A stretch of 64,000 nt of DNA from Elusimicrobiota bacterium. Its GTDB lineage: Bacteria > Elusimicrobiota > Elusimicrobia > UBA1565. Below the pieces are notes generated by a model. The model ran no database searches and was not told where the DNA came from. It worked only from the letters and a program-made list of their open reading frames with translations. Numbering within the stretch: position 1 is the stretch's first letter; the number at the start of each line of letters is the position of its first letter. Location: assembly GCA_002401485.1 (NCBI GenBank), contig NVTF01000002.1, positions 4,299 to 68,298 of the forward strand, given 5' to 3'. This document shows positions 1 to 64,000 of this stretch, one piece after another. The position numbers were made by a program, and so were the translations under genes.

Positions 1-292
1 CAAAGCGTGTAAAACAATCCGGAATCACCAGCACGGCGGCGCGAACCTTGCCTGAGGAGACCAGCCGATCAAATCGTTCGATAATGTTTTCTTTCCAGGG
101 ATCGCTAAAAACCGCCTTCTGGGACGTACCCGTAAACCCAACGAGATAATAAATGACGGGAAACCGTTTCGCGGGATCGTTCAAATAAGACGGCGGCAAA
201 TAGACAGGAATTTCCCGCAAGCGGGGGTCTCCAAGGGCATTGCCCTTAAGGGCGATACTCCCCACTGTTTCAATAACAAGTTTTCCATTCAT
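1..292 (-). CDS. Putative esterase (esterase/enterochelin-esterase-like alpha/beta hydrolase), N-terminal part only; gene continues past window start
   Basis: Reverse-strand translation from ATG (rc of 290-292): MNGKLVIETVGSIALKGNALGDPRLREIPVYLPPSYLNDPAKRFPVIYYLVGFTGTSQ... The RFPVIYYLxGftG motif is typical of the putative-esterase family. Its start overlaps the murQ stop by 4 nt (ATGA), consistent with a co-transcribed operon. Confidence 0.6.
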   Translation of the reverse strand, partial: MNGKLVIETVGSIALKGNALGDPRLREIPVYLPPSYLNDPAKRFPVIYYLVGFTGTSQKAVFSDPWKENIIERFDRLVSSGKVRAAVLVIPDCFTRF

Positions 293-1188
293 GAGGAACT
301 CTCCAAAACCTTGCGAAGCGAATTGCCGTTTTCTCGAAGGAGGCGACCAGCTGACTTCTTGCTGACTCCGAGGCGAGCCATGACAACCGCCGTTTTTACA
401 TGCAATCCGGAGTCGACCAGCAACACGTCCGCGCGCTTGGGGGATACCCGCCCAAGGTTCGCAATTATCCGCGAGGCGCGATTTTTTAGTTTGACGTTGC
501 TGGGCTTCAAATCCAGCATCCACTGGTCGTAGACCTTCCCGAGTCGGATAAAAGAAGCTGCGGTCAGGGTATTGAGTACCAGCTTGGCGGCGGTCCCGGA
601 TTTCAAACGCGTGGACCCCGCGATGAACTCCGGCCCCACGCGCGGGGCGATCACGATATCGGCCGCCTTCATGCCGCTGCCGGGATTAGAGGTAACGAGA
701 ACCGTCGCGCATTTTGCACGTTTCCCCGCTTCAAGAGCACCTCTTACAAACGGAGTAATGCCGCTTGCGGCAATTCCAACGATGACGTCCCCGCGCGAAC
801 CCCGCTTGCGAAGTTGGCGAGCGCCGTCTTTTGCATCGTCTTCCGCCCCTTCGCGGGAACGAAACACAGCACTCTTTCCCCCGGCCACGACAGCCTGCAC
901 CAAGGACGGCGGCGTGCCGAAGGTGGGCGGACACTCCGCCGCTTCCAGAACAGCCAAACGCCCGCTTGTGCCCGCACCGACAAAGAAAAGTTTGCCGCCT
1001 TCCGAGAGGGCTTTCACGATCACATCCACCGCTGCAGCGATTGAGGCCGATTCACGACCAACCGCCGCCGGAACCTTGGCGTCTTCGCGATTAATCAACC
1101 GGACGATTTCTTTAGATGTCTTGGTGTCGACACGCTTCGCGGCGGGGTTGCCAAGCTCGGTGGCGAGCTTCCCGTAGCGCACGGCCAT
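289..1188 (-). CDS. murQ: N-acetylmuramic acid 6-phosphate etherase (SIS domain)
   Basis: 299 aa with the FFVGAGTSGRLAVLEAAECPPTFG and GIAASGITPF SIS-domain signatures characteristic of MurQ. Confidence 0.88.
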   Translation of the reverse strand: MAVRYGKLATELGNPAAKRVDTKTSKEIVRLINREDAKVPAAVGRESASIAAAVDVIVKALSEGGKLFFVGAGTSGRLAVLEAAECPPTFGTPPSLVQAVVAGGKSAVFRSREGAEDDAKDGARQLRKRGSRGDVIVGIAASGITPFVRGALEAGKRAKCATVLVTSNPGSGMKAADIVIAPRVGPEFIAGSTRLKSGTAAKLVLNTLTAASFIRLGKVYDQWMLDLKPSNVKLKNRASRIIANLGRVSPKRADVLLVDSGLHVKTAVVMARLGVSKKSAGRLLRENGNSLRKVLESSS

Positions 1189-1190
1189 TG

Positions 1191-2069
1191 TCAGTCGGAA
1201 ACGCCGTCGGCGATTCTATCGGGGTCTTCGATGGACAAGTCATCCGCCGGGTCTCCAAGATCGGGCGCCTTCACCGGCTCATCGATCCATTCCAGGATTT
1301 GGGGGATCAACCCGCGGCTGTAGTAAAGCATGCGGGTTCCGTGCCCGCGTTCGGCGTTAAGAATCGTTGCATTCTCCTCACCGGCGGATCGCTTCGCGAA
1401 CTCAAAAAGGATAGGCGTCTCCGTTGCGGAGCGACGATCATCTTCAGCGACCGCGAGTAAAATCGGTCGATCCCGATAGGAGCGCATCGCATTCACCGTC
1501 AACACTTCTTTGTAGCTCATGCCGGGAGACAACATGAAGACCATCGGGACATCCGGATGCAAAGCGGCGTAGCGCAACGCAATTGAACCGCCGACATCCG
1601 CGCCGCCAAGAGCAATGGACTCAATGGGGATGCCTTGCTCAACAAGCCACCCAATAGCCGCGTCCACATCGGCGCTCATCGCTTTCCACGAATTATCGCC
1701 TCGTTTGGTCCGAAACTTGCGGTAGGACCCTTCAACCCCTTCGGGAGGGTTTTGCGAGAGCCCATGACCGCGCAGATCGATGGCAAGATATCCTATTCCG
1801 CGGCGCGCCATTTTGCGCGCGAGCCAATACCAATTCTGCTTGCGGCCGCGAGCTTCATGCAGCAGGACAAAGGTAAGCGTATCCTCTTCTCGAGACGGGA
1901 AATAGCGGCCGGACAACGTCCACCCGTCCTTGGTTTCGAACTCGACGAGCTCCCCGCGCAGTTCGCGCTTTTTTTTTGCCGACGCCGAATGGGCAATCGC
2001 CGGAAAGGCGATTACCAATACAAGCAACGCGGAAAAAGGCGTCAGATGATCTCTTCGGCTTTGAACCAC
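1191..2069 (-). CDS. Secreted alpha/beta-hydrolase (DLH/S9-like)
   Basis: 292 aa with an N-terminal signal peptide (LLVLVIAFPAIAHSASA) and an alpha/beta hydrolase-like core (HGLS..., GGADVGGSIALRYAALHPDV). The 3' end overlaps ndk by 28 nt. Confidence 0.65.
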   Translation of the reverse strand: MVQSRRDHLTPFSALLVLVIAFPAIAHSASAKKKRELRGELVEFETKDGWTLSGRYFPSREEDTLTFVLLHEARGRKQNWYWLARKMARRGIGYLAIDLRGHGLSQNPPEGVEGSYRKFRTKRGDNSWKAMSADVDAAIGWLVEQGIPIESIALGGADVGGSIALRYAALHPDVPMVFMLSPGMSYKEVLTVNAMRSYRDRPILLAVAEDDRRSATETPILFEFAKRSAGEENATILNAERGHGTRMLYYSRGLIPQILEWIDEPVKAPDLGDPADDLSIEDPDRIADGVSD

Positions 2070-2494
2070 AATTTAATTTCGCGATCCGCGTCCTCGCGGT
2101 TGCCCGAAGCGTGAATCACATTCTCGAACTGGCCATCCGTCGTAATGCGGCCAAATGATCCTCGAATGGTCCCCGGATCCGCCTCTTCAGGGTTTGTCGC
2201 GCCGGCGACCTTGCGAACATGCTTGATCGCATCCTCTCCCTGGAATACGGCCGCGAGGATCTTATTATTTCGAATGGAATGAAATTCGCCGCGAATATAC
2301 TTAATGAGATTTTCAAAAAAGGGCTTATCGGAAAGGTCTTTATAATGCTCACGCGCGTGTTCTTCGCTCACCGAAACTACCTTGGCGGCGCACAAATCGA
2401 GTCCTGCGGCTTCGAGGCGATCAAACACCATTCCGGTCAGTTGACGCTTCGCGCCGTCGGGTTTCACGAGGATGAGGGTCTTTTCTAGGGCCAT
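2042..2494 (-). CDS. ndk: Nucleoside diphosphate kinase
   Basis: 150 aa with LILVKPDG, NVIHASG (active-site His) and TIRGSFG motifs typical of NDK. Confidence 0.93.
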   Translation of the reverse strand: MALEKTLILVKPDGAKRQLTGMVFDRLEAAGLDLCAAKVVSVSEEHAREHYKDLSDKPFFENLIKYIRGEFHSIRNNKILAAVFQGEDAIKHVRKVAGATNPEEADPGTIRGSFGRITTDGQFENVIHASGNREDADREIKLWFKAEEII

Positions 2495-2552
2495 ATTTGA
2501 GGATGCTCCAATTGAGGAAATGTAAGATTTGTCGGGTTTTATCGTAACAAAT

Positions 2553-2581
2553 TGACACTTTCACGAGCAAACAAGTAGAAT
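2553..2581 (+). promoter_or_regulatory. Sigma70-like promoter upstream of tandem receiver genes
   Basis: TTGACA (2553-2558), a 17-nt spacer, then TAGAAT (2576-2581), 8 nt before the ATG at 2589. Confidence 0.55.
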
Positions 2582-2588
2582 TCTCTCT

Positions 2589-2972
2589 ATGCCGAAGATT
2601 CTTGTTGTCGACGATGAACGGGATGTCGTTACCCTCTTAAAATTCGTTCTAGAGAAAGAGGGACACTCGGTTTCTCAAGCCTATAACGGCGTGCAGGCTC
2701 TTGAGAAACTCGGCGTGGACCCTGTCGATGACAAAGCTGAATTGCCCGATCTCATCGTATTGGACGTTATGATGCCGATTATGGACGGGCATACAACCGC
2801 CCGTCATATTGCGGACCACGAGCGTACGTCCAAGGTCCCGATCGTTGTGCTCACCGCGAAAGGACAAATGCGGGATCTATTCGATTCGATAGGCAATGTT
2901 GCCTCCTATCTCGAAAAACCGTTTGACCCTAGAAGGCTCCGCGAGATGGTCGCGAGTATACTCGGACTTTAA
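2589..2972 (+). CDS. Single-domain response regulator (CheY-like receiver), copy 1
   Basis: 127 aa with VVDDE (acid pocket), the LIVLDVMMP phospho-acceptor Asp and VLTAKGQ (conserved T/K); no output domain. Confidence 0.85.
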   Translation: MPKILVVDDERDVVTLLKFVLEKEGHSVSQAYNGVQALEKLGVDPVDDKAELPDLIVLDVMMPIMDGHTTARHIADHERTSKVPIVVLTAKGQMRDLFDSIGNVASYLEKPFDPRRLREMVASILGL

Positions 2973-2975
2973 TTT

Positions 2976-3377
2976 ATGGCCCAACTCCTTGTCGTTGATG
3001 ACGAACCCGAAATCGTAACCTTGCTCCGCTTCATCCTGGAGAAAGACGGCCATACCGTCAAGGAAGCAGGCAACGGCGTTATCGCGCTCGAAAAACTCGG
3101 CGTCGAACCGCCTTCCAACGAGATCGTAAAACCTGATTTAATCGTGCTCGACATCATGATGCCGGTCATGGACGGCTACGAGCTCAATAACCGGCTCCAA
3201 AAAGAAGAAGCGACGATGAAAATCCCCATCCTCGTCCTGACCGCCAAAGGACAAAAGATGCGTGATCTCTTTGAAATGGCGCCCAATGTGGCCGCCTACG
3301 TGCAGAAACCGTTCGATCCTAAAATGCTGCGCGAGTTAATCGTCAGCATCCTCGCGGGGGACAAATCCAAGTCATGA
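2976..3377 (+). CDS. Single-domain response regulator (CheY-like receiver), copy 2 (tandem paralog)
   Basis: 133 aa, roughly 55% identical to copy 1 with the same motifs (VVDDEPEIVTLLRFILEKDGH, LIVLDIMMPVMDG, VLTAKGQKMRDLFE). It sits 3 nt after copy 1, and its stop overlaps the lysS start. Confidence 0.85.
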   Translation: MAQLLVVDDEPEIVTLLRFILEKDGHTVKEAGNGVIALEKLGVEPPSNEIVKPDLIVLDIMMPVMDGYELNNRLQKEEATMKIPILVLTAKGQKMRDLFEMAPNVAAYVQKPFDPKMLRELIVSILAGDKSKS

Positions 3378-4891
3378 CGAAGGAGCAGGAGTCTCCCCGC
3401 CAGATCAAGGCGCGGGAACTCGTAGAAGCAGGGGTTACGCTGTACCCCCACCGCTGGGGCGGTTGGGAAAATCGCGTGTCGGCAGCTGTTGCCAATTCCT
3501 ACGGAACCTCCCTGAAGGAAGAAGAAAAAACCGACAAACAGGTTCAGGTCGCCGGTCGCGTGATGCAAACCCGCGTCATGGGCAAGGCGGCTTTTTTCCA
3601 CATCCTCGATGACGGCGTCAAACTTCAGCTCTATCTGAAGCGCGACGTTATGGACGAACATGACAAAGAGGGCACCTACAACCTTTTCAAGAAACGTATT
3701 CATACTGGGGATTTCATTGGTGTCACCGGAACCATCTTCAAAACGAAGACGGGTGAAATTACCGTGGAGGTACACAAGTTAACGCTGCTCTCGAAAGCCC
3801 TGCGCGAACTCCCTGAAAAATGGCACGGGCTCAAGGACACCGACACCCGCTACCGGAAGCGACATCTCGATTTAATTGCAAACCCCGACGTGCGAAACGT
3901 ATTTGTCACGCGCTCAAAACTCCTCTCCTCCATTCGCAAAACCTGTGAATCGTTGGGGTTTCTTGAAGTGGAAACCCCAATCCTGCTGCACCAGGCCGGC
4001 GGCGCAACCGCCCGTCCGTTTGAAACCCGTCACAATGCTCTGGGAACAAACCTGGTCATGCGCATCGCGACCGAACTTCCGCTGAAAAAGCTGATCATTG
4101 GAGGTTATCCGGGCGTCTATGAAATCGGCCGTATTTTCCGCAATGAAGGCATCGACACGACGCATAATCCCGAATTCACCACACTCGAAGCCTATCAGGC
4201 TTATACCGATTACAACGGCATGTCGGCATTCTTTGAAAAGGTCATGACGGACGCGACCGATTCCCTGGGAATCGACACCATCACCTACAAAGACCAGCAA
4301 ATTTCACTCACGCCGCCCTACAAACGCGCCTTTATGCCTGAACTCTGGAAAGAACACTGCGGCGAAGACATCCATGAAGTTCTCGAAGGAAAAGGATTTA
4401 ACCGGGACGGGTTGCTCGCCCTCGCCAAGAAATTGGAGATCGGCGGCGTGGCCGGCGCCCCTGACGCAAAAATTTTCGACCGCATTTTTGAAGCGAAAAT
4501 CGAACCGCTGCTGATTCACCCGACCTTTGTCTTCGATCACCCGACAGCCATCACGCCGCTGGCGAAGTGTAAAGAAAACGCCGACGGTTCTATCGATGAA
4601 TCCATTTGTGAACGCTTTGAGCTCTTCGTGGCGGGCATGGAACTCGCCAACGCCTACACCGAGCTTAACGATCCCATCGATCAGAGGGAACGCTTCGCCG
4701 AGCAGGCCAAACAAAAAGACGGCGGGCACGATGAAGCCGAATTACTCGATGAAGAATTTCTCGAGGCAATGGAGCAGGGCATGCCCCCCACCGGCGGCAT
4801 CGGCTTTGGCATTGATCGTCTCGTGATGCTGTTGACCGGAAACCCCTCTATTCGCGAAGTCATCCTCTTCCCTACGCTGAAGCCGGAATAG
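3374..4891 (+). CDS. lysS: Lysyl-tRNA synthetase, class II
   Basis: 505 aa with an N-terminal OB-fold anticodon-binding region and class II motifs (FRNEGIDTTHNPEFT, GGIGFGIDRLVMLLT). Confidence 0.93.
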   Translation: MTKEQESPRQIKARELVEAGVTLYPHRWGGWENRVSAAVANSYGTSLKEEEKTDKQVQVAGRVMQTRVMGKAAFFHILDDGVKLQLYLKRDVMDEHDKEGTYNLFKKRIHTGDFIGVTGTIFKTKTGEITVEVHKLTLLSKALRELPEKWHGLKDTDTRYRKRHLDLIANPDVRNVFVTRSKLLSSIRKTCESLGFLEVETPILLHQAGGATARPFETRHNALGTNLVMRIATELPLKKLIIGGYPGVYEIGRIFRNEGIDTTHNPEFTTLEAYQAYTDYNGMSAFFEKVMTDATDSLGIDTITYKDQQISLTPPYKRAFMPELWKEHCGEDIHEVLEGKGFNRDGLLALAKKLEIGGVAGAPDAKIFDRIFEAKIEPLLIHPTFVFDHPTAITPLAKCKENADGSIDESICERFELFVAGMELANAYTELNDPIDQRERFAEQAKQKDGGHDEAELLDEEFLEAMEQGMPPTGGIGFGIDRLVMLLTGNPSIREVILFPTLKPE

Positions 4892-4897
4892 GGGCGC

Positions 4898-6133
4898 GTG
4901 CCCTTCACCCTCTTCATCGCGTTTCGCTACCTCATAACAAAACGAAAGGGGCTTTTCACCATGATCACAACCGTGATCGGGGTGACCGGCGTCGCCATCG
5001 GGGTTGCGGCGCTGCTCACGACCCTCTCGGTCATGAATGGGTTTCAATCCGATATCCAGAAGAAAATTGTGGGCGCGCAGGCTCATTTGTCCATTTATGC
5101 CCGGATGAATCCCGATCGGGAGAAACACCTGAGAGAGTCGATCGAGGAAGAAGAAGAGATCATCGCCACCTCTCCCTTCGTGCTCGGCCAAGGCATCGTA
5201 ACCTTTGGAGAACGCTCGTCCGGCATCGTTCTAAAGGGGATCGATCCCCGCCAGGAATTTACCGTCAACGATCTTTCCACAAAATTAACAGCGGGAGAGT
5301 GGGCCGACCTCAAACCGGCCTCCAAAAACGGTGCCAAACCCGTCCCGGGAATAGTGCTGGGCGAAGAGCTCGCAAAAAGCCTTGGCGCGTGGATCGGTGA
5401 CGAAGTCATCCTGATTTCCCCGCAAAGCCTCGCAACCCCCATGGGAATGATCCCCGCAATGAAGCGGTTCAACGTTGTGGGCACCCTCCACACCGGTTAC
5501 TACGAATACGATAGCGCGGCCGGGTACGCGGAAATTGAACCTGTCGCTTCTTTTTTCAACACCCCCGGGGGACTTTCCGGCCTTCAGGCCAAAATTGCCG
5601 ATTTAGACCATGCAGACGCCGTCGCAAAATCCCTTCAAGGCAGGCTTGGCTGGGATTACACAGTGCGCTCGTTCACCGAGATGAATCGGACGTTGTTTGC
5701 GGCACTCAAACTCGAGAAGGCCGTGATGTTTATTATTCTCGGACTCATCATTCTTGTCGCCTCGTTTAATATCGCCTCCAATCTCGTCTTGATGGGAACC
5801 GAAAAATTGCGCGATATCGGACTGCTCAAGGCAATGGGTGCGACCCCCGGCCAAATCCGCAACATCTTCTTGTGGATCGGAACCCTCATTGGAAGCTTCG
5901 GCGTTTTTCTCGGCATCGGCTTGGGTCTGATCCTATGCTGGGTCATTGAGCGTTACCCGATTGTGGAGCTCCCCCCCGATATCTATTACCTCTCCCGAGT
6001 GCCCGTTGAGGTCAAAGCGATGGACGTCCTCGGGGTCGTTGTCTGTGGACTCACACTTGCGATCCTTGCCACCCTTTACCCGGCTTATAAGACCTCGACA
6101 GTCGACCCGATCGAGGCCATCCACTATGGCTGA
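4898..6133 (+). CDS. Lipoprotein-releasing system permease (LolC/LolE, FtsX-like)
   Basis: 411 aa in a 4-TM FtsX/MacB-like arrangement with a large periplasmic loop; N-terminus FRYLITKRKGLFTMITTVIGVTGVAIGVAAL; a lolD-like ATPase lies immediately downstream. Confidence 0.8.
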   Translation: MPFTLFIAFRYLITKRKGLFTMITTVIGVTGVAIGVAALLTTLSVMNGFQSDIQKKIVGAQAHLSIYARMNPDREKHLRESIEEEEEIIATSPFVLGQGIVTFGERSSGIVLKGIDPRQEFTVNDLSTKLTAGEWADLKPASKNGAKPVPGIVLGEELAKSLGAWIGDEVILISPQSLATPMGMIPAMKRFNVVGTLHTGYYEYDSAAGYAEIEPVASFFNTPGGLSGLQAKIADLDHADAVAKSLQGRLGWDYTVRSFTEMNRTLFAALKLEKAVMFIILGLIILVASFNIASNLVLMGTEKLRDIGLLKAMGATPGQIRNIFLWIGTLIGSFGVFLGIGLGLILCWVIERYPIVELPPDIYYLSRVPVEVKAMDVLGVVVCGLTLAILATLYPAYKTSTVDPIEAIHYG

Positions 6134-6818
6134 TCCGAGCCCGATTTTAACCGTTTCCGGCCTCAAAAAATCCTACGAACAGGCGGATAAACCCCTTGAG
6201 GTTCTACGCGGCGTCGATCTGGAAGTTCACCCGGGGGATTATATCGCGATCCTCGGCCCGAGTGGGACCGGCAAATCGACGTTATTGAACATTATGGGCT
6301 TGCTCGATCGCCCCTCGGCCGGCACACTCACAATAGCAGGACAAAATGCAGCCTCTCTTTCCGAAAATAGCCGGGCTCAAGTCAGGAACAACAAAATCGG
6401 CTTCGTACTCCAATTTGACTCACTTTTGGCGGAATTTTCAGTGCTCGAGAACGTATTAATGCCCGCTCGTATCGGGGGGCGAGCCTTGGAGCCGCTGAAG
6501 GAAAAAGCTTTTGATTTATTGAAGATACTCGGAATAGAAAGTCTCGCCGAGCGACTTCCTACGGGCCTTTCCGGAGGTGAAAAACAGCGGGCAACCATTG
6601 CTCGTGCCTTGATCAATGACCCGGTCGTTTTGCTCGCAGATGAGCCCACCGGGAACCTCGATAGACCCAATGCCGAGCTGGTATTTGGTAAAATGAAGGA
6701 GTTGACGGACACGTTGCCAGTGGCGGTCGTGATGGTCACCCACAACGAACATGCGGCTGATTACGCCTCACGACCCGTACACCTACGGGACGGCCGCATC
6801 ACCGATTTAAAGGACTAG
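6126..6818 (+). CDS. lolD: Lipoprotein-releasing system ATP-binding protein
   Basis: Walker A GPSGTGKST, signature LSGGEKQR and Walker B LLADEPTGNLD. The start is taken at the ATG at 6126 (MADPSPILTVSGLKKSY); the in-frame upstream extension to 5946 looks like an ORF-caller artefact overlapping the permease. Confidence 0.88.
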   Translation: MADPSPILTVSGLKKSYEQADKPLEVLRGVDLEVHPGDYIAILGPSGTGKSTLLNIMGLLDRPSAGTLTIAGQNAASLSENSRAQVRNNKIGFVLQFDSLLAEFSVLENVLMPARIGGRALEPLKEKAFDLLKILGIESLAERLPTGLSGGEKQRATIARALINDPVVLLADEPTGNLDRPNAELVFGKMKELTDTLPVAVVMVTHNEHAADYASRPVHLRDGRITDLKD

Positions 6819-6830
6819 CGGGGTATTCCT

Positions 6831-7724
6831 ATGAAAATTTGGATTGACGGCGAATACGTAGCGCAAGAAGACGCAAAAATCTCAGTTTACGACCACGGTC
6901 TCCTCTACGGAGACGGGGTTTTTGAAGGCATTCGCTCGTACGGCGGCTTCGTTTTCCAACTCGAAGAACACATCGACCGCCTGTATGCTTCCGCAAAAGC
7001 CATCCTCCTGACAATCCCGATGGAGCCTAAAGCGATGGCCGACCTGGTTTGCGACGCCGTCCGCACCAACGGCCTGAAAGACTCGTATATCCGCGTCCTC
7101 GTGACCCGGGGAAAGGGTGACCTCGGCCTCGACATGCGAAAATGCCCGAAGGCGAGCATTATCGTCATCGCGGATAAAATCCAGCTTTTTCCAGAAGAAG
7201 TCTACAACCGGGGCATGAAATTGATTGTGTCCCACCTTCGCCGCGTCCCCCCCGATACACTAAGCCCGGCGATCAAATCCCTGAACTATCTCAACAACAT
7301 TCTGGCTCGGGCCGAAGCCAGCCGTGCCGATTGTGATGAGGCCATCCTGCTCAATCGCGATGGATACGTCGCGGAGTGCTCAGGCGACAACATCTTTGCT
7401 ATCCGCCGAGGAAAGGTTTACACGCCCCCAGTGTACGTGGGCATCCTCGAGGGCATCACGCGCAACGCCGTCATGCATTTAGCCGAGACCAAACTCGGAC
7501 TTAAGGTTGTTGAGCAGGTCTTCACCGTCCCGCAAATGTATCGCGCCGATGAGGTGTTTGTCACGGGAACCGGAGCCGAGATTATCGGTGTTGTTGAGGT
7601 CAACGGCCGGATTATCGGCAACGGCAAGCCTGGTCCGCTGACTCAGAAGCTGATCAAGGAATTCCGCGCCTACGCGTGCTCCCCTGAAGCGGGAGCAGCT
7701 GTCTACCAGACAGCATCCGTGTAG
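6831..7724 (+). CDS. ilvE: Branched-chain amino acid aminotransferase (class IV PLP fold)
   Basis: 297 aa with VYDHGLLYGDGVFEGIRSY and class-IV aminotransferase fold motifs; catalytic Lys region present. Confidence 0.8.
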   Translation: MKIWIDGEYVAQEDAKISVYDHGLLYGDGVFEGIRSYGGFVFQLEEHIDRLYASAKAILLTIPMEPKAMADLVCDAVRTNGLKDSYIRVLVTRGKGDLGLDMRKCPKASIIVIADKIQLFPEEVYNRGMKLIVSHLRRVPPDTLSPAIKSLNYLNNILARAEASRADCDEAILLNRDGYVAECSGDNIFAIRRGKVYTPPVYVGILEGITRNAVMHLAETKLGLKVVEQVFTVPQMYRADEVFVTGTGAEIIGVVEVNGRIIGNGKPGPLTQKLIKEFRAYACSPEAGAAVYQTASV

Positions 7725-7736
7725 CGGCCCTGACGG

Positions 7737-8813
7737 TCACTCCAGTTCGACTTCGAACTCTTCGAGCATATACTCGACATCCAACTTTAGGTTGTACGCC
7801 GCATCTTCAATTTTTTTAAGCGAGGCGCGGATTTCGTTGCGAATAACCTTTTCTTTTTCTTTTGTAAGGCGCGCTGTAAGGGGCTTTTTCGCTCGCTCCG
7901 AACCGATATCACCCAACGCACGAACAACCACTCCCCGAAAACGCCGATCTTTCGCTGTAAGATAAGGGAGCAGTACTTTCGACGATTTCGCCGACCCTAT
8001 TTTTCCGATTGAGTCCGCCGCCTGCGACCGCACACGAACATCGGGATCCTGAAGAGCGTCTATTAACGGCGCGACAGCACCATCGTTTCCCCGAAATCCC
8101 AGAGCCTTGGCAGCAGCCTCGCGATCAACGGGATCACCATCCCGAAGCTGCGCCGACAGCGCCCGCAGTTCCTGCTCGGCAGTAGTGTCAATTTCGATTT
8201 GCCGCCGGGTCGTGCTGGTGCGAATACGTTTTCTTTCCAAAATGTCAATTTCTTTAATTTTTCGCTTTATGAAACTTCGGACCGGAAAACCCGGCGCGAC
8301 CAACTCCAATCCCTTGTTAAAAAAGGAACGCGACTGATCCCATACCTGCGCATCCATGGCATACATTCCCAACCCAGCAAAACCCTCAGGCGGCAGTGAG
8401 GCATCGATCGACTGCGCTTGGCGAATATCCGCGATTCCTCGCGGATTGTTCCTTAACGCCCGGACGAACCCGCGCAGCGCATAGGCGCGGCCATTATTCA
8501 CATCCGCGAGTACCGCACGGTCAAAATCCTCCTCCGCGCGTCCCATGGTATCCCAGCGATTATCCCGAATCCCACGATCCAAATACGCCATGCCCCGAGC
8601 CATATACAAACCGGGGATGTTGTCATTTAATTGGATCGCATTGCCGAAGTCTTTAATCGCGGAGCCATAGGCCCCGCGCATGCGCTTCCTCATCCCACGC
8701 CGCAGGAAGTCGTGAGCGGTAAAATTGTCATCTTCTCCTGCAGAAACAGGAATTATCCCAGCTCCAAAAAGCAGGGCCAGACAAAGACATGCGCGACTCA
8801 TTAGTCCAAGCAT
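7737..8813 (-). CDS. Secreted TPR/HEAT-repeat protein
   Basis: Signal peptide, TPR-like N-terminal half, and a C-terminal half of PBS-lyase/HEAT-like repeats (DPDVRVRSQAADSIGKIGSAK..., RFRGVVVRALGDIGSERA). Confidence 0.65.
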   Translation of the reverse strand: MLGLMSRACLCLALLFGAGIIPVSAGEDDNFTAHDFLRRGMRKRMRGAYGSAIKDFGNAIQLNDNIPGLYMARGMAYLDRGIRDNRWDTMGRAEEDFDRAVLADVNNGRAYALRGFVRALRNNPRGIADIRQAQSIDASLPPEGFAGLGMYAMDAQVWDQSRSFFNKGLELVAPGFPVRSFIKRKIKEIDILERKRIRTSTTRRQIEIDTTAEQELRALSAQLRDGDPVDREAAAKALGFRGNDGAVAPLIDALQDPDVRVRSQAADSIGKIGSAKSSKVLLPYLTAKDRRFRGVVVRALGDIGSERAKKPLTARLTKEKEKVIRNEIRASLKKIEDAAYNLKLDVEYMLEEFEVELE

Positions 8814-8843
8814 AACCCGTCAGTAGAAAGACCGCCAGGGCCG

Positions 8844-9125
8844 TTATTCGCGGTCTGAGGAGGCCGGCTCAACGGGGTCTAAATTCCCCCTCTCAGCAGG
8901 AACACCCGACTGGGGGGTGCGCAGCTTCCAAAAGGTAAGAAAAGCAACCGGCAAAAGAATGATGATCATGACCGTCTGGGCCTGTTCCCGTGGGATATCG
9001 GTAAAACGGCCGAGCAGATCCCCCACCACCGCAAAAATCGCGATGATGACAAAAATCCAACGCCCCCGATTGTCTCCGTATCCAATCACCTGCAGTATTA
9101 TAGAGGATAGAAACCCTAAGGGCAA
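8844..9125 (-). CDS. Small hypothetical membrane protein (2 TM helices)
   Basis: 93 aa with two hydrophobic helices. The start abuts the hsp20 terminator hairpin, so expression signals are unclear. Confidence 0.35.
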   Translation of the reverse strand: MPLGFLSSIILQVIGYGDNRGRWIFVIIAIFAVVGDLLGRFTDIPREQAQTVMIIILLPVAFLTFWKLRTPQSGVPAERGNLDPVEPASSDRE

Positions 9126-9160
9126 AGAAAACCCGGTTCCCCATCGGGTGGAGAACCGGG
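9123..9160 (-). terminator. Rho-independent terminator downstream of hsp20
   Basis: On the minus strand, stem CCCGGUUC...GAACCGGG (plus-strand 9132-9139 / 9153-9160) is followed by a U-run (plus-strand aaagaaaa, 9124-9131). Confidence 0.5.
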
Positions 9161-9185
9161 GCGGCAGTCGCGCTCCAGTGCGCGT

Positions 9186-9605
9186 CTATTGGATTTCAAG
9201 ACGCTGTTTTTGCGACTCGCTCGTCTTAGGAAGGCATATTTTAAGAACCCCATCCTTATAAGAAGCCTTCGCTTCTTTCGTATTTATAACGGTCGGAAGC
9301 GTGAAGGTCCGCGAGAAGGAACCGTATCCCTGCTCGATGCGATGAACCCCTTCATCATTCTCATAATCCGTATCGAGTTTACGCTCCCCGCGGATTGTGA
9401 CCTCATCGTTGCGAAGATCCACATGCAGGTCCTTTTTCTCAACTCCAGGGACTGAAACGGAGAAGACGAACTCTGCTTCGGTTTCCTTTACATCAACCCG
9501 GGGCGTGAAACCAGCCACGCCGCCAAGCAAAGCCGGTGGATTGCGCAGCGCTAGCGGCCAAGCCCCGAACGCGCGGTCCAATGGAATCATGTCTTTGAAT
9601 GTCAT
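9186..9605 (-). CDS. Small heat-shock protein (Hsp20/alpha-crystallin family)
   Basis: 139 aa with an alpha-crystallin domain (PRVDVKETEAEFVFSVSVPGVEKKDLHVDL..., GVLKICLPK). Confidence 0.9.
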   Translation of the reverse strand: MTFKDMIPLDRAFGAWPLALRNPPALLGGVAGFTPRVDVKETEAEFVFSVSVPGVEKKDLHVDLRNDEVTIRGERKLDTDYENDEGVHRIEQGYGSFSRTFTLPTVINTKEAKASYKDGVLKICLPKTSESQKQRLEIQ

Positions 9606-9651
9606 TCTTGTAGCCTCCTTTTTTAAGATTACCTAACATCTTCTAGTAGCT

Positions 9652-9680
9652 ATTATAACATCAAATCTAATCAGTGTCAA
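9652..9680 (-). promoter_or_regulatory. Consensus sigma70 promoter driving hsp20
   Basis: Minus strand reads TTGACA (plus-strand 9675-9680), a 17-nt spacer, then TATAAT (plus-strand 9652-9657). An AAGGAGG ribosome-binding site lies 7 nt before the ATG. Confidence 0.6.
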
Positions 9681-9732
9681 TAGGAAACCTGATAGATTCT
9701 GTTATATATTAAAAGTGCTGAAATATTAAGGG

Positions 9733-10914
9733 TTAAAAGTCGTGCGGAGTGATAATAAACGGCAGAGTAGGAAGAATAAAAGGTTTTGAGAGGTGCAGAG
9801 CAGCAACCTTTTTAAATCCCCAATGATCAGGCTGACCCTTCGCCTGCTTGTAAAGAGCCATCGCGTCTTCGCGCTTTCCCATTGTATCTAGGACATTTCC
9901 AGCCCGAATCAAACTCGCAACGGCATAACGGCTCAACTGGCCCTTCATTTTAATAAGAGCGGCTTCACGAAAAGACTTCAATGCCAGGGTTGGTTTTCCA
10001 AGGAACCATTGGGCATGACCCAAAATCAACAATCCCTTTGCCTTTTCCAGAGCCAGATACTCCCCAGAATCGACGCGTTTAATAAACTTCACAGCATCCA
10101 CTTCCACTTCCGCGTAATGATTCGCGTACAACTTCGCACATAACTCAGCCGAATGAAGCATCGAACTATTCGGAAATGCCTCCCGAACCTCCGCCATGAT
10201 CTCAACCGCCCTTTCAGGATCCTTGGCCCCCCACATGTCGTGGGTGTAAATCTCAACGAGGGCCATCTTCGCCGTCCATTTTGAAAACCGGCCTTTTTCA
10301 GCGACCTCATTGATAAGCGCAATGCCGCGCTCGCGGTCGCCGCGCAAAACAAGCTTTGCCAGCACGCCGACAAAATGCGGATAGACGTCCGTATAATAAT
10401 CGTACATGCCTATGCCAAGCTTGGCGTCCATCAACTCGGGATCGATCTTCAACGCCCGGCGAACCGACTTCATCGAGGTCCGCGCCGTAAAATATCCCTT
10501 AATATAGCGATGACGGGTCATCAACAGGCGAGCGTAAAGGCCGTGCAGCGCCCCTCGCGTCATCCAACCCTCAGCGTCCTCGGGATGCAGCTTGACCCAG
10601 GCATCCGACACGTCAATGCCCTTCTCGATGGCCTCATGAAAGGGTTTTAGAAGCGCCTGATCACTTTGTTCACTTTCGTAAATAAATCGAAGCCAGGCCA
10701 CCGACGCGTAGCCAAAATAAGGATGCGGATGCCCGGGGACCATCTTTTCCAGCACCTCGAATTCCTTTCGCGAAGCATCAAACTCCATGCGAATCATTTT
10801 CTCCACACCCCGGTGGATATAGGCCTCCTGTTCGGGGTTGAGAAATTTTGGCTTTTCCGCTGAGGCGCCGGTCGCGCCCAGCATCAAGACGAAGGATAAC
10901 AGCGTCCGCATCAT
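9733..10914 (-). CDS. Secreted TPR-like repeat protein (hypothetical)
   Basis: 393 aa with a signal peptide (MMRTLLSFVLMLGATGASA) and a helical-repeat-like sequence; no catalytic motif recognised. Confidence 0.6.
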   Translation of the reverse strand: MMRTLLSFVLMLGATGASAEKPKFLNPEQEAYIHRGVEKMIRMEFDASRKEFEVLEKMVPGHPHPYFGYASVAWLRFIYESEQSDQALLKPFHEAIEKGIDVSDAWVKLHPEDAEGWMTRGALHGLYARLLMTRHRYIKGYFTARTSMKSVRRALKIDPELMDAKLGIGMYDYYTDVYPHFVGVLAKLVLRGDRERGIALINEVAEKGRFSKWTAKMALVEIYTHDMWGAKDPERAVEIMAEVREAFPNSSMLHSAELCAKLYANHYAEVEVDAVKFIKRVDSGEYLALEKAKGLLILGHAQWFLGKPTLALKSFREAALIKMKGQLSRYAVASLIRAGNVLDTMGKREDAMALYKQAKGQPDHWGFKKVAALHLSKPFILPTLPFIITPHDF

Positions 10915-10986
10915 CTTAAGGAAGGGTAGAAGGTTCCCTCACATAATTCAAGTGGCATCCGTGAATGGTCTCGCTACTGTAGTAGA

Positions 10987-12030
10987 ATGGCACTCATGAC
11001 AACCGACGCACCCGCCCTTCCGGATTGGGACAAACTCTCGTTCTCCCTGACGCAAACCGACACGATCTTCGAGTGTTTTGGAGACCTCGACAGCGATCCC
11101 CAATGGGATGAAGGTGCTTTTAAACCATTTGAGAACGTTAGTATCTCCCCCGCCGCAACGATTTTTTCCTACGGGCTCTCCATTTTTGAGGGCCTTAAAG
11201 CCGAACGGACCGAAGACGGAAAAATTCTGCTCTTTCGGGTCGACCGAAACGCGTGGAGATTCGGGCACTCCGCAACCCAGCTGCGCATGCTCAACTTCCC
11301 CGAGAAACGATTTATCACGGCGGTGACCGAACTCGTGCGGCGCAATGAACGCTTCATCCCTCCCGCGGGAAAAGGAACCCTCTACGTCCGGCCGACGCTT
11401 TTTGCAGATGAGCCGCAATTAGGACTTCGGACCGCACGCCGTTACCGCGTTCTTATGTATGCGTCCCCGGTGGGAGCCTACTTCTCCTCCGCGGACGCGG
11501 GCGTGCGCCTGCGCGTGCTGGAACAGGGACGGGTCGCTCCCGGCGGCACCGGATCGGCCAAAGCGGCCGGCAATTATGCCGGAAGCCTTAACCGCCGGGA
11601 ACAGATGCATGTGGAAGGTTTTGACGATGTTCTCTTCCTCGACGCCCGTGACGCTCAGTTCGCGACAGAAACGACGGGCTCCAACGTTTTTGCGAAGCTA
11701 AAGAACGGAATCCTCGTCACACCCAAACTCAACGATCAAATTCTTCCAGGGATCACGCGCGAGTCGGTGATTCAACTCGCAAAAGAGCAACTCGGACTCA
11801 CCGTGGAAGAACGTCCGCTGCGAATTGAAGAGATTCTCGGTGATGTCTCCGAACTTTTTTGCACAGGAACCGCCTGGACAGTTCGTCCGGTCCGTGAACT
11901 TCAGTACCGGGACGAAATCACTAAATTTGACGCCCCGGACGTTGCCGTGCAATTGCTTCAAAGCCTTCGCGCCATCCAATCCGGGGAAGCTCCGGACAGG
12001 TTCGAATGGATCCGAGAGGTCGCCCTGTGA
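10987..12030 (+). CDS. Branched-chain amino acid aminotransferase, long (type II / eukaryote-like BCAT) class IV
   Basis: 347 aa with YGLSIFEGLKA, TLYVRPTLF and GSAKAAGNYA blocks typical of the ~350-aa BCAT subfamily. Confidence 0.75.
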   Translation: MALMTTDAPALPDWDKLSFSLTQTDTIFECFGDLDSDPQWDEGAFKPFENVSISPAATIFSYGLSIFEGLKAERTEDGKILLFRVDRNAWRFGHSATQLRMLNFPEKRFITAVTELVRRNERFIPPAGKGTLYVRPTLFADEPQLGLRTARRYRVLMYASPVGAYFSSADAGVRLRVLEQGRVAPGGTGSAKAAGNYAGSLNRREQMHVEGFDDVLFLDARDAQFATETTGSNVFAKLKNGILVTPKLNDQILPGITRESVIQLAKEQLGLTVEERPLRIEEILGDVSELFCTGTAWTVRPVRELQYRDEITKFDAPDVAVQLLQSLRAIQSGEAPDRFEWIREVAL

Positions 12031-13154
12031 GTTCCAAACGCATCAACGCGATTCGCAAACAAGTCGACGCGTTTGACAACAGGTTGCTGAAAACGCTCGC
12101 CGGACGACGGAAAGCCGTATTGGCCCTGATTAAGGAAAAAGCCTCTTCCGACCGCCCCATTCGCGACCTGGGCCGTGAGGAAAAATTGCTCGCCCGCGTC
12201 ATCGGTGCCGGCCGGACGATCGGCCTGGATCCTGATTTTGTCCGCCGGGTGTATGAAGAAATTTTGGAAGACTCGGTTCGCGCCCAGCAGCGGCGCGCAC
12301 CGCAAGGGCGCGGCGTCATTCGCGTCGCCTTTCAGGGAATCGAAGGCGCCTACAGTGAACTCGCCGCGCGGCGCTTCTTCACCGACCGAAGCGGAAAGTT
12401 AAGCCTGTTGGGACGACCGACCTTCGACGAAGCTGTTTCCGCTGTTGATGAAGGGCATGCCGAATTCGCGATCCTCCCGATCGAAAATACGACCGCCGGC
12501 AGCATCAACGAGGTTTACGACCTCTTATCACGTTCCCGATTGCGCATCATCGGAGAGGAAATTCTCCCGGTTTCGCACTGCCTATTGGCCGTTGAAAAAG
12601 TTCCCGTCTCCAAAATCCGCCGCGTTTTATCCCACCCGCAAGCCTTGGCTCAGTGCATGCGTTTTTTAACCGGACTCTCGAATTGCACGACCGAATATTT
12701 CGGGGACACCGCGATGGCGGTGCGAAAAGTCGCTGCGGACAAAGACATTGCCCAAGCCGCCATCGCAAGCGAAGAAGCCGGCAAGCGATATGGACTGAAG
12801 GTCCTCCAACGCGATCTCGCCGATCAGAAGGACAACTTCACCCGATTTCTAGTCGTCGCCCATGACGCACCGCCGCCGCCGGCGCGGGTTCCCTGCAAAA
12901 CTTCAATTGTCATGGCGACAGCCCACAAGGAAGGAGCGCTCCTTCGCGCGTTGAACCATCTGCACGAAAGTAAAATCAATTTAACCAAGCTGGAAAGCCG
13001 CCCGGAACCGGGCAAACCGTTCCAATACCGATTTTTCATCGATTTCGAAGGACACGCAGACTTGCCCCATATTGCCGCCGCCCTCGCCAAGGTAAAAAAA
13101 GAAACGGCCTACCTTAAGATTCTCGGCAGTTACCCGGCTAGAAAACGATCATGA
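12006..13154 (+). CDS. pheA: Bifunctional chorismate mutase / prephenate dehydratase (P-protein)
   Basis: N-terminal CM region (INAIRKQVDAFDNRLLKTLAGRRKAV), PDT domain (VAFQGIEGAYSE..., ESRPEPGKPFQYRFFIDFEGH) and a C-terminal ACT domain. Overlaps the upstream gene by 25 nt. Confidence 0.88.
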   Translation: MDPRGRPVSSKRINAIRKQVDAFDNRLLKTLAGRRKAVLALIKEKASSDRPIRDLGREEKLLARVIGAGRTIGLDPDFVRRVYEEILEDSVRAQQRRAPQGRGVIRVAFQGIEGAYSELAARRFFTDRSGKLSLLGRPTFDEAVSAVDEGHAEFAILPIENTTAGSINEVYDLLSRSRLRIIGEEILPVSHCLLAVEKVPVSKIRRVLSHPQALAQCMRFLTGLSNCTTEYFGDTAMAVRKVAADKDIAQAAIASEEAGKRYGLKVLQRDLADQKDNFTRFLVVAHDAPPPPARVPCKTSIVMATAHKEGALLRALNHLHESKINLTKLESRPEPGKPFQYRFFIDFEGHADLPHIAAALAKVKKETAYLKILGSYPARKRS

Positions 13155-14119
13155 AAAATATTTTTGCTGCGGCACTGCTTCTTGCGTTCACGACAACTTC
13201 TTCTTACGCCCGATTCGCGCCGGTGCGATTAGGCTTGCGATCAACCACTCTCGTGACGGCGCCGGCTCTTGTTGTTCCCGGCACGCTTCTCGCGCAAAGC
13301 CTCACCCCAACACTTCCCTCTCTTTACGTATCGGCATTGGTGGTGCCGGCAGCGGTCGCCATAAAGAAAACGCCGATTCGAACATCGGTGCAGCGTGCAG
13401 CGGCTCCGGCCCCCCAACGTCGGAGTCCGGGCGCAGCCTCCCGCCATTGGACGGGATTTTTTGACGGAATCCAAGGAAAATCCGCGCCGACCGTTGTTGT
13501 CAACGCGGCCGACACCCCGTCACGCCCTCAGGTCGCGACGTCGGTAAAAGAAAAAGGCCTCGTGGGGCGCGAAGTCCCCGTTCCCGGCAACACCGCGCTC
13601 CAAAAACACGTCTCTTTCTTCGATCGCAACGGTGATGGAATCATTACCGTTTCCGAAACCCGCTTCCGCCTGCGCCAACTGGGATTTTCATGGACAAAAT
13701 CCGCATTTCTTTCATTCGTCATTCATGCCGGTCTCGCGAAATCGACATCCGCCTCTTGGACAGACGCGCTGCTGCTGCGCCTGAGCGTCGAAAAAATGCA
13801 CCTCGGAATTCATGCCGCTGATACCGGCATCTACGATGAACACGGCAATTTTGTGCCGGAAGCTTTCAAACGCCTCTTCGCCGATCACGCCAAGACCGAT
13901 CCTGCCTTTCTGACCGAGTCCGAGTTTCAAAACATGATCACGGCCAACGCCAAACGCCGCCCGGGAGCACTCGGCAAGTTCGCCGCCAAGCAGGAATTCG
14001 GCCTGCTCCTCGATATCGCATCCGACGGAAAGCTCGGAGAGGAGCGAACGATCAGCCGGTCCCGCATGGAAGGTTTCTACGATGGGACGCTCCTGTATAC
14101 ACTGGTCGGCGAACGTTGA
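13151..14119 (+). CDS. Secreted caleosin-like (EF-hand peroxygenase family) protein with a shared N-terminal module
   Basis: Signal peptide, then a ~130-aa Ala/Pro/Leu-rich module ending in FFDGIQGKSAPTVVVNAADTPSRP, then a caleosin-like domain: LQKHVSFFDRNGDGIITVSETRFRLRQLGF. The His and the canonical EF-hand loop D-x-N-x-D-G-x-I-x-x-x-E are both present. Confidence 0.7.
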   Translation: MKNIFAAALLLAFTTTSSYARFAPVRLGLRSTTLVTAPALVVPGTLLAQSLTPTLPSLYVSALVVPAAVAIKKTPIRTSVQRAAAPAPQRRSPGAASRHWTGFFDGIQGKSAPTVVVNAADTPSRPQVATSVKEKGLVGREVPVPGNTALQKHVSFFDRNGDGIITVSETRFRLRQLGFSWTKSAFLSFVIHAGLAKSTSASWTDALLLRLSVEKMHLGIHAADTGIYDEHGNFVPEAFKRLFADHAKTDPAFLTESEFQNMITANAKRRPGALGKFAAKQEFGLLLDIASDGKLGEERTISRSRMEGFYDGTLLYTLVGER

Positions 14120-14165
14120 CCCACCCCGCTTGACGGGGCGGGACTCACCTCGTACCCTATTCGCG

Positions 14166-15584
14166 ATGCGGACCCTATACGCCGTAATTGCACTCGCGCT
14201 GGTCAGCGCTGCCGATGCCGCTCCCTCCCGGCTTGAGACACTCTCGAAGCAAACGGACGCGCTCGTCATTGAAATCAATGCGCTCGACCGTTCCTTGCAG
14301 CTGCATTTGACGAGTTTTTCCCGGCAAGGGGCCGCGACCTCAGGTTCGACAAAAAAAGCACAAGCCTTGCGGCGTCGAACTGCGGCCCTGCTCAAACGGT
14401 GGAAGACCCCCTCTGCGGAATGGAAAAAAACATCCAAGGAACGCAGCAAACAATTCAAGGCGCAGCAACGATGGTTGACCGACTTAAACAAAAGCGTCCT
14501 TAAAGACCGCATCAAGATTCGAAAAGAGTTTGAAAAGGCGGCGGCGGCATGCGACCTTGGATCAATATCCGCGGGAATCGCCGCTCTTTGTCCGCGGGGA
14601 TGTCCTTCGAAAAAACTTATTCGCGGATACAGGCTGCCCTGCGCCCTTAAAGAACGCAAAACAGTGCTGCAGCTCCCCTTAAATCGACTTAGGTTGGAGG
14701 GCGGAAAACATCGAATAGACATCGAAGGCGGCGCGCTCAGCCTCCGGGCTCACGGTATCTACGCGCTCCGTGAACCGCTCTCGCGTTTTTGGACGGCATT
14801 TTATGCGCTCTCCATAAAATCCACCAACGCGAAAGAAATCGAAGCCCTGCGCCGCTACGCAGGTTACATACGAGAGGACTCCCCGGCGGAAACAATCGGC
14901 CCCGCCGCGCTTCAGCGGGTGATTTCGGTTTGGAATCTTCGGTCGCACGAGAACCCGGACGAACTGGAAACGGATGCCGAAACAACGGCCAAACGCGCCT
15001 ATTTTGAGATGTCCGGTGAAGCCGCTTCCGCGATTGCGGCGTCTTCCTCCTCAGGAATCCGGTCCCAACCGTCCGCCCGCGACGCGATTCGCCGCGTGCT
15101 GCGCGCGGCCGGAAGCTCGCGCGGTGTTTCCAACAGTGACGCGGAGCGCTTGCTCGCCGCCAATCGAACAACAGAAATCTCCGGTGCCTGGCCGGTTCAT
15201 TCCCTCAAGGCATCCGTCGCCTCGTTGGTCGGATCCGTGGTCGGCGCAGAGGTCTCGGAGGATGGGAATGTCGTTTTCTCTTCCTTCAAAAAACCGTACC
15301 GCGTGGTTGCGGACCCGGCAAAAGGTTCGTTTCGGGTTTGCCGCGATGCCTGCGGTGAAAACGATTTTTTGACCATCGATGGGAAGCCGCCGGTCGCGCC
15401 TGTTGTCAAAAAAGATCCACCCAAAATAATTATTAAGAAGAAGAAGAAAAAAAAGAAAAAGCGTTGGTGGTGGGGCGGTTCGAAGGACGATGAGGAGAAA
15501 GAGGAAAAAGAACCCACCGTCGTTGTAGATCCCAACGCTCCTCCGCCGCAGCCCACCTGGTTCCTCATTCAGGAATTGCAATAG
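14166..15584 (+). CDS. Secreted coiled-coil protein with C-terminal poly-Lys tract (hypothetical)
   Basis: Start placed at the ATG at 14166 (MRTLYAVIALALVSAADA signal peptide). The C-terminus is KKKKKKKKKRWWWGGSKDDEEKEEKE...FLIQELQ; the 14082 start given in the ORF table has no hydrophobic leader. Confidence 0.6.
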   Translation: MRTLYAVIALALVSAADAAPSRLETLSKQTDALVIEINALDRSLQLHLTSFSRQGAATSGSTKKAQALRRRTAALLKRWKTPSAEWKKTSKERSKQFKAQQRWLTDLNKSVLKDRIKIRKEFEKAAAACDLGSISAGIAALCPRGCPSKKLIRGYRLPCALKERKTVLQLPLNRLRLEGGKHRIDIEGGALSLRAHGIYALREPLSRFWTAFYALSIKSTNAKEIEALRRYAGYIREDSPAETIGPAALQRVISVWNLRSHENPDELETDAETTAKRAYFEMSGEAASAIAASSSSGIRSQPSARDAIRRVLRAAGSSRGVSNSDAERLLAANRTTEISGAWPVHSLKASVASLVGSVVGAEVSEDGNVVFSSFKKPYRVVADPAKGSFRVCRDACGENDFLTIDGKPPVAPVVKKDPPKIIIKKKKKKKKKRWWWGGSKDDEEKEEKEPTVVVDPNAPPPQPTWFLIQELQ

Positions 15585-15590
15585 TCCTGA

Positions 15591-16184
15591 ATGATCCATC
15601 TCTTACCGGGAATGGGCGCCACCTCGGCCATGTACGATGGCCCCTGGAAAAGCCTGCCCGATTCAAATCCGCTCGAATGGCCGACGCATCACGGGGAAAC
15701 AACAATTGCAGACGTCGCCCGGCGCATGATCGATGAACACGCGATCAGCGCCAGGGATTCGATCATCGGCAGTTCCCTGGGAGGCATCGTCGCCCTTGAG
15801 ATTCATCGTTTTCTTACCTTAAACCAAGTCATACTTGTCGGCAGCGCCGTCTCGCGAGCGGAGATCAACGGACTGCTTTTGGGCTTAGCGCCGCTGGCGC
15901 AAATAACCCCCCTGAAATTCATTCAGGTCTTGGCCGGAAAGACGCCGACCTTGATGTCGTCCATGTTTGCCGAGGTGGACAGTGACTTTATCAAGGCGAT
16001 GTGCGGCGCTGTCGCACAATGGGAAGGCTACACCGGTTCGAAAGAAAGGATCTCGCGCATTCATGGGGATCAGGATTTGATTATTGCCTGTCCGGCCGAC
16101 GCCCATGTGATCGCCGGCGGGGGGCATCTCATCGCGATCACCCATTCAGAAGACTGCGTGCGTCTCATTGAGGAATTGCAATGA
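15591..16184 (+). CDS. YqiA-like esterase (small alpha/beta hydrolase)
   Basis: 197 aa; IIGSSLGGIVA (GxSxG nucleophile elbow) and GGGHLIA resemble E. coli YqiA (IVGSSLGGYYA ... GGNHAF). Confidence 0.65.
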   Translation: MIHLLPGMGATSAMYDGPWKSLPDSNPLEWPTHHGETTIADVARRMIDEHAISARDSIIGSSLGGIVALEIHRFLTLNQVILVGSAVSRAEINGLLLGLAPLAQITPLKFIQVLAGKTPTLMSSMFAEVDSDFIKAMCGAVAQWEGYTGSKERISRIHGDQDLIIACPADAHVIAGGGHLIAITHSEDCVRLIEELQ

Positions 16185-17560
16185 GGAAAATTGCAATCCT
16201 GATGATTGCACTCTTCGCCTTGAACGTGTCCGCCGAACCGACGCAATCCCCTCGGCAGAGATGGCTTGACGCGTTTTTCCAAGCGGCGAACGAGTCCGCG
16301 CGGGTATGGCCAGGGCTCGAAATTTGGGATCGGCCGTTTCTGCTGACCGACGGGACAACCTGGAATGTCTTGTACGGACATCCAAACCCTCCCGCTAACT
16401 TCTCGCCGTTCACTTTAAGAGGACGAGACTTCCACACAAGTTCCCAACCGCCCGACTTCGAGGGTCTTAACTACAGCTACAAGTATGAACTCGGCGGCAT
16501 CGCGATCTATGCGCGCAGGGTGGAAATAGCCAACGACCTCCGCGACGGGTATCGAACCATGAACCGGGTGTTCCACAACCAATTTCATGAGTACCAAACC
16601 GTTGTACTTGCGGGGCGTGATCCCTTAAGCTCTCAACTGGGCCAACCCACCGCCTTCGATATTGCCGACGCCGATGCTGAAAACAGATTGTTAAAAGCGG
16701 CGTTAGGGGAGTCGGATTTAGAGGCGCTGCGCGACTTTATCGCTATTCGCAGCAGGACCCCCTCGCGCGCGGATCACGGGGAGTGGGTAGAGGGCATCGC
16801 CACGTATTATGATCTACGCGTATTTGAATCGGTTCGTGGAGAAGGAAGCGGAATTGCGGAAATTCTAGGAGAAATCACTAAAAAGACGGATCCCGTTCAT
16901 CGAAAAGCATCTCGTTATTATAGAACCGGCGCGGCCATTGGCTACCTGTTGGATCGTCTCGGGGCGGATTGGAAAGATCAGATTAAAGCGGGCGTACCCC
17001 CGTTTCAAATCCTGTCAGAAGCAATTTCAATGCCGGACACCGAAATCGACCGCCGCGCGGCGCGAGTTCGGTCGACACCAGAATACGAAACCGCTCTCGG
17101 CGTCATTAACGCCGAATTGGTTGAAGAAAGACGGGCCGCACGCAGCGCGCAGGAGCGCTATGATTCTGCAGAAGGCCCGCGGGTTCGCTTAATACTCATT
17201 CGTAATTCAGTAGCCGAACTACGATTTAATGCAGGCCCCAAATACGACTCCCCGAACCGGGAATACACGCTTCACACCGGCGGCGTTTTAGGACACGGCA
17301 AATCATGGGACGTGGAAATTTTCGATCGCATCTTACTGATGCGGTGGAAACACATGGCACGCGACCTGACATTTGCTCTCGGCGGCGGGGCACGGTGGAC
17401 CATAGACGGAAGAGAATGGGAACCTAGTGCGGGAGTGATCCAGGTCCGGGAAGTCGCAATCGAAAATGACAGCGTTGAGATTAGGGTCAGCGACGCCTTC
17501 ATTGAGGTCGAAGACAGCGGCATGATTACGATTTACAGCGCCGCGATCGGGAAGCATTAA
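16181..17560 (+). CDS. Secreted hypothetical protein
   Basis: 459 aa with a signal peptide (MRKIAILMIALFALNVSA), coding-like composition, and a start overlapping the upstream stop (ATGA). Confidence 0.6.
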   Translation: MRKIAILMIALFALNVSAEPTQSPRQRWLDAFFQAANESARVWPGLEIWDRPFLLTDGTTWNVLYGHPNPPANFSPFTLRGRDFHTSSQPPDFEGLNYSYKYELGGIAIYARRVEIANDLRDGYRTMNRVFHNQFHEYQTVVLAGRDPLSSQLGQPTAFDIADADAENRLLKAALGESDLEALRDFIAIRSRTPSRADHGEWVEGIATYYDLRVFESVRGEGSGIAEILGEITKKTDPVHRKASRYYRTGAAIGYLLDRLGADWKDQIKAGVPPFQILSEAISMPDTEIDRRAARVRSTPEYETALGVINAELVEERRAARSAQERYDSAEGPRVRLILIRNSVAELRFNAGPKYDSPNREYTLHTGGVLGHGKSWDVEIFDRILLMRWKHMARDLTFALGGGARWTIDGREWEPSAGVIQVREVAIENDSVEIRVSDAFIEVEDSGMITIYSAAIGKH

Positions 17561-17603
17561 CCCTCGAAATTAATAAGGAACTCCTAGGGGCCCGTTTGCT
17601 ATC

Positions 17604-18959
17604 ATGGGACTCTTGGAAGCCATCGACAAGTTTCTGTCTACTGCCGTTGACCTCGCCTGGGGCTGGCCTCTGATCGCCCTCCTCGTAGGCGGCGGCGCCT
17701 TCCTCACCCTCTATTCCCGGCTGATTCCCTTTCTCGGGTCCCGGCACGCGCTTGATATTGTACGCGGCAAATTCGACGACCCCGACGATCCGGGTCAAAT
17801 CAGTCACTTTCAGGCACTCACCACCGCTTTGGCATCCACAGTCGGCGTCGGCAATATCGGCGGCGTCGCAGTCGCCATCACCCAAGGCGGTCCCGGAGCG
17901 GTTTTCTGGATGTGGGTGGCGGCAATCGTCGGCATGGCGACGAAGTTTTTCACCTGCACCCTCGCCTCGATGTACCGAAGAGAAGACGAACTAGGCGTCG
18001 TGCAAGGCGGGCCGATGTACTACATCGAGGTCGGTCTCGGTAAAAAGTGGCGCTTCCTAGCCGTTCTCTTCTCGTCCTTCGGCCTGATCGGGTGTTTACC
18101 GATGTTCCAATCAAACCAACTCGCCGATGTTCTCAAGGGCTCCTACAACGTGCCGCCGCTCGCGGTCGGCATTGGCTGTTCCCTGATTGTCGGGGCCGTG
18201 ATTCTAGGCGGCATCCAACGCATCGGGCGCTTCACCGAAAAACTCGTTCCCTTCATGTGCGCTCTCTACATCATGGGCTGCCTTTACATCCTCGCCACTC
18301 GCGCCGGCCAAATTCCGGCCGTGCTTGCTTCGATTTTTCATGACGCTTTTACGGGGACAGCGGCCGTCGGGGGATTTGAAGGCGTCACCGTCAGCGCGGT
18401 GATCTCCATCGGCGTCAAACGCGCGGCATTCTCCAATGAAGCCGGGATCGGCACCGCCCCGATGGCTCACGGCGCGGCCAAAACCAAGGAACCCGTTCGC
18501 GAAGGGCTCGTCGCCATGGTCGGCCCGTTCATCGATACGATCATCATCTGTTCGATGACCGCCTTCGCGATTCTCTCCACCGACCTCTGGCATGCCAGCG
18601 GCGTGCAAGGCACCTCTCTTACCGCGAAGGTATTTGCCTCCGCGATGGGCTCAGGCGGAGAACTGCTCATCGCGGTGGTGGTGTGCATGTTCGCGATCTC
18701 CACCATGGTCGGCTATTCCTATTATGGAAAGAAGTGCTTCGCCTATCTCTTCGGCGCTCAGTGGGGCTTCGTGTATGAGTATTTCCTAATAGCCACCCTG
18801 ACCCTAGGCGCCGTCTGGTCCACCGGCAGCCTCGTCAACCTTCTCGACACCGCCTTCGCCCTCATGGCCTTCCCCAACATGATCGCCGCCCTGATGTTGT
18901 CGCCAGTAGTCATGGCCGCCGTCCACGACTACTTCAAACGCCAAAAACTTCTGGCATAG
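17604..18959 (+). CDS. agcS: Sodium:alanine symporter family transporter
   Basis: 451 aa, multi-TM; QALTTALASTVGVGNIGGVAVAI is the signature region of the AGCS family. Confidence 0.88.
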   Translation: MGLLEAIDKFLSTAVDLAWGWPLIALLVGGGAFLTLYSRLIPFLGSRHALDIVRGKFDDPDDPGQISHFQALTTALASTVGVGNIGGVAVAITQGGPGAVFWMWVAAIVGMATKFFTCTLASMYRREDELGVVQGGPMYYIEVGLGKKWRFLAVLFSSFGLIGCLPMFQSNQLADVLKGSYNVPPLAVGIGCSLIVGAVILGGIQRIGRFTEKLVPFMCALYIMGCLYILATRAGQIPAVLASIFHDAFTGTAAVGGFEGVTVSAVISIGVKRAAFSNEAGIGTAPMAHGAAKTKEPVREGLVAMVGPFIDTIIICSMTAFAILSTDLWHASGVQGTSLTAKVFASAMGSGGELLIAVVVCMFAISTMVGYSYYGKKCFAYLFGAQWGFVYEYFLIATLTLGAVWSTGSLVNLLDTAFALMAFPNMIAALMLSPVVMAAVHDYFKRQKLLA

Positions 18960-18969
18960 GTGCCGCATT

Positions 18970-19060
18970 GGTGCCAGGCACCGCGCACACTCCCCCCGTC
19001 GAGACATTTTTCGGAAATATGCTAAACGCAACAAACGCACGCGGTGCCTGGCACCTTTTG
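18970..19060 (+). terminator. Long hairpin plus U-tract downstream of agcS (terminator or attenuator)
   Basis: Perfect 16-bp inverted repeat GGTGCCAGGCACCGCG (18970-18985) / CGCGGTGCCTGGCACC (19040-19055), followed by TTTTG. Confidence 0.45.
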
Positions 19061-19066
19061 TATGAT

Positions 19067-19357
19067 ATGCGTATGCCAATTTCAGACGAACTTAAGGGAC
19101 AAATCGAAGAGGCTTTTAGCTACCGCGGGCATGTGACGGTGACGTTTACCGACGGGAAGATGCTGGAAGGCTTTTTGTTTAACCGCATTTATAAGAGTGA
19201 GAAGATTCCTGACGGGGATTATATCGAGATGTACCCTAAGGACAGCGAAGAACAGAAGCGTTTTTCGTTTGATAGCCTGAAGTCGATTGAGCTGACCGGA
19301 AAAGACGCGGCGGAGTCTTATGGCGACTTCATCAAGCGTACCGGCGGCCGGTCCTAG
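19067..19357 (+). CDS. Small hypothetical protein
   Basis: Coding-like segment MRMPISDELKGQIEEAFSYRGHVTVTFTDGKMLEGF.... The ORF table starts it at 18968, but that N-terminal extension spans the hairpin above, so a start at 19067 or 19073 is preferred. Confidence 0.45.
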   Translation: MRMPISDELKGQIEEAFSYRGHVTVTFTDGKMLEGFLFNRIYKSEKIPDGDYIEMYPKDSEEQKRFSFDSLKSIELTGKDAAESYGDFIKRTGGRS

Positions 19358-19451
19358 TCCAAAAAGTCCTTTCGGCATAGGCCTCTTTCCAGCTTTTAAG
19401 GTCCCCTGATGGCCCTATAATGGACCGCCCATATCAGGATACAGTTCATCA

Positions 19452-22400
19452 GTGACAAAGGTCCTCTCGATTTGTCTTTCGGCCGCCTTGTTGTTCGCCC
19501 CAGCTCCTGCTGCGGCCAAGGTGCTGCGTTCGGCTCCCAGCAATGCCCCGACGTCATACGTGATTGGAGGAATGCCGGGGACCCTGTCGCATTCAAACAG
19601 CCTCCCCAGCCAACTCTTTCCTTTAGGAAGCACACTCACCGGGACGCTACCGACACTCTCGGTCCTTCCTACGCTAACCCCTCAGTCCAAGGTTGGAGTC
19701 CAAGCAATCGCGCCGGTTCTGAAGGCTGCTCCCAATCTCATCCGACACCAAGCCGCAGCCAAACGCCCGCCGACCACGCTCGAAACAGTTCAGACCTTCA
19801 CTAAGGAAGCCGCACCGCAAAAGAAGGGCGCCGCCGCCGCGAGTCTGCATCTCTTTGACGGACTCCAGACGAGGGTCGGTTCCCCAGTTGGCCTAGCGGT
19901 CAACGCGGCGGATGCCGCCCAAACTCCTTCACGTCCGATCTTCCACGTACCGGTGCACTCGTTTACTCTCGACAACGGACTTCAGGTCGTCGTTCAGCCC
20001 GATCACTCCAATCCGGTGGTGGCCGCAGCCGTCACCTACAAGGTTGGTTCCCGCAATGAAACGAAAGGCCTCTCCGGGTTAGCGCATTTCTTCGAACATT
20101 TGATGTTTGAGGGAACGTCGAACATGAAGCCCAACGAACTTTCAAATTTGATTTCCAACTACGGCGGCAATGACAACGCCCATACGATGGAAAACAACAC
20201 GGCCTATCATGAGATTTTTCCGAAGTCGCTGCTGAGGACCGTGCTTTGGGGGGAAGCCGACCGGATGAGAAATCTTTCTCTGACGCCGCATGTCGTGGCC
20301 AATGAAAAGAGCGTCGTCATTCAAGAGATGGGCCAAAGCGTCGAAAATCAAGCCTACGCCAAGGGCCACGTCGAGGGATTTCCGAGCCTCGCTTACGAAA
20401 AATGGATTAACCAGCATCGGGTGCTTGGTTCCCGTGAAGACGTTCGCGACGCGAGCCTTGAAGAAATCGAAGCGTTTTACAAGGCTCACTACGCGCCCAA
20501 CAACGCTGTCTTAACGCTGGTCGGCGACGTGACCCTCGCGGAAGCCAAAGAATTAGCCCAAGAATATTTCGGCGATGTGCCGCGGCGCAACGTCGCCCCC
20601 GCCCCCGACGTCTCAGAAGGTCCGATCGAAGGCGTTCGCAGGGCTGTTTTTGAAGACCCGCTGGTAACAACTCCTCTGACCATGGTCGGCTGGCGTCTGC
20701 CCCCCATCGGAACGCGGGATTACTGGGCGCTTAGCCTGTTGTCGCGAATTCTCTCCGGGGACGCGGGGAGTGTTCTCTATCAGAAACTCGTGAAGGAAAT
20801 GAAAATGGTCTTGGCGCTTGGCATGGCCGCGCCGCATTCCAACTTCTCCCATTTCGACGCGTCCGGACCACATCTATTTTCCGCCCTCTTCCAGCCGAAA
20901 GGAGACACCACTGTCGACTCAATCATCGAAGTAATCGACCGGGTACTTGCCGAATTCGCGAAAACCGGCCCGACCGAAAAGCAGCTGGCGGGAGCCAAGA
21001 CCTTCGCAGAAGTTCTCTGGATCGATGCGTTTGAGGATATGCGGGACCGTGCAGTCAATCTCGGATCCTACGCCGCCCTGATCCGCAACCCAGCCAATCT
21101 TCGCCACGATTTGCGCCGCATGTTGTCGATTAAGCCCGACGACGTCCGCCGGGCGATCAAGAAGTGGCTGCTCGGCACCGGTCGCGCCATCGCCGAAATT
21201 GTCCCAACGGATAAACCGCGCCAGGAACTCGCCTCTCAGGAGACAGAGGGCAATCATCCGGCGCAACCGGAATTTAATCCAACCTCGCGTCCGCCGCAAC
21301 CGGAAGGCCCGGGTGCATTCAAGTCTCCCGAAACAGTGGAGAAAATACTTCCCAACGGACTGCGCGTTGTCATGATCAGCGACTCACGCATGCCGACAGC
21401 GGAATTCAAACTTCGTTTTCCCGCAGGCACAAGCAACAGTGCTGCGAAATCGATTGCTGAAATCGTAGCCTTACCTGAGTTGGTGACCAAAGGCACGCGC
21501 ATGTTCAACGACTCCTCAATCGCAACAAAGTCCCGCGGGCTCGGCTGGAGCTTGAGAGCGGAAGGATTTGCAGAATCAACAGTCGTGCAAGGCGGCGGAC
21601 TTTCCCGGAATCTCCCCGAATTCCTCGAACTCTTATCCGAAGTGATTCAAGGCGCTTCCTACCCGGCGGATCAAATCAGCCTCTGGCAGGACGAGCAACT
21701 GGAAGAATTGATAGGCCGCAGGAAAGACATCGAGGCCCTGTCGGAAGATGTATGGCTCGACGAAATCTTCGGTGATCACGCCTACGCCCTGCGGGAGCCC
21801 AATGAAGAACAAACGATGGGCCTGACGCAGTACCGGTTGCGGCGGCTGCACGATTGGGTCTTTCGTCCCGATGGAGCGGTTCTGACCTTGGTCGGCGACT
21901 TCGATCCCGAAGAGATGGCCGGCATCATTGAGAAAAAATTCGCGGGCTGGAAAGGGCGCATGAGGGACGAAACCGTCGCGCCCGTAAACGACACAGGACC
22001 CAGCAGCATCGCCTTGGTCGACCTTCCCGGTGCGACCCAAGCCTCAATCGCCCTCGGAAAAACCATGGACATCGGCCCCAAACATAAAGACTGGGCGGCC
22101 TTCCACCTCATGAATCAAATCCTCGGCAACGACACGGGACGATTGCAAAACAACCTTCGCCGCGACCACGGCTATACCTATGGGGCCTACTCCCGCTTAT
22201 TTAATTTCAAGAAAGCGACGGCCTTTCAGGCAACGGCACAAACAGCCAACGCCGTTACCGGTGCGGCGATTACCGAGATGTTTAATGAGATTAACCGCCT
22301 GCGCGACGAAGAAGTGCCCGTTGAATTGCTGGAAGCGGCGAAACGTTTCTTAATCGGGCAGCAGCAGATCGCGCTCACCAAGCTGCACGGCATCGTCATA

Positions 22401-22619
22401 AATCTAGACAGCGTGACCTATCAAGGGCATGACTTTAAAGATCATATCGACGGCTTCATCGAACGAATCGAAAATATCACGCCCGCAGACATAAAAGCGA
22501 TGGCGAAAAAATATCTCAATCCGGCATCAATGAAGGTGACGGTCGTGGGAGACCGCGAAGCGCTGCAAGAAGATCTTCAATCCTTAGGACGCCCATTCCG
22601 GGTCGTCGAGCAGCACTAA
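19452..22619 (+). CDS. Secreted tandem M16 (pitrilysin/insulinase-like) zinc peptidase with the shared N-terminal module
   Basis: 1055 aa from a GTG start, with a signal peptide and a module ending LFDGLQTRVGSPVGLAVNAADAAQTPSRP. The first M16 unit carries the inverted zinc motif HFFEHLMFEG; a second inactive-type M16 unit follows (two M16 units is the usual PqqL-like arrangement). Confidence 0.88.
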   Translation: MTKVLSICLSAALLFAPAPAAAKVLRSAPSNAPTSYVIGGMPGTLSHSNSLPSQLFPLGSTLTGTLPTLSVLPTLTPQSKVGVQAIAPVLKAAPNLIRHQAAAKRPPTTLETVQTFTKEAAPQKKGAAAASLHLFDGLQTRVGSPVGLAVNAADAAQTPSRPIFHVPVHSFTLDNGLQVVVQPDHSNPVVAAAVTYKVGSRNETKGLSGLAHFFEHLMFEGTSNMKPNELSNLISNYGGNDNAHTMENNTAYHEIFPKSLLRTVLWGEADRMRNLSLTPHVVANEKSVVIQEMGQSVENQAYAKGHVEGFPSLAYEKWINQHRVLGSREDVRDASLEEIEAFYKAHYAPNNAVLTLVGDVTLAEAKELAQEYFGDVPRRNVAPAPDVSEGPIEGVRRAVFEDPLVTTPLTMVGWRLPPIGTRDYWALSLLSRILSGDAGSVLYQKLVKEMKMVLALGMAAPHSNFSHFDASGPHLFSALFQPKGDTTVDSIIEVIDRVLAEFAKTGPTEKQLAGAKTFAEVLWIDAFEDMRDRAVNLGSYAALIRNPANLRHDLRRMLSIKPDDVRRAIKKWLLGTGRAIAEIVPTDKPRQELASQETEGNHPAQPEFNPTSRPPQPEGPGAFKSPETVEKILPNGLRVVMISDSRMPTAEFKLRFPAGTSNSAAKSIAEIVALPELVTKGTRMFNDSSIATKSRGLGWSLRAEGFAESTVVQGGGLSRNLPEFLELLSEVIQGASYPADQISLWQDEQLEELIGRRKDIEALSEDVWLDEIFGDHAYALREPNEEQTMGLTQYRLRRLHDWVFRPDGAVLTLVGDFDPEEMAGIIEKKFAGWKGRMRDETVAPVNDTGPSSIALVDLPGATQASIALGKTMDIGPKHKDWAAFHLMNQILGNDTGRLQNNLRRDHGYTYGAYSRLFNFKKATAFQATAQTANAVTGAAITEMFNEINRLRDEEVPVELLEAAKRFLIGQQQIALTKLHGIVINLDSVTYQGHDFKDHIDGFIERIENITPADIKAMAKKYLNPASMKVTVVGDREALQEDLQSLGRPFRVVEQH

Positions 22620-23437
22620 TAGAGCCGTTCCTGCCCGCCGAGCATGCGGATTTTGTCCGCGATCAAGGCTATTCGTGAAAACGCGAGTCTGAGTTCGTCT
22701 TCCTCAAGAAGGCGATTTGAAATAAGACGCACCTCCGCGCCGCTCGCATGCAGCACGATTTCACGTTCGCCCCCGCGCAATTCAAACAGTTCGGAGATGC
22801 GCGCAACCATGGCGATGTCGAGAACGCCAAATACATAGTCGGCCGGAATCGCCTTAAAAATCAGATTCGCCGGCTGCCCTTCCAAACCGGTGAGCGCCGA
22901 TTGATCGGTGAGGGTTGTTCGAAATTTTTTGTCGCAGTCTTCATGGTGAATAAACAGAACACCGGAAATAAAGGGGGCCACTTGAGCCGAGAGAAGAACC
23001 TGGTATTCGTCTTCGTTTTCTCCAACGAACTTGAGGGAGAGCTCAATGGGCTTTTGCTCTGCAGCGCCGGGCGCTCCTCCCATTTTGGGAGACTCCCGCC
23101 ACAGCCCCATCAGTCCTTTGGGAAGAGTCCTCATCTTCTGGAATCCGATCTCATGACCCTCCACCTCGATGGTGGTTAAAGAAGCGACCGCCTTCTCCTG
23201 TCGCTGCCGTACATCGCGATGCAGGAAATAAAGCGCGGCGAGAAATGCCGGAATGGTGATGATCGATGGAAGATAGAAGGTATAACCGATGCCGGCGCAC
23301 AGAATCGCAACCGCCCCGGGCACCGCCCATGAACGCATTTCAGCATCGCCGAATCGGCGAAGCCCAAAACCCACCGCCGCAGCACCTATAACAGTTGATG
23401 TCAGCAGAACAACGGGACTTTGAGCATCAAGAGTCAT
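22616..23437 (-). CDS. Hypothetical membrane protein (last gene of the hutI operon)
   Basis: 273 aa with N-terminal TM helices; its start overlaps the stop of the upstream cyclodeaminase. Confidence 0.55.
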   Translation of the reverse strand: MTLDAQSPVVLLTSTVIGAAAVGFGLRRFGDAEMRSWAVPGAVAILCAGIGYTFYLPSIITIPAFLAALYFLHRDVRQRQEKAVASLTTIEVEGHEIGFQKMRTLPKGLMGLWRESPKMGGAPGAAEQKPIELSLKFVGENEDEYQVLLSAQVAPFISGVLFIHHEDCDKKFRTTLTDQSALTGLEGQPANLIFKAIPADYVFGVLDIAMVARISELFELRGGEREIVLHASGAEVRLISNRLLEEDELRLAFSRIALIADKIRMLGGQERLY

Positions 23438-24021
23438 CGCGCCGTCAGTTCGCGGCGAATATCTTCAGCGAGATCGCGCAAGCGTTTCGCCTCTTTTTCG
23501 TCCTTAAGCGACGCTGCGTTGATCTCGACATTTTCAAGAGCGCACAACCCCGCCGCACGCACTAAATGGATTGCGCAATTAACATCCGACGTGACCGTTC
23601 CAATGGTCTGAGTCTCGACGTCTGCGAGCTTTTCAAGGATCTCGGCGGCCTTATCAGCCGTCTCAAGAGGCACCTCACCCGCATGAACAAGCGCGGCGTG
23701 CAGCTTGGCCGGACGTTTGGGATCGTCCTTGGGAAGAGCATACACATCCATAAACGCGTCAAAGGCGGCGGCGTCTTCCGCGGTCAGGCGTTCAAATTCA
23801 AGTTGCTCTTTCTTAAAATCGTCCAGCGCCCAAGAAAGCGCTTCACGGCGCCCGTCGTCCATTTTTTTGGATTTGGATTTTGCGCTGATGCCGGCGGCCA
23901 TGCGCGCCAGGGCGCAGGCAATCACACCCGCCACACCGGCGGCAGAACCACCCCCCGGCGTTGCGTCGGTATTTGAAAATGCTTCCCCAAGTATGGATGC
24001 GGCTTTTTTCCAATCACTCAT
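23434..24021 (-). CDS. Formiminotetrahydrofolate cyclodeaminase / methenyl-THF cyclohydrolase family protein (FTCD C-terminal-like)
   Basis: 195 aa; the GGGSAAGVAGVIACALARM motif and all-helical composition match the cyclodeaminase/cyclohydrolase family. Confidence 0.7.
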   Translation of the reverse strand: MSDWKKAASILGEAFSNTDATPGGGSAAGVAGVIACALARMAAGISAKSKSKKMDDGRREALSWALDDFKKEQLEFERLTAEDAAAFDAFMDVYALPKDDPKRPAKLHAALVHAGEVPLETADKAAEILEKLADVETQTIGTVTSDVNCAIHLVRAAGLCALENVEINAASLKDEKEAKRLRDLAEDIRRELTAR

Positions 24022-25313
24022 GGCTTTAAAATTAACGTCCTCGTTTGAGTATATTCCTGCATCGCCCAGCGCACGCCTTCCCGACCGGTGCCGGATTCCT
24101 TATTGCCGCCGTACGGCATAAGATCCGATCGGTAGGTCGGAACGTCGTTCACCATAAGGCCGCCCACGTCCAACTGCTCCCACGCCCCCAACACCCGCTC
24201 AATATCCCGGGTAAATATTCCCGCCTGCAGGCCGTAACGGCTTTTCGAAATTTCCAACAAGCCATGTTCGATCCCTGGAATTTTCTCCAGGGTCGCGACG
24301 GGCCCGAACACTTCTTCGCAAATCAATTTGCTGTCAGCCGGGGCCATTTCCACAACCGTCGGTCCGATCACACTCCCGTCGCGAGTCCCCCCGCACAAGA
24401 CCGACGCGCCAGCGGCCTTCGCTTCATCGATCCACTGCTCAACACGGATGGCCGCCGCTTCATTAATCATCGGACCGAGATCGGTTTTTTCATCGGCGGG
24501 CTCCCCGACAACCAGCTCCGCGACGTTTTCAAGGAGTAATTTCTTGAATTCCTCATACACCGGTTCTGCCGCTAAAATCCGCTGCGTCGAAATGCAGATC
24601 TGCCCCGAATACACAAACGCACCCGCTGCGCACCGCGCGGCTGCCAACGGGAGATCGGCGTCCTCAGCAATAATCACGCTCGCGTTGCCGCCCAACTCAA
24701 GCACGACATGGCGGCGGGGATTTAAGGCTTTTAATTTCCAGCCGACGTCGGCGCTTCCGGTAAACGACAAAACGGCGAAACGATCGTCCATAACGAGAGT
24801 TTCGGCTTCTTGGTTCGAACATACATGCACGGCAAAACCCTCTTCGGGCCAACCCGCCTCTTTGATGATGTCCCCTAACCGCTTCGCCGTTTTCGGCGCC
24901 TGCGGCGCAGGTTTGAGCACGAAGGGCGCGCCCACCGCCATCGCGGGAGCGATTTTGTGCACAGCCAAATTAAGCGGGAAATTGAAGGGCGTAATGAAGA
25001 GACAGGCACCCCTCGGAAACCGGCGCACCAGCGCCATGCGTCCCTCTCCCCCGGCGTCAACATCAAGCGGCATCCACTCACCGCCAAACCGCTCCGCTTC
25101 CCCCGCCGCCCACTGAAAGTTAAAAACGGCCCGCTCGACTTCCCCCCGCGCGGCCTTCAGAGGTTTTCCGACCTCCTCTACAATCAAGGAAGCGAAAGCC
25201 TCACGCTGCTTTCCAATGGCATCAGAAACGGCACGCAGAATGCGCGCCCGTTCATGCACGGGCATCGCCGCGAGACGCGGACCCGACGCTAAAGTTCGAT
25301 CCAACGCATCCAT
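24018..25313 (-). CDS. NAD(P)-dependent aldehyde dehydrogenase
   Basis: 431 aa with ALDH motifs FTGSADVGWKL, VLELGGN and the catalytic Cys region GQICIS. Confidence 0.88.
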   Translation of the reverse strand: MDALDRTLASGPRLAAMPVHERARILRAVSDAIGKQREAFASLIVEEVGKPLKAARGEVERAVFNFQWAAGEAERFGGEWMPLDVDAGGEGRMALVRRFPRGACLFITPFNFPLNLAVHKIAPAMAVGAPFVLKPAPQAPKTAKRLGDIIKEAGWPEEGFAVHVCSNQEAETLVMDDRFAVLSFTGSADVGWKLKALNPRRHVVLELGGNASVIIAEDADLPLAAARCAAGAFVYSGQICISTQRILAAEPVYEEFKKLLLENVAELVVGEPADEKTDLGPMINEAAAIRVEQWIDEAKAAGASVLCGGTRDGSVIGPTVVEMAPADSKLICEEVFGPVATLEKIPGIEHGLLEISKSRYGLQAGIFTRDIERVLGAWEQLDVGGLMVNDVPTYRSDLMPYGGNKESGTGREGVRWAMQEYTQTRTLILKP

Positions 25314-25990
25314 TGTTTGATATTCCTAAAATCCTTGGTGAGATGATCGGGGCCGGCGGCGGCCAGGTCCTTCCACGGCGACCAACCGGTGCCCACCGCT
25401 ATTGTTCGATATCCGGCACGTTTGCCCGCACTCACATCAAGCGGAGTATCCCCGATGATCCAAACATTGCGGCGGAAAATTCGTTTTCCCCCGATTTTTT
25501 TACGAGCGCGCGCAACGCCGCAGCGCAGAAGGTTGGGTCTATAATAAGAATCGGAACCATACCCCCCGAAATCGAAATAGCCGGATAGTCCGGATGGAAG
25601 AAGTTTGATCCAAGCCCCCTTTTCAAGATTCCCCGTGCCAAGACCGAGCAGCACATCCTCCTGCTTAGACAATCGTTCCAATAAAGGTCGAATCCCCGGA
25701 GTTGTTTTGTATGTTTTCCGGCGAAGCGAAATGCGCACCTGTTTGGGCAATTCCTTCAAATATTCCCGATGAACAGCCGCAATCTGACGCGGCGTCGCGC
25801 GCCGCTTGGTTACCGCCGTGATTGCTTCGGAAAAATTCCTCAAATCCGTCTTTCCTTGAAAATTGAGAAGCTTGCATACACCGGCGACTCCATGACGACG
25901 CTCGACGGCTTTGTCGAGTGCACGTCCTCCCGCCCCCCCTGCTCGGACCAGGGTTCCATCAAGATCAAACAAGAGAACCTTCATGCTCAT
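25289..25990 (-). CDS. HAD-superfamily hydrolase (phosphatase)
   Basis: LLFDLDGTLV (motif I), a motif II Thr, and IIGDTPLDVSAG (motif IV). Confidence 0.8.
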   Translation of the reverse strand: MSMKVLLFDLDGTLVRAGGAGGRALDKAVERRHGVAGVCKLLNFQGKTDLRNFSEAITAVTKRRATPRQIAAVHREYLKELPKQVRISLRRKTYKTTPGIRPLLERLSKQEDVLLGLGTGNLEKGAWIKLLPSGLSGYFDFGGYGSDSYYRPNLLRCGVARARKKIGGKRIFRRNVWIIGDTPLDVSAGKRAGYRTIAVGTGWSPWKDLAAAGPDHLTKDFRNIKQWMRWIEL

Positions 25991-27285
25991 AAAAGTTTTC
26001 CCTTCTTAAAGACCTTCGAGACGATATTTGATCCGAACCAATACGCCAGCTCACGGTAATCGCTGCAGTCGAGAATGATCACATCAGCCTGCTTTCCTTT
26101 TTCAAGCGAGCCGTGCGTCTTGCCTAGACCCAAAGCGTGCGCCCCGTTGATCGTTGAGGCAATAATCGCCTCCTCCACGGTCATGCCCATTTGCGTGGTC
26201 GCTATCGAAATTACTTCCTGCATATTCCAACAGGGACAGGTTCCCGGGTTAAAATCAGTGGCCAAAGCGACCGGAACGCCGGCGTCTATGATCTTTCGCG
26301 CGTCGGGATAGTCTCGATGGCCTAGAAAATGATTCGATCCAGGAACCAAGGCAGCGATCACACCGGCCTCCCGCAACTTCACGAGATCAACTGCATCCGC
26401 GTGGTCGAGATGATCCGCCGACGCGGCCTTTAGCTCCGCGGCAAGGGAGGCCCCGCGGGAACGCGTAAGCTGCTCCGCATGAATCCGGACGCCCAAACCG
26501 GCGTCCGCGCCGGCTTTTAGAAATTTACGGCATTCAAATTGCGAGAAAAAACCCTTTTCGCAAAAGGCGTCGACAAATTTAGCGAGCCCCTCCTGAACAA
26601 CAACAGGGAGAACATCCTTAATAAGCATGTCCACATATTCCCCGGGACGACCTTGATACTCGGGCGGAATGGCATGAGCACCCAGAAAGGTTGGGACGAA
26701 TTCGAGAGGAGAACCCGCAGCGACGTGTTTGATCGCACGTAAAGCCTTGAGCTCGGAATCTTTATCAAGCCCATATCCCGTCTTCGCTTCGATGGTTGTT
26801 GTGCCGCATTCAGTGAATCGAGAGCTCTGATCCAGCAGGCGCTGGGTTAATTCTGATTCAGTCGCCCCACGGGTCGACCGTATACTCGATACGATGCCCC
26901 CGCCCTGAGCCGCGATCTCCTGATAGGACTTTCCCGAGGTCCGCAGTCCGAAATCCTTCAGCCGCGCTTCGCCGAATACGGGATGGGTGTGGCAATCGAC
27001 AAATCCGGGCATGACGATGCGCCCGCCCGCATCATGAATTTGCCCTTTTTTCACCTCGGGATCACGCAAAACGGTGTCGGCGAGCCCCACTAATTGAATG
27101 AGCCCTTTATCCATGAACACGGCTCCATTGCGGATAAGGCCGACGGAGCGCATCCCCCCTTTCGTGCGGGGTTCATGATCCCCGGCGAGAGTCAAAAGCG
27201 TCGCATTCGTGATGAGCTGCTTCATAATCAAGGCGATTCTACTAATTCCGCTCCTCTCGATTTGATATGCTAGCGGAGGGGCCAA
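25987..27285 (-). CDS. hutI: Imidazolonepropionase (amidohydrolase)
   Basis: VDCHTHPVF metal site, TTIEAKTGYGL, GAHAIPPEYQ and ATDFNPG blocks match HutI closely (B. subtilis HutI has GAHAIPPEYQ and ATDFNPG identical). The real start is probably the ATG at 27225 (MKQLITNATLL). Confidence 0.85.
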   Translation of the reverse strand: MAPPLAYQIERSGISRIALIMKQLITNATLLTLAGDHEPRTKGGMRSVGLIRNGAVFMDKGLIQLVGLADTVLRDPEVKKGQIHDAGGRIVMPGFVDCHTHPVFGEARLKDFGLRTSGKSYQEIAAQGGGIVSSIRSTRGATESELTQRLLDQSSRFTECGTTTIEAKTGYGLDKDSELKALRAIKHVAAGSPLEFVPTFLGAHAIPPEYQGRPGEYVDMLIKDVLPVVVQEGLAKFVDAFCEKGFFSQFECRKFLKAGADAGLGVRIHAEQLTRSRGASLAAELKAASADHLDHADAVDLVKLREAGVIAALVPGSNHFLGHRDYPDARKIIDAGVPVALATDFNPGTCPCWNMQEVISIATTQMGMTVEEAIIASTINGAHALGLGKTHGSLEKGKQADVIILDCSDYRELAYWFGSNIVSKVFKKGKLL

Positions 27286-27349
27286 AGGACCTATATCAGG
27301 ACCACCCCCTTGGCCCTACAACGGACCTTCCGGAGCACCTAAACTATTA

Positions 27350-28627
27350 GTGATGACGCACGAACCGCATAAACTCTCGATCCTTATCATCGATGATGAA
27401 CCCGGTGATGCGGAGCTGCACGCACGGATAATTGCCGCAGCGGGCTACCACGTCGAAACAGCCGAGACGCTGTACCAAGCGCGGGCTAAAATAGCCGATC
27501 ACAGCTTTGCCGTTCTTCTAGTGGATTTGCGCCTCCCGGATGGAGATGGACTTCAGCTTCTCGAGCCGGCTCGCGCCAACGACCCCCATACAGTTGCCGT
27601 CGTAATCACCGCCTTCACCTCCGTCGAAAGTGCGGTCGCCGCCATTAAGGCCGGCGCCTACGATTTTCTGACCAAACCGACACCTTCGGAAAAACTCGTC
27701 TCAACAATTCATCGTGCCGCCGAACGGTATTATCTTGCAAAATCGCTCGCGGAACGCACCGATGAACTTAAATCCACCAACGAACACTTGGATCAACGCG
27801 TCAAAGACGCCACGGAAGAGATTTTTGAACTGAACGAGCGACTTCGCCGGTACGTCGGTCAACTCGTGGAAACCAACAATCATCAGACCCACTACCTTGA
27901 GGACATGGCACACGAACTTAAAAATCCTTTGGCTGTTGTCATGGGATATGCCAGTTACCTCACGTCCTCTCCCATCGAAACTTTCGAGAAGCGTGAAATC
28001 GAAAAATGCCTGGATGCCGTGCAAGAGAATTCAAAACACCTGCACGCGCTCATTGAAGAACTACTCGATTCAACACGCTTGGCCAGCCGCAAAATCACGA
28101 TTAAACCCATCAGACTCTCAGGGGCCAAAGCCCTTACGGATGCGGTTCACGGGATGCGTTTTAAAGCGGAGGAGCGGGGAATAACCATTACTCTGAATCT
28201 GCCCGCCGGCGACAAACTCACGATGGCCGCTGACCCCAACCGACTCAAACAAATTATCAACAACCTTATTACCAACGCGGTTAAATTCACTCCGTCCGGC
28301 GGGACCATTGCGGTTTCAGGACGCCTCCGTGGGAAGAAGATCGAAGTTACCGTTTCCGACACCGGCTGCGGCATGAGCGAGAATCAGGTCGAACGTATTT
28401 TCGATCGCTTCTATCAAGTTTTCGGCCCCAAAAACGGCTCCAATCGAGGGCTCGGTCTTGGACTCAATATTGTGCAGGGTCTCGTTAAACTGCACGGCGG
28501 CCGCATCTGGGCTCAGAGTGAAGAGGGCCGCGGTTCGAAGTTTTACTTCACGATGCCGACATCCTTGTCGGGCATCCCGTCCGGCTCAGTAGAATACGAA
28601 GACGTTCCCGCCCCCATCCAAAACTAA
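27350..28627 (+). CDS. Hybrid receiver-histidine kinase (N-terminal REC + HisKA + HATPase_c)
   Basis: N-terminal receiver (ILIIDDEPGD..., LLVDLRLPDGDG, ITAFTS), an H-box (ed: MAHELKNPLAV), then N, G1 (SDTGCGM) and G2 (GLGLGL) boxes. Confidence 0.85.
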   Translation: MMTHEPHKLSILIIDDEPGDAELHARIIAAAGYHVETAETLYQARAKIADHSFAVLLVDLRLPDGDGLQLLEPARANDPHTVAVVITAFTSVESAVAAIKAGAYDFLTKPTPSEKLVSTIHRAAERYYLAKSLAERTDELKSTNEHLDQRVKDATEEIFELNERLRRYVGQLVETNNHQTHYLEDMAHELKNPLAVVMGYASYLTSSPIETFEKREIEKCLDAVQENSKHLHALIEELLDSTRLASRKITIKPIRLSGAKALTDAVHGMRFKAEERGITITLNLPAGDKLTMAADPNRLKQIINNLITNAVKFTPSGGTIAVSGRLRGKKIEVTVSDTGCGMSENQVERIFDRFYQVFGPKNGSNRGLGLGLNIVQGLVKLHGGRIWAQSEEGRGSKFYFTMPTSLSGIPSGSVEYEDVPAPIQN

Positions 28628-28715
28628 GTCCCGCGAGGCCCAAATCTGCATGGGCCTAAAGAATCCTTACATCTACCTCAACGACCTATACGTGCCCGAT
28701 TGACAATTCGATACC

Positions 28716-29918
28716 GTGGCTCTCATGCTTAAGACATCTTTTAGTCTAGTGTCCGCGTTCGCATTGCTGCTGTCGCTCGTTTCACCGGCATCGGCACGCG
28801 TCGTCATTGGAGCCGCCGCTCGCTCCGCAACGATCGCCCCCGCACCGCTCGGCGCATTCCGCGCCCCCTTGGTCAACCCAGGCATCGGTGCGCCTACCCT
28901 CATTGCGCCTTCATTAAGCCTGGATGTCGGTCTACCGACCTTGCTTCCGGTGCTGACACAAGGACTTCCGATGACCGCCGCGCCGAAAGTACACGTGCAG
29001 AAAACCGCACCAGCACCCGCAGCCCTGCGGCGGGAATTCAAACCGCTTCCCGGAATACAAACAACTGTGCGCACGGATAATAAGAAGGTCCCGCTGCGCC
29101 AAACCCTTGAAGCAACGGCAAAAGATTCCAAGTCCGTCGCGAAAATGAATTTGGGCGCCGCGCGTTTTAACGCGGGACGCTTATTCGACGGAACGGGCAA
29201 CCACCGCGGACTGGTCAACGCCGCCGATGCGCAAAGCTGGCGCAATCCGGATTGGTCGGAAGACCGGCGCATCAACCGCGCACTTCGCAGCCTTTACGAT
29301 TCAGAAACCGGATCAGCCCTCTACAATGACGTTCGCAGCAACCAACCCGACCTCCGCATTCGTGTAGACACCGCCCGCGATTCCTACTACGACGCCCGCA
29401 TGCGCTGGGAAGACGGGAACCCGGTCCTTTACCTAACCGAGTCGCTTGTCGACAATGAATCGAAGGAAGCCCTCGCCGCCTACATCGCACGGGAATTCAC
29501 AGACCTGTACTTCATCGACTTCCCGGCTTCCGTAGAAATGAATTATCTCGCCCACGGATCGATGCTCCGCGTATTTGCAGAACTCACCGACAGCGGGAGA
29601 TCGAGGTACAACTATTGGTGGGACCAATCCAAGGACCAGCGCGTCGGCGATTCCTACGCGTTTGAAAGTTATTACGGCTCCTGGAAAACGGCCGCGTACA
29701 ACAAGGAACGCTTCGGAACAGCCGTCCGCCGCTCGGAATTTTTCCGTTATCTGAAAAACCAAGACATCTCAAATAAGGATCCGAACTCAAGCAAAACAAT
29801 CCACCAGCACTACCAAAACGGAGACATCAGCTACTCCACTTATCGCAGGTTCGCCAAGCAATTCGGGGAACTCACGGATGCCGAAGCCTCATGGTTCGGC
29901 GACACGGGACGCTGGTAA
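28716..29918 (+). CDS. Secreted hypothetical protein with the shared N-terminal module
   Basis: Signal peptide, a Pro/Ala/Leu-rich module ending RLFDGTGNHRGLVNAADAQ, and a C-terminal Tyr/Trp-rich domain of unknown function. Confidence 0.6.
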   Translation: MALMLKTSFSLVSAFALLLSLVSPASARVVIGAAARSATIAPAPLGAFRAPLVNPGIGAPTLIAPSLSLDVGLPTLLPVLTQGLPMTAAPKVHVQKTAPAPAALRREFKPLPGIQTTVRTDNKKVPLRQTLEATAKDSKSVAKMNLGAARFNAGRLFDGTGNHRGLVNAADAQSWRNPDWSEDRRINRALRSLYDSETGSALYNDVRSNQPDLRIRVDTARDSYYDARMRWEDGNPVLYLTESLVDNESKEALAAYIAREFTDLYFIDFPASVEMNYLAHGSMLRVFAELTDSGRSRYNYWWDQSKDQRVGDSYAFESYYGSWKTAAYNKERFGTAVRRSEFFRYLKNQDISNKDPNSSKTIHQHYQNGDISYSTYRRFAKQFGELTDAEASWFGDTGRW

Positions 29919-29937
29919 GCGGGACTAGGAGAACATC

Positions 29938-31626
29938 ATGAACTTCAAACATTGGATGCCGGTACTGTTGGCTCTCGCGGTTGGTTCTGCTCCCGCCGCC
30001 GCCCTTGAAGACAAACCCGTCCCGAAGGATTGGACGACGCTTCAAGGATCGATCAGCGGCGTGACTCGCTACCGAACCGTCGATGTGCAAGACGACGAGA
30101 CGTGGCAGAAACTCTGGAAGGAGCACACGGCCCTCCATAGCGAAGCCCCGCCTGCGCCGTTTGTGGACTTCAAGGACGAACGCGTCATTGCGATCTTCTT
30201 GGGATCACGAGCCTACGGCCACGGTGTCGATCTTGCAGTGAAGCGAAACAAGACGGCTGATTCGCTGACGGTCTTTGTTAAGGAAGGCAAACCGAGCAAG
30301 AACCGCGGATTCGGTATTACGATGATGGAGCAGCCGTACGTGTTCCGTCGTGAAACCAAGGAATTCACAACGGTGATCTTTCCGACGATGCCTGGAGCGC
30401 TGTCGGCTCCGACCGCCCAAGTAGAGAAAAAGATTCCCGCTCCAAAAAAAATCGCCCAGACCGCCCACAAAACCATCGCGGCATGGACCGAGAACCTTTC
30501 GGGCCTCCGCGATTCCGTCGCTTCTTTAGGAACCGTTTACGACGGCTCGTCCGCTAAAACAGCGGCGGCATCCGTCGTTCTTGTCGGCGGCAAACCATTG
30601 CCGGGGCAACGCCAGGAACAGGGCAAACCACTTCCAGGCGATCGGCAAGAAACGGGAAAACCGTTGCCGGGCCAACAACCCCCGAAGCGGGACAAACCTC
30701 TCCCGGGCCAAGGCGGTGGCGGAAAACCGCTGCCGGGCCAAGGCGGCGGGAAGCCGCTTCCAGGCGGCGGCACCGTTCGTCATCCGCGACCATCTTATCC
30801 GGGTGGTCCGTTGCCGAGCAACGATCCACGACTGGAAGGCGCCGACCGGACCTACTCAACCTACGGGATGCAGTATGTCGGCTACTGGAACGGCAAGACC
30901 TACTACAAGACGAGCCAAGGCACGCTTGACCGTTCGGGTAAAAATCCGGGCACTCGCTACACCCTGACGCTCACCAGTCGCCGGGTCAAAAAGCAATACG
31001 ACTTCTATTACAGCGCTGCGGATAAGGCGTATTACTGGGTACCTGACGAGACTCCGGTATCGGGCCGCAGAACACGCGATCTCAGCATTGTGTTCAGCAA
31101 CACGGCCAACAAGCCGCTGCACCCGTGGGAATCGGAACGCTTCGTATTCTCGTTGACGGGCTCTCAGCTTTCGCTTGACAGCCAGAAGGGCGCCTACCGC
31201 TACACAGGCACCTTCACCAGCGACGCCAACGACGCGACCGTTGTGACCGCCCACCTGACCGCAGGCGCAAAAGTCCTCACGGCAGCGGATCCGAAAGGAG
31301 TCAGCCTCGGCATTCAGTCGACGGGCTCGAGACTCAAGTTCGTTGTCACCGACAAGTGGGGCGACGAATACGCCGGCGAAACAATTGAAATCGCCGCTGT
31401 TGTGCGATGGGACGACGGCAGCCGGTGGCGACGCGACCCCATCATCATCAAATACACACAACGCTCACCGCTCCAGCTCACTACGGCGAAATCCGTTGAA
31501 TCGACCTTCACCACCAATAAACGAGGCAAACACTACATCGAATCCTGGTCATTTCGGCGCGCAAACAGCCAAATCAGCTCAAGCCGCTGGATAAACAAGG
31601 GGAAGGGAAACAGCGTTACACACTAA
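29938..31626 (+). CDS. Secreted protein with G-K-P-L-P-G-Q heptad repeats (hypothetical)
   Basis: 562 aa with a signal peptide; six tandem GKPLPG(Q/D/G) units (nt 30589-30772); Tyr/Trp-rich C-terminal domain. Confidence 0.6.
   Translation: MNFKHWMPVLLALAVGSAPAAALEDKPVPKDWTTLQGSISGVTRYRTVDVQDDETWQKLWKEHTALHSEAPPAPFVDFKDERVIAIFLGSRAYGHGVDLAVKRNKTADSLTVFVKEGKPSKNRGFGITMMEQPYVFRRETKEFTTVIFPTMPGALSAPTAQVEKKIPAPKKIAQTAHKTIAAWTENLSGLRDSVASLGTVYDGSSAKTAAASVVLVGGKPLPGQRQEQGKPLPGDRQETGKPLPGQQPPKRDKPLPGQGGGGKPLPGQGGGKPLPGGGTVRHPRPSYPGGPLPSNDPRLEGADRTYSTYGMQYVGYWNGKTYYKTSQGTLDRSGKNPGTRYTLTLTSRRVKKQYDFYYSAADKAYYWVPDETPVSGRRTRDLSIVFSNTANKPLHPWESERFVFSLTGSQLSLDSQKGAYRYTGTFTSDANDATVVTAHLTAGAKVLTAADPKGVSLGIQSTGSRLKFVVTDKWGDEYAGETIEIAAVVRWDDGSRWRRDPIIIKYTQRSPLQLTTAKSVESTFTTNKRGKHYIESWSFRRANSQISSSRWINKGKGNSVTH
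30589..30772 (+). repeat. Tandem 21-27-nt coding repeat (GKPLPGQ x6)
   Basis: ggcaaaccattgccggggcaa / ggcaaaccacttccaggcgat / ggaaaaccgttgccgggccaa ... read directly from the sequence. Confidence 0.8.
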
Positions 31627-31644
31627 CGTTATCGGACAAAGGAG

Positions 31645-31680
31645 AAAAAATACCCGGCTCTCAGCCGGGTATTTTTTTTG
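31645..31680 (+). terminator. Rho-independent terminator
   Basis: Stem AAAATACCCGGCT / AGCCGGGTATTTT with loop ctc, followed by TTTTTTTT. Confidence 0.75.
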
Positions 31681-31834
31681 GAATTGAAGACCGTTTCTCC
31701 ACTTTTTCTCACAAAGTGGAACTTTTTTGTCAGTAAAACGCATTTATTTGACGAAACCAACGCGAAAACCAATAAGAACGAGAAATTCTAGTTTAAAAAA
31801 GTAGAAACAATGCGATTCTGGAGAAACGGTCTCA

Positions 31835-32605
31835 TTATGGACCTAGTTTGACGGGGGCGGACCAGAACCATTTTAGGGATAGGTCGCTGTTGCGGCCTTC
31901 GGTTAGGCCGAGGGTTTTAAGATCTTCATCGTCGGCCTCAGCGAAGGTTCCAAACATATGATCCCACCAGAGGAAAATCGTTGAGTAGTTGTTGTCGCGT
32001 GTCCGGACCGCGACTGTGTGATGGGCGGCGTGCAGACGCGGGGTCATATGCACCCACCGGATGATATTTTCAAGCGGACCGAGACGGATGTTCGCGTGAT
32101 GGAACATCGCATAGAATGTGATTGCGATCTCAAATACAACAAAGGCCAGCATCGACGGACCCCAAATTAAAATCCACGAGGCTTTAAAAACCGTGGAAGC
32201 AGCAAACTCGAGGATATGAAATCGCAGTGTTGTGGTGACGTCAACATGTGTGTCGTAATGATGGGTTCTATGGAAACGCCATAACAGGGGAACGTTGTGA
32301 TTCCATCGATGCATCCAATAATCGAAAAAATCGAACAACACCAGCGTCACGATGACATCCACCCACCCACTGGCGCCGAGTGCCGGACCGATCCCCCACT
32401 CCCGCGCGTGCACAGTCGTTGCCAGCCACATTAACGGAGGAACAAATATAAAACGCATGAGAATCTGATTGAGCAAAGCAACCAAGCCGTGAAATCCGAG
32501 TCGTTTCACTCGAGAAACCCGCCAGGGCCGAGCCGGAAAAAAAGATTCGACAAGAAGCATCAACGCGAGCATTCCGAAGAATGCCGCCAATCGCCAGAAA
32601 ATCAA
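31835..32605 (-). CDS. Fatty-acid hydroxylase / sterol desaturase superfamily membrane protein
   Basis: His boxes HRWNH, HRTHHYD and HAAHH in a multi-TM protein. Confidence 0.75.
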   Translation of the reverse strand: MIFWRLAAFFGMLALMLLVESFFPARPWRVSRVKRLGFHGLVALLNQILMRFIFVPPLMWLATTVHAREWGIGPALGASGWVDVIVTLVLFDFFDYWMHRWNHNVPLLWRFHRTHHYDTHVDVTTTLRFHILEFAASTVFKASWILIWGPSMLAFVVFEIAITFYAMFHHANIRLGPLENIIRWVHMTPRLHAAHHTVAVRTRDNNYSTIFLWWDHMFGTFAEADDEDLKTLGLTEGRNSDLSLKWFWSAPVKLGP

Positions 32606-33528
32606 AGCTTGAAGGAGCGAAGCGCGCCTTCGAGGTCGCGATGCTCGAAGGGATAACCCTCGGCTTCCAGGCGGGCGGGAATAACTTTCTGTCCACCAAT
32701 TAAAATACTATCGCCCATTTCACCGAACATCAGCCGCACCATAAACTCCGGCAGCGGCAGCACCGTGGGACGACGCAGAACCTTGCCTAAGGTTGCGGTA
32801 AATTCGGCGTTGGTGACGGGAAGCGGGGCAGTTGCATTCACGGGCCCGCGATACGCCTCATCCTCAATGCAGTGCCGAATCGCCCCGGCGACATCATCGA
32901 TGTGAATCCAGCTCATCCACTGCGTCCCATCGCCGATCCTCCCCCCGACGCCGAATTTAAAAGGAAGCAGCATCTTGCCCAAGGCTCCGCCTTCAGTGCT
33001 AATCACCACACCGATGCGCAAATTCACTACGCGAATTCCGGCTTGAAGGGCTTGGGAACAAGCCCCTTCCCAGTCACGACATACCATCGCCAAAAAATCG
33101 TTGCCAAGCGGCGCGGTTTCATCAACCGAGGATTTCCCATGCCCATACACCCCAACAGCGGACGCGCAAACAAGAACCTTGGGCTTACGCGTCAGCCCCG
33201 CAAGCGAAGCGCACAACGCTTTCGTTCCATCAACGCGGCTTTTGCGAATTTTTGCTTTTTTGTTTTCCGACCAGCGCCCGGTCGCGATATTTTCACCGGC
33301 TAAATGGACCACCGCTTCCATGCCTTCCAAGCGAGAAGGCTCGAACACGCCGCGCTCCGGGCTCCAAAGCACCGAGGAACCGGTCTCGGCCTTTCGTGAA
33401 TCCCGCACCAGAGCAACCACATGGTAATCCGAGGCTGTTAGATCTTTTGATACGGCACATCCGACCAAACCGCTCGCACCCGACAAGGCGACCCGCCGTC
33501 GATCAACCATCGCTCTTTTCTTCGGCAA
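32602..33528 (-). CDS. NAD-dependent epimerase/dehydratase family protein (YfcH/SDR39U1-like, TIGR01777)
   Basis: GASGLVG Rossmann motif and a C-terminal DUF1731-like region; 308 aa. Confidence 0.75.
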   Translation of the reverse strand: MPKKRAMVDRRRVALSGASGLVGCAVSKDLTASDYHVVALVRDSRKAETGSSVLWSPERGVFEPSRLEGMEAVVHLAGENIATGRWSENKKAKIRKSRVDGTKALCASLAGLTRKPKVLVCASAVGVYGHGKSSVDETAPLGNDFLAMVCRDWEGACSQALQAGIRVVNLRIGVVISTEGGALGKMLLPFKFGVGGRIGDGTQWMSWIHIDDVAGAIRHCIEDEAYRGPVNATAPLPVTNAEFTATLGKVLRRPTVLPLPEFMVRLMFGEMGDSILIGGQKVIPARLEAEGYPFEHRDLEGALRSFKL

Positions 33529-33703
33529 GGGTTTCCAGCTCAGCCTTATACTTTGCCAGATTATCGTTCATCGACCCGATAAATTTTTCCGCATACTTTT
33601 TCTCAAGATCGCCGTCCTTGTAATATTTAAGTCGGCCCTCAAAATCGGGGATAGACATCTCAAGACCCATGATCACACGTTCTAAATATTCTCGCCGTTC
33701 CAT
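33503..33703 (-). CDS. Small hypothetical protein
   Basis: Charged helical 66-aa product (MERREYLERVIMGLEMSIPDFEGRLKYYKD...). The longer start at 33748 would run through the bcp promoter, so the shorter start is preferred. Confidence 0.35.
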   Translation of the reverse strand: MERREYLERVIMGLEMSIPDFEGRLKYYKDGDLEKKYAEKFIGSMNDNLAKYKAELETLAEEKSDG

Positions 33704-33728
33704 AAAAAACCTTGTTTTTCCGTATAAA

Positions 33729-33757
33729 TTGACAGCTTCCCGACGCATAGTTATACT
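33729..33757 (+). promoter_or_regulatory. Sigma70 promoter for bcp (near-leaderless)
   Basis: TTGACA (33729-33734), a 17-nt spacer, then TATACT (33752-33757), only 6 nt before the ATG at 33764. Confidence 0.55.
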
Positions 33758-33763
33758 TTAAGC

Positions 33764-34237
33764 ATGTCTACAAAAACAACCGTGGAACTGGCTGTCGGTG
33801 ACGCGGCGCCCGCCTTTGACCACCTCGATGGTGCCGGCAAAAAACACACGCTCAGCGACTACAAAGGAAAAACAGTCGTTCTCTATTTTTATCCCAAAGA
33901 CATCACGCCTGGCTGCACCATCGAGGCCTGTGACTTTCGCGACCTCCAGCCTAAATTTCAAAAAAAGGGTGCCGTTGTATTGGGCGTCAGCCCCGACCCG
34001 GCTAAGCTGCATCAGAAGTTCACTGACAAATTCGAACTCAACTTCCCCCTTCTCGTCGACGAAGAAAAGACGCTCTGCAACGCGTATGGCGTCTGGCAGC
34101 TCAAAAAATTTATGGGACGTGAATTCATGGGCGTCGTTCGCTCGACCTTTGTGATTGATCCCAACGGAAAGCTCTCCTATGTGGAATACGGCGTTTCAGC
34201 CAAGGGCCACGCCGAGGCGATGCTTGGAGAACTCTAA
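33764..34237 (+). CDS. bcp: Peroxiredoxin Bcp (thiol peroxidase, AhpC/TSA family)
   Basis: VVLYFYPKDITPGCTIEAC carries the peroxidatic Cys in a typical Bcp context; 157 aa. Confidence 0.9.
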   Translation: MSTKTTVELAVGDAAPAFDHLDGAGKKHTLSDYKGKTVVLYFYPKDITPGCTIEACDFRDLQPKFQKKGAVVLGVSPDPAKLHQKFTDKFELNFPLLVDEEKTLCNAYGVWQLKKFMGREFMGVVRSTFVIDPNGKLSYVEYGVSAKGHAEAMLGEL

Positions 34238-34632
34238 TGGCCGCCCCTCTTAATCCCAAACGCCGCGAAGCTCTCGTCAAAGGCGCCTCCAGGGCCAAAA
34301 TTAAGGCACGCATCGATCTCACCGCCTGCACGGGATGTGAAGTCTGCATCTCAGCCTGCCCAGTGCCCACCTGCATTGAACCCTTTGGCGATAGCATCCA
34401 AACCCGGGGCGTTTACGTTAATTATGACTTATGCATCGGCTGCAAGCTTTGTGTGAAGGATTGCCCTTGGGATACGATTGCCATGGTGCCTACCCCCACG
34501 GTGGCCGGCGAGGTGACTTCGCTGGAGAGCAAGCAGGACGAAACGGCGCTGATCTACGACAACCTCGCGGACCTCGACGAAAGGGTAAGGAAAGCCTTGG
34601 AAAATCGTACTTCCACACCTCCTGCCGCGTAG
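34237..34632 (+). CDS. 2x[4Fe-4S] ferredoxin-like protein
   Basis: Two Cys clusters, CTGCEVCISACP and CIGCKLCVKDCP; start overlaps the bcp stop. Confidence 0.75.
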   Translation: MAAPLNPKRREALVKGASRAKIKARIDLTACTGCEVCISACPVPTCIEPFGDSIQTRGVYVNYDLCIGCKLCVKDCPWDTIAMVPTPTVAGEVTSLESKQDETALIYDNLADLDERVRKALENRTSTPPAA

Positions 34633-34716
34633 TCTTTCACCCTGTCGAAGGAACTACGTGCCCTGAGCCGGTATCTCAAATAAGATAAACACCATTCCTT
34701 CTTGTGAAGAATCGCC

Positions 34717-35400
34717 ATGAAAGACGGAAACTCAAAAGCCCAGACCATCGATAGAGCCAAACGAACGAGGTTCTCTGGATCCCTGATTCTCGCTGGGTTA
34801 CTCGCTGCACTAATCCCTTTGTACGCGCAGGCCGAGATTCATATCCGCGACAGCCTCCAGTGGCAGGCAGCGGATTCTGATTTGATTGTCCAAGGGAAGG
34901 TGCTGAATGTTCGGAAATCCGAACCCTTCAAGGAGGAGGGAGGCGGGATTTCCGTATGGGAAGATGTGTTCATCCAGCCTTCGGCCGTGCTGAAGGGCCG
35001 TGTCCCCAAGCGCCGCTTGCACATCCGCTGGAAATCTCCCAACGCCCCGGACTTTTCAGCCGAACGATGGAAGGCGAGCGAACACGAGCATATATTCTTC
35101 TTGCGGAAGGCGCAATTCCCAGGTCGTCTCAAGAAGGAATGGACCCTCCGTACCGGCGTGTCCGATGCAGTGGACCTCGACGCAGCTAAGGCGCCTTTTT
35201 GGCCCGTCGTCTCACAGGACTTCACGGTCCCCGACACTAGACGCAAAATTCTCAACGCCCTCAAGCGATGGCTCCGTCATGCCAGACGACGCCGATACGA
35301 AGTCAAACAGGTCGAGGCACCCGATGATTCAGCCGCTTCTCAGGCCCTATTTAGCGGGAGCGCGGTCTATTTGCGGATTCCGGTCGAACGGCATAAATAG
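34717..35400 (+). CDS. Hypothetical exported/membrane-anchored protein
   Basis: 227 aa with a hydrophobic N-terminal segment (LILAGLLAALIPLYAQA); no recognisable domain. Confidence 0.5.
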   Translation: MKDGNSKAQTIDRAKRTRFSGSLILAGLLAALIPLYAQAEIHIRDSLQWQAADSDLIVQGKVLNVRKSEPFKEEGGGISVWEDVFIQPSAVLKGRVPKRRLHIRWKSPNAPDFSAERWKASEHEHIFFLRKAQFPGRLKKEWTLRTGVSDAVDLDAAKAPFWPVVSQDFTVPDTRRKILNALKRWLRHARRRRYEVKQVEAPDDSAASQALFSGSAVYLRIPVERHK

Positions 35401-35995
35401 AGTCCAAGCGGCCCCGCCTGCGGGACAAAGGGCGCTTCAGCGGCCTCCCCGGCAGCCTGATTTCCCACCTCATCTGATCTGCCCGGTCTTTCATCCCTCA
35501 TTTTCCGGAGGTCATCCAATGTTGAGCTATGGTGCTCATTATTGACCCATATCGGCTTGACCTGTATCCAAAACCGTATCCAATCGCCAAAAGTGGATAC
35601 GGCTTTGGACAAAGTGGTCACGGTTCTGGGAGATTCTGCTTACGCTTCCTCTTCATGCCACTCCTTCCAAATATACGGAGGGGCCGCACCACAAGGCATA
35701 CCGAGCCGGCTAAGTGCGGACAGCTCAAGCAATTGAACACCTCAAGTACTTTCTATGCCTAGCGGATTACCTTGGTGAGATAAGGGCAATCGGGCCGTCC
35801 AACATTCCCATACTGGGCTAAAGTACTCCCAGAGGCACCAAGTCTTCCCGTCAGCGGCGGGGACCGGAACCTCCTGGGAACACTTATAAGACGGTCTTTT
35901 ACTGTTCCGGAATCTTTCTGGTAATACATGCAGAAATCGTTCAACAAGGTGGGAGTAAGATTGGACCGCACCTACATCCGGTACCAGCCTCAAAA

Positions 35996-37104
35996 ATGAA
36001 CGCGATTCAAGTAGCGGTGGTGGTTGCCGTATGGCTCATGAGCAGGTCGGGTTCGGTCTGGGCGCAAGAAAGCCCAGATAAAGAGTCCCAGAAAGTTAAG
36101 AACCTGACCGAGGAGGTCAATCAAGAACAGCTCCAGACACCCATGAATGCAGGCCGCGCTAGCCTGGAAACTCGACTCAATAGTCTGGAGACCAGGTTGG
36201 ACCAAATGCAAACAGACACGGCATCTGATCTTCGTGTAGTCTGGAAAAATGGTTTCAAGATAATAAGCAGGGACAAGATGTTCGAGTTGATAGTTGGAGG
36301 GCGGGCTCATTTTGATGGAAGATTTCGCCTCGGCCGTAATGATCCCTCTACCAGCACCTTTGACGTACGAAGCGTTCGCATCTTCACGAGAGGGCATCTG
36401 TTCGAGCATTACTATTGGAAAGTCGGGGTCGAGTTTTCTCGCGGTCGCGGAAGGCTACGTTCCGGGTGGCTGGATTTCCGTTACTTCGACGATATCCAAT
36501 TACAAGTAGGGCAGTTCAAGGAACCGTTTGGCCTCGAGGCCCTTACCTCCGGTAAATACGTCAAGTTTTCGGAACGATCCATGGCAACAAAGTTCATCGC
36601 GCCCGCCTTCGGTACTGGTGCAATGCTTCACGGAAGCCTACTCAATACGCGTCTTGGTTATAGCATTGGGATTTTAAACGGCAACGGAAGAAATCGCACC
36701 GATGAAAACGACGACAAAGATTTGGCTGTTCGCTTAAATACCAAGCCGCTCGCTGCTTCCAATGATAATTTACTCAAAGGCATCCAGTTCGGAGGCAGCC
36801 TTACCGTTGGAAATAAGAAGACCACAAGCATTGACGGCTCAGGACCAACGACACAGATGGGAACTCGCTTTTTTACCTTTAACTCTGGTGTTGGCCGCGA
36901 TGGGGAACGGATTAGGCAGGGCTTGGAGGCTGCTTGGCATGTTGGTCCATTCGGGATATCTGGCGAATATCTAAAACTCAAAGAAAGACTTTCTAATGGC
37001 GGCATTGGTTCCGCCTCCGGCTCAATCCGGGGTTGGTACGGGACAGCGTTGACGGCAGCATGAGTGAGCGTTCGCTTATGTTTCGTGCCCAGATGGAGTT
37101 TTAG
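35996..37104 (+). pseudogene. Phosphate-selective porin O/P-like outer-membrane barrel, apparent -1 frameshift near the 3' end
   Basis: Signal peptide, coiled N-terminal segment, then porin O/P-like barrel sequence (VVWKNGFKIISRDKMFELIVGGRAHFDGRF...). The annotated frame ends ...GTALTAA* at 37063, without the C-terminal aromatic residue expected for a barrel. The overlapping -1 frame (37060-37104) continues ...SERSLMFRAQMEF*, ending in Phe. Confidence 0.55.
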
Positions 37105-37160
37105 TATCAACAGCGAAAAATCGCTTTACAAAAGGCTCTTCGCGGAAACAGGAGAATGAA

Positions 37161-39503
37161 ATGAGCGTACGCCACAAATTAATTCTGGCTTTTATGGGAG
37201 TTTCTAGCATATCAGCGGTAATTGGTTATTTTGGCATGAATGCCGCCAATAGCGTTGAAGCCGTCTATCGTAACGTCAGTAAGGACTTTACGCCCTTTGC
37301 GCAGGCTGCTACAGAAATAACCACTTATTCGAAGTTAATGGAAAACCGACTCTACACTTACCTCATGTTTGGCAACAAGGAATCTAAGGAGAGATTTTAC
37401 AGAAGGTCCACGTCATTGGGAAAACGAATTCCCGAGCTTCTCGATTTGACAGAATCATCAAATGACAAAGAGATAGTTTTCCAAATGCGCACTGAGGCCG
37501 AATCTGCGCGGAAGTTAGGAGAGGAAATTATTGCAATCTATGAGCGTGCATCAAAGCCATTCAAATTTCGAGAACATTCCGAACTGATCACTGAATTTCG
37601 TCGCGCAACGGCGGCTGTCAGGAAAGGAGGCGTAAAACTGTCAGCGCTCAAGGCAAATTTGTTCGTAGATCAAAAGGTGATTGATTCTACATTATCCATT
37701 ATCGGATACTCGAAGCTCATCGAAGGACGCTTGTATTTTCACATTATGTTGGGCACGGAGGAATCAAAGCAAAAATTCTATTCAAGGTTCGCGTCCTTAC
37801 GCGAGCTCATTTCCTCGCTGAAAAAAACTCATGGCGCCATCGAGATAGCGCAAGACAAATCCCTTCTGGAAGAAATGGATTCGCAGACTGAAGTTGGCAT
37901 TGGCATCGCCAATAAGATCCTAGCGATATACGAAACGAATCCGACGACGTTTGATCCAAAAGCCCACCAAGAGCTTCTGACCAAGTTTCGCAATTCCACG
38001 GCTAGAGTACGAAAAGCTGCCGACAAAATGCAAAAAGCGAGGATCCAAAAAATTACTCGAGCGAGTGAAGCTTTGCTGGACAAGACAATGGCTATGCGAA
38101 GAAAAATCGTCTCAATTACGATTACCCTGTTTGTACTCGCCCTCGTTATCGGATACATGGTGGCAAGGAGCATCGCAACTCCAATTAAAAACCTCGCAGA
38201 CGCCAGCACCCGAATAGGAAATGGCATGTTTGATACAAGAATCGAGGTCAAGTCCAACGATGAGCTCGGTCTTCTCGCGACGTCATTCAACAAAATGGCT
38301 GCGGCCCTGAAGAAATCAAGAAACGAAATAGTCTCCGCCCGGGATTATATCGACAATATCATCAAAAGCATGAGCGATGCGGTTATAGTTCTGAATACTG
38401 ACGCAACGATCAAAACGATCAACCAAGCGACGCTTACTCTTTTGGGGTATCGATCCAATGAACTTATTGGACGACGATTCGACGAGCTCCTTATTGAAGG
38501 AGACAAACATAGGTTCATGGACTCCGTCTTAGAGAAACTGGGCCAAAAAGGATCCATTGCCAATGCTGACAAGATCTTCATTTCAAAAGACCGACGCAGA
38601 ATTCCCGTGCTTCTTTCGGGGTCAGCCATGTGTGATGGCGAGGGCCAGCTCCAAGCAATTGTATGTGTAGCCAAAGACATCACTGAACGTAAGCGAATAG
38701 AAAAAGAACTTCTGCACTCCAATGGAGAGCTAAGGCAATTTGCTTACTTGGCTTCCCACGATCTTCAGGAACCATTGCGCATTGTGGCAAGCTATACAGC
38801 ACTCCTATCAAGGCGATACAAAGGCAGGCTCGACTCCAATGCGGACGAAATCATTTCTATTGCCGTCGATGCCGCCAAGCACATGCAGCAATTGATCAAC
38901 GACCTGCTGAGCTTTTCTCAGTTGAGCCGGCAGGAGCGGGTGCTCGCCCCCTTTGACTCCGAGATCCTATTGAGTCAAGCCCTTGCAAACCTGCGGGAGG
39001 CCACTGCTGAGGCAGATGCAGTGGTAACGCATGATCCCCTCCCCAAGGTAATGGCAGATCGTGCGCAATTGGCGCAGGTGGTCCAAAATCTTATCGGGAA
39101 CGCCATAAAGTACCGGGGCAACGAGCGGCCGAAGATTCACGTTAGCGCTAGGCGAAAAAATGGCGAATGGTTGTTTTCTGTTCGCGACAACGGTATTGGC
39201 ATTGAACCGCAATATGCTGAGCGTATCTTTATTCTGTTTCAACGCTTGCATAACAAATCTGAGTATACCGGTACCGGTATCGGTTTGACGATTTGTAAGA
39301 AAGCAATTGACCACCACGGCGGCCGCATCTGGGTTGAATCAGAGCTAAAAAAGGGCTCCACATTCTACTTCACAATTCCAGAGACACCACATCCCTCACA
39401 AAGGGCTGGCATCTCAACACCTAAATCGAACATGGACTTTGGCACCCCACCTTCGACACTTTTGACCGATAACGGTCGCGACGCACCCCCCCCAGCGGCC
39501 TGA
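37161..39503 (+). CDS. Sensor histidine kinase (duplicated periplasmic sensor module, TM, HAMP, PAS, HisKA, HATPase_c)
   Basis: 780 aa: signal-anchor, a ~290-aa extracytoplasmic region with an internal repeat, a TM helix, HAMP (IATPIKNLADASTRIGNGMF...ELGLLATSFNKMAAAL), PAS, an H-box LASHDLQEPLR, and N/G boxes (IGNAIKY, DNGIGI, GTGIGL). Confidence 0.85.
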   Translation: MSVRHKLILAFMGVSSISAVIGYFGMNAANSVEAVYRNVSKDFTPFAQAATEITTYSKLMENRLYTYLMFGNKESKERFYRRSTSLGKRIPELLDLTESSNDKEIVFQMRTEAESARKLGEEIIAIYERASKPFKFREHSELITEFRRATAAVRKGGVKLSALKANLFVDQKVIDSTLSIIGYSKLIEGRLYFHIMLGTEESKQKFYSRFASLRELISSLKKTHGAIEIAQDKSLLEEMDSQTEVGIGIANKILAIYETNPTTFDPKAHQELLTKFRNSTARVRKAADKMQKARIQKITRASEALLDKTMAMRRKIVSITITLFVLALVIGYMVARSIATPIKNLADASTRIGNGMFDTRIEVKSNDELGLLATSFNKMAAALKKSRNEIVSARDYIDNIIKSMSDAVIVLNTDATIKTINQATLTLLGYRSNELIGRRFDELLIEGDKHRFMDSVLEKLGQKGSIANADKIFISKDRRRIPVLLSGSAMCDGEGQLQAIVCVAKDITERKRIEKELLHSNGELRQFAYLASHDLQEPLRIVASYTALLSRRYKGRLDSNADEIISIAVDAAKHMQQLINDLLSFSQLSRQERVLAPFDSEILLSQALANLREATAEADAVVTHDPLPKVMADRAQLAQVVQNLIGNAIKYRGNERPKIHVSARRKNGEWLFSVRDNGIGIEPQYAERIFILFQRLHNKSEYTGTGIGLTICKKAIDHHGGRIWVESELKKGSTFYFTIPETPHPSQRAGISTPKSNMDFGTPPSTLLTDNGRDAPPPAA

Positions 39504-39574
39504 TTTCCCGCTAATTTCGTAGAAATAAGCCGGGCATTTCGGCAATCCCCGGTGTATAGTAAGAGAAGTTTAGT

Positions 39575-40165
39575 GTGATGTTAAAATTAACACTCTTGCT
39601 AAGTGTCGCCGCTCTCGCCGCGCCGGATTCGGTTCGTCCGTTGCTCGTGGGCGAAACCATCCCTTCAGCCGAAATCACCACTCTCGACGGCAAAAAAACC
39701 GATATGGCAGAAGAACTGAAGGGCTCTCACACCATCCTTGTTTTCTACCGCGGCGGCTGGTGCCCCTATTGCAATCGCCAATTAGCAGCACTCGGCGGCC
39801 TAAAAGGAAGATTGAAAAAGCTCGGCTGGGAAATGGCGGCGATTAGCCCGGATCGCCCGGAATTATTGCTTGAGACCAAGGGGAAACATTCCATCGACTA
39901 CGCCCTCTATTCGGACAGTCCTTGCAATGCCGCTCGTGCGATGGGTCTCGCGTTCACGGTGGAAGAGAATAAGTACCGGAAAATGAAAAATTATGGGGTG
40001 GATCTTGCCTTGGCCTCAGGACTCACCCACCGCCAACTGCCGATCCCAGCCGTTTATCTTGTTTCACCCAACGGGGAGGTGTTGTTTCAATACGCGAACC
40101 CCAATTACAAAATCCGCCTCAATCCGAAGGTTCTATTGTCAGCGGCCCAAGCGTACGGGCCGTAA
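39575..40165 (+). CDS. Secreted AhpC/TSA-family thiol-disulfide oxidoreductase (peroxiredoxin-like)
   Basis: Signal peptide plus ILVFYRGGWCPYCNRQL, a thioredoxin-fold CxxC-like active site. Confidence 0.75.
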   Translation: MMLKLTLLLSVAALAAPDSVRPLLVGETIPSAEITTLDGKKTDMAEELKGSHTILVFYRGGWCPYCNRQLAALGGLKGRLKKLGWEMAAISPDRPELLLETKGKHSIDYALYSDSPCNAARAMGLAFTVEENKYRKMKNYGVDLALASGLTHRQLPIPAVYLVSPNGEVLFQYANPNYKIRLNPKVLLSAAQAYGP

Positions 40166-40169
40166 ACAA

Positions 40170-41816
40170 CTACCGCATCAGCATCAAAACATGCGGCGGC
40201 GAATGATGCGGGTCCGCATAAGAAACCGTCCACCCCTGAACGGGGTGAATCAAGCGCACGCTGTGATCCGTGCCAGAATCGAAGTGCCTGGAAAGAAACG
40301 CCGTTCCCGCCATCTCCCAATCGACAACAAACATTTTCCCGCGTGCATTAAGCCACACCGATAAATCATCCGGAGCCGGTCCCTTTGGAATGGACGTACT
40401 TTGCGGCGGTTTTTTAAATTGATAGAAAGAAAGATCTCCGCTATGGCCGTAAATTACGCCGGAGGCACCGTCAACCCGGTCGAACACATCCCGGTAGCAG
40501 GCAAGCGGCCGGTCGGTTTCAAAGGGGCGCGCCCATCCCCACGTGGCGGCCTTAACCCCGAAAGAAGCGAGCAGTGTTCCCGAAAGAAGTGCGAACGCAG
40601 TCTTTCCCCAAAAGGGAGCCCGCGCCCCTAAACGGGGCTGCAGCACGTCCCACCCCCGGACGGCGCCTCCCGCCAATACGACAAAGACAATGGGATTGAG
40701 AATGCCGATGAAGCGCTCGCTTGAAGAAATCTGGTGATACCAGGCGAAAAGAACAAAAAAACCGCTATACAGAAAAATGGAAAACCATTTTCCGCCGTCT
40801 GTCCAGGACAAACGTCGGCGCCCGATCCATAATAGGCCAAGCGCGGCGACTGCCAAGGGCCATCGCAAGGCGTGCAGGACGGGAAAAGTTTTATCGGGTG
40901 ATAAACACGCGAACGCGACCGGAATAAATCCGAACATTCCAAAAAACAGACGACCCGCGATACCGGCCACTCCGTGAGTGCGCAGATACCCCATTGCCGA
41001 CAAATTTTCCCGTGCCGCCGTATCGACTTGTGACCAAGCATCAAGCCAGATCACATGCCGCGACGAGAAATTATAAGTGGGGTCCCCGTACAGCTGATAA
41101 TTGCCCCACCACAGCAGACTCGCGAACGGAATGAAACCCAGAAAAAACAACGGCGCTCGCTTTAAGAGCACCGCACGTCGACTTCGGTCCATCAAAACAG
41201 TCAAGGCCACCGCCCCGAACCAGGCATATACAAACAACTGGCCGGTTCCTTTCGCCAAGGATGCAATGCCCGCGATTGCACCCGCCCCAAACCACCATCG
41301 CCCATCCTCTTCAAACCCCTTTTGAACCGCAAACCAGCACAACAACGCCAATGGAGGCATCAAGACCTCGGCACGCAAGGACATGCTCAATGCGACATGG
41401 ATCCAATTCACTGAAATCATGAGGGCGGCAGCCAATCCTGCCCGTCGGTCGAATCGCTGGGCAGCAATCCGGTAAACCAGCACGACCAGGAGCGCCCCGA
41501 GCGTGAAGCTAAATAATTTTGAGAGCGTAAACGCGCTCGGCGCCGTGGACGCCCACAACGAAAGGATAAACGGATACAGGGGGAGATCGTTTCCCATCGG
41601 AACGCTGATACCTTCACGTATCGCCTGTGCGTACTGGAGCCAGGGATCCTGCGCGAAGCCCGGACGGCGATTCCAGCCGACCCAGGTCCACACGGTCAAC
41701 AGATAATTGGCCCCGGCAATCGCCGCAAAAACGACTGCGAGGCGAGTCCAAGAAATCTGAAAATTCCTTAAGAATCCTGCCATTTCCTGTATTAAACCTA
41801 ATTCTTGACGGAACAA
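40170..41816 (-). CDS. GT-C family glycosyltransferase (ArnT/PMT-like, GT39/GT83) membrane protein
   Basis: 548 aa with about 11 predicted TM helices, an N-terminal loop and a C-terminal soluble domain, as in 4-amino-arabinose/mannosyl transferases. The true start may be the internal Met (MAGFLRNF...). Confidence 0.65.
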   Translation of the reverse strand: MFRQELGLIQEMAGFLRNFQISWTRLAVVFAAIAGANYLLTVWTWVGWNRRPGFAQDPWLQYAQAIREGISVPMGNDLPLYPFILSLWASTAPSAFTLSKLFSFTLGALLVVLVYRIAAQRFDRRAGLAAALMISVNWIHVALSMSLRAEVLMPPLALLCWFAVQKGFEEDGRWWFGAGAIAGIASLAKGTGQLFVYAWFGAVALTVLMDRSRRAVLLKRAPLFFLGFIPFASLLWWGNYQLYGDPTYNFSSRHVIWLDAWSQVDTAARENLSAMGYLRTHGVAGIAGRLFFGMFGFIPVAFACLSPDKTFPVLHALRWPLAVAALGLLWIGRRRLSWTDGGKWFSIFLYSGFFVLFAWYHQISSSERFIGILNPIVFVVLAGGAVRGWDVLQPRLGARAPFWGKTAFALLSGTLLASFGVKAATWGWARPFETDRPLACYRDVFDRVDGASGVIYGHSGDLSFYQFKKPPQSTSIPKGPAPDDLSVWLNARGKMFVVDWEMAGTAFLSRHFDSGTDHSVRLIHPVQGWTVSYADPHHSPPHVLMLMR

Positions 41817-42091
41817 CGGAACAAAGTGGGTGTCTCATTCGTAGTGATGGTAGAGGATGGAAATATGAAACTAGGACTTCGCGCTAGAATAATTATCTCA
41901 CCGGACTCGGTTTCCCAAAGTCAATGGGTTCATGATATGGCCAACGCTTTTTGCCGGGCCCGCCTTCGTCTTGAACTGGATTTGAAGTCGCCTCGAACTT
42001 CCTGGGCCTGCTAGTCCTAGTCCCCATTCGGGCTATTTGGTAGAATATCCAAAATGCACGACGGCGACGGGAAACCGTTGTTCGAGGTCCG

Positions 42092-43261
42092 ATGGAATCA
42101 CGCAGAAAACTCTCACTCTTAAATTCAGTTTTTATGACAACGACGCCGTTTTTGGCTGTCGGCCTGTCGATTTATTACCTCATCACCCAAGGCCTGCATT
42201 GGGGAGACGTCGCGCTGTTTGGGGCTATGTATATTCTCACCGGCATGGCCATTACCGCCGGGTATCATCGTTATTACTCTCACCGCGCGTATGACTGTCA
42301 TTGGGCGGTGCAGTTGTTCTATTTACTGTTTGGAGCCGCAGCGATCGAAAATTCGGCTCTGAAATGGTGCCGCGACCATCGCCTCCACCACCAAAAAGTC
42401 GACACGGATGAAGATCCCTACAACATCAAAAAGGGTTTCTTCTATGCCCACATGGGATGGATTTTTTACGAAACTCCGAAGGATCGGACTTTTGCGTGCG
42501 TCCCCGACCTCCAGCGGGACCCTCTCGTACAGTGGCAAAACAATCATTTTTTTAAAATCCTCATTGTCGTTGGTTTTGTTATGCCGACGCTCATCGGGGC
42601 CGCCTACGGGCGACCGCTTGGCGGCTTCTTATTCGGCGGCTTGGTGCGGGCGGTATTTGTCCAGCACACAACCTTTCTCATCAATTCAGCGGCCCATTAT
42701 TTTGGAACCCGCCCTTATTCCGTCAACAATACCGCACGCGACACCTGGTGGCTGGCCTTCTTCACGTACGGGGAGGGTTACCACAACTTCCACCACCGAT
42801 TCGGCGCCGACTACCGAAACGGATATAAGTGGTACCAATTCGATCCGACGAAATGGTGGATCAAGACGCTCAACGTTGTTGGGCTGTCCTGGCGGCTGAC
42901 GCGATTTCGGGCGGAACACATCCTCAAAGCCCGCATCGAAGCGGACATTCGCCGCGTCCAACTCAAAATCGCGGACGCTCCGGATGCCTTGTCCGCTCGA
43001 ATTCAAAAACGCATGGCGGACGCTCAGCTCCAACTCGAAACCGCCTATAATCGCCTCGCCGAAGCAAAAATTCGCTACCGCAAATTAAAACGCTCGGTGG
43101 TAGCAAGCTCAGAAATTGCAACTACACGGTTGGCTAACTCGCTGGAGCAGTGGAAACTTCGAAATCGACAGTATAAATTTCAGTTTCGGGCCGCCCAAGC
43201 CCGATGGGCTCTTTTGATCGCCGCCTTCAGCCGTTTTCAGCTGCAAACACCCATAACCTGA
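42092..43261 (+). CDS. Acyl-CoA/acyl-lipid delta-9 fatty-acid desaturase
   Basis: His boxes HRYYSHRAY, HRLHHQKVD and HNFHH, four TM helices, and a C-terminal helical tail. Confidence 0.85.
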   Translation: MESRRKLSLLNSVFMTTTPFLAVGLSIYYLITQGLHWGDVALFGAMYILTGMAITAGYHRYYSHRAYDCHWAVQLFYLLFGAAAIENSALKWCRDHRLHHQKVDTDEDPYNIKKGFFYAHMGWIFYETPKDRTFACVPDLQRDPLVQWQNNHFFKILIVVGFVMPTLIGAAYGRPLGGFLFGGLVRAVFVQHTTFLINSAAHYFGTRPYSVNNTARDTWWLAFFTYGEGYHNFHHRFGADYRNGYKWYQFDPTKWWIKTLNVVGLSWRLTRFRAEHILKARIEADIRRVQLKIADAPDALSARIQKRMADAQLQLETAYNRLAEAKIRYRKLKRSVVASSEIATTRLANSLEQWKLRNRQYKFQFRAAQARWALLIAAFSRFQLQTPIT

Positions 43262-43292
43262 TACCGTAATAGAACCCGCACCCAACATCAGG

Positions 43293-43325
43293 AAAACCCT
43301 TCATTAAGAAGGGTTTTTTATTTTA
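43293..43325 (+). terminator. Rho-independent terminator after the desaturase
   Basis: Stem AAAACCCTT (43293-43301) / AAGGGTTTT (43309-43317) with loop cattaag, followed by TTATTTTATT. Confidence 0.8.
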
Positions 43326-43435
43326 TTCCGTGACTAATTTAGTCTTGAATCCGCAACATCCTGGGGCTATATACGCAGTAGGGAGTTCTTCGCGCACATG
43401 CGGGAAACATTCCCGGGCCTCGTTTTTTCGCCGCC

Positions 43436-46400
43436 ATGCTTCGCATCACGGCCGTATTTTTCTGCGTAATCGCATCCGTCCCGATTTTTTCGGGAACGTC
43501 GACAGCGGCTACCCCAACCAGCGTTCAATTTACGACAGCAACCACCGACTCTATCGAAATAACGTGGACGCTGGAGTCCTCTGGCCAGATTCCCTTGTAC
43601 GCTTTATCAACGGTGGAGAACTTTTCCACCACCATCGCCTCCGCTACGGGGGCGGTTGGACAAGAAAACATTCTGATTCAGTCCCTCCTCAAGAACACAA
43701 CCTATTATTTCAAGGTAAAGGTTTCTACGGAAAATGACTCGACCTATACCTCGACAATTGCACTGGCAACACTCGCGGCTCCGCCCGGTGCGGCTCCGAG
43801 CGTTGTTTTATCCTCAGGCGATATTATAGTCAGCTGGACCCACGACGGAAACGCAACCGACACAGAATATTCCGGAGAACTATATGAGGACCCCGCGTTT
43901 TTAACCCAACTCGCGGTGCTGCCGTTTCAAACCGGGTCATCATTCACTGCGACCGACCTTGATCCAAATACGACCTTCTACTTTCGAGTCCGAGCCCAAA
44001 ACCGACAAGGAATCGTAACGGGTTACCGAATTCTCCCTGCGGCTCTCACCCATTCCTCCCCCGCGGCGGCCTCCCAGCCAACGAACGTTTTCGGCGCGCG
44101 CATGACGGCGAATTGGATCACCGATCTGTCTGCCAACACCCAATACAAAGCGGAACTCTCCACGGTCGCGAATTTTACCGGTTCCAACGATCAAACGACC
44201 GCCTTCATCGCCGGAGCGAATTCAAACGAATTTGTAGGACTGCTCCTCGGCACGCAATATTTCACACGGGTCAAATCCCGCGGCTTCAACCTTGTTGAAT
44301 CGGTATACACGACGCTCCCAACCACAACGACGCAGGTATTCCTCGAAACGCCGCCTCCATCCAATGTCCTCTCCTCAAGCGCCACAACAACGACGCTCGG
44401 TTATTCCTGGACGATGCAGAATTCCAACGAAGCTCCGCTGATCGCGCTGGCCGATAATTTTGATTTTACTTCGCTGGTTTCCTCGCTCACCGCAGGCGTC
44501 AATCAATCGAGCCACCAATTCACGGGCCTCGCGATTAACAACACGTATTGGTTCAAAATCAAGGTATCTACGGCAAACGATTTTTTCTACACGGTCAAAA
44601 TAGAAACCGCAACGCATGCGGCAGATCCGATCGCGTCGCTCACCACAGTGCTCTCTTCGGCAGACATCAATGTCTCATGGACCGCCAACGGCAATCCCCC
44701 GGACACCCTCTACGATGTATCTATTTTCGATGACGATACGTATCAGAACTCTCTCGGAAAAAGCGGATTTACAACCGTCCTAAATTCCACCATTCCCACC
44801 CTCACCCCGGCAACAACCTTCTATTTCCACGTGCAAGCGTTCAACCGCTTACTCACGCCAACAACGGCGGTCATCCTAACCGAAGCCATGACGTTCGCCG
44901 AACCGCCGACGGCTTCCCAACCGCAGGATGTGCTCGATACGAAGTTTCGAACACACTGGAATCCCGGCCTCAACCCTCCGGGGGTCTTGTTCCGCGCCCA
45001 GCTTTCCACGGCAACAAATTTCACAGGGAGTCTCGATTTGACCTCCGGATTTGTACCCGATATTTCCAGTTTCACATTCTCGGGCTTAGCGCTGGGCAAG
45101 ACCTACTATACCCGGGTGCAGGCGAGAAACGCCGCGGGACAAACGACTGGTTTCGTTAATTTGCCTTCCACCGAAACCCTGAACCAGCCCGCCGCGCTCC
45201 CGCCGACCAACATTGTCGCCGGAACCGCAACATTAACCGCAATCGACCTTGATTGGAAGCTGGGCAGCCCGGGTCAAACTCCGCTGTTTGCCATCTCGGA
45301 GTCTTCCGATTTTGTCACGACCGTCTCCTCCATTACCGGCGGCATCGGACAGGAGATAGTCTCACTGGGCGGACTGAACGCGAACACGACGTATTATTTC
45401 AAGATCAAGGTATCGACCGTCAACGATATTTTTTACAGCGCGACGCTTACAACGGCAACCTTGGCGGCGGCCCCGCTCTCAGCGGCGCCCGTCGTTATTT
45501 CCACATCGGAAATCCAAGCGAACTGGACGCATGGCGTCAATCCTACCGACACGCAATATTCAGGCGAATACGCGCGCATCGCCGATTTCACTTCCCTCGA
45601 TGGATCCAGTGATTTTTCCGAGGGGACCTCTCTCAATGTCCCGGGACTGAAATCCAACACGACCTACTACTTTCGCATCCGCGCCCGAAATCGATTCGAA
45701 ATTCAAACCACAACAACAATTCTCCCCACGGCCGTGACGCTGGCGGAGGACGCAACGGCGGCGCTGTTGATCGACATCTTTAATACGAATTTCAAGCTGG
45801 AATGGTCCACAGGCACCAACCCGATCGGCACTGAATTTTTTGCCGAAACATCAACCGCAACCGATTTCAGCGGCTCCGCCGATATCAATTCCTCTTGGCT
45901 GCCCAATATTTCGAGCTTTACGTTTGTCGGCCTGACTCCGGACACAACCTACTATGCGCACGTTAAATCGCGCAACGTTGCGGCCGTTGAAACCGCGTTT
46001 ACGACAACACTCTCCACACTCACAACAACAATCGAAAACATTCCCGCTCCTACCAATATCCTCGCCGGCGATGTTTCCACAGCGACCCTGCGGATCAATT
46101 GGACTCTCGGCTCTCCCGGCCAAGCACCGCTTTACGCCTTCTCCACGAATTCGAATTTTACAACGACATTCTCTTCAGAAACCGGGACCGTGGGGCAAAA
46201 CACCAAGACGGTTCTTGGTTTAACCCCCAATGCGACCTACTACTTCAAAATTAAAGTTTCCACCGCCAATGACTTCCTCTTTTCCCCGACCTTTTCAACA
46301 GCAACACACGCGCAGGTCCCGGTCAGTTCTCCCACGCTCGTCACGTCATCGGGAAGCCTGCTGGGCCAATGGGGCGTCGATCAAAACCCGCCCGGAACCG

Positions 46401-49400
46401 AATACAGCGGAGAAATTTCAGACACATCCAACTTTGCGTCAATTCTGGCGGAAAGCCCCTTCGGTACCGACACCTTCGTCAGCATCACCAATCTCAATGC
46501 CAACACAACCTTTTATCTTCGCGTACGCTCTCGGAACTGGAACGGGGTTGAGTCATCCACGATCGCTCTGCCGACGGCAGTCACCCTTGCCGCCCGTCCC
46601 ACCTCGGGGCTGCCGACCGATGTACTCGACACGCGCCTGAGCGCCCATTGGAACGTCGGCAGCAATCCCGTGGGAACCGAATTCTCGGTTGAGATCGCAT
46701 CCGACCCGACCTTCACAGACGATTTCCAAGCCTCCGCGTTTCAGGCCGATATGACAAGTTTCACCTTCCTAAACCTGTCGCTTGACACGACGTATTACAC
46801 CCGTGTCCGCGGACGCAACCACGCAGGAGTGCCCAGTTCCTATTTTTCGTTGGTCTCCACAAAAACACTCCCGTTCGAGGCCGTGCTGCCGCCCATCAAC
46901 ATCCAAATCGCGACGATCACAACAACCGATCTCGGCTATTCCTGGACCTTGCTTTCCGCCGCCCAATCGCCCTTCTATGTCTTTGGAGAAGACCCGTTGT
47001 ATGCAGTCACCGTGACTTCGGAGTCTGGGGGTGTTAACCAAAGCAGCCATGTGGTATCAGGGCTCTCCATCAACACGTCCTACTTCTTCCAAGTCAAGGT
47101 CGCAACCGCACCCGATTTTTTCTACTCGATCACCTTCGAAACAGCAACCCATGCCAATCCCCCAACATCCCAGCCCAGCGTCGTGCTCTCGAGTGCAAAC
47201 ATCCAGGTCGACTGGAACGTCAATGGGAACCCGCCCGGGACTCAATTTCTCGCAGAGCTCTCATTTAACGCGGGGTTTGGCGGCATCGCGAGTGCCAGCC
47301 CATGGACCGGCGCGTCACAGTTTATCGCTCCCGGCCTGACGCCCAACACCACGTATTACATACGCGTTCGCGGGAGAAACAGTTCAAACGTTCATACCGC
47401 GACCGTTCCCTTAAACGCGCAGTGTACGTTCGCAGACGTCATAGCACCGTCACTTGCACCCGCACCCGGGCCGACCCAAATGGGTCTCACATGGGTGCGT
47501 GCGGCCAATCCGCTCGGAACCGAGTTCAAGTCGGAGATCGACGATGACCCGGCGTTTGGAACTCCTGATGCAACGACCTGGTTGACCGGAACTGCAACGA
47601 CTTTCTTCAATCTAACCCCGAACACGACCTATTATTCCCGCGTGCGGGCTCGCAATTGCCAAAACGTCGAAACCGCCAACATCATCCTCGCAACGACCGC
47701 GACCAGCGCGGCCATCCCCTCCGCCGACACGGCTTCCGGAATCACGATCAGCACCATCGTTGCGAATTGGGGAAGCAATGGGAATTCGGCCGGAACCGTG
47801 TACTCCGCGGAAATCGCGAGTGAAAACACGTTCGTCGTTAACTACGCATCCATCCCGTTCGCCGCTGTGTTTGCCTCAACCTTCACCGGGCTCGCAGCGA
47901 ACACGACGTATTACATACGGGTACGGGCCCGTAATTGGGCGGGATTAGAAACAGCCACCCAATTGCTGGCCCAAGAGTCCACCGACGCCGAGGGTCCCGG
48001 TTCCCAATCACCCACCGTGGTCACCAATGATCAAGTGACGCTCAACTGGTCCGCAGGCGGCAACCCCGCCGGAACTTTCTTCCAAACCGAGCGTTCGACC
48101 GACTCCAACTTTAACGGAACCTTATTCGCGTCTCCATTTTTGACGTCGACAAGCCATGCCTTTGGATCACTCATCGGAGGGACAACCTATTACTTCCGCG
48201 TGAAGGCGCGCAGTCACAACGGAAACGACACAGCCTGGGTCGCGCTTCCCTCAACCATGACCCTCCCCAGCCCTCCGACCTCGCAAATCCCGCAAAACGT
48301 TTTTGGATCACGATTGCGCGCCCATTGGGGAGTTCTTACCAATGCCATTGGGAGCCAATTCTTTGCCGCACTCTCAACAGGGACAAACTACACGGGGAGT
48401 CTCGACCAAAACACAGGATGGGTCACAGACCTCTCGAGCAACACCTTCCTGAGTCTCACCCTGGACACAACGTATTACACGCGGGTTAAGGCGAGAAACG
48501 CCAAGCTGGAGGAAAGCTCATTTACAAACCTGCCCTCCACACTGACCTTGAACTTTTTAGAGACGCTCCCACCGACATCGGTGAGCATCGATACCGTAAC
48601 CACGACATCGCTGGATGCCTCCTGGATTCTGGAAAACCCCACGATGGCGGCGCATTACAAGTTCTCAACACTCCTCAATTTCTCGACGATTGCATCGAGT
48701 GAGACGTTAGGGGTCGCCGTTTCCAGCATCAGCCTATCCCCCATCGCGCCAAACACAACCTTCTATTTTAAGATCAAGATATCCACCGCCGACGATCTCT
48801 TCTTCAGCGACGTCTTGTCGACTGCTACCGCTGTTCTCGATCCCGGAGTGCTCACCCCGGTGACGCTTTCCTCCGCGGATGTCGCAGCCCTCTGGGAGCA
48901 CACGGGAAATCCGGCGGGCACTGAATTCTTAGCGGAGCGGGCGACCAATCCGGGATTCTCGACCGGTCTTGCCAACGGAGGGTGGACGACCCTGAACGGA
49001 TCCACCTTCACAAGCCTAACGCCCAATACCACCTATTACCTCCGCGTTCGTTCGCGCGGACACAATTCGGCGGTCAAACCCCCCGTGGTACTGGGATCGA
49101 CGATCACACGCGCCGAAGTTCCGTCTAGTCCAACCAGCACTCTCCTGTCCTCCGCCGGAATTTTCGTTAGTTATTCGACCGGGTCCAATTCAGGGCCGAC
49201 GGAATTCCTGATTGAAATCTCAAGCGTCGCGGGATTTACACCTCTCACCGCAACAGCCGGATGGGCAACCATCCGCGAATCAACCTTTACGGGACTCATT
49301 CCAAATACGCTTTATTATGCGCGTGCGCAGGCGCGCAACGCGGCAAAAGAAGTCACTGCATTTGCAACGGTTCCCTCAACCCGCACATTCGCCCAACCTC

Positions 49401-52400
49401 CGAGCGCGCTTGGGCCCGTCCCAGTATTTGGCCGTACCTTAACGGTGAACTGGCTTGGGGGCAACAATCCCAGCGGCACCGAGTTTTTCGCGGAAGTCTC
49501 CACCGCAACCGGCTTCACAGGCTCCCTGGACCAAGACTCCGCGTGGATCACATCCCTGAGCCATACCTTTACCGGTCTTGCTCTGAACACGACGTATTAT
49601 TCCCGGGTGAGGGCTCGCAACGGAGACTTCGTCGCAACCCCGTTTACGGCTCTCTTCTCAACAATGACATTGCCGTTTGAGGATACACTGCCTCCCAATA
49701 ATATTCTCTACTCAACGGCCAGTCCAACCTCGGTGGATGTCTCCTGGAGCCTGCTCGTTGCGTTCCAAGCACCGTTTTACGCCCTCTCAACGGACCCAGA
49801 CTTCACCACAACGGCCTCTTCACAGGCCGGCATCCCCGGGCAGGAGAGTGTTTCAATCGGCGGGCTGACTGTCAATACGACGTATTACTTCAAAGTAAAG
49901 GTTTCGACCGCACAGGATCTTTTCTACAGCATGGCCATCGCAACGGCGACCGAAGCCGTTACACCGATCGTGGGGCCCGGGGTCACGCTTTCTTCATCGA
50001 ATATCTCTCTCACATGGGGCGGCAGCGCAAATCCGGCTGGGACCGAGTTTTTAGCCGAGGCTGCCGTTAATTCCGGATTTTCGGCCGGCCTTGCCAGCGG
50101 TCCATGGTCAGCAGGATTTTCATCAACCTTTAGCGCACTCTCAGTCAATACGACCTATTATCTGCGCGTCCGGGCGCGCAACCACTATGGGCATCCGACG
50201 CCGGCCGATGTCGCGGCGCCGATAGCCACGGACGCCGAACCTCCCACCGCGGGGGCCCCGACGAGCATCACCTCCGCGACCTTCGCCGCGAATTGGGGCG
50301 CCGCCTCAAACCCGGCCGGCACTTTGTTCCTGGTCGAGCGCGCGACAGACACCGCTTTTGGGGGCGCTCTCGTGAATTCGGGATGGTCCACCGCATTAGC
50401 CTCGACCTTTACGGCATTAATCCCGAACACGACCCATTTTTTGCGGGTGCGAGCCCGCAGCAACAACGGAAATCAAACAGCAAACACATCCTTACCCACG
50501 GTTCTGACGCTCGCCGAACCTCCCGCCAGCGCTCCCTTCACGAATGTATTCGATATCCAGCTGACGGCGCATTGGGGCCTGGGTGCAAATCCCAGCGGCA
50601 CGGAATTTTTCACCGAGTTATCGAGCGCCGCAGACTATTCAGGCAGCGCCGATCAAAATACCGGTTGGGCCGCCAATCTCTCCAGCAATACTTTCTTTGG
50701 ACTGGCGAAGGCGACAACCTATTACCTCCGCACAAAAGCGCGCAACGCCGCATTCATTGAAACAAGCTTTGTCCCCATCGGTTCAACCGTGACCCTGACG
50801 TTCGATGCGCTTTTGCCGCCCACTCAAATCGTCTTCACGACGGCGACGACAACGACCCTGGACGCGACCTGGACACTGGAGAACGCAAGCCAATCTCCGC
50901 TGTTCGCTCTATCCTCAGTCGATGACTTTGCGACAACAATCTCCTCACTGACAGGGAGCGTTGCACAATCGAGCGCGACCTTCAATGCATTGGCGATCAA
51001 CACCACGTATTACTTCAAGATCAAGGTTTCCACTGCCATTGACCTCTTCTACAGTTCTCCGATCTCAACGGCAACCCTTGCCGCCGTTCCCATCAGTTCT
51101 CCAAGCGTGATCATTTCGTCGGTAAGCCTGGCCGCACATTGGCTCCTGGGAGCAAACCCCACCGGGACTCAATTCCTGGCGGAGGCCGCGCTTGACACCT
51201 TGTTCTCCAGCGGGCTCTCCTCCAACGCGTGGACCTCGAATCTAGTCTCAAGCTTTACGGCATTATCGGTCAACGCGACCTACTATCTCCGCGTCGGCGC
51301 TCGAAATTGGAGCGGCATAAAAACAGCGACCGTCTCGCTGCCGACACGCGCAACCAACGCGGGACTTCCGGGAACCGGCACACCGGTCGTTCTTTCCTCC
51401 AACGACGCGCGGGGGGAATGGACCGCGGGCGTCAATCCGGCAGGCACACTCTTCCAGGCCTCACTCTCAACGGACTCCGCCTTCTCCCCCGCATCAACAG
51501 CGGCGTGGACCCCCTTGACCAATTCCACGTTTACCGGCCTGTCCGTGAATACAACCTATTACTGGCGCGTCCTCGCACGCAGTCATAACGGATCCCAAAC
51601 GGCGAATGTATCTCTCACAACCACGCCCACCCTCGCCGATATTCCGGTTGCAGGCACACCGGCCGCCATTTCCTCTACGAATGTGCGCGCCGATTGGAAC
51701 TCCGGGAACAACCCCGCAGGCACTGAGTTCCGAGCGGAACTGGCGACGGATTCCCTCTTCACAACCAATACCGCCTCCGCAAGCTGGACAATCCTGACAG
51801 ACTCCACCTTTACGGCGCTCACGCCCAATACAACCTACTATACGCGGGTTCGGGCCCGAAACCACGCAGGCGTCGAAACGTCTACGGTCGCATTAACAGA
51901 GGTTCCAACCAACGCAGCTATTCCGATCTCGCTGACTCCCGTCATTCTTTCGACAGCGGACTTCTCACTCTCCTGGACGGCAAACAACAACCCTGCGGGG
52001 ACCCTGTTCCTTGCGGAAATGGGCACCGACCCCGATATTTCGGCGGGTGTGCAGACGTCTGGATGGATCAACGCAACCTTCACCACCTTCACCGCGCTTT
52101 CTCCCAACACAACGTTTTACGCTCGCGTGCGGGCGCGCAACCACGCGGGAGTCGTGACGACAACCGACGCGGTGCGCACCGCAGTGAGTGCCGCCAAGGA
52201 TCCCGTCTCCATTGATCCCGTCGTATTATCGTCTGCAGACATCAGCGCCCGCTGGGATACCGATGGCAATCCATCCAATACGGAATTTTTTGCAGAAGCC
52301 GCGCTCAATTCCGGATTCTCCGTTGGACTCATGAACAACGGCTGGCTTACAGGATCGGCATCGACATTTACAACCCTCACGCCCAACACCAGTTATTATC

Positions 52401-55400
52401 TCCGCGTCAAAGCCCGCAGCCATGCGGGAGTCGAAACGGGCTTCACCACGCTTCCCACAACAATGACCTTCTCCGACCCGCCGACCTCCCAGCCGCTCAC
52501 CCGCGTCTTCGGGTCGAAGCTCACGACGCATTGGGGATCCGCCTCCAATCCGCCGGGGACGCGTTTTTCCGCGGAAGTATCGACAGCAACCGATTTCACC
52601 GGATCCAATGACCAAACAACCGCATTCATAGCCGAATTGAGCTATACCTTTGTCGGCCTGATTCTTGATACGACGTATTATTCCCGCGTTCGTGCTGAGA
52701 ATCTTCGCGGCGCGCTCTCTGCTTACACGGCTCTCCCCACAACAACAACACTCGCCAGCGAAACGCTGCCTCCAACCAACATCTCATTTGACACCGCCAC
52801 AGCAACCAGTCTCGATGCTTCGTGGATCCTCGATAACCCGACCCAAACACCTTTCTACGCCCTCGACGTATCTTCGGCATTTGCGGCTCCGGCCTCTTCG
52901 GTGACGGGATCGGTCGGCCAATCGAGCGCTTCGATCGGGGGACTAATCCCCAACACCACCTATTGGTTTGTGATCAAGGTTTCGACCGCGTTGGATATTT
53001 TTTACAGCATCCCGTTAGCATCACCGACGTTGGCAGCGGCCCCGACCTCAGGTGCCTCCGGTGCGGTTTCCGACGGCTCGATTCTTGCGGTCTGGAATGC
53101 CAACGCCAATCCTGCCGGAACAGAATTTTTCGCCGAACGCGCCCTTGATGCAGCGTTTACAGCCAGCCCGACGAACTCGGGCTGGATCACCAACACGAGT
53201 TTTATCTTCAGCCCGCTCTCTGCCAACACAACGCAATATATTCGCGTCCGCGCGAGAAATCTCAATCGTGTGGAAACGTCAACCGTTTCCCTTGGCGCCG
53301 TAGTCACGCTTGCCAAACTCCCCAGCGCCCCCGCCAGCGTCGGTCTCTCTTCGGCTGATGTATTCGTCTCCTGGTCTACCGGAACCAATCCCACGGGAAC
53401 CCAATTCTTGGTTGAAATATCGACCCACGCCGGGTTCGCAACTCTCGCGGATTTTGCGGGATGGACGGATTTTCGCGAATCCACGTTTACGGGGCGAACC
53501 CCGAATACGCTCCACTATAGCCGCGTTAAGGCCCGCAACGCCGTCAACATTGAAACGAGCTTCGTCGCTATCCCGTCCACCTGGACGTTTGCCGAGCAGC
53601 CTTCCACCGGGGCCCCAACAAACATTCTAGGAGAAGCAATTACAACGACCTGGGGGATTGGCGGCAACCCCGCAGGAACCGAATTCTTCGTTGAAATATC
53701 CACGGCGGTGAGTTTCCTTGGGAACGCCGACCAGAACTCCGGCTGGGTCACAACCTCCTCGCATACATTTAACGGCCTTATACTGGCCACCACCTATTAC
53801 TCCCGCGTTAAAGCGCGCAACGGCGTTTTACAAGAAACCGCCTTCACAATCCTGGCCGCAACCCTCACCCTTCAAAGTCAATCTGCCCTTCCCCCGACAA
53901 ATATTCAGTTTACAACCGCGAGCGTCGTATCCCTGGACCTCTCTTGGAACATGAGAAACCCAACGGAAGCACCGCTGTACGCCCTGTCGTTGTTTCCCAA
54001 CTTCATCACCACGATCTCCTCCCAAACGGGGACCCTCGGGCAAGAAAACGTCACTCTTACCGGCCTCGGCGCCAACACCACGTATTACTTTAAGATAAAG
54101 GTCTCCACCAGCCAGGATCAATTCTACAGCTCGGTCATCAGCACCGCCACACAAGCGAAGGACCCGGGCGCGCCTGCGGCTGTCGCAATCTCTTCCAACG
54201 ACTTGCAACTGGATTGGAATGCCAACGGCAATCCCGCCGCGACCGAATTTCTAGCGGAGGCGGCATTGGACTCCGGGTTCACGGTTGGTTTGACCAGTGG
54301 CCCATGGGCAGCCGGAACCTCCTCAACATTCACGTCCTTGAGCGTGAACACCACTTATTTCACCCGTGTACGCGCCCGCAACCACAATCATCATCACACG
54401 GATCTCGTTTCCGCCTCGGCCGCGGCAACACTCGCCGAACCTCCCAGCACGAGTGCCATCGTTTTTGCCAGCACATGGATTACGGTTAATTGGATTCTCG
54501 GCGCCAATCCCGCCGGAACCGAATTCCGTGCGGAGGCTTCAACCGATGCAGTCTTCGCAGCGGCATTCTCCCAATCGGGCTGGGTCACAGGATTCTCCGA
54601 GACCTTCACGTCCCTAATCCCCAATACCACGTATTACCTGCGGCTGCGCGCACGCAGCCACTCCGGGACGGCAACCACCGCCTCCCAATTTCCAAACGTG
54701 CATACCCTTGCGTTCACACCGGGCTCACTCAGCCCGGATCGAAAATTCGCCACACGCATCACCAACCAATGGCTTCGCCTTTCCAACCCGCTGGTCACCG
54801 AGTTTTTCACTGAAATTTCCACCGCCGCTGATTATTCCGGCGCCGCCGACCAAAATTCAAATTGGGTTGCGAATTCGAGTCACACCTTTACCGGCTTGAT
54901 CGTCAATACCACTTATTATTCCCGGGTCAAAGCGCGCAACGGGCTCGGCGTTGAAACGGCAATCACGATGCTGCCGACAACAACAACACTCTTAACCGAA
55001 ACCCTTCCCCCCGACGGCATACGCTTCGATACCGCGACGGTATCGACGCTTGATGTCTCGTGGCAGCTGGATAACCCGACGCAAACACCCTTCTACGCCC
55101 TGTCACTCGTTTCAAATTTTGCAACGACGATCTCCTCGACCATCGGCGCATTAGCGCAATCGAGCGCCTCAATCGGCGGCCTTTCCCTTAACACGACGTA
55201 TTGGTTTACGATCAAGGTTTCAACCGCCATCGATCTTTTTTACAGCAATCCCATCGCGACCCCGACGCTCGCCGGCGTCGCGGCAAGTTCTCCAAGCGTC
55301 ACACTAACTTCCACCAGTCTTCAAGCGCATTGGCTGATCAATGGAAATCCCGGGGGGACTGAGTTCCTGGCGGAGGCCGCGCTGGACCCATCCTATACAA

Positions 55401-58400
55401 GCGGCGTCGCGTCAGGCACATGGGCGACGCCCCTGGTTTCAACGTTTACGGCGTTGTCGGTCAATGCCACCTATTATCTGCGCGTTCGCGCGCGCAATTG
55501 GGCGGGCATAGAAACCTCAACCCTAACACTGCCGGAAACGGTCACGCACGCCGCGCTGCCTTCGACAGCCGCAACAGCCGCTCTTTCAACCGGGTCGCTT
55601 GCTGCCACTTGGACTGCGAATTCAAACCCGGCAGGGACTCTCTATATTGCGGAAACCTCCACATCGGCGGCCTATGACACCCTCGCGACTACCGGATGGA
55701 ACGCCGTGGCGTCGGCGACATTCACCGCCCTCCTGCCCAATGCCACCTATTATCTGCGTGTACGCGCGCGCAATCACGCGGGCGTCGAAACCGTGAACGT
55801 CAATTTCGATCCGCGCGCAACCGACGCACGCGACCCGCTCACCGGCACACCGGTGACGCTTTCCTCCGCGGATCTGCGGGCGGTGTGGGGTGCAGACACA
55901 AACCCGGCCTCAACCCACTACTTCAGCCAGATCTCACTCGACGCCGCGTTCACAACGGGATTGGCCTCAGCGGGCTGGGTAACCGGAACAACCTCTACCT
56001 TCTCCGCCTTGGTCCCCAATACGAGTTATTACCTCCGGGTAAAGGCGCGCAGCCATGGAGGCGTCGAATCCGGCTACACCACACTCCCGACAACCATGAC
56101 CTTCGCCCGACCGCCGGCTTCCCTCATCGGAGAACAGGTGTTTGCCACTCAGCTGACCGCACGCTGGGACGTTTTGAACAACCCGGTCGGCACGGAATTT
56201 TTGGCCCAATTGTCGACCGCTGCGAATTTCAGCGGAACCTTGCTGCCCTCCGGGTGGACGACAAATTCGAGCCATACATTTACAGGTTTGAGCAACACGA
56301 CGACCTATTACTCCCGCGTGCAAGCGAGGAATGCACATCTGGCGGTGTCGGCATTCACGTCTCTGCCGACCACGGTAACCCTGACAGCGGAAGCGCTGCC
56401 GCCGACGAATATCCTCTTCGCTACCTCAACTTCAACCACCCTCGATGTGTCGTGGACACTAGACAATGCAAGCCAGGCGGCCTTCTTCGCCTTAGGAATC
56501 TCCTCCAATTTTGCAGCACCGATTTCCTCCGCGACCGGCAATGTCAATCAATCAACGGCTTCGTTTGGCGCGCTCACCGCGAATACAACCTACTGGTTCC
56601 GCATCAAGGTTTCGACGGCATCCGATTTGTTCTACAGCGTCCCGATCGCAACCATGACGCGCGCTTCAGCTCCCCTCGCAGGCACACCCGTCGCCTTGTC
56701 TTCCGTTGCCCTGCGTGCGGGTTGGACCGCCAACGGAAATCCCGCAGGAACTCAATTCCTGCCGGAGGCCGCGCTCAACACCGTCTTCACCGTCGGCGTT
56801 GTGAGCGGAACGTGGACAACCGGCCTCACCCAGGATTTCTCAGGCCTTAGTTCCAACGCCACCTACTATCTTCGCGTGCGCGGCAGGAACGGACATCACA
56901 TCGAAACCGCCACAACCACATTGACGGCGACCGCCACCCACGCCGGCGCGCCGGGATCGGCGGCCGCCTCCCAGCAGTCCTCCACCACCGTCCGGGTCAA
57001 TTGGACGGCGAACGGAAATCTCTCGCCGACATCCTATGTGGCTGAAATCGCGACATCCGCGGCGTTCGCTTCGCTAACCGCTTCCTCGACAACCTTCGAA
57101 ACATTCGCGGACTTCGCCGGTCTCGATACCAGCAAACTCTACTTCTCCCGAGTATTGGCGATTGGGCATGGTGGGACCAACAGTGTAAACACCTCCCTGC
57201 CCGACGCGGTGACGCTTGCCACTGCACCAACCGGCGGCTCCATTATTTCCGTATTCGGGCAAAGCGTAACATTGGACTGGAACGTTAACGGAAATAATGT
57301 CGGCACTGAATTTCAACTCGAACATTCCACCGCCGCCAATTTCACCGGAACCCTCGTAAAATCATTGTGGATCACGCAGTCGTCGCACACCTTCGCAGCA
57401 CTGCAGGCAGTCACGACCTATTATTTCCGGGTCAAAGCCCGCAATCCGGGGTTAGTCGAGACCAACTTCCTCGTTCTTCCCTCTACGCTGACGTTAACTC
57501 CACCCAACGCACCCACCGCTGTCGCCTTCACCAATGCGACGATTGCTTCGCTGGACCTCGCCTGGACGCATGGCAACCTCGGCATCACCCCGCTTTACGC
57601 CCTTTCGACGCGCGACGACTTCGCGACCACGGTCAGTTCTCAAACGGGCGTAGTCAATCAAGAAACCGTCACGTTATCGGGACTTTCCGCCAACACAACC
57701 TATTATTTCAAGGTCAAATTCTCGACCGAAACCGATGACGGGTATTCCTTCCCGATCGCGACCGCGACGCTCGCCGCAGTCCCGTCGGCCCCGAGCCAAA
57801 CCGCCGTTACCACGCACTCCGTTTCCGCCTCCTGGAGCGGAGGCTCCAACGGACCCAATACCGTATATATTTGGGAACTGGACGATGATCCTGGATTCGG
57901 TTCCGTTGACGCCTCCAGCAGCACACTCACAACGGCCGCGACCATTGCCGGTCTCTTCGGAAATACCCGCTACTTCGGACGTGTGCGCGCCGTGAACCAC
58001 CAAGGCAACCCCTCGGAGAACTCCAGCCTCGGCGCCTTCGCTACCCTCGCACGGGCGCCCATCGCGGTTGCGTCGCCCTTTGTGACGGTAACCTTCACGA
58101 GCGTCACGGTTCAGTGGACGGCATTTCCTTCCTCACCCTCCAGCACCTCAGCGCAAGGTTTTGTTGTGGAAGCGTCCACCGCCTCCGATTTCTCGGGAAC
58201 AATTTCCTCCAATTCCATCCTGGCGTTGACGGACCGGCTCGCCCTCGCGGGACTCGCCGATTTGCCGACATTATTCTTCCGCATTGGATCGCTCAATCCG
58301 GATCTCACGCCTAATTATCTATCCCTAGGCTCGACCCTCCCACTCACGGCCGCAACGACCGGCCAGATGTTCATGAATGCAGAGCCGTTTAGCGTGACAC

Positions 58401-59077
58401 TCGCACCGTCAGATCCCGAGATATTGAGTGTAACCGTCAACATTCCCTCCAATTCGCTTCCGGAAGGAACGACTGTTGCGATCAACACCGGGGTCGCGTT
58501 CTTCCTGCCCCCGCCGATTTCCAATCAAATGTCGCTGACGCCGCTCGGAGGCGTCGGCATCGAAATCGACACCGGCGGCGTACAGCCGGTCAACCCGGTT
58601 ACAATCACGATGATCTACGACCCGGCCGCGCTGCCGTCGGGAAAAAATCCACGGTCTCTCATTATGGCGCGCTACGACGTCGCGTCCGCGCAATGGACCC
58701 TAATGCCCACAACCGTCGATACAATTGCCCGTTCCGTCACGGGCATTACCGATCATTTCTCTTTGTTCGCTCCGTTCTTTGCGACGGCCTCAACGGCATT
58801 CGACGCGATTCAAATCTTCCCTGTTCCGTGGGAACCCGGAGCGAACACTCAGTTTGACGCGCAGGTTCTAACCTTCTCCAACCTGCCGGGTGGGACCGAG
58901 GTTGAGATTTACTCCATTCTGGGCGAACGCCTGCGCCGAATGACCGCTCCGCCCAACGGCATCGTCCAATGGGACGGGCGAAACGGCAGCGGCACCCGTG
59001 CCGCTTCGGGCACCTATCTCGTGCTCTTCAAAAAGGATGGAGATCGTACGACGCGACGCGTGGTGGTAATCCGATGA
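43436..59077 (+). CDS. Giant (5,213-aa) secreted protein: ~50 tandem fibronectin-III-like repeats with a T9SS-type C-terminal sorting domain
   Basis: Single uninterrupted 15,642-nt ORF with a signal peptide (MLRITAVFFCVIASVPIFSGTSTA). Roughly 95-aa units recur with the [NT]TTYY[FLST][RK][VI][RK] hallmark of FN3 F-G strands. The C-terminal ~90 aa (IQIFPVPWEPG...VEIYSILGERL...WDGRNGSGTRAASGTYLVLFKKDGDRTTRRVVVIR) fits the Por_Secre_tail / FlgD-Ig-like CTD pattern. Confidence 0.85.
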   Translation: MLRITAVFFCVIASVPIFSGTSTAATPTSVQFTTATTDSIEITWTLESSGQIPLYALSTVENFSTTIASATGAVGQENILIQSLLKNTTYYFKVKVSTENDSTYTSTIALATLAAPPGAAPSVVLSSGDIIVSWTHDGNATDTEYSGELYEDPAFLTQLAVLPFQTGSSFTATDLDPNTTFYFRVRAQNRQGIVTGYRILPAALTHSSPAAASQPTNVFGARMTANWITDLSANTQYKAELSTVANFTGSNDQTTAFIAGANSNEFVGLLLGTQYFTRVKSRGFNLVESVYTTLPTTTTQVFLETPPPSNVLSSSATTTTLGYSWTMQNSNEAPLIALADNFDFTSLVSSLTAGVNQSSHQFTGLAINNTYWFKIKVSTANDFFYTVKIETATHAADPIASLTTVLSSADINVSWTANGNPPDTLYDVSIFDDDTYQNSLGKSGFTTVLNSTIPTLTPATTFYFHVQAFNRLLTPTTAVILTEAMTFAEPPTASQPQDVLDTKFRTHWNPGLNPPGVLFRAQLSTATNFTGSLDLTSGFVPDISSFTFSGLALGKTYYTRVQARNAAGQTTGFVNLPSTETLNQPAALPPTNIVAGTATLTAIDLDWKLGSPGQTPLFAISESSDFVTTVSSITGGIGQEIVSLGGLNANTTYYFKIKVSTVNDIFYSATLTTATLAAAPLSAAPVVISTSEIQANWTHGVNPTDTQYSGEYARIADFTSLDGSSDFSEGTSLNVPGLKSNTTYYFRIRARNRFEIQTTTTILPTAVTLAEDATAALLIDIFNTNFKLEWSTGTNPIGTEFFAETSTATDFSGSADINSSWLPNISSFTFVGLTPDTTYYAHVKSRNVAAVETAFTTTLSTLTTTIENIPAPTNILAGDVSTATLRINWTLGSPGQAPLYAFSTNSNFTTTFSSETGTVGQNTKTVLGLTPNATYYFKIKVSTANDFLFSPTFSTATHAQVPVSSPTLVTSSGSLLGQWGVDQNPPGTEYSGEISDTSNFASILAESPFGTDTFVSITNLNANTTFYLRVRSRNWNGVESSTIALPTAVTLAARPTSGLPTDVLDTRLSAHWNVGSNPVGTEFSVEIASDPTFTDDFQASAFQADMTSFTFLNLSLDTTYYTRVRGRNHAGVPSSYFSLVSTKTLPFEAVLPPINIQIATITTTDLGYSWTLLSAAQSPFYVFGEDPLYAVTVTSESGGVNQSSHVVSGLSINTSYFFQVKVATAPDFFYSITFETATHANPPTSQPSVVLSSANIQVDWNVNGNPPGTQFLAELSFNAGFGGIASASPWTGASQFIAPGLTPNTTYYIRVRGRNSSNVHTATVPLNAQCTFADVIAPSLAPAPGPTQMGLTWVRAANPLGTEFKSEIDDDPAFGTPDATTWLTGTATTFFNLTPNTTYYSRVRARNCQNVETANIILATTATSAAIPSADTASGITISTIVANWGSNGNSAGTVYSAEIASENTFVVNYASIPFAAVFASTFTGLAANTTYYIRVRARNWAGLETATQLLAQESTDAEGPGSQSPTVVTNDQVTLNWSAGGNPAGTFFQTERSTDSNFNGTLFASPFLTSTSHAFGSLIGGTTYYFRVKARSHNGNDTAWVALPSTMTLPSPPTSQIPQNVFGSRLRAHWGVLTNAIGSQFFAALSTGTNYTGSLDQNTGWVTDLSSNTFLSLTLDTTYYTRVKARNAKLEESSFTNLPSTLTLNFLETLPPTSVSIDTVTTTSLDASWILENPTMAAHYKFSTLLNFSTIASSETLGVAVSSISLSPIAPNTTFYFKIKISTADDLFFSDVLSTATAVLDPGVLTPVTLSSADVAALWEHTGNPAGTEFLAERATNPGFSTGLANGGWTTLNGSTFTSLTPNTTYYLRVRSRGHNSAVKPPVVLGSTITRAEVPSSPTSTLLSSAGIFVSYSTGSNSGPTEFLIEISSVAGFTPLTATAGWATIRESTFTGLIPNTLYYARAQARNAAKEVTAFATVPSTRTFAQPPSALGPVPVFGRTLTVNWLGGNNPSGTEFFAEVSTATGFTGSLDQDSAWITSLSHTFTGLALNTTYYSRVRARNGDFVATPFTALFSTMTLPFEDTLPPNNILYSTASPTSVDVSWSLLVAFQAPFYALSTDPDFTTTASSQAGIPGQESVSIGGLTVNTTYYFKVKVSTAQDLFYSMAIATATEAVTPIVGPGVTLSSSNISLTWGGSANPAGTEFLAEAAVNSGFSAGLASGPWSAGFSSTFSALSVNTTYYLRVRARNHYGHPTPADVAAPIATDAEPPTAGAPTSITSATFAANWGAASNPAGTLFLVERATDTAFGGALVNSGWSTALASTFTALIPNTTHFLRVRARSNNGNQTANTSLPTVLTLAEPPASAPFTNVFDIQLTAHWGLGANPSGTEFFTELSSAADYSGSADQNTGWAANLSSNTFFGLAKATTYYLRTKARNAAFIETSFVPIGSTVTLTFDALLPPTQIVFTTATTTTLDATWTLENASQSPLFALSSVDDFATTISSLTGSVAQSSATFNALAINTTYYFKIKVSTAIDLFYSSPISTATLAAVPISSPSVIISSVSLAAHWLLGANPTGTQFLAEAALDTLFSSGLSSNAWTSNLVSSFTALSVNATYYLRVGARNWSGIKTATVSLPTRATNAGLPGTGTPVVLSSNDARGEWTAGVNPAGTLFQASLSTDSAFSPASTAAWTPLTNSTFTGLSVNTTYYWRVLARSHNGSQTANVSLTTTPTLADIPVAGTPAAISSTNVRADWNSGNNPAGTEFRAELATDSLFTTNTASASWTILTDSTFTALTPNTTYYTRVRARNHAGVETSTVALTEVPTNAAIPISLTPVILSTADFSLSWTANNNPAGTLFLAEMGTDPDISAGVQTSGWINATFTTFTALSPNTTFYARVRARNHAGVVTTTDAVRTAVSAAKDPVSIDPVVLSSADISARWDTDGNPSNTEFFAEAALNSGFSVGLMNNGWLTGSASTFTTLTPNTSYYLRVKARSHAGVETGFTTLPTTMTFSDPPTSQPLTRVFGSKLTTHWGSASNPPGTRFSAEVSTATDFTGSNDQTTAFIAELSYTFVGLILDTTYYSRVRAENLRGALSAYTALPTTTTLASETLPPTNISFDTATATSLDASWILDNPTQTPFYALDVSSAFAAPASSVTGSVGQSSASIGGLIPNTTYWFVIKVSTALDIFYSIPLASPTLAAAPTSGASGAVSDGSILAVWNANANPAGTEFFAERALDAAFTASPTNSGWITNTSFIFSPLSANTTQYIRVRARNLNRVETSTVSLGAVVTLAKLPSAPASVGLSSADVFVSWSTGTNPTGTQFLVEISTHAGFATLADFAGWTDFRESTFTGRTPNTLHYSRVKARNAVNIETSFVAIPSTWTFAEQPSTGAPTNILGEAITTTWGIGGNPAGTEFFVEISTAVSFLGNADQNSGWVTTSSHTFNGLILATTYYSRVKARNGVLQETAFTILAATLTLQSQSALPPTNIQFTTASVVSLDLSWNMRNPTEAPLYALSLFPNFITTISSQTGTLGQENVTLTGLGANTTYYFKIKVSTSQDQFYSSVISTATQAKDPGAPAAVAISSNDLQLDWNANGNPAATEFLAEAALDSGFTVGLTSGPWAAGTSSTFTSLSVNTTYFTRVRARNHNHHHTDLVSASAAATLAEPPSTSAIVFASTWITVNWILGANPAGTEFRAEASTDAVFAAAFSQSGWVTGFSETFTSLIPNTTYYLRLRARSHSGTATTASQFPNVHTLAFTPGSLSPDRKFATRITNQWLRLSNPLVTEFFTEISTAADYSGAADQNSNWVANSSHTFTGLIVNTTYYSRVKARNGLGVETAITMLPTTTTLLTETLPPDGIRFDTATVSTLDVSWQLDNPTQTPFYALSLVSNFATTISSTIGALAQSSASIGGLSLNTTYWFTIKVSTAIDLFYSNPIATPTLAGVAASSPSVTLTSTSLQAHWLINGNPGGTEFLAEAALDPSYTSGVASGTWATPLVSTFTALSVNATYYLRVRARNWAGIETSTLTLPETVTHAALPSTAATAALSTGSLAATWTANSNPAGTLYIAETSTSAAYDTLATTGWNAVASATFTALLPNATYYLRVRARNHAGVETVNVNFDPRATDARDPLTGTPVTLSSADLRAVWGADTNPASTHYFSQISLDAAFTTGLASAGWVTGTTSTFSALVPNTSYYLRVKARSHGGVESGYTTLPTTMTFARPPASLIGEQVFATQLTARWDVLNNPVGTEFLAQLSTAANFSGTLLPSGWTTNSSHTFTGLSNTTTYYSRVQARNAHLAVSAFTSLPTTVTLTAEALPPTNILFATSTSTTLDVSWTLDNASQAAFFALGISSNFAAPISSATGNVNQSTASFGALTANTTYWFRIKVSTASDLFYSVPIATMTRASAPLAGTPVALSSVALRAGWTANGNPAGTQFLPEAALNTVFTVGVVSGTWTTGLTQDFSGLSSNATYYLRVRGRNGHHIETATTTLTATATHAGAPGSAAASQQSSTTVRVNWTANGNLSPTSYVAEIATSAAFASLTASSTTFETFADFAGLDTSKLYFSRVLAIGHGGTNSVNTSLPDAVTLATAPTGGSIISVFGQSVTLDWNVNGNNVGTEFQLEHSTAANFTGTLVKSLWITQSSHTFAALQAVTTYYFRVKARNPGLVETNFLVLPSTLTLTPPNAPTAVAFTNATIASLDLAWTHGNLGITPLYALSTRDDFATTVSSQTGVVNQETVTLSGLSANTTYYFKVKFSTETDDGYSFPIATATLAAVPSAPSQTAVTTHSVSASWSGGSNGPNTVYIWELDDDPGFGSVDASSSTLTTAATIAGLFGNTRYFGRVRAVNHQGNPSENSSLGAFATLARAPIAVASPFVTVTFTSVTVQWTAFPSSPSSTSAQGFVVEASTASDFSGTISSNSILALTDRLALAGLADLPTLFFRIGSLNPDLTPNYLSLGSTLPLTAATTGQMFMNAEPFSVTLAPSDPEILSVTVNIPSNSLPEGTTVAINTGVAFFLPPPISNQMSLTPLGGVGIEIDTGGVQPVNPVTITMIYDPAALPSGKNPRSLIMARYDVASAQWTLMPTTVDTIARSVTGITDHFSLFAPFFATASTAFDAIQIFPVPWEPGANTQFDAQVLTFSNLPGGTEVEIYSILGERLRRMTAPPNGIVQWDGRNGSGTRAASGTYLVLFKKDGDRTTRRVVVIR
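43500..58300 (+). repeat. Coding tandem-repeat array: 13 super-repeats of A-B(n)-C FN3-like units (~845 to ~1,950 nt each)
   Basis: A-type units (...TTYYFKIKVSTAxDxFYS) begin near 43711, 44551, 45400, 46245, 47089, 48770, 49890, 51010, 52960, 54080, 55200, 56590 and 57700. Between them lie 1-5 B-type units (...TTYYLRVRARNHAGVET) and one C-type unit (...TTYYSRVKARN). Nucleotide identity between equivalent units is roughly 75-85%. Confidence 0.8.
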
Positions 59078-60108
59078 GGATACTCAGCGCGCTTCTTACT
59101 GTACTGCTCGCGAGTCAGCCCGCGTCCGCCCTCAGCAGCAACCGCGGGGGAGCGGCGATGGAATTCCTTCGCATCGGCGCAGGAGCGCGGGCGCTTGGAA
59201 TGGGAGATGCGTTTGCGCCCATCGCCGAGGGCGCCGACAGCGTTTATTGGAACCCGGCAGGCATGGTCCAAAGTCGGCATCTCGAAATCTCGGCGACGCA
59301 TATCGATATGCTCGAGTTTTTCAGTCATGACAACTTCGCCGTTATCAAACCCTTCCCCAAATCCCGCAACGCAATTGGATTCTCCGCGACCTTCTTCTCG
59401 CAGGACAGCCTCAATCGCGTGTCCAACACAAACCAACAACTCGGCTCTTTTAGACCCCACAGCGAGTCATTTTCCTTTGCGGTGGCTCATGCCTTCGGCA
59501 AAGGCGATACACTGGCGGACAGCGGAGGTCTCTACGATTTCAAAGACAGGTCCATTTATGAGATCAACCGACGCGGAGACCGGAGCCGTCACTTCCGCGC
59601 CGGCAATGTAATGGTCGGAGCCGCCGTAAAACACGTACGGGAAACTCTCAATACACGAACGGCGACCGCGTTGGCCATCGACTTCGGAGTACTCGCACGT
59701 CCGGAGTCGATCCCGGAATTATCAATTTCCGGAACGATTCGAAATTTCGGATCGCGACCGAAATTCATAAACGAACTGCAGGATCTACCGACGGAATTCT
59801 CGGCTGGAGCCGCGTACAACATTTCGAGCCAACGCCGACGCTTCCTAACCGCCGTGGAAGCCATCGTCCCAATCTACGGAACACCGTACGGAAAATTAGG
59901 ATTCGAATATTCGCTCGCGATTTCCGGTTCCAGCTTCATTTCTTTCCGAGGCGGCTATAAATCGTTGTCGGCGCCGACGCTGGGAATCGCCAGCGGCGTC
60001 ACAGGAGGCATCGGGTTCGGGTTCGGTCGTTTTACGTTCGATTTTGGATTCCAGCCGATGGGGGATCTTGGGGAGGCTTATCGTGGCAGCGCCGGTTTCA
60101 GATTCTAA
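59074..60108 (+). CDS. PorV/PorQ-family-like outer-membrane beta-barrel protein (putative T9SS cargo shuttle)
   Basis: ATG at 59074 overlaps the giant gene's stop (ATGA). Signal peptide MRILSALLTVLLASQPASA; the N-terminal AAMEFLRIGAGARALGMGDAFAPIAEGADSVYWNPAGM matches the hallmark of PorV/PorQ-family proteins; C-terminal ...GSAGFRF ends in Phe as in OM barrels. The 58969 start given in the ORF table lies inside the giant gene. Confidence 0.6.
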   Translation: MRILSALLTVLLASQPASALSSNRGGAAMEFLRIGAGARALGMGDAFAPIAEGADSVYWNPAGMVQSRHLEISATHIDMLEFFSHDNFAVIKPFPKSRNAIGFSATFFSQDSLNRVSNTNQQLGSFRPHSESFSFAVAHAFGKGDTLADSGGLYDFKDRSIYEINRRGDRSRHFRAGNVMVGAAVKHVRETLNTRTATALAIDFGVLARPESIPELSISGTIRNFGSRPKFINELQDLPTEFSAGAAYNISSQRRRFLTAVEAIVPIYGTPYGKLGFEYSLAISGSSFISFRGGYKSLSAPTLGIASGVTGGIGFGFGRFTFDFGFQPMGDLGEAYRGSAGFRF

Positions 60109-60110
60109 CT

Positions 60111-63100
60111 CATGACTTCTCGCTTCCCTTATTTTCGATTTCTACTCGCGCTGCTGCTCTTGGGGGCAGGATTTGCGCCGCGCGTTGGCGCGGTCGAGAA
60201 ACTTGATGGCCGCCTGCGGCTTCTCCAACAGCAATCGAATTCGGGCGGTGGGTATCGCACGGCTGACGTTGACGACACCGGACCGATTATTTTGGTCCCG
60301 ATCTTCATCGAAATCAATTCCTGGGCCACGCGGGATATTTTGGTGGCTCGGTATCCTGAAATACGGTTCTCAGGGCAACACGGCAATATCCTGACGGGGC
60401 GCTGCCCCATCTCGTCGCTGGCAGCCTTAGCCGCCGACCCCGATGTACTGCGCGCCCAAGCCGGCACCCAGCAGCGCCCCCTGCTCAACGTCGTAAAGTC
60501 GACGATCATAACCTCCGGAAACTTTCTCGGAATTGTCGATGAGGGGTCTCCGAACTTCGGAACCCGGGATGGGAGCAACGTCATTTTCGGCATCGTTGAC
60601 AGCGGCGTCGACTACACACACGAGGATTTCATTACCGGCGCGGGATTTACCCGCATCCTCTTTCTCTGGGATCAAACCGATGAAATCGGGGCTCCGGGGA
60701 CCTTCCATCCCGATGGGTTTACAGTCGGGACCGAGTGGACCGAGGCTCAAATCAACGATGAAATTGACGGCTCTCCCGCCGGCAACGTGCGCCAAACCGA
60801 TACCGTCGGCCACGGCACACACGTCCTCGGCATCGCCGCGGGCGACGGAAGCGCAACGGACGGCGACGTAGCGGCCAATACATTTGTCGGAATTGCACCC
60901 GACGCCGACATCATTGTGGTCAAAACCACATTATTTAATACCGACATTTTGGACGGCGTGCGCTACATTGTCGACAAAGCGGCCTCCCTCGGTAAACGTG
61001 CGGTGATCAATCTCAGCCTCGGGTCCCACTCGGGTCCGCACGACGGCACGAGTTCGTATGAAACAGGCATCGCACTGGTCGCCTCCACCGTTCCCGTTGT
61101 CATCGCGATGGGCAACGAGGCCGCAAGTGCGATTCACGCGGCCGCAACCGTCGCCCCGGCCGGTGAAGAAACATTTCAGTTTACGTTGGCCGGATCTCCG
61201 TCTTCCGTTGAGACGGAGTTCTGGGTGCCCTCAGGAGACCTGTATACGGTTACGGTGACAACCGCGGCAGGAGGCTCGGGTGCTGTATCGGCAACTCCGG
61301 GTCAGGATATCTCGAGCACCATCGGAGCCCTGAATGTCGCGATTTTTAACTCACCGACGAGCCACCCGGCGGGAGACCGCCAAATCCTCATCCGACTGAC
61401 CCAGAGCCCGAGCATAAATGCAACCAACTTTTTTGTTCGCATGCAGCGCAGCGCCAGCGGCGGATCCGGCCGAGTCGACGCCTGGATTGTAAACTTCGCG
61501 AACGTCTCCTGGGTTAATTTCATCGAATCAAGCCGTACGATCAGCGTTCCCGCTACCGCCAACAATGTTATTGCAGTTGGGTCCTATTGTTCCAAACGGA
61601 CCTGGACCGCCGATGACAATCTCGTCTACAACGACACGTCCTGCACCGCCGGTTTGCTGGGCGATATTTCCAATTCCAGCTCGCTCGGTCCTACACGTGA
61701 CGGACGCCTCAAACCCGATGTTGCCGCACCCGGCCAACGGGTAGCGTCCGCCCAATCCGTGAGCAACACCGGTGAACCTATCGCCAATATCCAAAAGGAC
61801 GGAAAACACCGGCTGATTAGCGGGACGAGCATGGCGAGCCCGGTCATCGCCGGGGCCGCGCTGCTTGCTCTCGAATCGGATCCGGACCTGACGGTTGAGG
61901 AATTTAGAACCTTGATTACCAGCCACGCTCGCGTCGATGCGAAGGTGGCGGCCCACGGGGCCACTCCCAACACCTTATGGGGGTACGGCAAGGCCCGGAT
62001 ATTTGGATGCGGGGACGTCATCGTCTCCTCCGCCGCATCCGTTGTCTCCGATGTACTGGGAACCTCTTCAATTTCATGGAACTGGTCCCGGGTGGCCGGC
62101 GCGCAGGACTACAATCTCTATTTTGCCGATACACTGGCGCTGATCACGAACGTATCCGCTACAACCTATCTTCAGACCTCCCTCCAAGGAAATTCGACGG
62201 TCCAGTTCCTCGTGCGCGGCAACAACGCCTGCGGCGAGGGCCCCGACGGGGTTTCAGCCTCCACCTCGACCCTCTCGATTTTAACCGCCGCGCCGGTGTT
62301 CAGCGTATTCGAATCAAGCATCACGGGCGTATTTGGAGTGCTGCCGACCTCCCCCCGTTCCGCTTCCAGCTTCGGATACCAACTAGACGCCTCAACAACA
62401 GCCGATTTCTCCGCAACGATAATCACGTCCGCAACCCCCAACAATCAAAACGGATCGCTGACCGTGACGGGGTTGCTGGCGTTTACGTCGTATTACATGC
62501 GACTGGGAACTCTCAATGAAGTGGGAGGCGTTAATTTCGCGTTGCTCGGCATTCAATTTACAGAAACCCCTTTAAACCCTCCCGGCATCGCGGTTTTTAC
62601 CAACGTCACCGAGACTCAGATTGAGGCGAATTGGGTTCTCAACGGAAACCCCGCAGGCCTCGAGTATATCGCCCAAACATCGACCGCCTCTGATTTTTCG
62701 GGAACATTGCTGAGCAGCCAGACATTCGCGCTCAAGGCCCTCTTCACCGGGTTGACCGAGAATACGCAATACCACTTTCGAGTCCGCGCCACCGAAGGTC
62801 CGTTTGCCTCCCTCAATTTTGAAGAAACACTCTCCGCCGCTCCGAAGATTTCTACTCCCGCGTTTACATCCGTCAGCCGCACAAGCGTCACGGTTGCGTG
62901 GAATGATCTCATCAACCCAGCGGGAACACAGTACAGGGCTCAAATTTCTCCGGCAGCGGATTTTGCGGTTTCGGTCATCTCCTCCGACACCCTTAATCTA
63001 ACCGCGACCTTCACAGGGCTCCTCGGAAATACGACCTACTACTTACGCACGGCGTCGCTTGGCATCGGAGGCGGTCTCAGCGCGTTTGACACCATCACGG

Positions 63101-64000
63101 CAAGTCCGACACTCACCAATGCTCCAACCTCTGCGGCTCCGCCGATCACAGGGGTATTTGCCTCATCGATCACGGTGGCGTGGAATGCCCTGCCAACCAC
63201 CCCCCCGGATCAAAGTGCCGAGGGATACCGCGTCGACGCGTCCACCGCCTCGGATTTTACCGGGACCTTAACCAGCCAGTTCATTTTCTCTCCGACCGCA
63301 AACTCATTAACCGTCTCCGGGCTGCTTCAAGACACAACCTACAATTTCCGCGTCGGCGCGCTTAATTGGCAAAACATCCCGTCCTACCTTGCGCTCGGAT
63401 CGACCAAAACGGTAGGCCAGATCTTATCCTCGGGAACAGCCGTAAGCGGTCAAGCAATAACTCTCAATGTAAATCCCTCTGTCCCCGAGATTGTCACAAT
63501 TCAAGTCAAGGTACCGGCCAACACGTTCCCCGCCGGCACCGAAGTAGGGGTGAACGCGACAATCGGGACACTCCTGGCACCCCAATCAAGCCAGGGATCG
63601 GTCACCCTCCTTTCCGACCAAATCGGCGTCGATATTACCGCCTCTAACGGGAATCAACCGGTCAATCCCGTCGAAGTGCTCTTTACCTATTCCCCGGCAC
63701 AAATCCCGCCAAACATCAATCTCGATACGATCATTATCGGAAGATTGGATGGAGACAGTCCCTTGTGGACGCTGCTTCCTACGGTTCACGACCCGGTCAC
63801 AAGACAGTTCAAGACAGTCACAACTCATTTCTCTATTTTTTCGCCCTTAATCGTGACGGCATCGACCGATCTCGATGACATCCAAATATTCCCCGTGCCG
63901 TGGAAGACAGGAACCGGGGACCCCTTCTTTGATGCGTCGTTTCTCAGTTTCACCAATCTCCCTGCGGGCGGAAGAATCACCCTCTACACGATGCTCGGAG
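60111..64000 (+). CDS. Secreted subtilisin-like (S8) serine protease with FN3-like repeats and the same T9SS-type C-terminal module; 3' end truncated by window
   Basis: Frame was not flagged in the ORF table because it has no stop before the window end. Signal peptide MTSRFPYFRFLLALLLLGAGFAPRVGAV; catalytic triad GIVDSGVD (Asp), GHGTHV (His), GTSMASP (Ser); FN3-like units (NTQYHFRVRATEG, NTTYYLRTASLG, DTTYNFRVGALN); terminal ...DIQIFPVPWKTGTGDPFFDASFLSFTNLPAGGRITLYTMLG parallels the giant protein's C-terminus. Confidence 0.85.

What the first reader, a model, noticed from the sequence alone, without database searches (positions are those of the whole stretch)
43500..58300. Hierarchical A-B(n)-C super-repeat architecture with variable B-unit copy number inside a 15.6-kb gene
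Three distinct FN3-like unit classes alternate in fixed order. A: ...NTTYYFKIKVSTAxDxFYS. B: ...NPAGTEF.AE...NTTYYLRVRARNHAGVET. C: ...FG..LTAHW...GTEFF.E.STA..F.GS.DQN..W...TTYYSRVKARN.

The first four super-repeats are A-B-C (~845 nt each). Later ones are A-B-B-C (~1,120 nt), and three are expanded to 3, 4 and 5 B units (1,390, 1,681 and 1,950 nt). The pattern suggests growth by unequal recombination of B units. If the protein is a fibre, this would tune its length. Nucleotide identity between units is ~80%, so the expansions are old. A collapsed assembly is therefore less likely, though still possible.
Basis: seen in the sequence. Interest (0 to 1): 0.6.

Follow-up and report, generated by a model that had tools for sequence, protein, structure and literature searches.

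The report
Giant headless FN3 fibre with nested repeats
The 15.6-kb gene of an uncultivated Elusimicrobiota bacterium encodes a secreted protein made of 53 fibronectin-type-III domains in a strict, anciently conserved A-B(n)-C pattern; it is a real and tidy example of a known kind of giant bacterial surface fibre, not a new mechanism.

Summary
ORF 43436..59077 (5213 aa) holds 53 tandem ~93-aa FN3 units.

One number is wrong. Same-class units are 47-53% identical at DNA level (maximum 68%), not ~80%. No 25-mer is repeated in the gene, so assembly collapse is excluded.

Four orthologues from separate assemblies keep the same B counts, although synonymous sites are saturated. Their only length difference is a 13-unit block (53 versus 40 units). 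Growth was mostly by copying whole super-repeats and a 13-15-unit block; only one super-repeat shows local B duplication. The array is now frozen, not tunable.

After the array come a ZU5/GPS-like domain with an invariant H-[F/L]-S motif and a T9SS-type C-terminal domain. A PorV/PorQ-family gene overlaps the stop codon (ATGA). Relatives carry protease heads on short FN3 stalks; this protein has none.

Best reading: a roughly 185-nm outer-membrane-anchored fibre. This is inferred, not shown.

The parts
43291..43319 (+). Terminator-like hairpin after the upstream desaturase gene. It marks the giant gene plus the PorV-like gene as a separate transcription unit (inferred).
   Evidence: 12-bp stem followed by a T run; sequence read
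43436..59077 (+). Giant ORF of 5213 aa: signal peptide, 53 FN3 units, ZU5/GPS-like domain, T9SS-type C-terminal domain (CTD).
   Evidence: the same 5213-aa gene is called on an ENA metagenome contig; P0030 is identical to it
43436..43507 (+). Sec-type signal peptide, about aa 1-24 (MLRITAVFFCVIASVPIFSGTSTA). The boundary is approximate.
   Evidence: Read from the translation: basic n-region, 15-residue hydrophobic core, small residues before the likely cleavage site. No predictor was run.
43487..46864 (+). Super-repeats 1-4, each A-B-C (units u01-u12). Boundaries: 43487-44329, 44330-45175, 45176-46021, 46022-46864.
   Evidence: The unit phase comes from the HMM. True domain borders lie about 8-10 residues downstream (AF2 strands).
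46865..48544 (+). Super-repeat 5: A-B-B-B-B-C (u13-u18).
48545..50791 (+). Super-repeats 6 and 7, each A-B-B-C (u19-u26). Boundary between them at 49666/49667.
50792..52744 (+). Super-repeat 8: A-B-B-B-B-B-C (u27-u33). The inner units u29-u31 look like a local tandem duplication.
52745..54982 (+). Super-repeats 9 and 10, each A-B-B-C (u34-u41). Boundary between them at 53866/53867.
54983..56374 (+). Super-repeat 11: A-B-B-B-C (u42-u46).
56375..57484 (+). Super-repeat 12: A-B-B-C (u47-u50).
57485..58333 (+). Terminal, incomplete super-repeat 13: A51-B52 plus a degenerate FN3-like unit u53 (19 bits to the unit HMM).
   Evidence: u51-u53 have 1:1 orthologues in L006, L003 and P0031
49094..52744 (+). 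Copy 1 of the third-level block duplication (u21-u33).
   Evidence: colinear diagonal; reciprocal best pairs 21/36, 22/37, 24/39, 28/43, 32/45; 4200-nt lag peak
53294..56374 (+). Copy 2 of the block duplication (u36-u46). It has two fewer B units than copy 1.
58412..58789 (+). ZU5/GPS-superfamily-like beta-sandwich domain (aa 4993-5118). It carries the invariant H-F-S tripeptide at aa 5107-5109 (58754..58762), a putative autoproteolytic site.
   Evidence: AF2 and Foldseek hits to ankyrin ZU5; H, S and F invariant in 15 aligned homologues; distant relatives pass the Pfam GPS and ZU5 cut-offs on the same stretch
58811..59074 (+). T9SS-type C-terminal beta-sandwich domain (CTD), about aa 5126-5213.
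   Evidence: TIGR04183 21.5 bits (cut-off 23), FlgD_ig 23 bits (cut-off 27), PorZ C-terminus E = 2e-6; pLDDT about 90, with Foldseek hits to PorZ, PorU, the RgpB CTD and the RemA CTD
59074..60108 (+). PorV/PorQ-family outer-membrane beta-barrel gene. Its probable start ATG at 59074 overlaps the giant gene's TGA stop (ATGA).
   Evidence: NF033709 scores 111 bits against a cut-off of 90; overlap read; signal-peptide-like MRILSALLTVLLASQPASA; the same gene order occurs in 17 other Elusimicrobia loci
40170..41816 (-). PMT_2 (GT-C) glycosyltransferase gene. A possible accessory, because it is syntenic with the fibre gene in L003 and L004.
   Evidence: Pfam PF13231 E = 9.6e-14; synteny by tblastn. 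Any link to the fibre is conjecture.

Best explanation
The gene encodes a giant (5213 aa, roughly 0.55 MDa) secreted cell-surface fibre of an uncultivated Elusimicrobiota bacterium.

Shown here:
- After a signal-peptide-like N-terminus the protein is an uninterrupted string of 53 FN3 domains.
- The string has three nested repeat levels: the ~93-aa unit, the super-repeat A-B1-(B)n-C, and a block of about three super-repeats.
- This order is conserved unit for unit in orthologues whose synonymous sites are saturated.
- All three unit classes are under purifying selection.
- The units are too diverged to recombine, or to mislead an assembler.

Inferred:
- The array grew long ago, by unequal crossing-over mostly at super-repeat and block level. 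B-unit gain or loss happened in only a few super-repeats. The array then diverged until it froze.
- It derives from a family of surface proteins in which a short FN3 stalk displays an N-terminal protease. This lineage lost the head and expanded the stalk.
- The chain is exported by Sec.
- Its T9SS-type C-terminal domain is recognised by the co-translated PorV/PorQ-like barrel. The barrel shuttles it across, or docks it on, the outer membrane, as SprF does for SprB or PorQ for PorZ.
- A ZU5/GPS-like domain at the base self-cleaves at H-F|S. That would leave the fibre held non-covalently, as a breakaway joint.
- Fully extended, the rod would reach about 185 nm (53 x ~3.5 nm).
- Its role would be adhesion or spacing. 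The periodic, most constrained A domains would act as the functionally distinct nodes.
For: Architecture:
- ORF and unit order. Statistics.
- FN3 fold for all three classes. Pfam fn3 E = 4.9e-40. AF2 model pLDDT 91 and pTM 0.78. Foldseek top hits are fibronectin FN10-12, TM 0.61-0.66.

Conservation:
- The JBFIEP01 MAG contigs L007, L002 and L006 carry 1:1 counterparts of all 53 units at 51-85% identity.
- L003 and P0031 carry 40 units. Their first 33 are positionally equivalent to the window's, with the same B counts.
- pS is 0.74 (saturated) against pN 0.17 for A, 0.22 for B and 0.23 for C.

Duplication history:
- Colinear block u21-33 <-> u36-46.
- Local duplication of u29-31.
- A coherent first-B subclass, permutation p = 0.0003.
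- Frozen state and no collapse: longest exact repeat 24 nt, no repeated 25-mers, within-class DNA identity at most 0.68.

C-terminal module:
- CTD.
- PorV-family gene with ATGA overlap, and the same gene order in 17 other loci.
- ZU5/GPS-like domain.
- Bacterial ZU5 autopeptidases in surface proteins are described in PMC3482391.
- Anchoring of a cargo by an adjacently encoded barrel is shown for SprB-SprF (PMC9143113, PMC12618676).

Headless state:
- The first FN3 unit starts at aa ~20.
- Relatives have Peptidase_S8 or Peptidase_M10 heads. This includes P0050, which is the L005 protein. L005 shares the PorV-like gene and the tail. Its close relative L004 (49% identical) also shares the upstream PMT_2 gene.
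Against: - No experiment supports export, surface location, cleavage or any binding activity.
- The CTD falls just below both curated cut-offs (21.5 vs 23 bits; 23 vs 27 bits).
- No T9SS core gene (SprA/Sov, PorK/L/M/N, PorU) lies in the 64-kb window. T9SS is described in the literature as restricted to Bacteroidota.
- The ZU5-like domain model is only moderately confident (pLDDT 50-80). Its ZU5 matches have TM about 0.47. The window domain itself hits no Pfam family or PDB sequence.
- Conserved B counts may reflect only the lack of recombination substrate, not selection for length.
- Adjacent-domain dissimilarity is not significantly greater than random (p = 0.06).
- Whether the 13-unit difference is a gain or a loss could not be settled.
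Confidence: 0.7

Rival explanations
1. The repeat pattern is an assembly artefact, either collapsed or chimeric repeats from short-read metagenome assembly.
For: The sequence comes from a metagenome. In the related MAG JBFIEP01 the orthologue is broken into three contigs inside the array, so the region is hard to assemble at low coverage.
Against: - No repeated 25-mer exists in the gene, and the longest exact repeat is 24 nt.
- Units are at most 68% identical at DNA level.
- Four separately assembled orthologues from different samples are colinear, with the same B counts.
- The 15.6-kb reading frame is open and under purifying selection.
Confidence: 0.02
2. The protein is not a cell-attached fibre. 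It is shed as a matrix or biofilm component. The ZU5/GPS-like cleavage, or removal of the CTD, would release the FN3 rod into the surroundings, where rods associate laterally through the periodic A domains.
For: - The invariant H-[F/L]-S site lies at the base of the array.
- Zhang et al. propose that ZU5 autopeptidases release filamentous surface proteins (PMC3482391).
- Many T9SS cargoes are released after CTD removal (established knowledge; abstracts).
- The composition is mucin-like: 27% Ser+Thr, acidic, almost no Cys.
Against: - In the model the strand after the cleavage site (SLFAPFF) is part of the beta-sandwich. In GAIN, SEA and FIIND domains this arrangement keeps the two fragments together (own knowledge).
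- Tight translational coupling to a PorV/PorQ-type barrel, conserved in 17 other loci, fits a stoichiometric anchor better than a catalytic shuttle.
Confidence: 0.2
3. The A/B/C classes carry no functional meaning. The 'grammar' is only the fossil of serial segmental duplications of an ancestral three-domain segment. It persists because the copies can no longer recombine.
For: - B is heterogeneous and overlaps C in clustering (silhouette 0.15; u35 clusters with C).
- Relatives show many other unit orders, such as ABB x6 and BBBcAB7AB.
- Adjacent-domain identity avoidance is not significant.
- There is no recombination substrate left.
Against: - Class identity at every position has survived synonymous saturation, with pN of only 0.17-0.23.
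- A domains are the most constrained and keep invariant class-specific residues: P10, W27, S52, N70, F75, K78, T81, D84.
- The first-B subclass is position-specific.
- C always carries the longer linker before the next A.
Confidence: 0.3
4. The FN3 array is a stalk or ruler for a separately encoded partner, for example a protease or lectin that docks on the distal A domain. That partner would replace the head domain that relatives carry in cis.
For: Relatives with the same tail have Peptidase_S8 or Peptidase_M10 heads on 5-16 FN3 units. The window protein, L003 and P0031 start directly with an A unit.
Against: No candidate partner gene lies beside the gene. Its neighbours are a desaturase, a PMT_2 glycosyltransferase, a histidine kinase and a porin. 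There is no evidence of a docking module.
Confidence: 0.1

Closest known systems
Titin A-band super-repeats (7- and 11-domain patterns of Ig and FN3 domains)
   Same: A long string of FN3-fold domains in which distinct domain classes recur in a fixed order. Position-specific subclasses are more alike between super-repeats than within them, and larger blocks of super-repeats are duplicated. This describes titin from my own knowledge.
   Different: Titin is eukaryotic, intracellular, and mixes Ig with FN3 domains. Its periodicity matches the thick filament. Here all domains are FN3, the protein is secreted, super-repeat length varies from 3 to 7 units, and no periodic partner is known. The resemblance is an analogy of architecture, not homology of the array.
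SprB-SprF of Flavobacterium johnsoniae, and other T9SS cargo / adjacent shuttle-anchor barrel pairs (type B CTD with PorP-like; PorZ with PorQ; PorU with PorV)
   Same: A giant repetitive surface protein with a C-terminal beta-sandwich signal, encoded next to an outer-membrane barrel that binds it (PMC9143113, PMC12618676). Here the barrel belongs to the PorV/PorQ family. The CTD model matches the PorZ, PorU, RgpB and RemA CTDs.
   Different: The phylum is Elusimicrobiota, not Bacteroidota. The barrel is PorV/PorQ-like rather than PorP/SprF-like. The CTD is sub-threshold for TIGR04183. No T9SS core components were seen. A ZU5/GPS-like domain precedes the CTD.
ZU5 / GPS (GAIN) / Nup98 autoproteolytic superfamily, including bacterial ZU5 domains of polymorphic toxins and surface proteins (Zhang et al. 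2012, PMC3482391)
   Same: A beta-sandwich ending in H-[F/L]-[S/T]-x-F-(A/Q)-hydrophobic. This is the same tripeptide and following strand as the PIDD and Nup98 HF|S and GPS HL|T sites (own knowledge). A relative, P0092, passes the Pfam GPS cut-off on this stretch (SHLTTFAMLAG), and P0118 passes the Pfam ZU5 cut-off.
   Different: The window domain itself matches no Pfam model. It lies at the base, just before the CTD, not at the N-terminus as in RHS toxins. Cleavage is untested.
Giant tandem-domain adhesins of bacteria (SiiE with 53 BIg domains, Ebh FIVAR-GA repeats, SasG/Aap alternating G5-E, LapA, MpIBP)
   Same: Half-megadalton to megadalton secreted rods made of tens of small beta-sandwich or helical modules. 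Some have two alternating module types (own knowledge).
   Different: Those arrays are usually one or two module types, often nearly identical and variable in copy number between strains, and they end in ligand-binding heads. Here there are three classes plus positional subclasses, at most 69% protein identity between units, a copy number fixed across species, and no head.
Huge proteins (>5000 aa) of Elusimicrobiota noted in surveys
   Same: Elusimicrobiota are reported as enriched in proteins over 5000 aa that remain uncharacterised (PMC11573180; bioRxiv 10.1101/2023.11.21.568195). This protein is one of them.
   Different: The passages read from those surveys do not mention this family's architecture, its tail module or its super-repeat grammar.

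Membership tests
Fibronectin type III (FN3) domain array | Sequence match to the Pfam fn3 model | tested here: met
   PF00041 scores E = 4.9e-40 with 6 stretches in aa 1-1000. Single units are marginal: A 23.6-26.8 bits, B 24.2 bits or none, C 20.5 bits or none, against a cut-off of 25.
Fibronectin type III (FN3) domain array | Seven-strand beta-sandwich fold for each unit class | tested here: met
   The AF2 model of A7-B8-C9 has mean pLDDT 91.1 and three sandwiches of 6-7 assigned strands. The Foldseek PDB top hits are human fibronectin FN10-12 (E = 1.5e-14, TM 0.61-0.66) and other FN3 tandems.
T9SS cargo (type A C-terminal sorting domain) | HMM match to TIGR04183 / PF18962 at or above the curated cut-off | tested here: not met
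   TIGR04183 scores 21.5 bits against a cut-off of 23. PF13860 FlgD_ig scores 23 against 27. PF18962 is not hit. This is a near-miss, not a clear failure.
T9SS cargo (type A C-terminal sorting domain) | C-terminal ~80-aa beta-sandwich with the CTD fold | tested here: met
   The last ~70 aa have pLDDT about 90. Foldseek hits: PorZ 5m11 (E = 2.4e-5), PorU 6za2, RgpB CTD 5ag8, RemA CTD 8gl6_D (TM 0.65, rmsd 3.0 A). The domain aligns with the CTDs of Elusimicrobia FN3 proteins that carry PF13860 or PF18962.
T9SS cargo (type A C-terminal sorting domain) | Genome encodes the T9SS translocon and motor (SprA/Sov, PorK/L/M/N) and the PorU sortase | not testable with these tools
   None is in the 64-kb window, but these genes are normally scattered around a genome. 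No paper in the library links T9SS to Elusimicrobia or Elusimicrobiota.
PorV/PorQ family outer-membrane protein (downstream gene) | NCBIfam NF033709 at or above the cut-off | tested here: met
   111.2 bits against a cut-off of 90. The equivalog models PorQ, PorV and PorV2 are all far below their cut-offs, so this is a family member and not an orthologue of any one of them.
ZU5 / GPS autoproteolytic superfamily | Conserved H-[F/L]-[S/T] cleavage tripeptide followed by a hydrophobic strand at the C-terminal end of the domain | tested here: met
   The window has DHFSLFAPFF. H, S and the following F are invariant in 15 aligned homologues from the loci, and the motif is visible in all 19.
ZU5 / GPS autoproteolytic superfamily | Sequence or fold match to ZU5 / GPS | tested here: inconclusive
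   The window domain has no Pfam or PDB sequence hit. Foldseek matches ankyrin ZU5 3f59_D and 3kbt_C at probability 1.0 but TM only 0.45-0.47, on a model with pLDDT 50-80. There is a transitive link: relatives found with the domain profile pass the Pfam GPS cut-off (P0092, 27.8 > 22.5) and the ZU5 cut-off (P0118, 23.7 > 21) on the same stretch.
ZU5 / GPS autoproteolytic superfamily | Actual self-cleavage | not testable with these tools
   This needs protein chemistry.
Titin-like super-repeat organisation (an architectural class, not a homologous family) | Fixed order of domain classes, with positional homology between super-repeats exceeding similarity within a super-repeat | tested here: met
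   A-A identity is 0.46 and C-C 0.44, against A-B 0.18 and A-C 0.20. The first-B subclass scores 0.465 against 0.371 for first-versus-last B (p = 0.0003). The grammar has p = 3.7e-15.
Contingency / copy-number-variable repeat locus | Repeat copy number differs between close relatives, with near-identical repeats as recombination substrate | tested here: not met
   B counts are identical in four orthologues. There are no repeated 25-mers. The only difference is one 13-unit block between the deeply diverged 53-unit and 40-unit forms.

The most novel reading that the evidence does not exclude
Elusimicrobiota may carry a widespread, undescribed two-gene export-and-anchoring cassette. In it a cargo ends in a GPS/ZU5-type self-cleaving joint plus a T9SS-like CTD, and is translationally coupled to its own PorV/PorQ-like barrel. 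Such a cassette might work without, or with a reduced, Bacteroidota-type T9SS. The joint would act as a shear-release link, like the GAIN domain of adhesion GPCRs or the SEA domain of mucins. In this lineage the cassette carries a titin-like 'ruler' fibre. Its super-repeat grammar, conserved through synonymous saturation, would place the constrained A domains at defined intervals for a periodic partner or for lateral self-assembly.
Probability: 0.15. Interest if true: 0.7.

Novelty: new variant of a known kind. Interest (0 to 1): 0.4.

Why it matters
The protein is a clean bacterial example of a titin-style, three-level domain grammar. The order has stayed fixed unit for unit while synonymous sites saturated. 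This lets one ask whether domain order in giant bacterial fibres is selected, or merely frozen once the repeats diverge.

It also puts a concrete architecture on one of the 'huge proteins' that surveys flag as enriched but uncharacterised in Elusimicrobiota.

The tail module may matter more than the repeats. It combines a ZU5/GPS-like H-[F/L]-S domain, a T9SS-type CTD and a translationally coupled PorV/PorQ-like barrel. The domain is found in about 3100 cluster representatives, and the cassette in 17 other loci fetched here. That points to CTD/PorV-type surface display outside Bacteroidota, and to self-cleaving joints in bacterial surface proteins. Both are testable by proteomics or heterologous expression.

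Practically, the work shows the gene is correctly assembled and that its repeats cannot be used as a strain-level copy-number marker.

Tried and rejected
- Tandem Repeats Finder on 42-60 kb found nothing. The units are too diverged, so a unit HMM was used instead.
- The word-indexed protein search returned only short, distant Elusimicrobia fragments for a super-repeat query. It returned 2 hits for the tail and 1 for the middle-domain profile. The orthologues came from the genome scan and the exhaustive HMMER search.
- I tested whether alternating classes keep neighbouring domains dissimilar, which would avoid misfolding. Mean adjacent identity is 0.276 against 0.296 for random orders, p = 0.06. 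This is not significant, so I do not claim it.
- I tried to decide whether the 13-unit difference (53 vs 40 units) is a gain or a loss. Concatenated identities are copy1-copy2 0.545, L003-copy1 0.60 and L003-copy2 0.57. This slightly favours an old duplication with later loss in the 40-unit lineage, but it is unresolved. The breakpoint fits A34/A47.
- Pfam and PDB sequence searches with the ZU5-like domain found nothing directly.
- Literature searches for T9SS or PorV in Elusimicrobia/Elusimicrobiota, and for bacterial FN3 'super-repeat' adhesins, found nothing relevant.
- No T9SS core genes or mobile-element genes are in the window. The context is housekeeping: lysS-like, ilvE, pheA, M16 peptidase, Na:Ala symporter, aldehyde dehydrogenase.
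- The assembly-artefact explanation is rejected (and the orthologues).
- A lipoprotein signal was considered for Cys10 and rejected, because no lipobox precedes it.

Full report
**1. Checking the observation**

The window holds one open reading frame, 43436..59077 on the + strand, of 5213 codons. I built a profile from motif-anchored seeds and searched it back against the protein. It finds 53 consecutive units of 90-99 aa covering aa 18-4966, which is window 43487..58333.

In the unit alignment three classes are obvious:
- Class A (13 units) is 90 aa. It has a two-residue deletion after the conserved PL(Y/F) and ends in NTTYYFKIKVSTAxDxFYS.
- Class C (12 units) is 95-99 aa. It has GTEFFAE.STA..F.GS.DQ.. 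and a longer C-terminal linker.
- The other 28 units are class B, 92-94 aa, apart from the degenerate last unit, u53.

The super-repeat lengths are 843, 846, 846, 843, 1680, 1122, 1125, 1953, 1122, 1116, 1392 and 1110 nt.

The grammar cannot be chance. Only 1.7e7 of 4.7e21 possible orders of 13 A, 28 B and 12 C obey it (3.7e-15). The DNA autocorrelation peaks at 279, 846, 1122, 4200 and 5616 nt. The protein autocorrelation peaks at 93, 282, 374 and 1400 aa.

Average-linkage clustering splits A from everything else first. C forms its own cluster with one intruding B (u35). B is heterogeneous.

One stated number is wrong. Codon-aligned DNA identity within a class averages 0.53 (A), 0.47 (B) and 0.51 (C), and never exceeds 0.68. 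It is not ~80%. Tandem Repeats Finder accordingly reports nothing.

**2. Is the assembly sound?**

Yes, on three grounds:
- The longest exact repeat inside the gene is 24 nt, and no 25-mer occurs twice. A short-read assembler therefore has nothing to collapse.
- The identical 5213-aa gene is called on an ENA metagenome contig, and it is a cluster representative in the protein library (P0030).
- Related genomes assembled by other groups reproduce the order, as set out in section 4.

**3. What the units are**

Pfam fn3 scores E = 4.9e-40 over the first 1000 residues. Single units are marginal.

I ran an AlphaFold2 model of super-repeat 3 (A7-B8-C9), using the window's own units as the alignment. 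It has mean pLDDT 91 and pTM 0.78, and shows three beta-sandwiches of six or seven assigned strands. Its best PDB matches are three-domain fragments of human fibronectin (FN10-12, E = 1.5e-14, TM 0.61-0.66).

So A, B and C are all FN3 domains, arranged as an extended rod. The unit phase from the HMM is offset by about 8-10 residues from the structural domain borders.

**4. Orthologues and the history of the array**

I scanned one genome per species with the A-unit alignment. This returned 50 loci, most of them Elusimicrobia/Elusimicrobiota MAGs. Class-specific HMMs and per-unit BLAST then gave the following.

- **JBFIEP01 MAG.** Its three contigs (L007, L002, L006) together carry one-to-one counterparts of all 53 units at 51-85% identity. 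Nearly every unit's best hit is the same-numbered unit of the window. The one near-tie, for unit 34, is between u42 and u34.
- **L003 (PFUL01000001)** has a 40-unit gene of about 4000 aa (stop-to-stop frame 4022 aa). Its first 33 units follow the window's order. Most have the same-numbered window unit as best hit. The exceptions fall on the paralogous units of the duplicated block. An A unit most like u34/u42 follows, and then counterparts of u48-u53.
- **P0031**, found by the exhaustive HMMER search, is a fourth orthologue. It has 4004 aa and the same 40-unit architecture. It is 64% identical to L003 and 53% identical to the window.

The B counts 1,1,1,1,4,2,2,5 are therefore identical in all four lineages. 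The only difference is a 13-unit block. It is compatible with a crossover between A34 and A47.

Between the window and JBFIEP01, synonymous sites are saturated (pS 0.74). Non-synonymous differences are 0.17 (A), 0.22 (B) and 0.23 (C). This means strong purifying selection on every class, strongest on A, and a very old, stable architecture.

Inside the window protein, the identity matrix shows a colinear diagonal u21-u33 <-> u36-u46. The reciprocal best pairs are 21/36, 22/37, 24/39, 28/43 and 32/45. This is a third repeat level: super-repeats 6-8 correspond to 9-11. The only length change between the copies is 5 versus 3 B units.

- Units u29-u31 are each other's closest relatives. That is the one clear local B duplication.
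- The first B after each A forms a coherent subclass (0.465 within the subclass against 0.371 first-versus-last; p = 0.0003). The true grammar is therefore A-B1-(B)n-C.
- Whether the 13-unit difference is a gain or a loss could not be decided.

My conclusion is that the array grew mainly by duplication of super-repeats and blocks, with occasional B gain or loss. It then diverged until recombination became impossible. It is a frozen array, not a tunable one.

**5. The rest of the protein and its neighbours**

*N-terminus.* It reads as a Sec signal peptide (no predictor was run). There is no head domain, because the first FN3 begins at about aa 20.

*After unit 53.* A 247-aa tail follows. An AF2 model (pLDDT 67 overall, about 90 for the last 70 residues) matches T9SS C-terminal domains: PorZ, PorU, the RgpB CTD and the RemA CTD (TM 0.65, rmsd 3.0 A). 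The HMM scores are just under the cut-offs: TIGR04183 21.5 against 23, and FlgD_ig 23 against 27.

*Between the array and the CTD.* A ~125-aa beta-sandwich lies here. Foldseek pairs it with ankyrin ZU5 domains (probability 1.0, TM about 0.47).
- It ends in DHFSLFAPFF. H, S and the following F are invariant in the homologues from 19 loci.
- H-F|S is the self-cleavage tripeptide of PIDD and Nup98, and H-L|T/S-x-F-A-hydrophobic is the GPS site of adhesion GPCRs (own knowledge).
- The window domain itself matches no Pfam or PDB sequence.
- A profile of the domain finds 3105 cluster representatives at E <= 1e-3. In most full-length matches the domain ends about 95 aa before the C-terminus.
- Among the distant hits, P0092 passes the Pfam GPS cut-off on exactly this stretch (SHLTTFAMLAG), and P0118 passes the Pfam ZU5 cut-off.
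- Zhang et al. 2012 (PMC3482391) unite ZU5, GPS and the Nup98 domain in one autopeptidase superfamily. They report the superfamily in large bacterial surface proteins.

*Downstream gene.* Its NCBIfam PorV/PorQ-family score is 111 bits against a cut-off of 90. Its likely start codon overlaps the giant gene's stop as ATGA at 59074-59077. The same order, an FN3-array gene with this tail followed by a PorV-like gene, occurs in 17 other Elusimicrobia loci.

*Upstream.* A terminator-like hairpin follows the desaturase gene. A PMT_2 glycosyltransferase gene is syntenic in L003 and L004. The wider window is housekeeping.

*Relatives with the same tail.* They are usually 1200-1600 aa, with a protease or other non-FN3 head and about 4-7 FN3 units.
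- P0032 and P0064 have a Peptidase_S8 head.
- P0050 has Peptidase_M10 + CARDB + He_PIG. P0050 is the protein of L005. L005 shares the PorV-like gene and the tail with the window. Its close relative L004 (49% identical) also shares the upstream PMT_2 gene.
- The window lineage is therefore a headless, stalk-expanded derivative of this family.

**6. Mechanism**

*Shown:*
- The domain composition and order.
- Conservation of that order in four lineages, under purifying selection.
- The tail homologies.
- The gene coupling.

*Inferred:*
- Sec export.
- Recognition of the CTD by the co-translated PorV/PorQ-like barrel, which shuttles or anchors the protein at the outer membrane. This would work as shown for SprB-SprF and proposed for other cargo-barrel pairs (PMC9143113, PMC12618676).
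- Self-cleavage at H-F|S, leaving a non-covalent joint. In the model the strand after the site is part of the sandwich.
- An extended rod of about 185 nm (53 x ~3.5 nm per FN3; own knowledge).
- A role in adhesion, spacing or matrix formation.

*Weak points:*
- The CTD is sub-threshold.
- No T9SS core genes were seen, and the literature treats T9SS as specific to Bacteroidota.
- The ZU5-like model is only moderately confident.
- There is no experimental data at all.

**7. Comparison with what is known, and novelty**

Giant tandem-domain surface proteins are common. Elusimicrobiota are already noted as rich in uncharacterised proteins over 5000 aa (PMC11573180; bioRxiv 10.1101/2023.11.21.568195).

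What is unusual here is the strict three-level grammar, which resembles titin's super-repeats, and its unit-for-unit conservation through synonymous saturation. I found no description of this architecture, or of the ZU5/GPS + CTD + PorV cassette in Elusimicrobiota, in the searchable literature.

I rate it a new variant of a known kind, of moderate interest. The repeat finding is correct and neat but not mechanistically surprising. The tail cassette is the more promising lead.

Noticed in passing
window 58412..58789 (H-F-S at 58754..58762): Between the FN3 array and the CTD lies a ~125-aa beta-sandwich ending in DHFSLFAPFF. The H-[F/L]-S-x-F motif is invariant in homologues from 19 loci. It resembles the PIDD/Nup98 HF|S and GPS HL|T self-cleavage sites. 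About 3100 cluster representatives carry the domain, and two distant ones pass the Pfam GPS or ZU5 cut-offs on the same stretch.
   Followed up: yes
window 59074..60108; also L003, L004, L005, L008 (twice), L011, L012, L017, L018, L022, L029, L030, L031, L034, L039, L043, L047, L051: A PorV/PorQ-family barrel gene directly follows the CTD-bearing FN3 gene. In the window the two overlap as ATGA. This looks like a conserved two-gene cassette in Elusimicrobiota, a phylum for which the searched literature reports no T9SS. L008 has two such cassettes on one contig.
   Followed up: partly
window 40170..41816 (-): A PMT_2 (GT-C fold) glycosyltransferase gene, with a faint archaeal STT3-like hit, lies two genes upstream. 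It is syntenic with the fibre gene in L003 and L004. The fibre is 27% Ser+Thr and has 85 N-x-S/T sequons, one in nearly every NTTYY motif. Glycosylation of the fibre is conceivable but untested.
   Followed up: partly
P0032, P0050 (= L005 7295..13819), P0064; L004 7298..13822: Relatives with the same tail carry N-terminal protease heads. P0032 and P0064 have subtilase S8. P0050, the L005 protein, has matrixin-like M10 + CARDB + He_PIG. These sit on short FN3 stalks. The window protein, L003 and P0031 have no head at all.
   Followed up: yes
L018, L022, L030, L031, L037, L040, L043, L047, L051: A conserved family of ~1215-1240-aa proteins with 10 FN3 units (pattern roughly A-b-b-a-b-b-a-B-B-c) and the same tail. 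Most are followed by a PorV-like gene. It is recurrent in Elusimicrobiales MAGs. L009 has a period-3 array, (A-B-B) x6.
   Followed up: partly
window 44000..58000: GC skew is about -0.18 to -0.20 throughout the giant gene, against about -0.03 to -0.11 in most of the window. The coding strand is C-rich, presumably from the Thr/Ser/Ala/Pro-rich composition and not from replication.
   Followed up: no
window 9733..10914 (-), 13151..14119, 14082..15584, 15591..16184, 16181..17560, 28716..29918, 29938..31626, 34717..35400: Several sizeable ORFs (197-562 aa) matched no NCBIfam family. The four largest (14082..15584, 16181..17560, 28716..29918, 29938..31626) also matched no Pfam family at E <= 1e-5. 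They were not examined further.
   Followed up: no
window 48857 and 55850: The single longest exact repeat in the gene is 24 nt, CCGGTGACGCTTTCCTCCGCGGAT. It encodes PVTLSSAD at the start of units u20 and u45. It is the only stretch near the minimal length for RecA-type recombination.
   Followed up: no

Follow-up and report, generated by a model that had tools for sequence, protein, structure and literature searches.

The C-terminal region common to a giant FN3-repeat protein and a neighbouring S8 subtilase in Elusimicrobiota is, we think with slightly more than even confidence, the C-terminal half of a two-gene outer-membrane display cassette in which docking of a type IX secretion system (T9SS)-type C-terminal domain (CTD) is combined with a self-cleaved junction. 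The domain identities, the conservation of the module and of a motif within it, the pairing of cargo with barrel genes and the overlap between them are direct observations. Both cargo genes lie in a window of 64,000 nucleotides, by which we mean the whole stretch of DNA analysed, and the remainder of which holds housekeeping genes (Table 1). The giant comprises, in order, a signal peptide (N-terminus MLRITAVFFCVIASVPIFSGTSTAA), about 50 FN3 repeats, a ZU5-like domain and the CTD. Pfam fn3 scores 273.7 bits in one half of the protein and 271.2 bits in the other, and the 5213-aa gene is also called, at the same length, in two further assemblies. The protease is built from a signal peptide, an S8 domain, FN3 repeats, a ZU5-like domain and a CTD (Pfam Peptidase_S8, E = 3.7e-33; fn3, E = 1.2e-20), and its complete gene is found at L001:11039-15079, L001 being another assembly of the same contig.

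Table 1. Features of the two cargo genes and the intervening barrel gene, in window positions.
Feature	Position	Strand	Details and basis
Giant cargo gene	43436..59077	+	5213 aa; ORF
Terminal FN3 of giant, part of shared unit	57914..58336	+	nearest is the last FN3 of the protease
ZU5/GPS-like beta-sandwich of giant (pre-CTD domain)	58349..58786	+	AF2, Foldseek, Pfam matches of relatives
H-F-S motif, putative autoproteolytic site (cut predicted F/S)	58754..58762	+	translation checked
T9SS-type CTD of giant	58811..59074	+	profile, Foldseek, NCBIfam
PorV/PorQ-family outer-membrane barrel gene	59074..60108	+	344 aa, signal peptide; NF033709
S8 subtilase cargo gene	60112..64000	+	1346 aa when complete; cut by window end
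ZU5/GPS-like domain of protease	63457..63879	+	HFS at 63826-63834; aligned to giant domain
CTD of protease, first part	63880..64000	+	remainder past window; complete CTD from L001

The initial annotation had proposed that the C-termini of the two proteins align throughout, and the sequences it quoted are present as given: that of the giant is an exact translation of 58340-59077, and that of the protease lies in the frame 60109-63999. With the complete protease module taken from L001, the two share 41% identity over 237 aa, up to the final Arg (E = 2e-63), and the Smith-Waterman score of 376 compares with 38.9 +/- 6.5 for 300 shuffled controls (z = 51). The proposed start at 58340 did not hold: the similarity also takes in the last FN3 repeat, reaching back to about position 57914 in the giant and about position 62980 in the protease, and BLASTP finds these C-terminal regions 41% identical over 346 aa (E = 1e-76). 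For the last FN3 of the giant, the last FN3 of the protease is a better match (44%, 97.8 bits) than any other repeat of the giant itself (at most 36.6% and 71.6 bits). No third copy of the module was found in the window by tblastn. Recent duplication or gene conversion was rejected, since the copies are only 41% identical and each has a 65%-identical orthologue in another MAG, which makes the duplication an old one.

The tail of the module is a T9SS-type CTD, closest to the CTD of PorZ. A profile of the module matches the PorZ CTD (5m11_A, residues 668-758) with an E-value of 1e-14, the giant matches the NCBIfam PorZ tail at 9.8e-7, and on TIGR04183 it reaches 22.4 bits against a cut-off of 23. 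In the AF2 model the CTD forms seven strands over residues 157-244, and Foldseek matches it to PorZ 5m11 (E = 2e-6), PorU, the NucA CTD in 8glk_D (TM 0.72) and the mirolase CTD (TM 0.67). Assignment of the tail to a flagellar FlgD domain was rejected, as the FlgD_ig match is weak (23.7 for the giant against a cut-off of 27) and partial, while that to PorZ spans the full CTD.

Preceding the CTD is what had been described as an Ig-like stalk. A separate folded domain is indeed present, but its modelled fold is a ZU5/GPS-superfamily beta-sandwich bearing a near-invariant H-F-S motif of the autoproteolysis type. AF2 with a 39-sequence alignment produced a 12-stranded model with a pLDDT of 95.2 and a pTM of 0.87 (pLDDT from the single sequence, 39.6), and the best PDB matches over the full domain are ankyrin ZU5 domains: 3f59_C (TM 0.60 by target, 162 columns, prob 1.0) and 3kbt_D (TM 0.62, prob 1.0), with 3ud1 and 4d8o also retrieved. 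Neither copy in the window has a Pfam ZU5 or GPS match even at E<=10, the giant domain has none in Pfam or NCBIfam of any kind, and a PDB sequence search with the pre-CTD domain returned only noise, placing its similarity to eukaryotic domains below detection. Sequence-profile membership of the window copies in ZU5 is thus transitive, passing through the fold matches and through relatives. Four relatives, retrieved by the module profile at E-values of 1e-22 to 1e-27, exceed the gathering score of 21 for Pfam ZU5 (PF00791), namely P0176 (27.7 bits), P0178 (26.4), P0179 (30.3) and P0174 (24.1), and P0178 and P0174 also pass Por_Secre_tail (PF18962). A further relative, P0133, passes Pfam GPS (PF01825) with 27.8 bits against 22.5, over '...SVSHLTTFAML'.

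ZU5, Nup98 and GAIN domains cut themselves at the turn before the last strand, and the ZU5 domains of ankyrin and UNC5 are non-cleaving. In the module the HFS motif occupies residues 138-140, between model strands 131-136 and 141-148, so that the motif turn immediately precedes the last strand of the domain. Across 116 modules, His is present in 114, Phe or Leu and Ser or Thr at the next two positions in all, and Phe or Tyr at the next-but-one position after Ser/Thr in 115, giving H-[FL]-[ST]-x-F overall. At the F and S positions the only substitutions are S to T, which keeps the nucleophile, and F to L, which keeps the buried hydrophobic residue. Published SF|S and HF|S sites of ZU5-like domains lie in the turn before the last long strand (PMC3210808), and we counted this agreement in position for self-cleavage. 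Large surface proteins of bacteria had already been predicted to process themselves through ZU5 domains (Zhang et al. 2012; PMC3482391), and relatives of the module that lack the CTD carry the ZU5-like domain directly before a C-terminal TM helix, which we count as a further point for the proposed junction. We predict that the domain cuts itself at H-F|S.

An exhaustive search with the module profile yielded 1026 cluster representatives at E<=1e-3. Among the best 150 of these representatives, about 125 have 81-94 aa between the end of the domain and the C-terminus, and the distance from the HFS motif to the protein end is fixed at 102-107 aa. The passengers are varied and include S8 and S53 proteases, beta-helix/GH141 enzymes, NHL and He_PIG repeats, and FN3 arrays. 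The earlier view of a conserved two-part C-terminal unit that is more than a short tag is therefore borne out, the unit consisting of a folded domain plus a CTD. Named relatives are nearly all Elusimicrobiota. A word-index homology search with the pre-CTD domain alone gave no match, and the genome collection searched with the single giant module gave no relative; the relatives from that collection came from a narrowed module alignment. Present annotations call the cargo proteins 'hypothetical protein' or name the passenger domain only, and we found neither annotation nor description of the cassette, though it is widespread in Elusimicrobiota.

The module had been seen as shared by neighbouring cargo genes, and shared it is; the two genes are, however, not simply neighbours, as each is one half of a two-gene cassette. 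The start of the barrel gene overlaps the stop of the giant gene (ATGA). Its product (NCBI PCI40666.1, annotated 'hypothetical protein') scores 111.8 bits on NCBIfam NF033709 against a cut-off of 90, and a profile of 14 orthologues has Flavobacterium johnsoniae PorV (6h3i_F, E = 3.6e-12) as its sole PDB match. On the equivalog models for PorV, PorQ and PorV2 the barrel falls far under every cut-off, with PorQ scoring above PorV, so it is a member of the PorV/PorQ family and not an orthologue. A second PorV-like gene follows the protease with the same ATGA overlap (start at L001 15076) and is present at full length in the orthologous locus L005 (15804-16838). A PorV-like gene lies directly downstream of the cargo gene at 29 of 29 genome loci as well as in the window; the same pairing recurs in L001, L005, L033, L034 and the P0091 contig, and 28 of 33 cargo-barrel junctions show a 4-nt ATGA/GTGA overlap, usually within CGATGA. 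No further conserved neighbours were found around the loci. Histidine kinases, GT2, RNase III and NuoB recur in subsets of closely related MAGs only, and for that reason we do not count them as extra components of the system.

Cargo with a CTD only and a PorV-like partner occurs in L020, L028, L034 and Zixibacteria P0188, and the ZU5-like domain is accordingly not required for the pairing. Mirror-tree comparison with barrel divergence gave r of 0.72 for the CTD and 0.71 for the ZU5-like domain (partial r 0.46 and 0.44), values by which the two are not separable as the barrel's partner. In characterized systems the PorZ CTD is uncleaved and PorZ is anchored by PorQ (PMC10947112), and loops of PorV bind the CTD (PMC10994853). 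From two lines of evidence only, homology and gene coupling, we infer that the CTD would bind the barrel.

In the favoured reading, the cargo consists of a Sec signal peptide, a variable passenger, a terminal FN3, the ZU5/GPS-superfamily beta-sandwich and the T9SS-type CTD, and the barrel, translationally coupled to it via the CGATGA overlap, would be dedicated to that cargo. After export, by a route across the outer membrane that we infer, the CTD would dock on the loops of its cognate barrel and so hold the passenger at the cell surface, on the model of PorV with type A CTDs and of PorQ holding the uncleaved PorZ CTD. An N-to-O acyl shift at H-F|S would then cut the ZU5-like domain, leaving the passenger attached non-covalently only, since the last beta-strand (S-L-F-A-P-F-F) would stay embedded in the sandwich. 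Force or unfolding could then open the resulting junction, as in GAIN, FIIND and SEA domains.

Other readings of the same observations have to be weighed. It is unlikely, in our estimate, that the giant and the protease are ordinary T9SS cargo, served by a complete but unlinked T9SS (SprA/Sov, GldKLMN, PorU) in the genome, with the CTD cut by a PorU-type sortase, the PorV-like proteins acting as substrate-specific carriers that shuttle cargo from the translocon, and the ZU5-like domain a spacer. T9SS core genes are absent from the 64-kb window, none is conserved around the 29 loci (about 20 kb each), and the literature searched contained no link of Elusimicrobia to T9SS or to PorV. The label 'T9SS cargo' is itself an assumption here, because the reviews and abstracts consulted (PMC10994853 among them) describe the T9SS as a system of Bacteroidota or the FCB superphylum, and both the host and nearly all named relatives are Elusimicrobiota. 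Against these points, the homology of both CTD and barrel to T9SS components is clear, type B CTDs have PorP/SprF-like carrier or anchor genes beside the cargo (PMC9143113, PMC10994853), and the barrel could be a carrier within a full T9SS and not a permanent anchor. One barrel per cargo with a stop/start overlap nevertheless suggests a stoichiometric complex, not a recycling shuttle, and ordinary-cargo status would leave the near-invariant H-F-S motif unexplained.

That motif also bears on whether the ZU5-like domain is a structural stalk, a rigid beta-sandwich keeping the passenger at a distance from the CTD and the membrane, in which H-F-S serves folding and nothing is cleaved; we hold this to be possible, if somewhat improbable. 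Non-cleaving ZU5 domains exist, the ankyrin ZU5 is the best structural match, and the pTM of the model points to rigid packing between the two domains. Folding by itself can be enough to conserve a buried Phe and the residues around it, and mutation of the His in Nup98 affects cleavage only mildly (PMC3210808), so conservation of the His does not by itself prove catalysis. A stalk accounts poorly, however, for three motif positions kept at 98-100% in a family otherwise 25-45% identical, for substitutions confined to those expected of a nucleophile and a strain-inducing hydrophobic residue, and for agreement with the GPS consensus H-L-[ST]-x-F-A; UNC5b, by comparison, lacks the motif and has Leu-677 at its Phe position (PMC3210808). 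A very unlikely alternative makes the barrel itself the exporter, the CTD targeting unfolded cargo to a cognate 14-strand PorV-like barrel (with BAM) in a T9SS-independent, two-partner-like manner. Such a role would suit a self-contained, translationally coupled gene pair without other conserved neighbours, in a phylum not known for T9SS. We know of no FadL/PorV-family barrel that exports proteins, however, and passage of a 5213-aa protein through one would to our knowledge be without precedent. In solved T9SS complexes, moreover, the part played by PorV is limited to binding the folded CTD at the SprA lateral gate (PMC10994853).

Among the closest counterparts of the Elusimicrobiota cassette are two pairs in the T9SS attachment complex of Porphyromonas gingivalis, PorZ-PorQ and PorU-PorV, where a retained beta-sandwich CTD is held by a PorV-family barrel; the module CTD matches the PorZ CTD best and the cassette barrel scores higher on PorQ than on PorV. 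The cassette differs from PorZ-PorQ in that each cargo has its own downstream barrel gene, overlapping at stop and start, that the passengers are enzymes and adhesins instead of T9SS components, that a ZU5-like domain precedes the CTD, and that the host phylum is Elusimicrobiota. Type B CTD cargo (SprB-SprF; PG1035-PorP) likewise has its gene adjoining that of a dedicated anchoring barrel (PMC9143113). The cassette CTD, however, is PorZ/type-A-like, its barrel is PorV/FadL-like and not PorP/SprF, and no autoproteolysis-type domain is described for type B systems there.

With the ZU5 autopeptidases (PIDD, UNC5CL and the NLRP1/CARD8 FIIND; Nup98; GPS/GAIN of adhesion GPCRs and polycystin-1) the module shares its fold and H-[FL]-[ST] in the turn before the last strand; some relatives of the module pass Pfam ZU5 and another passes Pfam GPS, and the expected, for the module putative, outcome is two fragments joined by a shared beta-sheet. 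Like GAIN, which precedes the 7TM region, the domain adjoins a putative membrane anchor. Unlike these proteins, the module is bacterial and extracellular, is followed by a CTD in place of a UPA domain or 7TM region, and in its window copies has no detectable sequence similarity to the eukaryotic domains. For the bacterial ZU5 domains of Zhang, Iyer, Aravind et al. 2012, autoprocessing was predicted to be general among bacterial surface proteins with adhesion modules and degradative enzymes; the polymorphic-toxin ZU5 of that study is, in contrast, N-terminal and coupled to TcdB/TcaC export, and the passages covered mention no fusion to a T9SS-type CTD, no PorV-like partner gene and no Elusimicrobiota (PMC3482391).

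More speculatively, and with low confidence in the combination, the cassette may be a minimal, T9SS-independent two-gene system in Elusimicrobiota and perhaps other non-Bacteroidota diderms. The PorV-like barrel would be the cargo's only dedicated outer-membrane partner, the CTD a permanent docking domain and not a cleaved signal, and ZU5-type self-cleavage at HF|S would replace the PorU sortase step, the product being a mechanically releasable, GAIN-like junction on adhesins and exo-enzymes. If so, it could be the ancestral module behind the CTD/PorV carrier step of the T9SS. The cassette places the CTD and a PorV-family barrel, the most substrate-proximal parts of the T9SS, outside the known phylum of that system; its one-barrel-per-cargo arrangement bears on the evolution of the carrier or anchoring step, and the cassette as a whole on surface-protein display by deep-branching diderms. 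A large bacterial family (>1000 clusters) has a ZU5/GPS-type self-cleavage motif at the passenger-anchor junction, and the 244-aa module makes the 2012 prediction of ZU5 autoprocessing, together with the idea of force-releasable adhesins, directly testable. Searching Elusimicrobiota MAGs with the module profile together with the adjacent barrel would give a list of their surface proteome.

The giant 5213-residue FN3 surface protein and the S8 protease encoded downstream share a C-terminal unit that runs from an FN3 domain through a pre-CTD domain to a C-terminal sorting domain (CTD), slightly larger than the module of about 230 aa proposed in the initial annotation. The claim that the two C-termini align throughout is borne out: their C-terminal regions are 41% identical over 346 aa (BLASTP, E 1e-76), and the local score of 376 lies far above that of 300 shuffled controls (38.9 +/- 6.5; z = 51). 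The protease is interrupted by the window end inside its CTD; with the complete 1346-aa protein, taken from a different assembly of this contig (L001, ENA ERZ23499281), the modules are 41% identical over 237 aa (E 2e-63) in an alignment reaching the final residue. Because the BLASTP, shuffle and complete-protease results agree, the similarity is real. The boundary of the shared unit was drawn too short, as the likeness extends upstream across the last FN3 repeat of each protein. This last FN3 of the giant is 44% identical (97.8 bits) to that of the protease and at most 36.6% identical to the giant's own approximately 50 FN3 repeats. It represents a distinct subtype (motif SAQGF/AEGYRVDASTASDF) common to both cargo proteins and to the relatives P0003, P0016 and P0022, and thus the mobile unit appears to comprise FN3, ZU5-like domain and CTD (plus the barrel described below).

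Coordinates of the cassette genes and other features in the window
Feature	Position	Remarks
Phosphate-selective porin O/P gene	35996-37063	within G+C dip
HAMP-PAS histidine kinase	37161-39503	within G+C dip
Giant ORF, 5213 aa	43436-59077	last 246 codons encode the C-terminal sequence quoted in the initial annotation
FN3 before ZU5-like domain, giant	57914-58336	
PorV-like barrel ORF	59074-60108	NCBIfam PorV/PorQ family model, 111.8 bits (cut-off 90)
Protease frame	60109 to window end (open)	gene start ATG at 60112; S8 subtilase, FN3 repeats and quoted protease sequence
FN3 before ZU5-like domain, protease	62980-63408	

The tail of both proteins is a T9SS-type CTD. It matches the NCBIfam PorZ tail at 9.8e-7 and scores 22.4 bits against TIGR04183 (NCBIfam cut-off 23), and a 39-sequence module profile matches the PorZ CTD in PDB 5m11 (E 1e-14). 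The pre-CTD domain's own sequence gave no match in Pfam, NCBIfam or PDB sequence searches, and a word-index homology search with this domain as query found no relatives. When both copies from the window were used as queries in an exhaustive HMMER search, 1026 cluster representatives reached E<=1e-3, of which 94 also reached E<=1e-10; an alignment of 39 of these relatives served as AlphaFold2 input. The resulting model (pLDDT 95.2, pTM 0.87) folds residues 5-148 into a sandwich of 12 strands and residues 157-244 into a 7-strand CTD, the two being joined by a short linker. By Foldseek, the CTD part resembles the CTDs of PorZ, PorU, NucA (8glk_D, the translocon-bound form; TM 0.72) and mirolase, and the top full-domain PDB matches of the pre-CTD part are ankyrin ZU5 domains (3f59_C, TM 0.60; 3kbt_D, TM 0.62; prob 1.0), with ZU5-ZU5-UPA entries matching likewise. 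Support for ZU5 identity at the sequence level comes through relatives, not the window copies: the module profile recovers P0176, P0178, P0179 and P0174 at E 1e-22 to 1e-27, and these score 27.7, 26.4, 30.3 and 24.1 bits against Pfam ZU5, above its gathering score of 21; P0178 and P0174 pass Por_Secre_tail too. P0133 is more distantly related; it passes Pfam GPS across a stretch (SVSHLTTFAML) that falls on the HFS turn when aligned to the module profile.

This HFS motif sits in the turn that connects the model's final two strands. Of 116 aligned modules, 114 retain His138; at position 139, 104 have F and 12 have L, at position 140, 112 have S and 4 have T, and at position 142, 115 have F or Y. 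These residues rank among the domain's most conserved, beside W118 (116/116) and P82 (115/116); overall identity among family members elsewhere is only about 25-45%. The motif together with the next conserved residue, H-[FL]-[ST]-x-F, also fits the GPS motif, as SHLTTFAML of P0133 illustrates. From this pattern we infer that the pre-CTD domain may cleave itself. Zhang et al. 2012 (PMC3482391) joined ZU5, GPS and Nup98 domains into one autopeptidase superfamily and pointed to its members in large surface proteins of bacteria.

The barrel gene that follows the giant is PorV-like, and a profile of 14 orthologues had F. johnsoniae PorV as its sole PDB match (E 3.6e-12). A scan of the genome collection found the module in 29 loci (26 labelled Elusimicrobia/Elusimicrobiota MAGs, 3 merely 'bacterium'), and a same-strand PorV-like ORF follows the module gene in all 29 as well as in the window, L001 and the orthologous locus L005. 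The same holds downstream of P0174, a small ZU5+CTD protein, and in a second sequence subfamily (HFSLFQ... FPNPFRPS... KVAVQR), whose named members are Elusimicrobiota as well. Cargo and barrel genes overlap by 4 nt in 28 of 33 cassettes from other MAGs, the junction being a literal CGATGA in nearly all; in the window, the barrel ATG overlaps the giant's stop codon (cgATGA, 59070-59080). This junction may be the reason for the CTD's near-invariant C-terminal Arg. The giant-barrel-protease operon is packed very tightly.

The protease ATG lies 3 nt past the PorV-like stop (60105-60115), and the protease stop in turn shares bases with the start codon of a second PorV-like gene (L001 15072-15082), so that the operon consists of two tandem cassettes. 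Judged by sequence identity, their duplication is old, since the two barrels are 47% and the two modules 41% identical to each other, whereas the first barrel and the giant's module are each 65% identical to their L005 orthologues. The second barrel is full length in L005 and in L001 runs for 58 codons before a stop near the contig end; a broken assembly, a chimera or a genuine disruption could account for this. A RelE/ParE-like small ORF follows it at the contig end (L001 15076-15442, just past the window's right end). CTD-only cargo lacking the ZU5-like domain is also paired with a PorV-like gene (L020 6078-8224, L028 6507-8008, L034 1-1695 and L035 5001-8749, mini-cassettes or other cargo), in one case in a Zixibacteria MAG. 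The pattern that holds more generally is therefore that of a CTD with a barrel; often, a ZU5-like domain is inserted in the cargo between its passenger and the CTD. One barrel per cargo may thus be widespread beyond Bacteroidota.

In some cases, as with SprB-SprF, the gene of a PorP/SprF-like barrel lies beside that of its cargo. Among experimentally characterised systems, module cargo plus barrel most resembles PorZ-PorQ, in which the PorZ CTD is uncleaved and the PorQ barrel holds PorZ on the surface (PMC10947112); in cryo-EM structures, loops of PorV wrap around the CTD (PMC10994853), and anchoring of type B CTD cargo by PorP/SprF-like barrels has been described (PMC9143113). On these precedents we propose that Sec would export the cargo, that its CTD would dock by analogy onto the cognate barrel, translational coupling favouring one-to-one production of the two, and that the ZU5-like domain would cut at HF|S to leave a non-covalent, releasable junction. 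Signal peptides are visible on giant, barrel and protease. The main rival explanation is that these genomes harbour a complete, unlinked T9SS for which the barrels are carriers; neighbourhood comparison identified no further gene conserved around the cassette, and the remaining window content is housekeeping. The second rival concerns the last step only, with the ZU5-like domain acting as a stalk without the cleavage suggested by its conserved motif.

The position of the domain is largely constant: of the 150 top-ranked representatives, about 125 have it ending 81-94 aa before the C-terminus, with the HFS motif 102-107 aa from that end. Passengers include S8 proteases (18 recognised by their similarity to the protease of the window, three more by Pfam Peptidase_S8), S53 pro-kumamolisin enzymes, GH141/beta-helix enzymes, He_PIG repeats, NHL repeats and FN3 arrays. 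Six relatives without a CTD (P0122, P0125, P0129, P0132, P0134 and P0184) carry the HF[ST] domain directly before a C-terminal TM helix and basic tail (RRRK), a juxtamembrane placement resembling GAIN or SEA, and thus the ZU5-like domain is anchor-proximal whatever the anchor type. These six have the look of surface proteins from monoderms or archaea; the domain is sometimes tandem in them, with CARDB or cadherin-like domains alongside. P0010 is a close relative, an S8 protease with the module, that NCBI labels 'Proteobacteria bacterium' (MBI3505127.1, 331-kb contig); either the MAG is mis-binned or mis-classified, or the cassette also exists outside Elusimicrobiota.

None of the parts is new: CTD, PorV family and ZU5 autopeptidases are all known, and the last were already predicted for bacterial surface proteins in 2012. 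Our literature search found no published description of a ZU5-like domain fused to a T9SS-type CTD, of an obligatory downstream PorV-like gene with conserved overlap, or of the cassette's concentration in Elusimicrobiota. The annotation of cassette proteins reads 'hypothetical' or names the passenger domain alone.

Elsewhere in the window, five sizeable ORFs (227-562 aa; 14082-15584, 16181-17560, 28716-29918, 29938-31626 and 34717-35400) had no Pfam match at the thresholds used. G+C dips to 0.49 at 36001-40000, compared with 0.53-0.58. GC skew is strongly negative over the giant gene (-0.15 to -0.20 at 44001-60000, versus -0.05 to -0.13 across most of the remaining window), probably reflecting its Thr/Ser/Ala-rich FN3 repeats.
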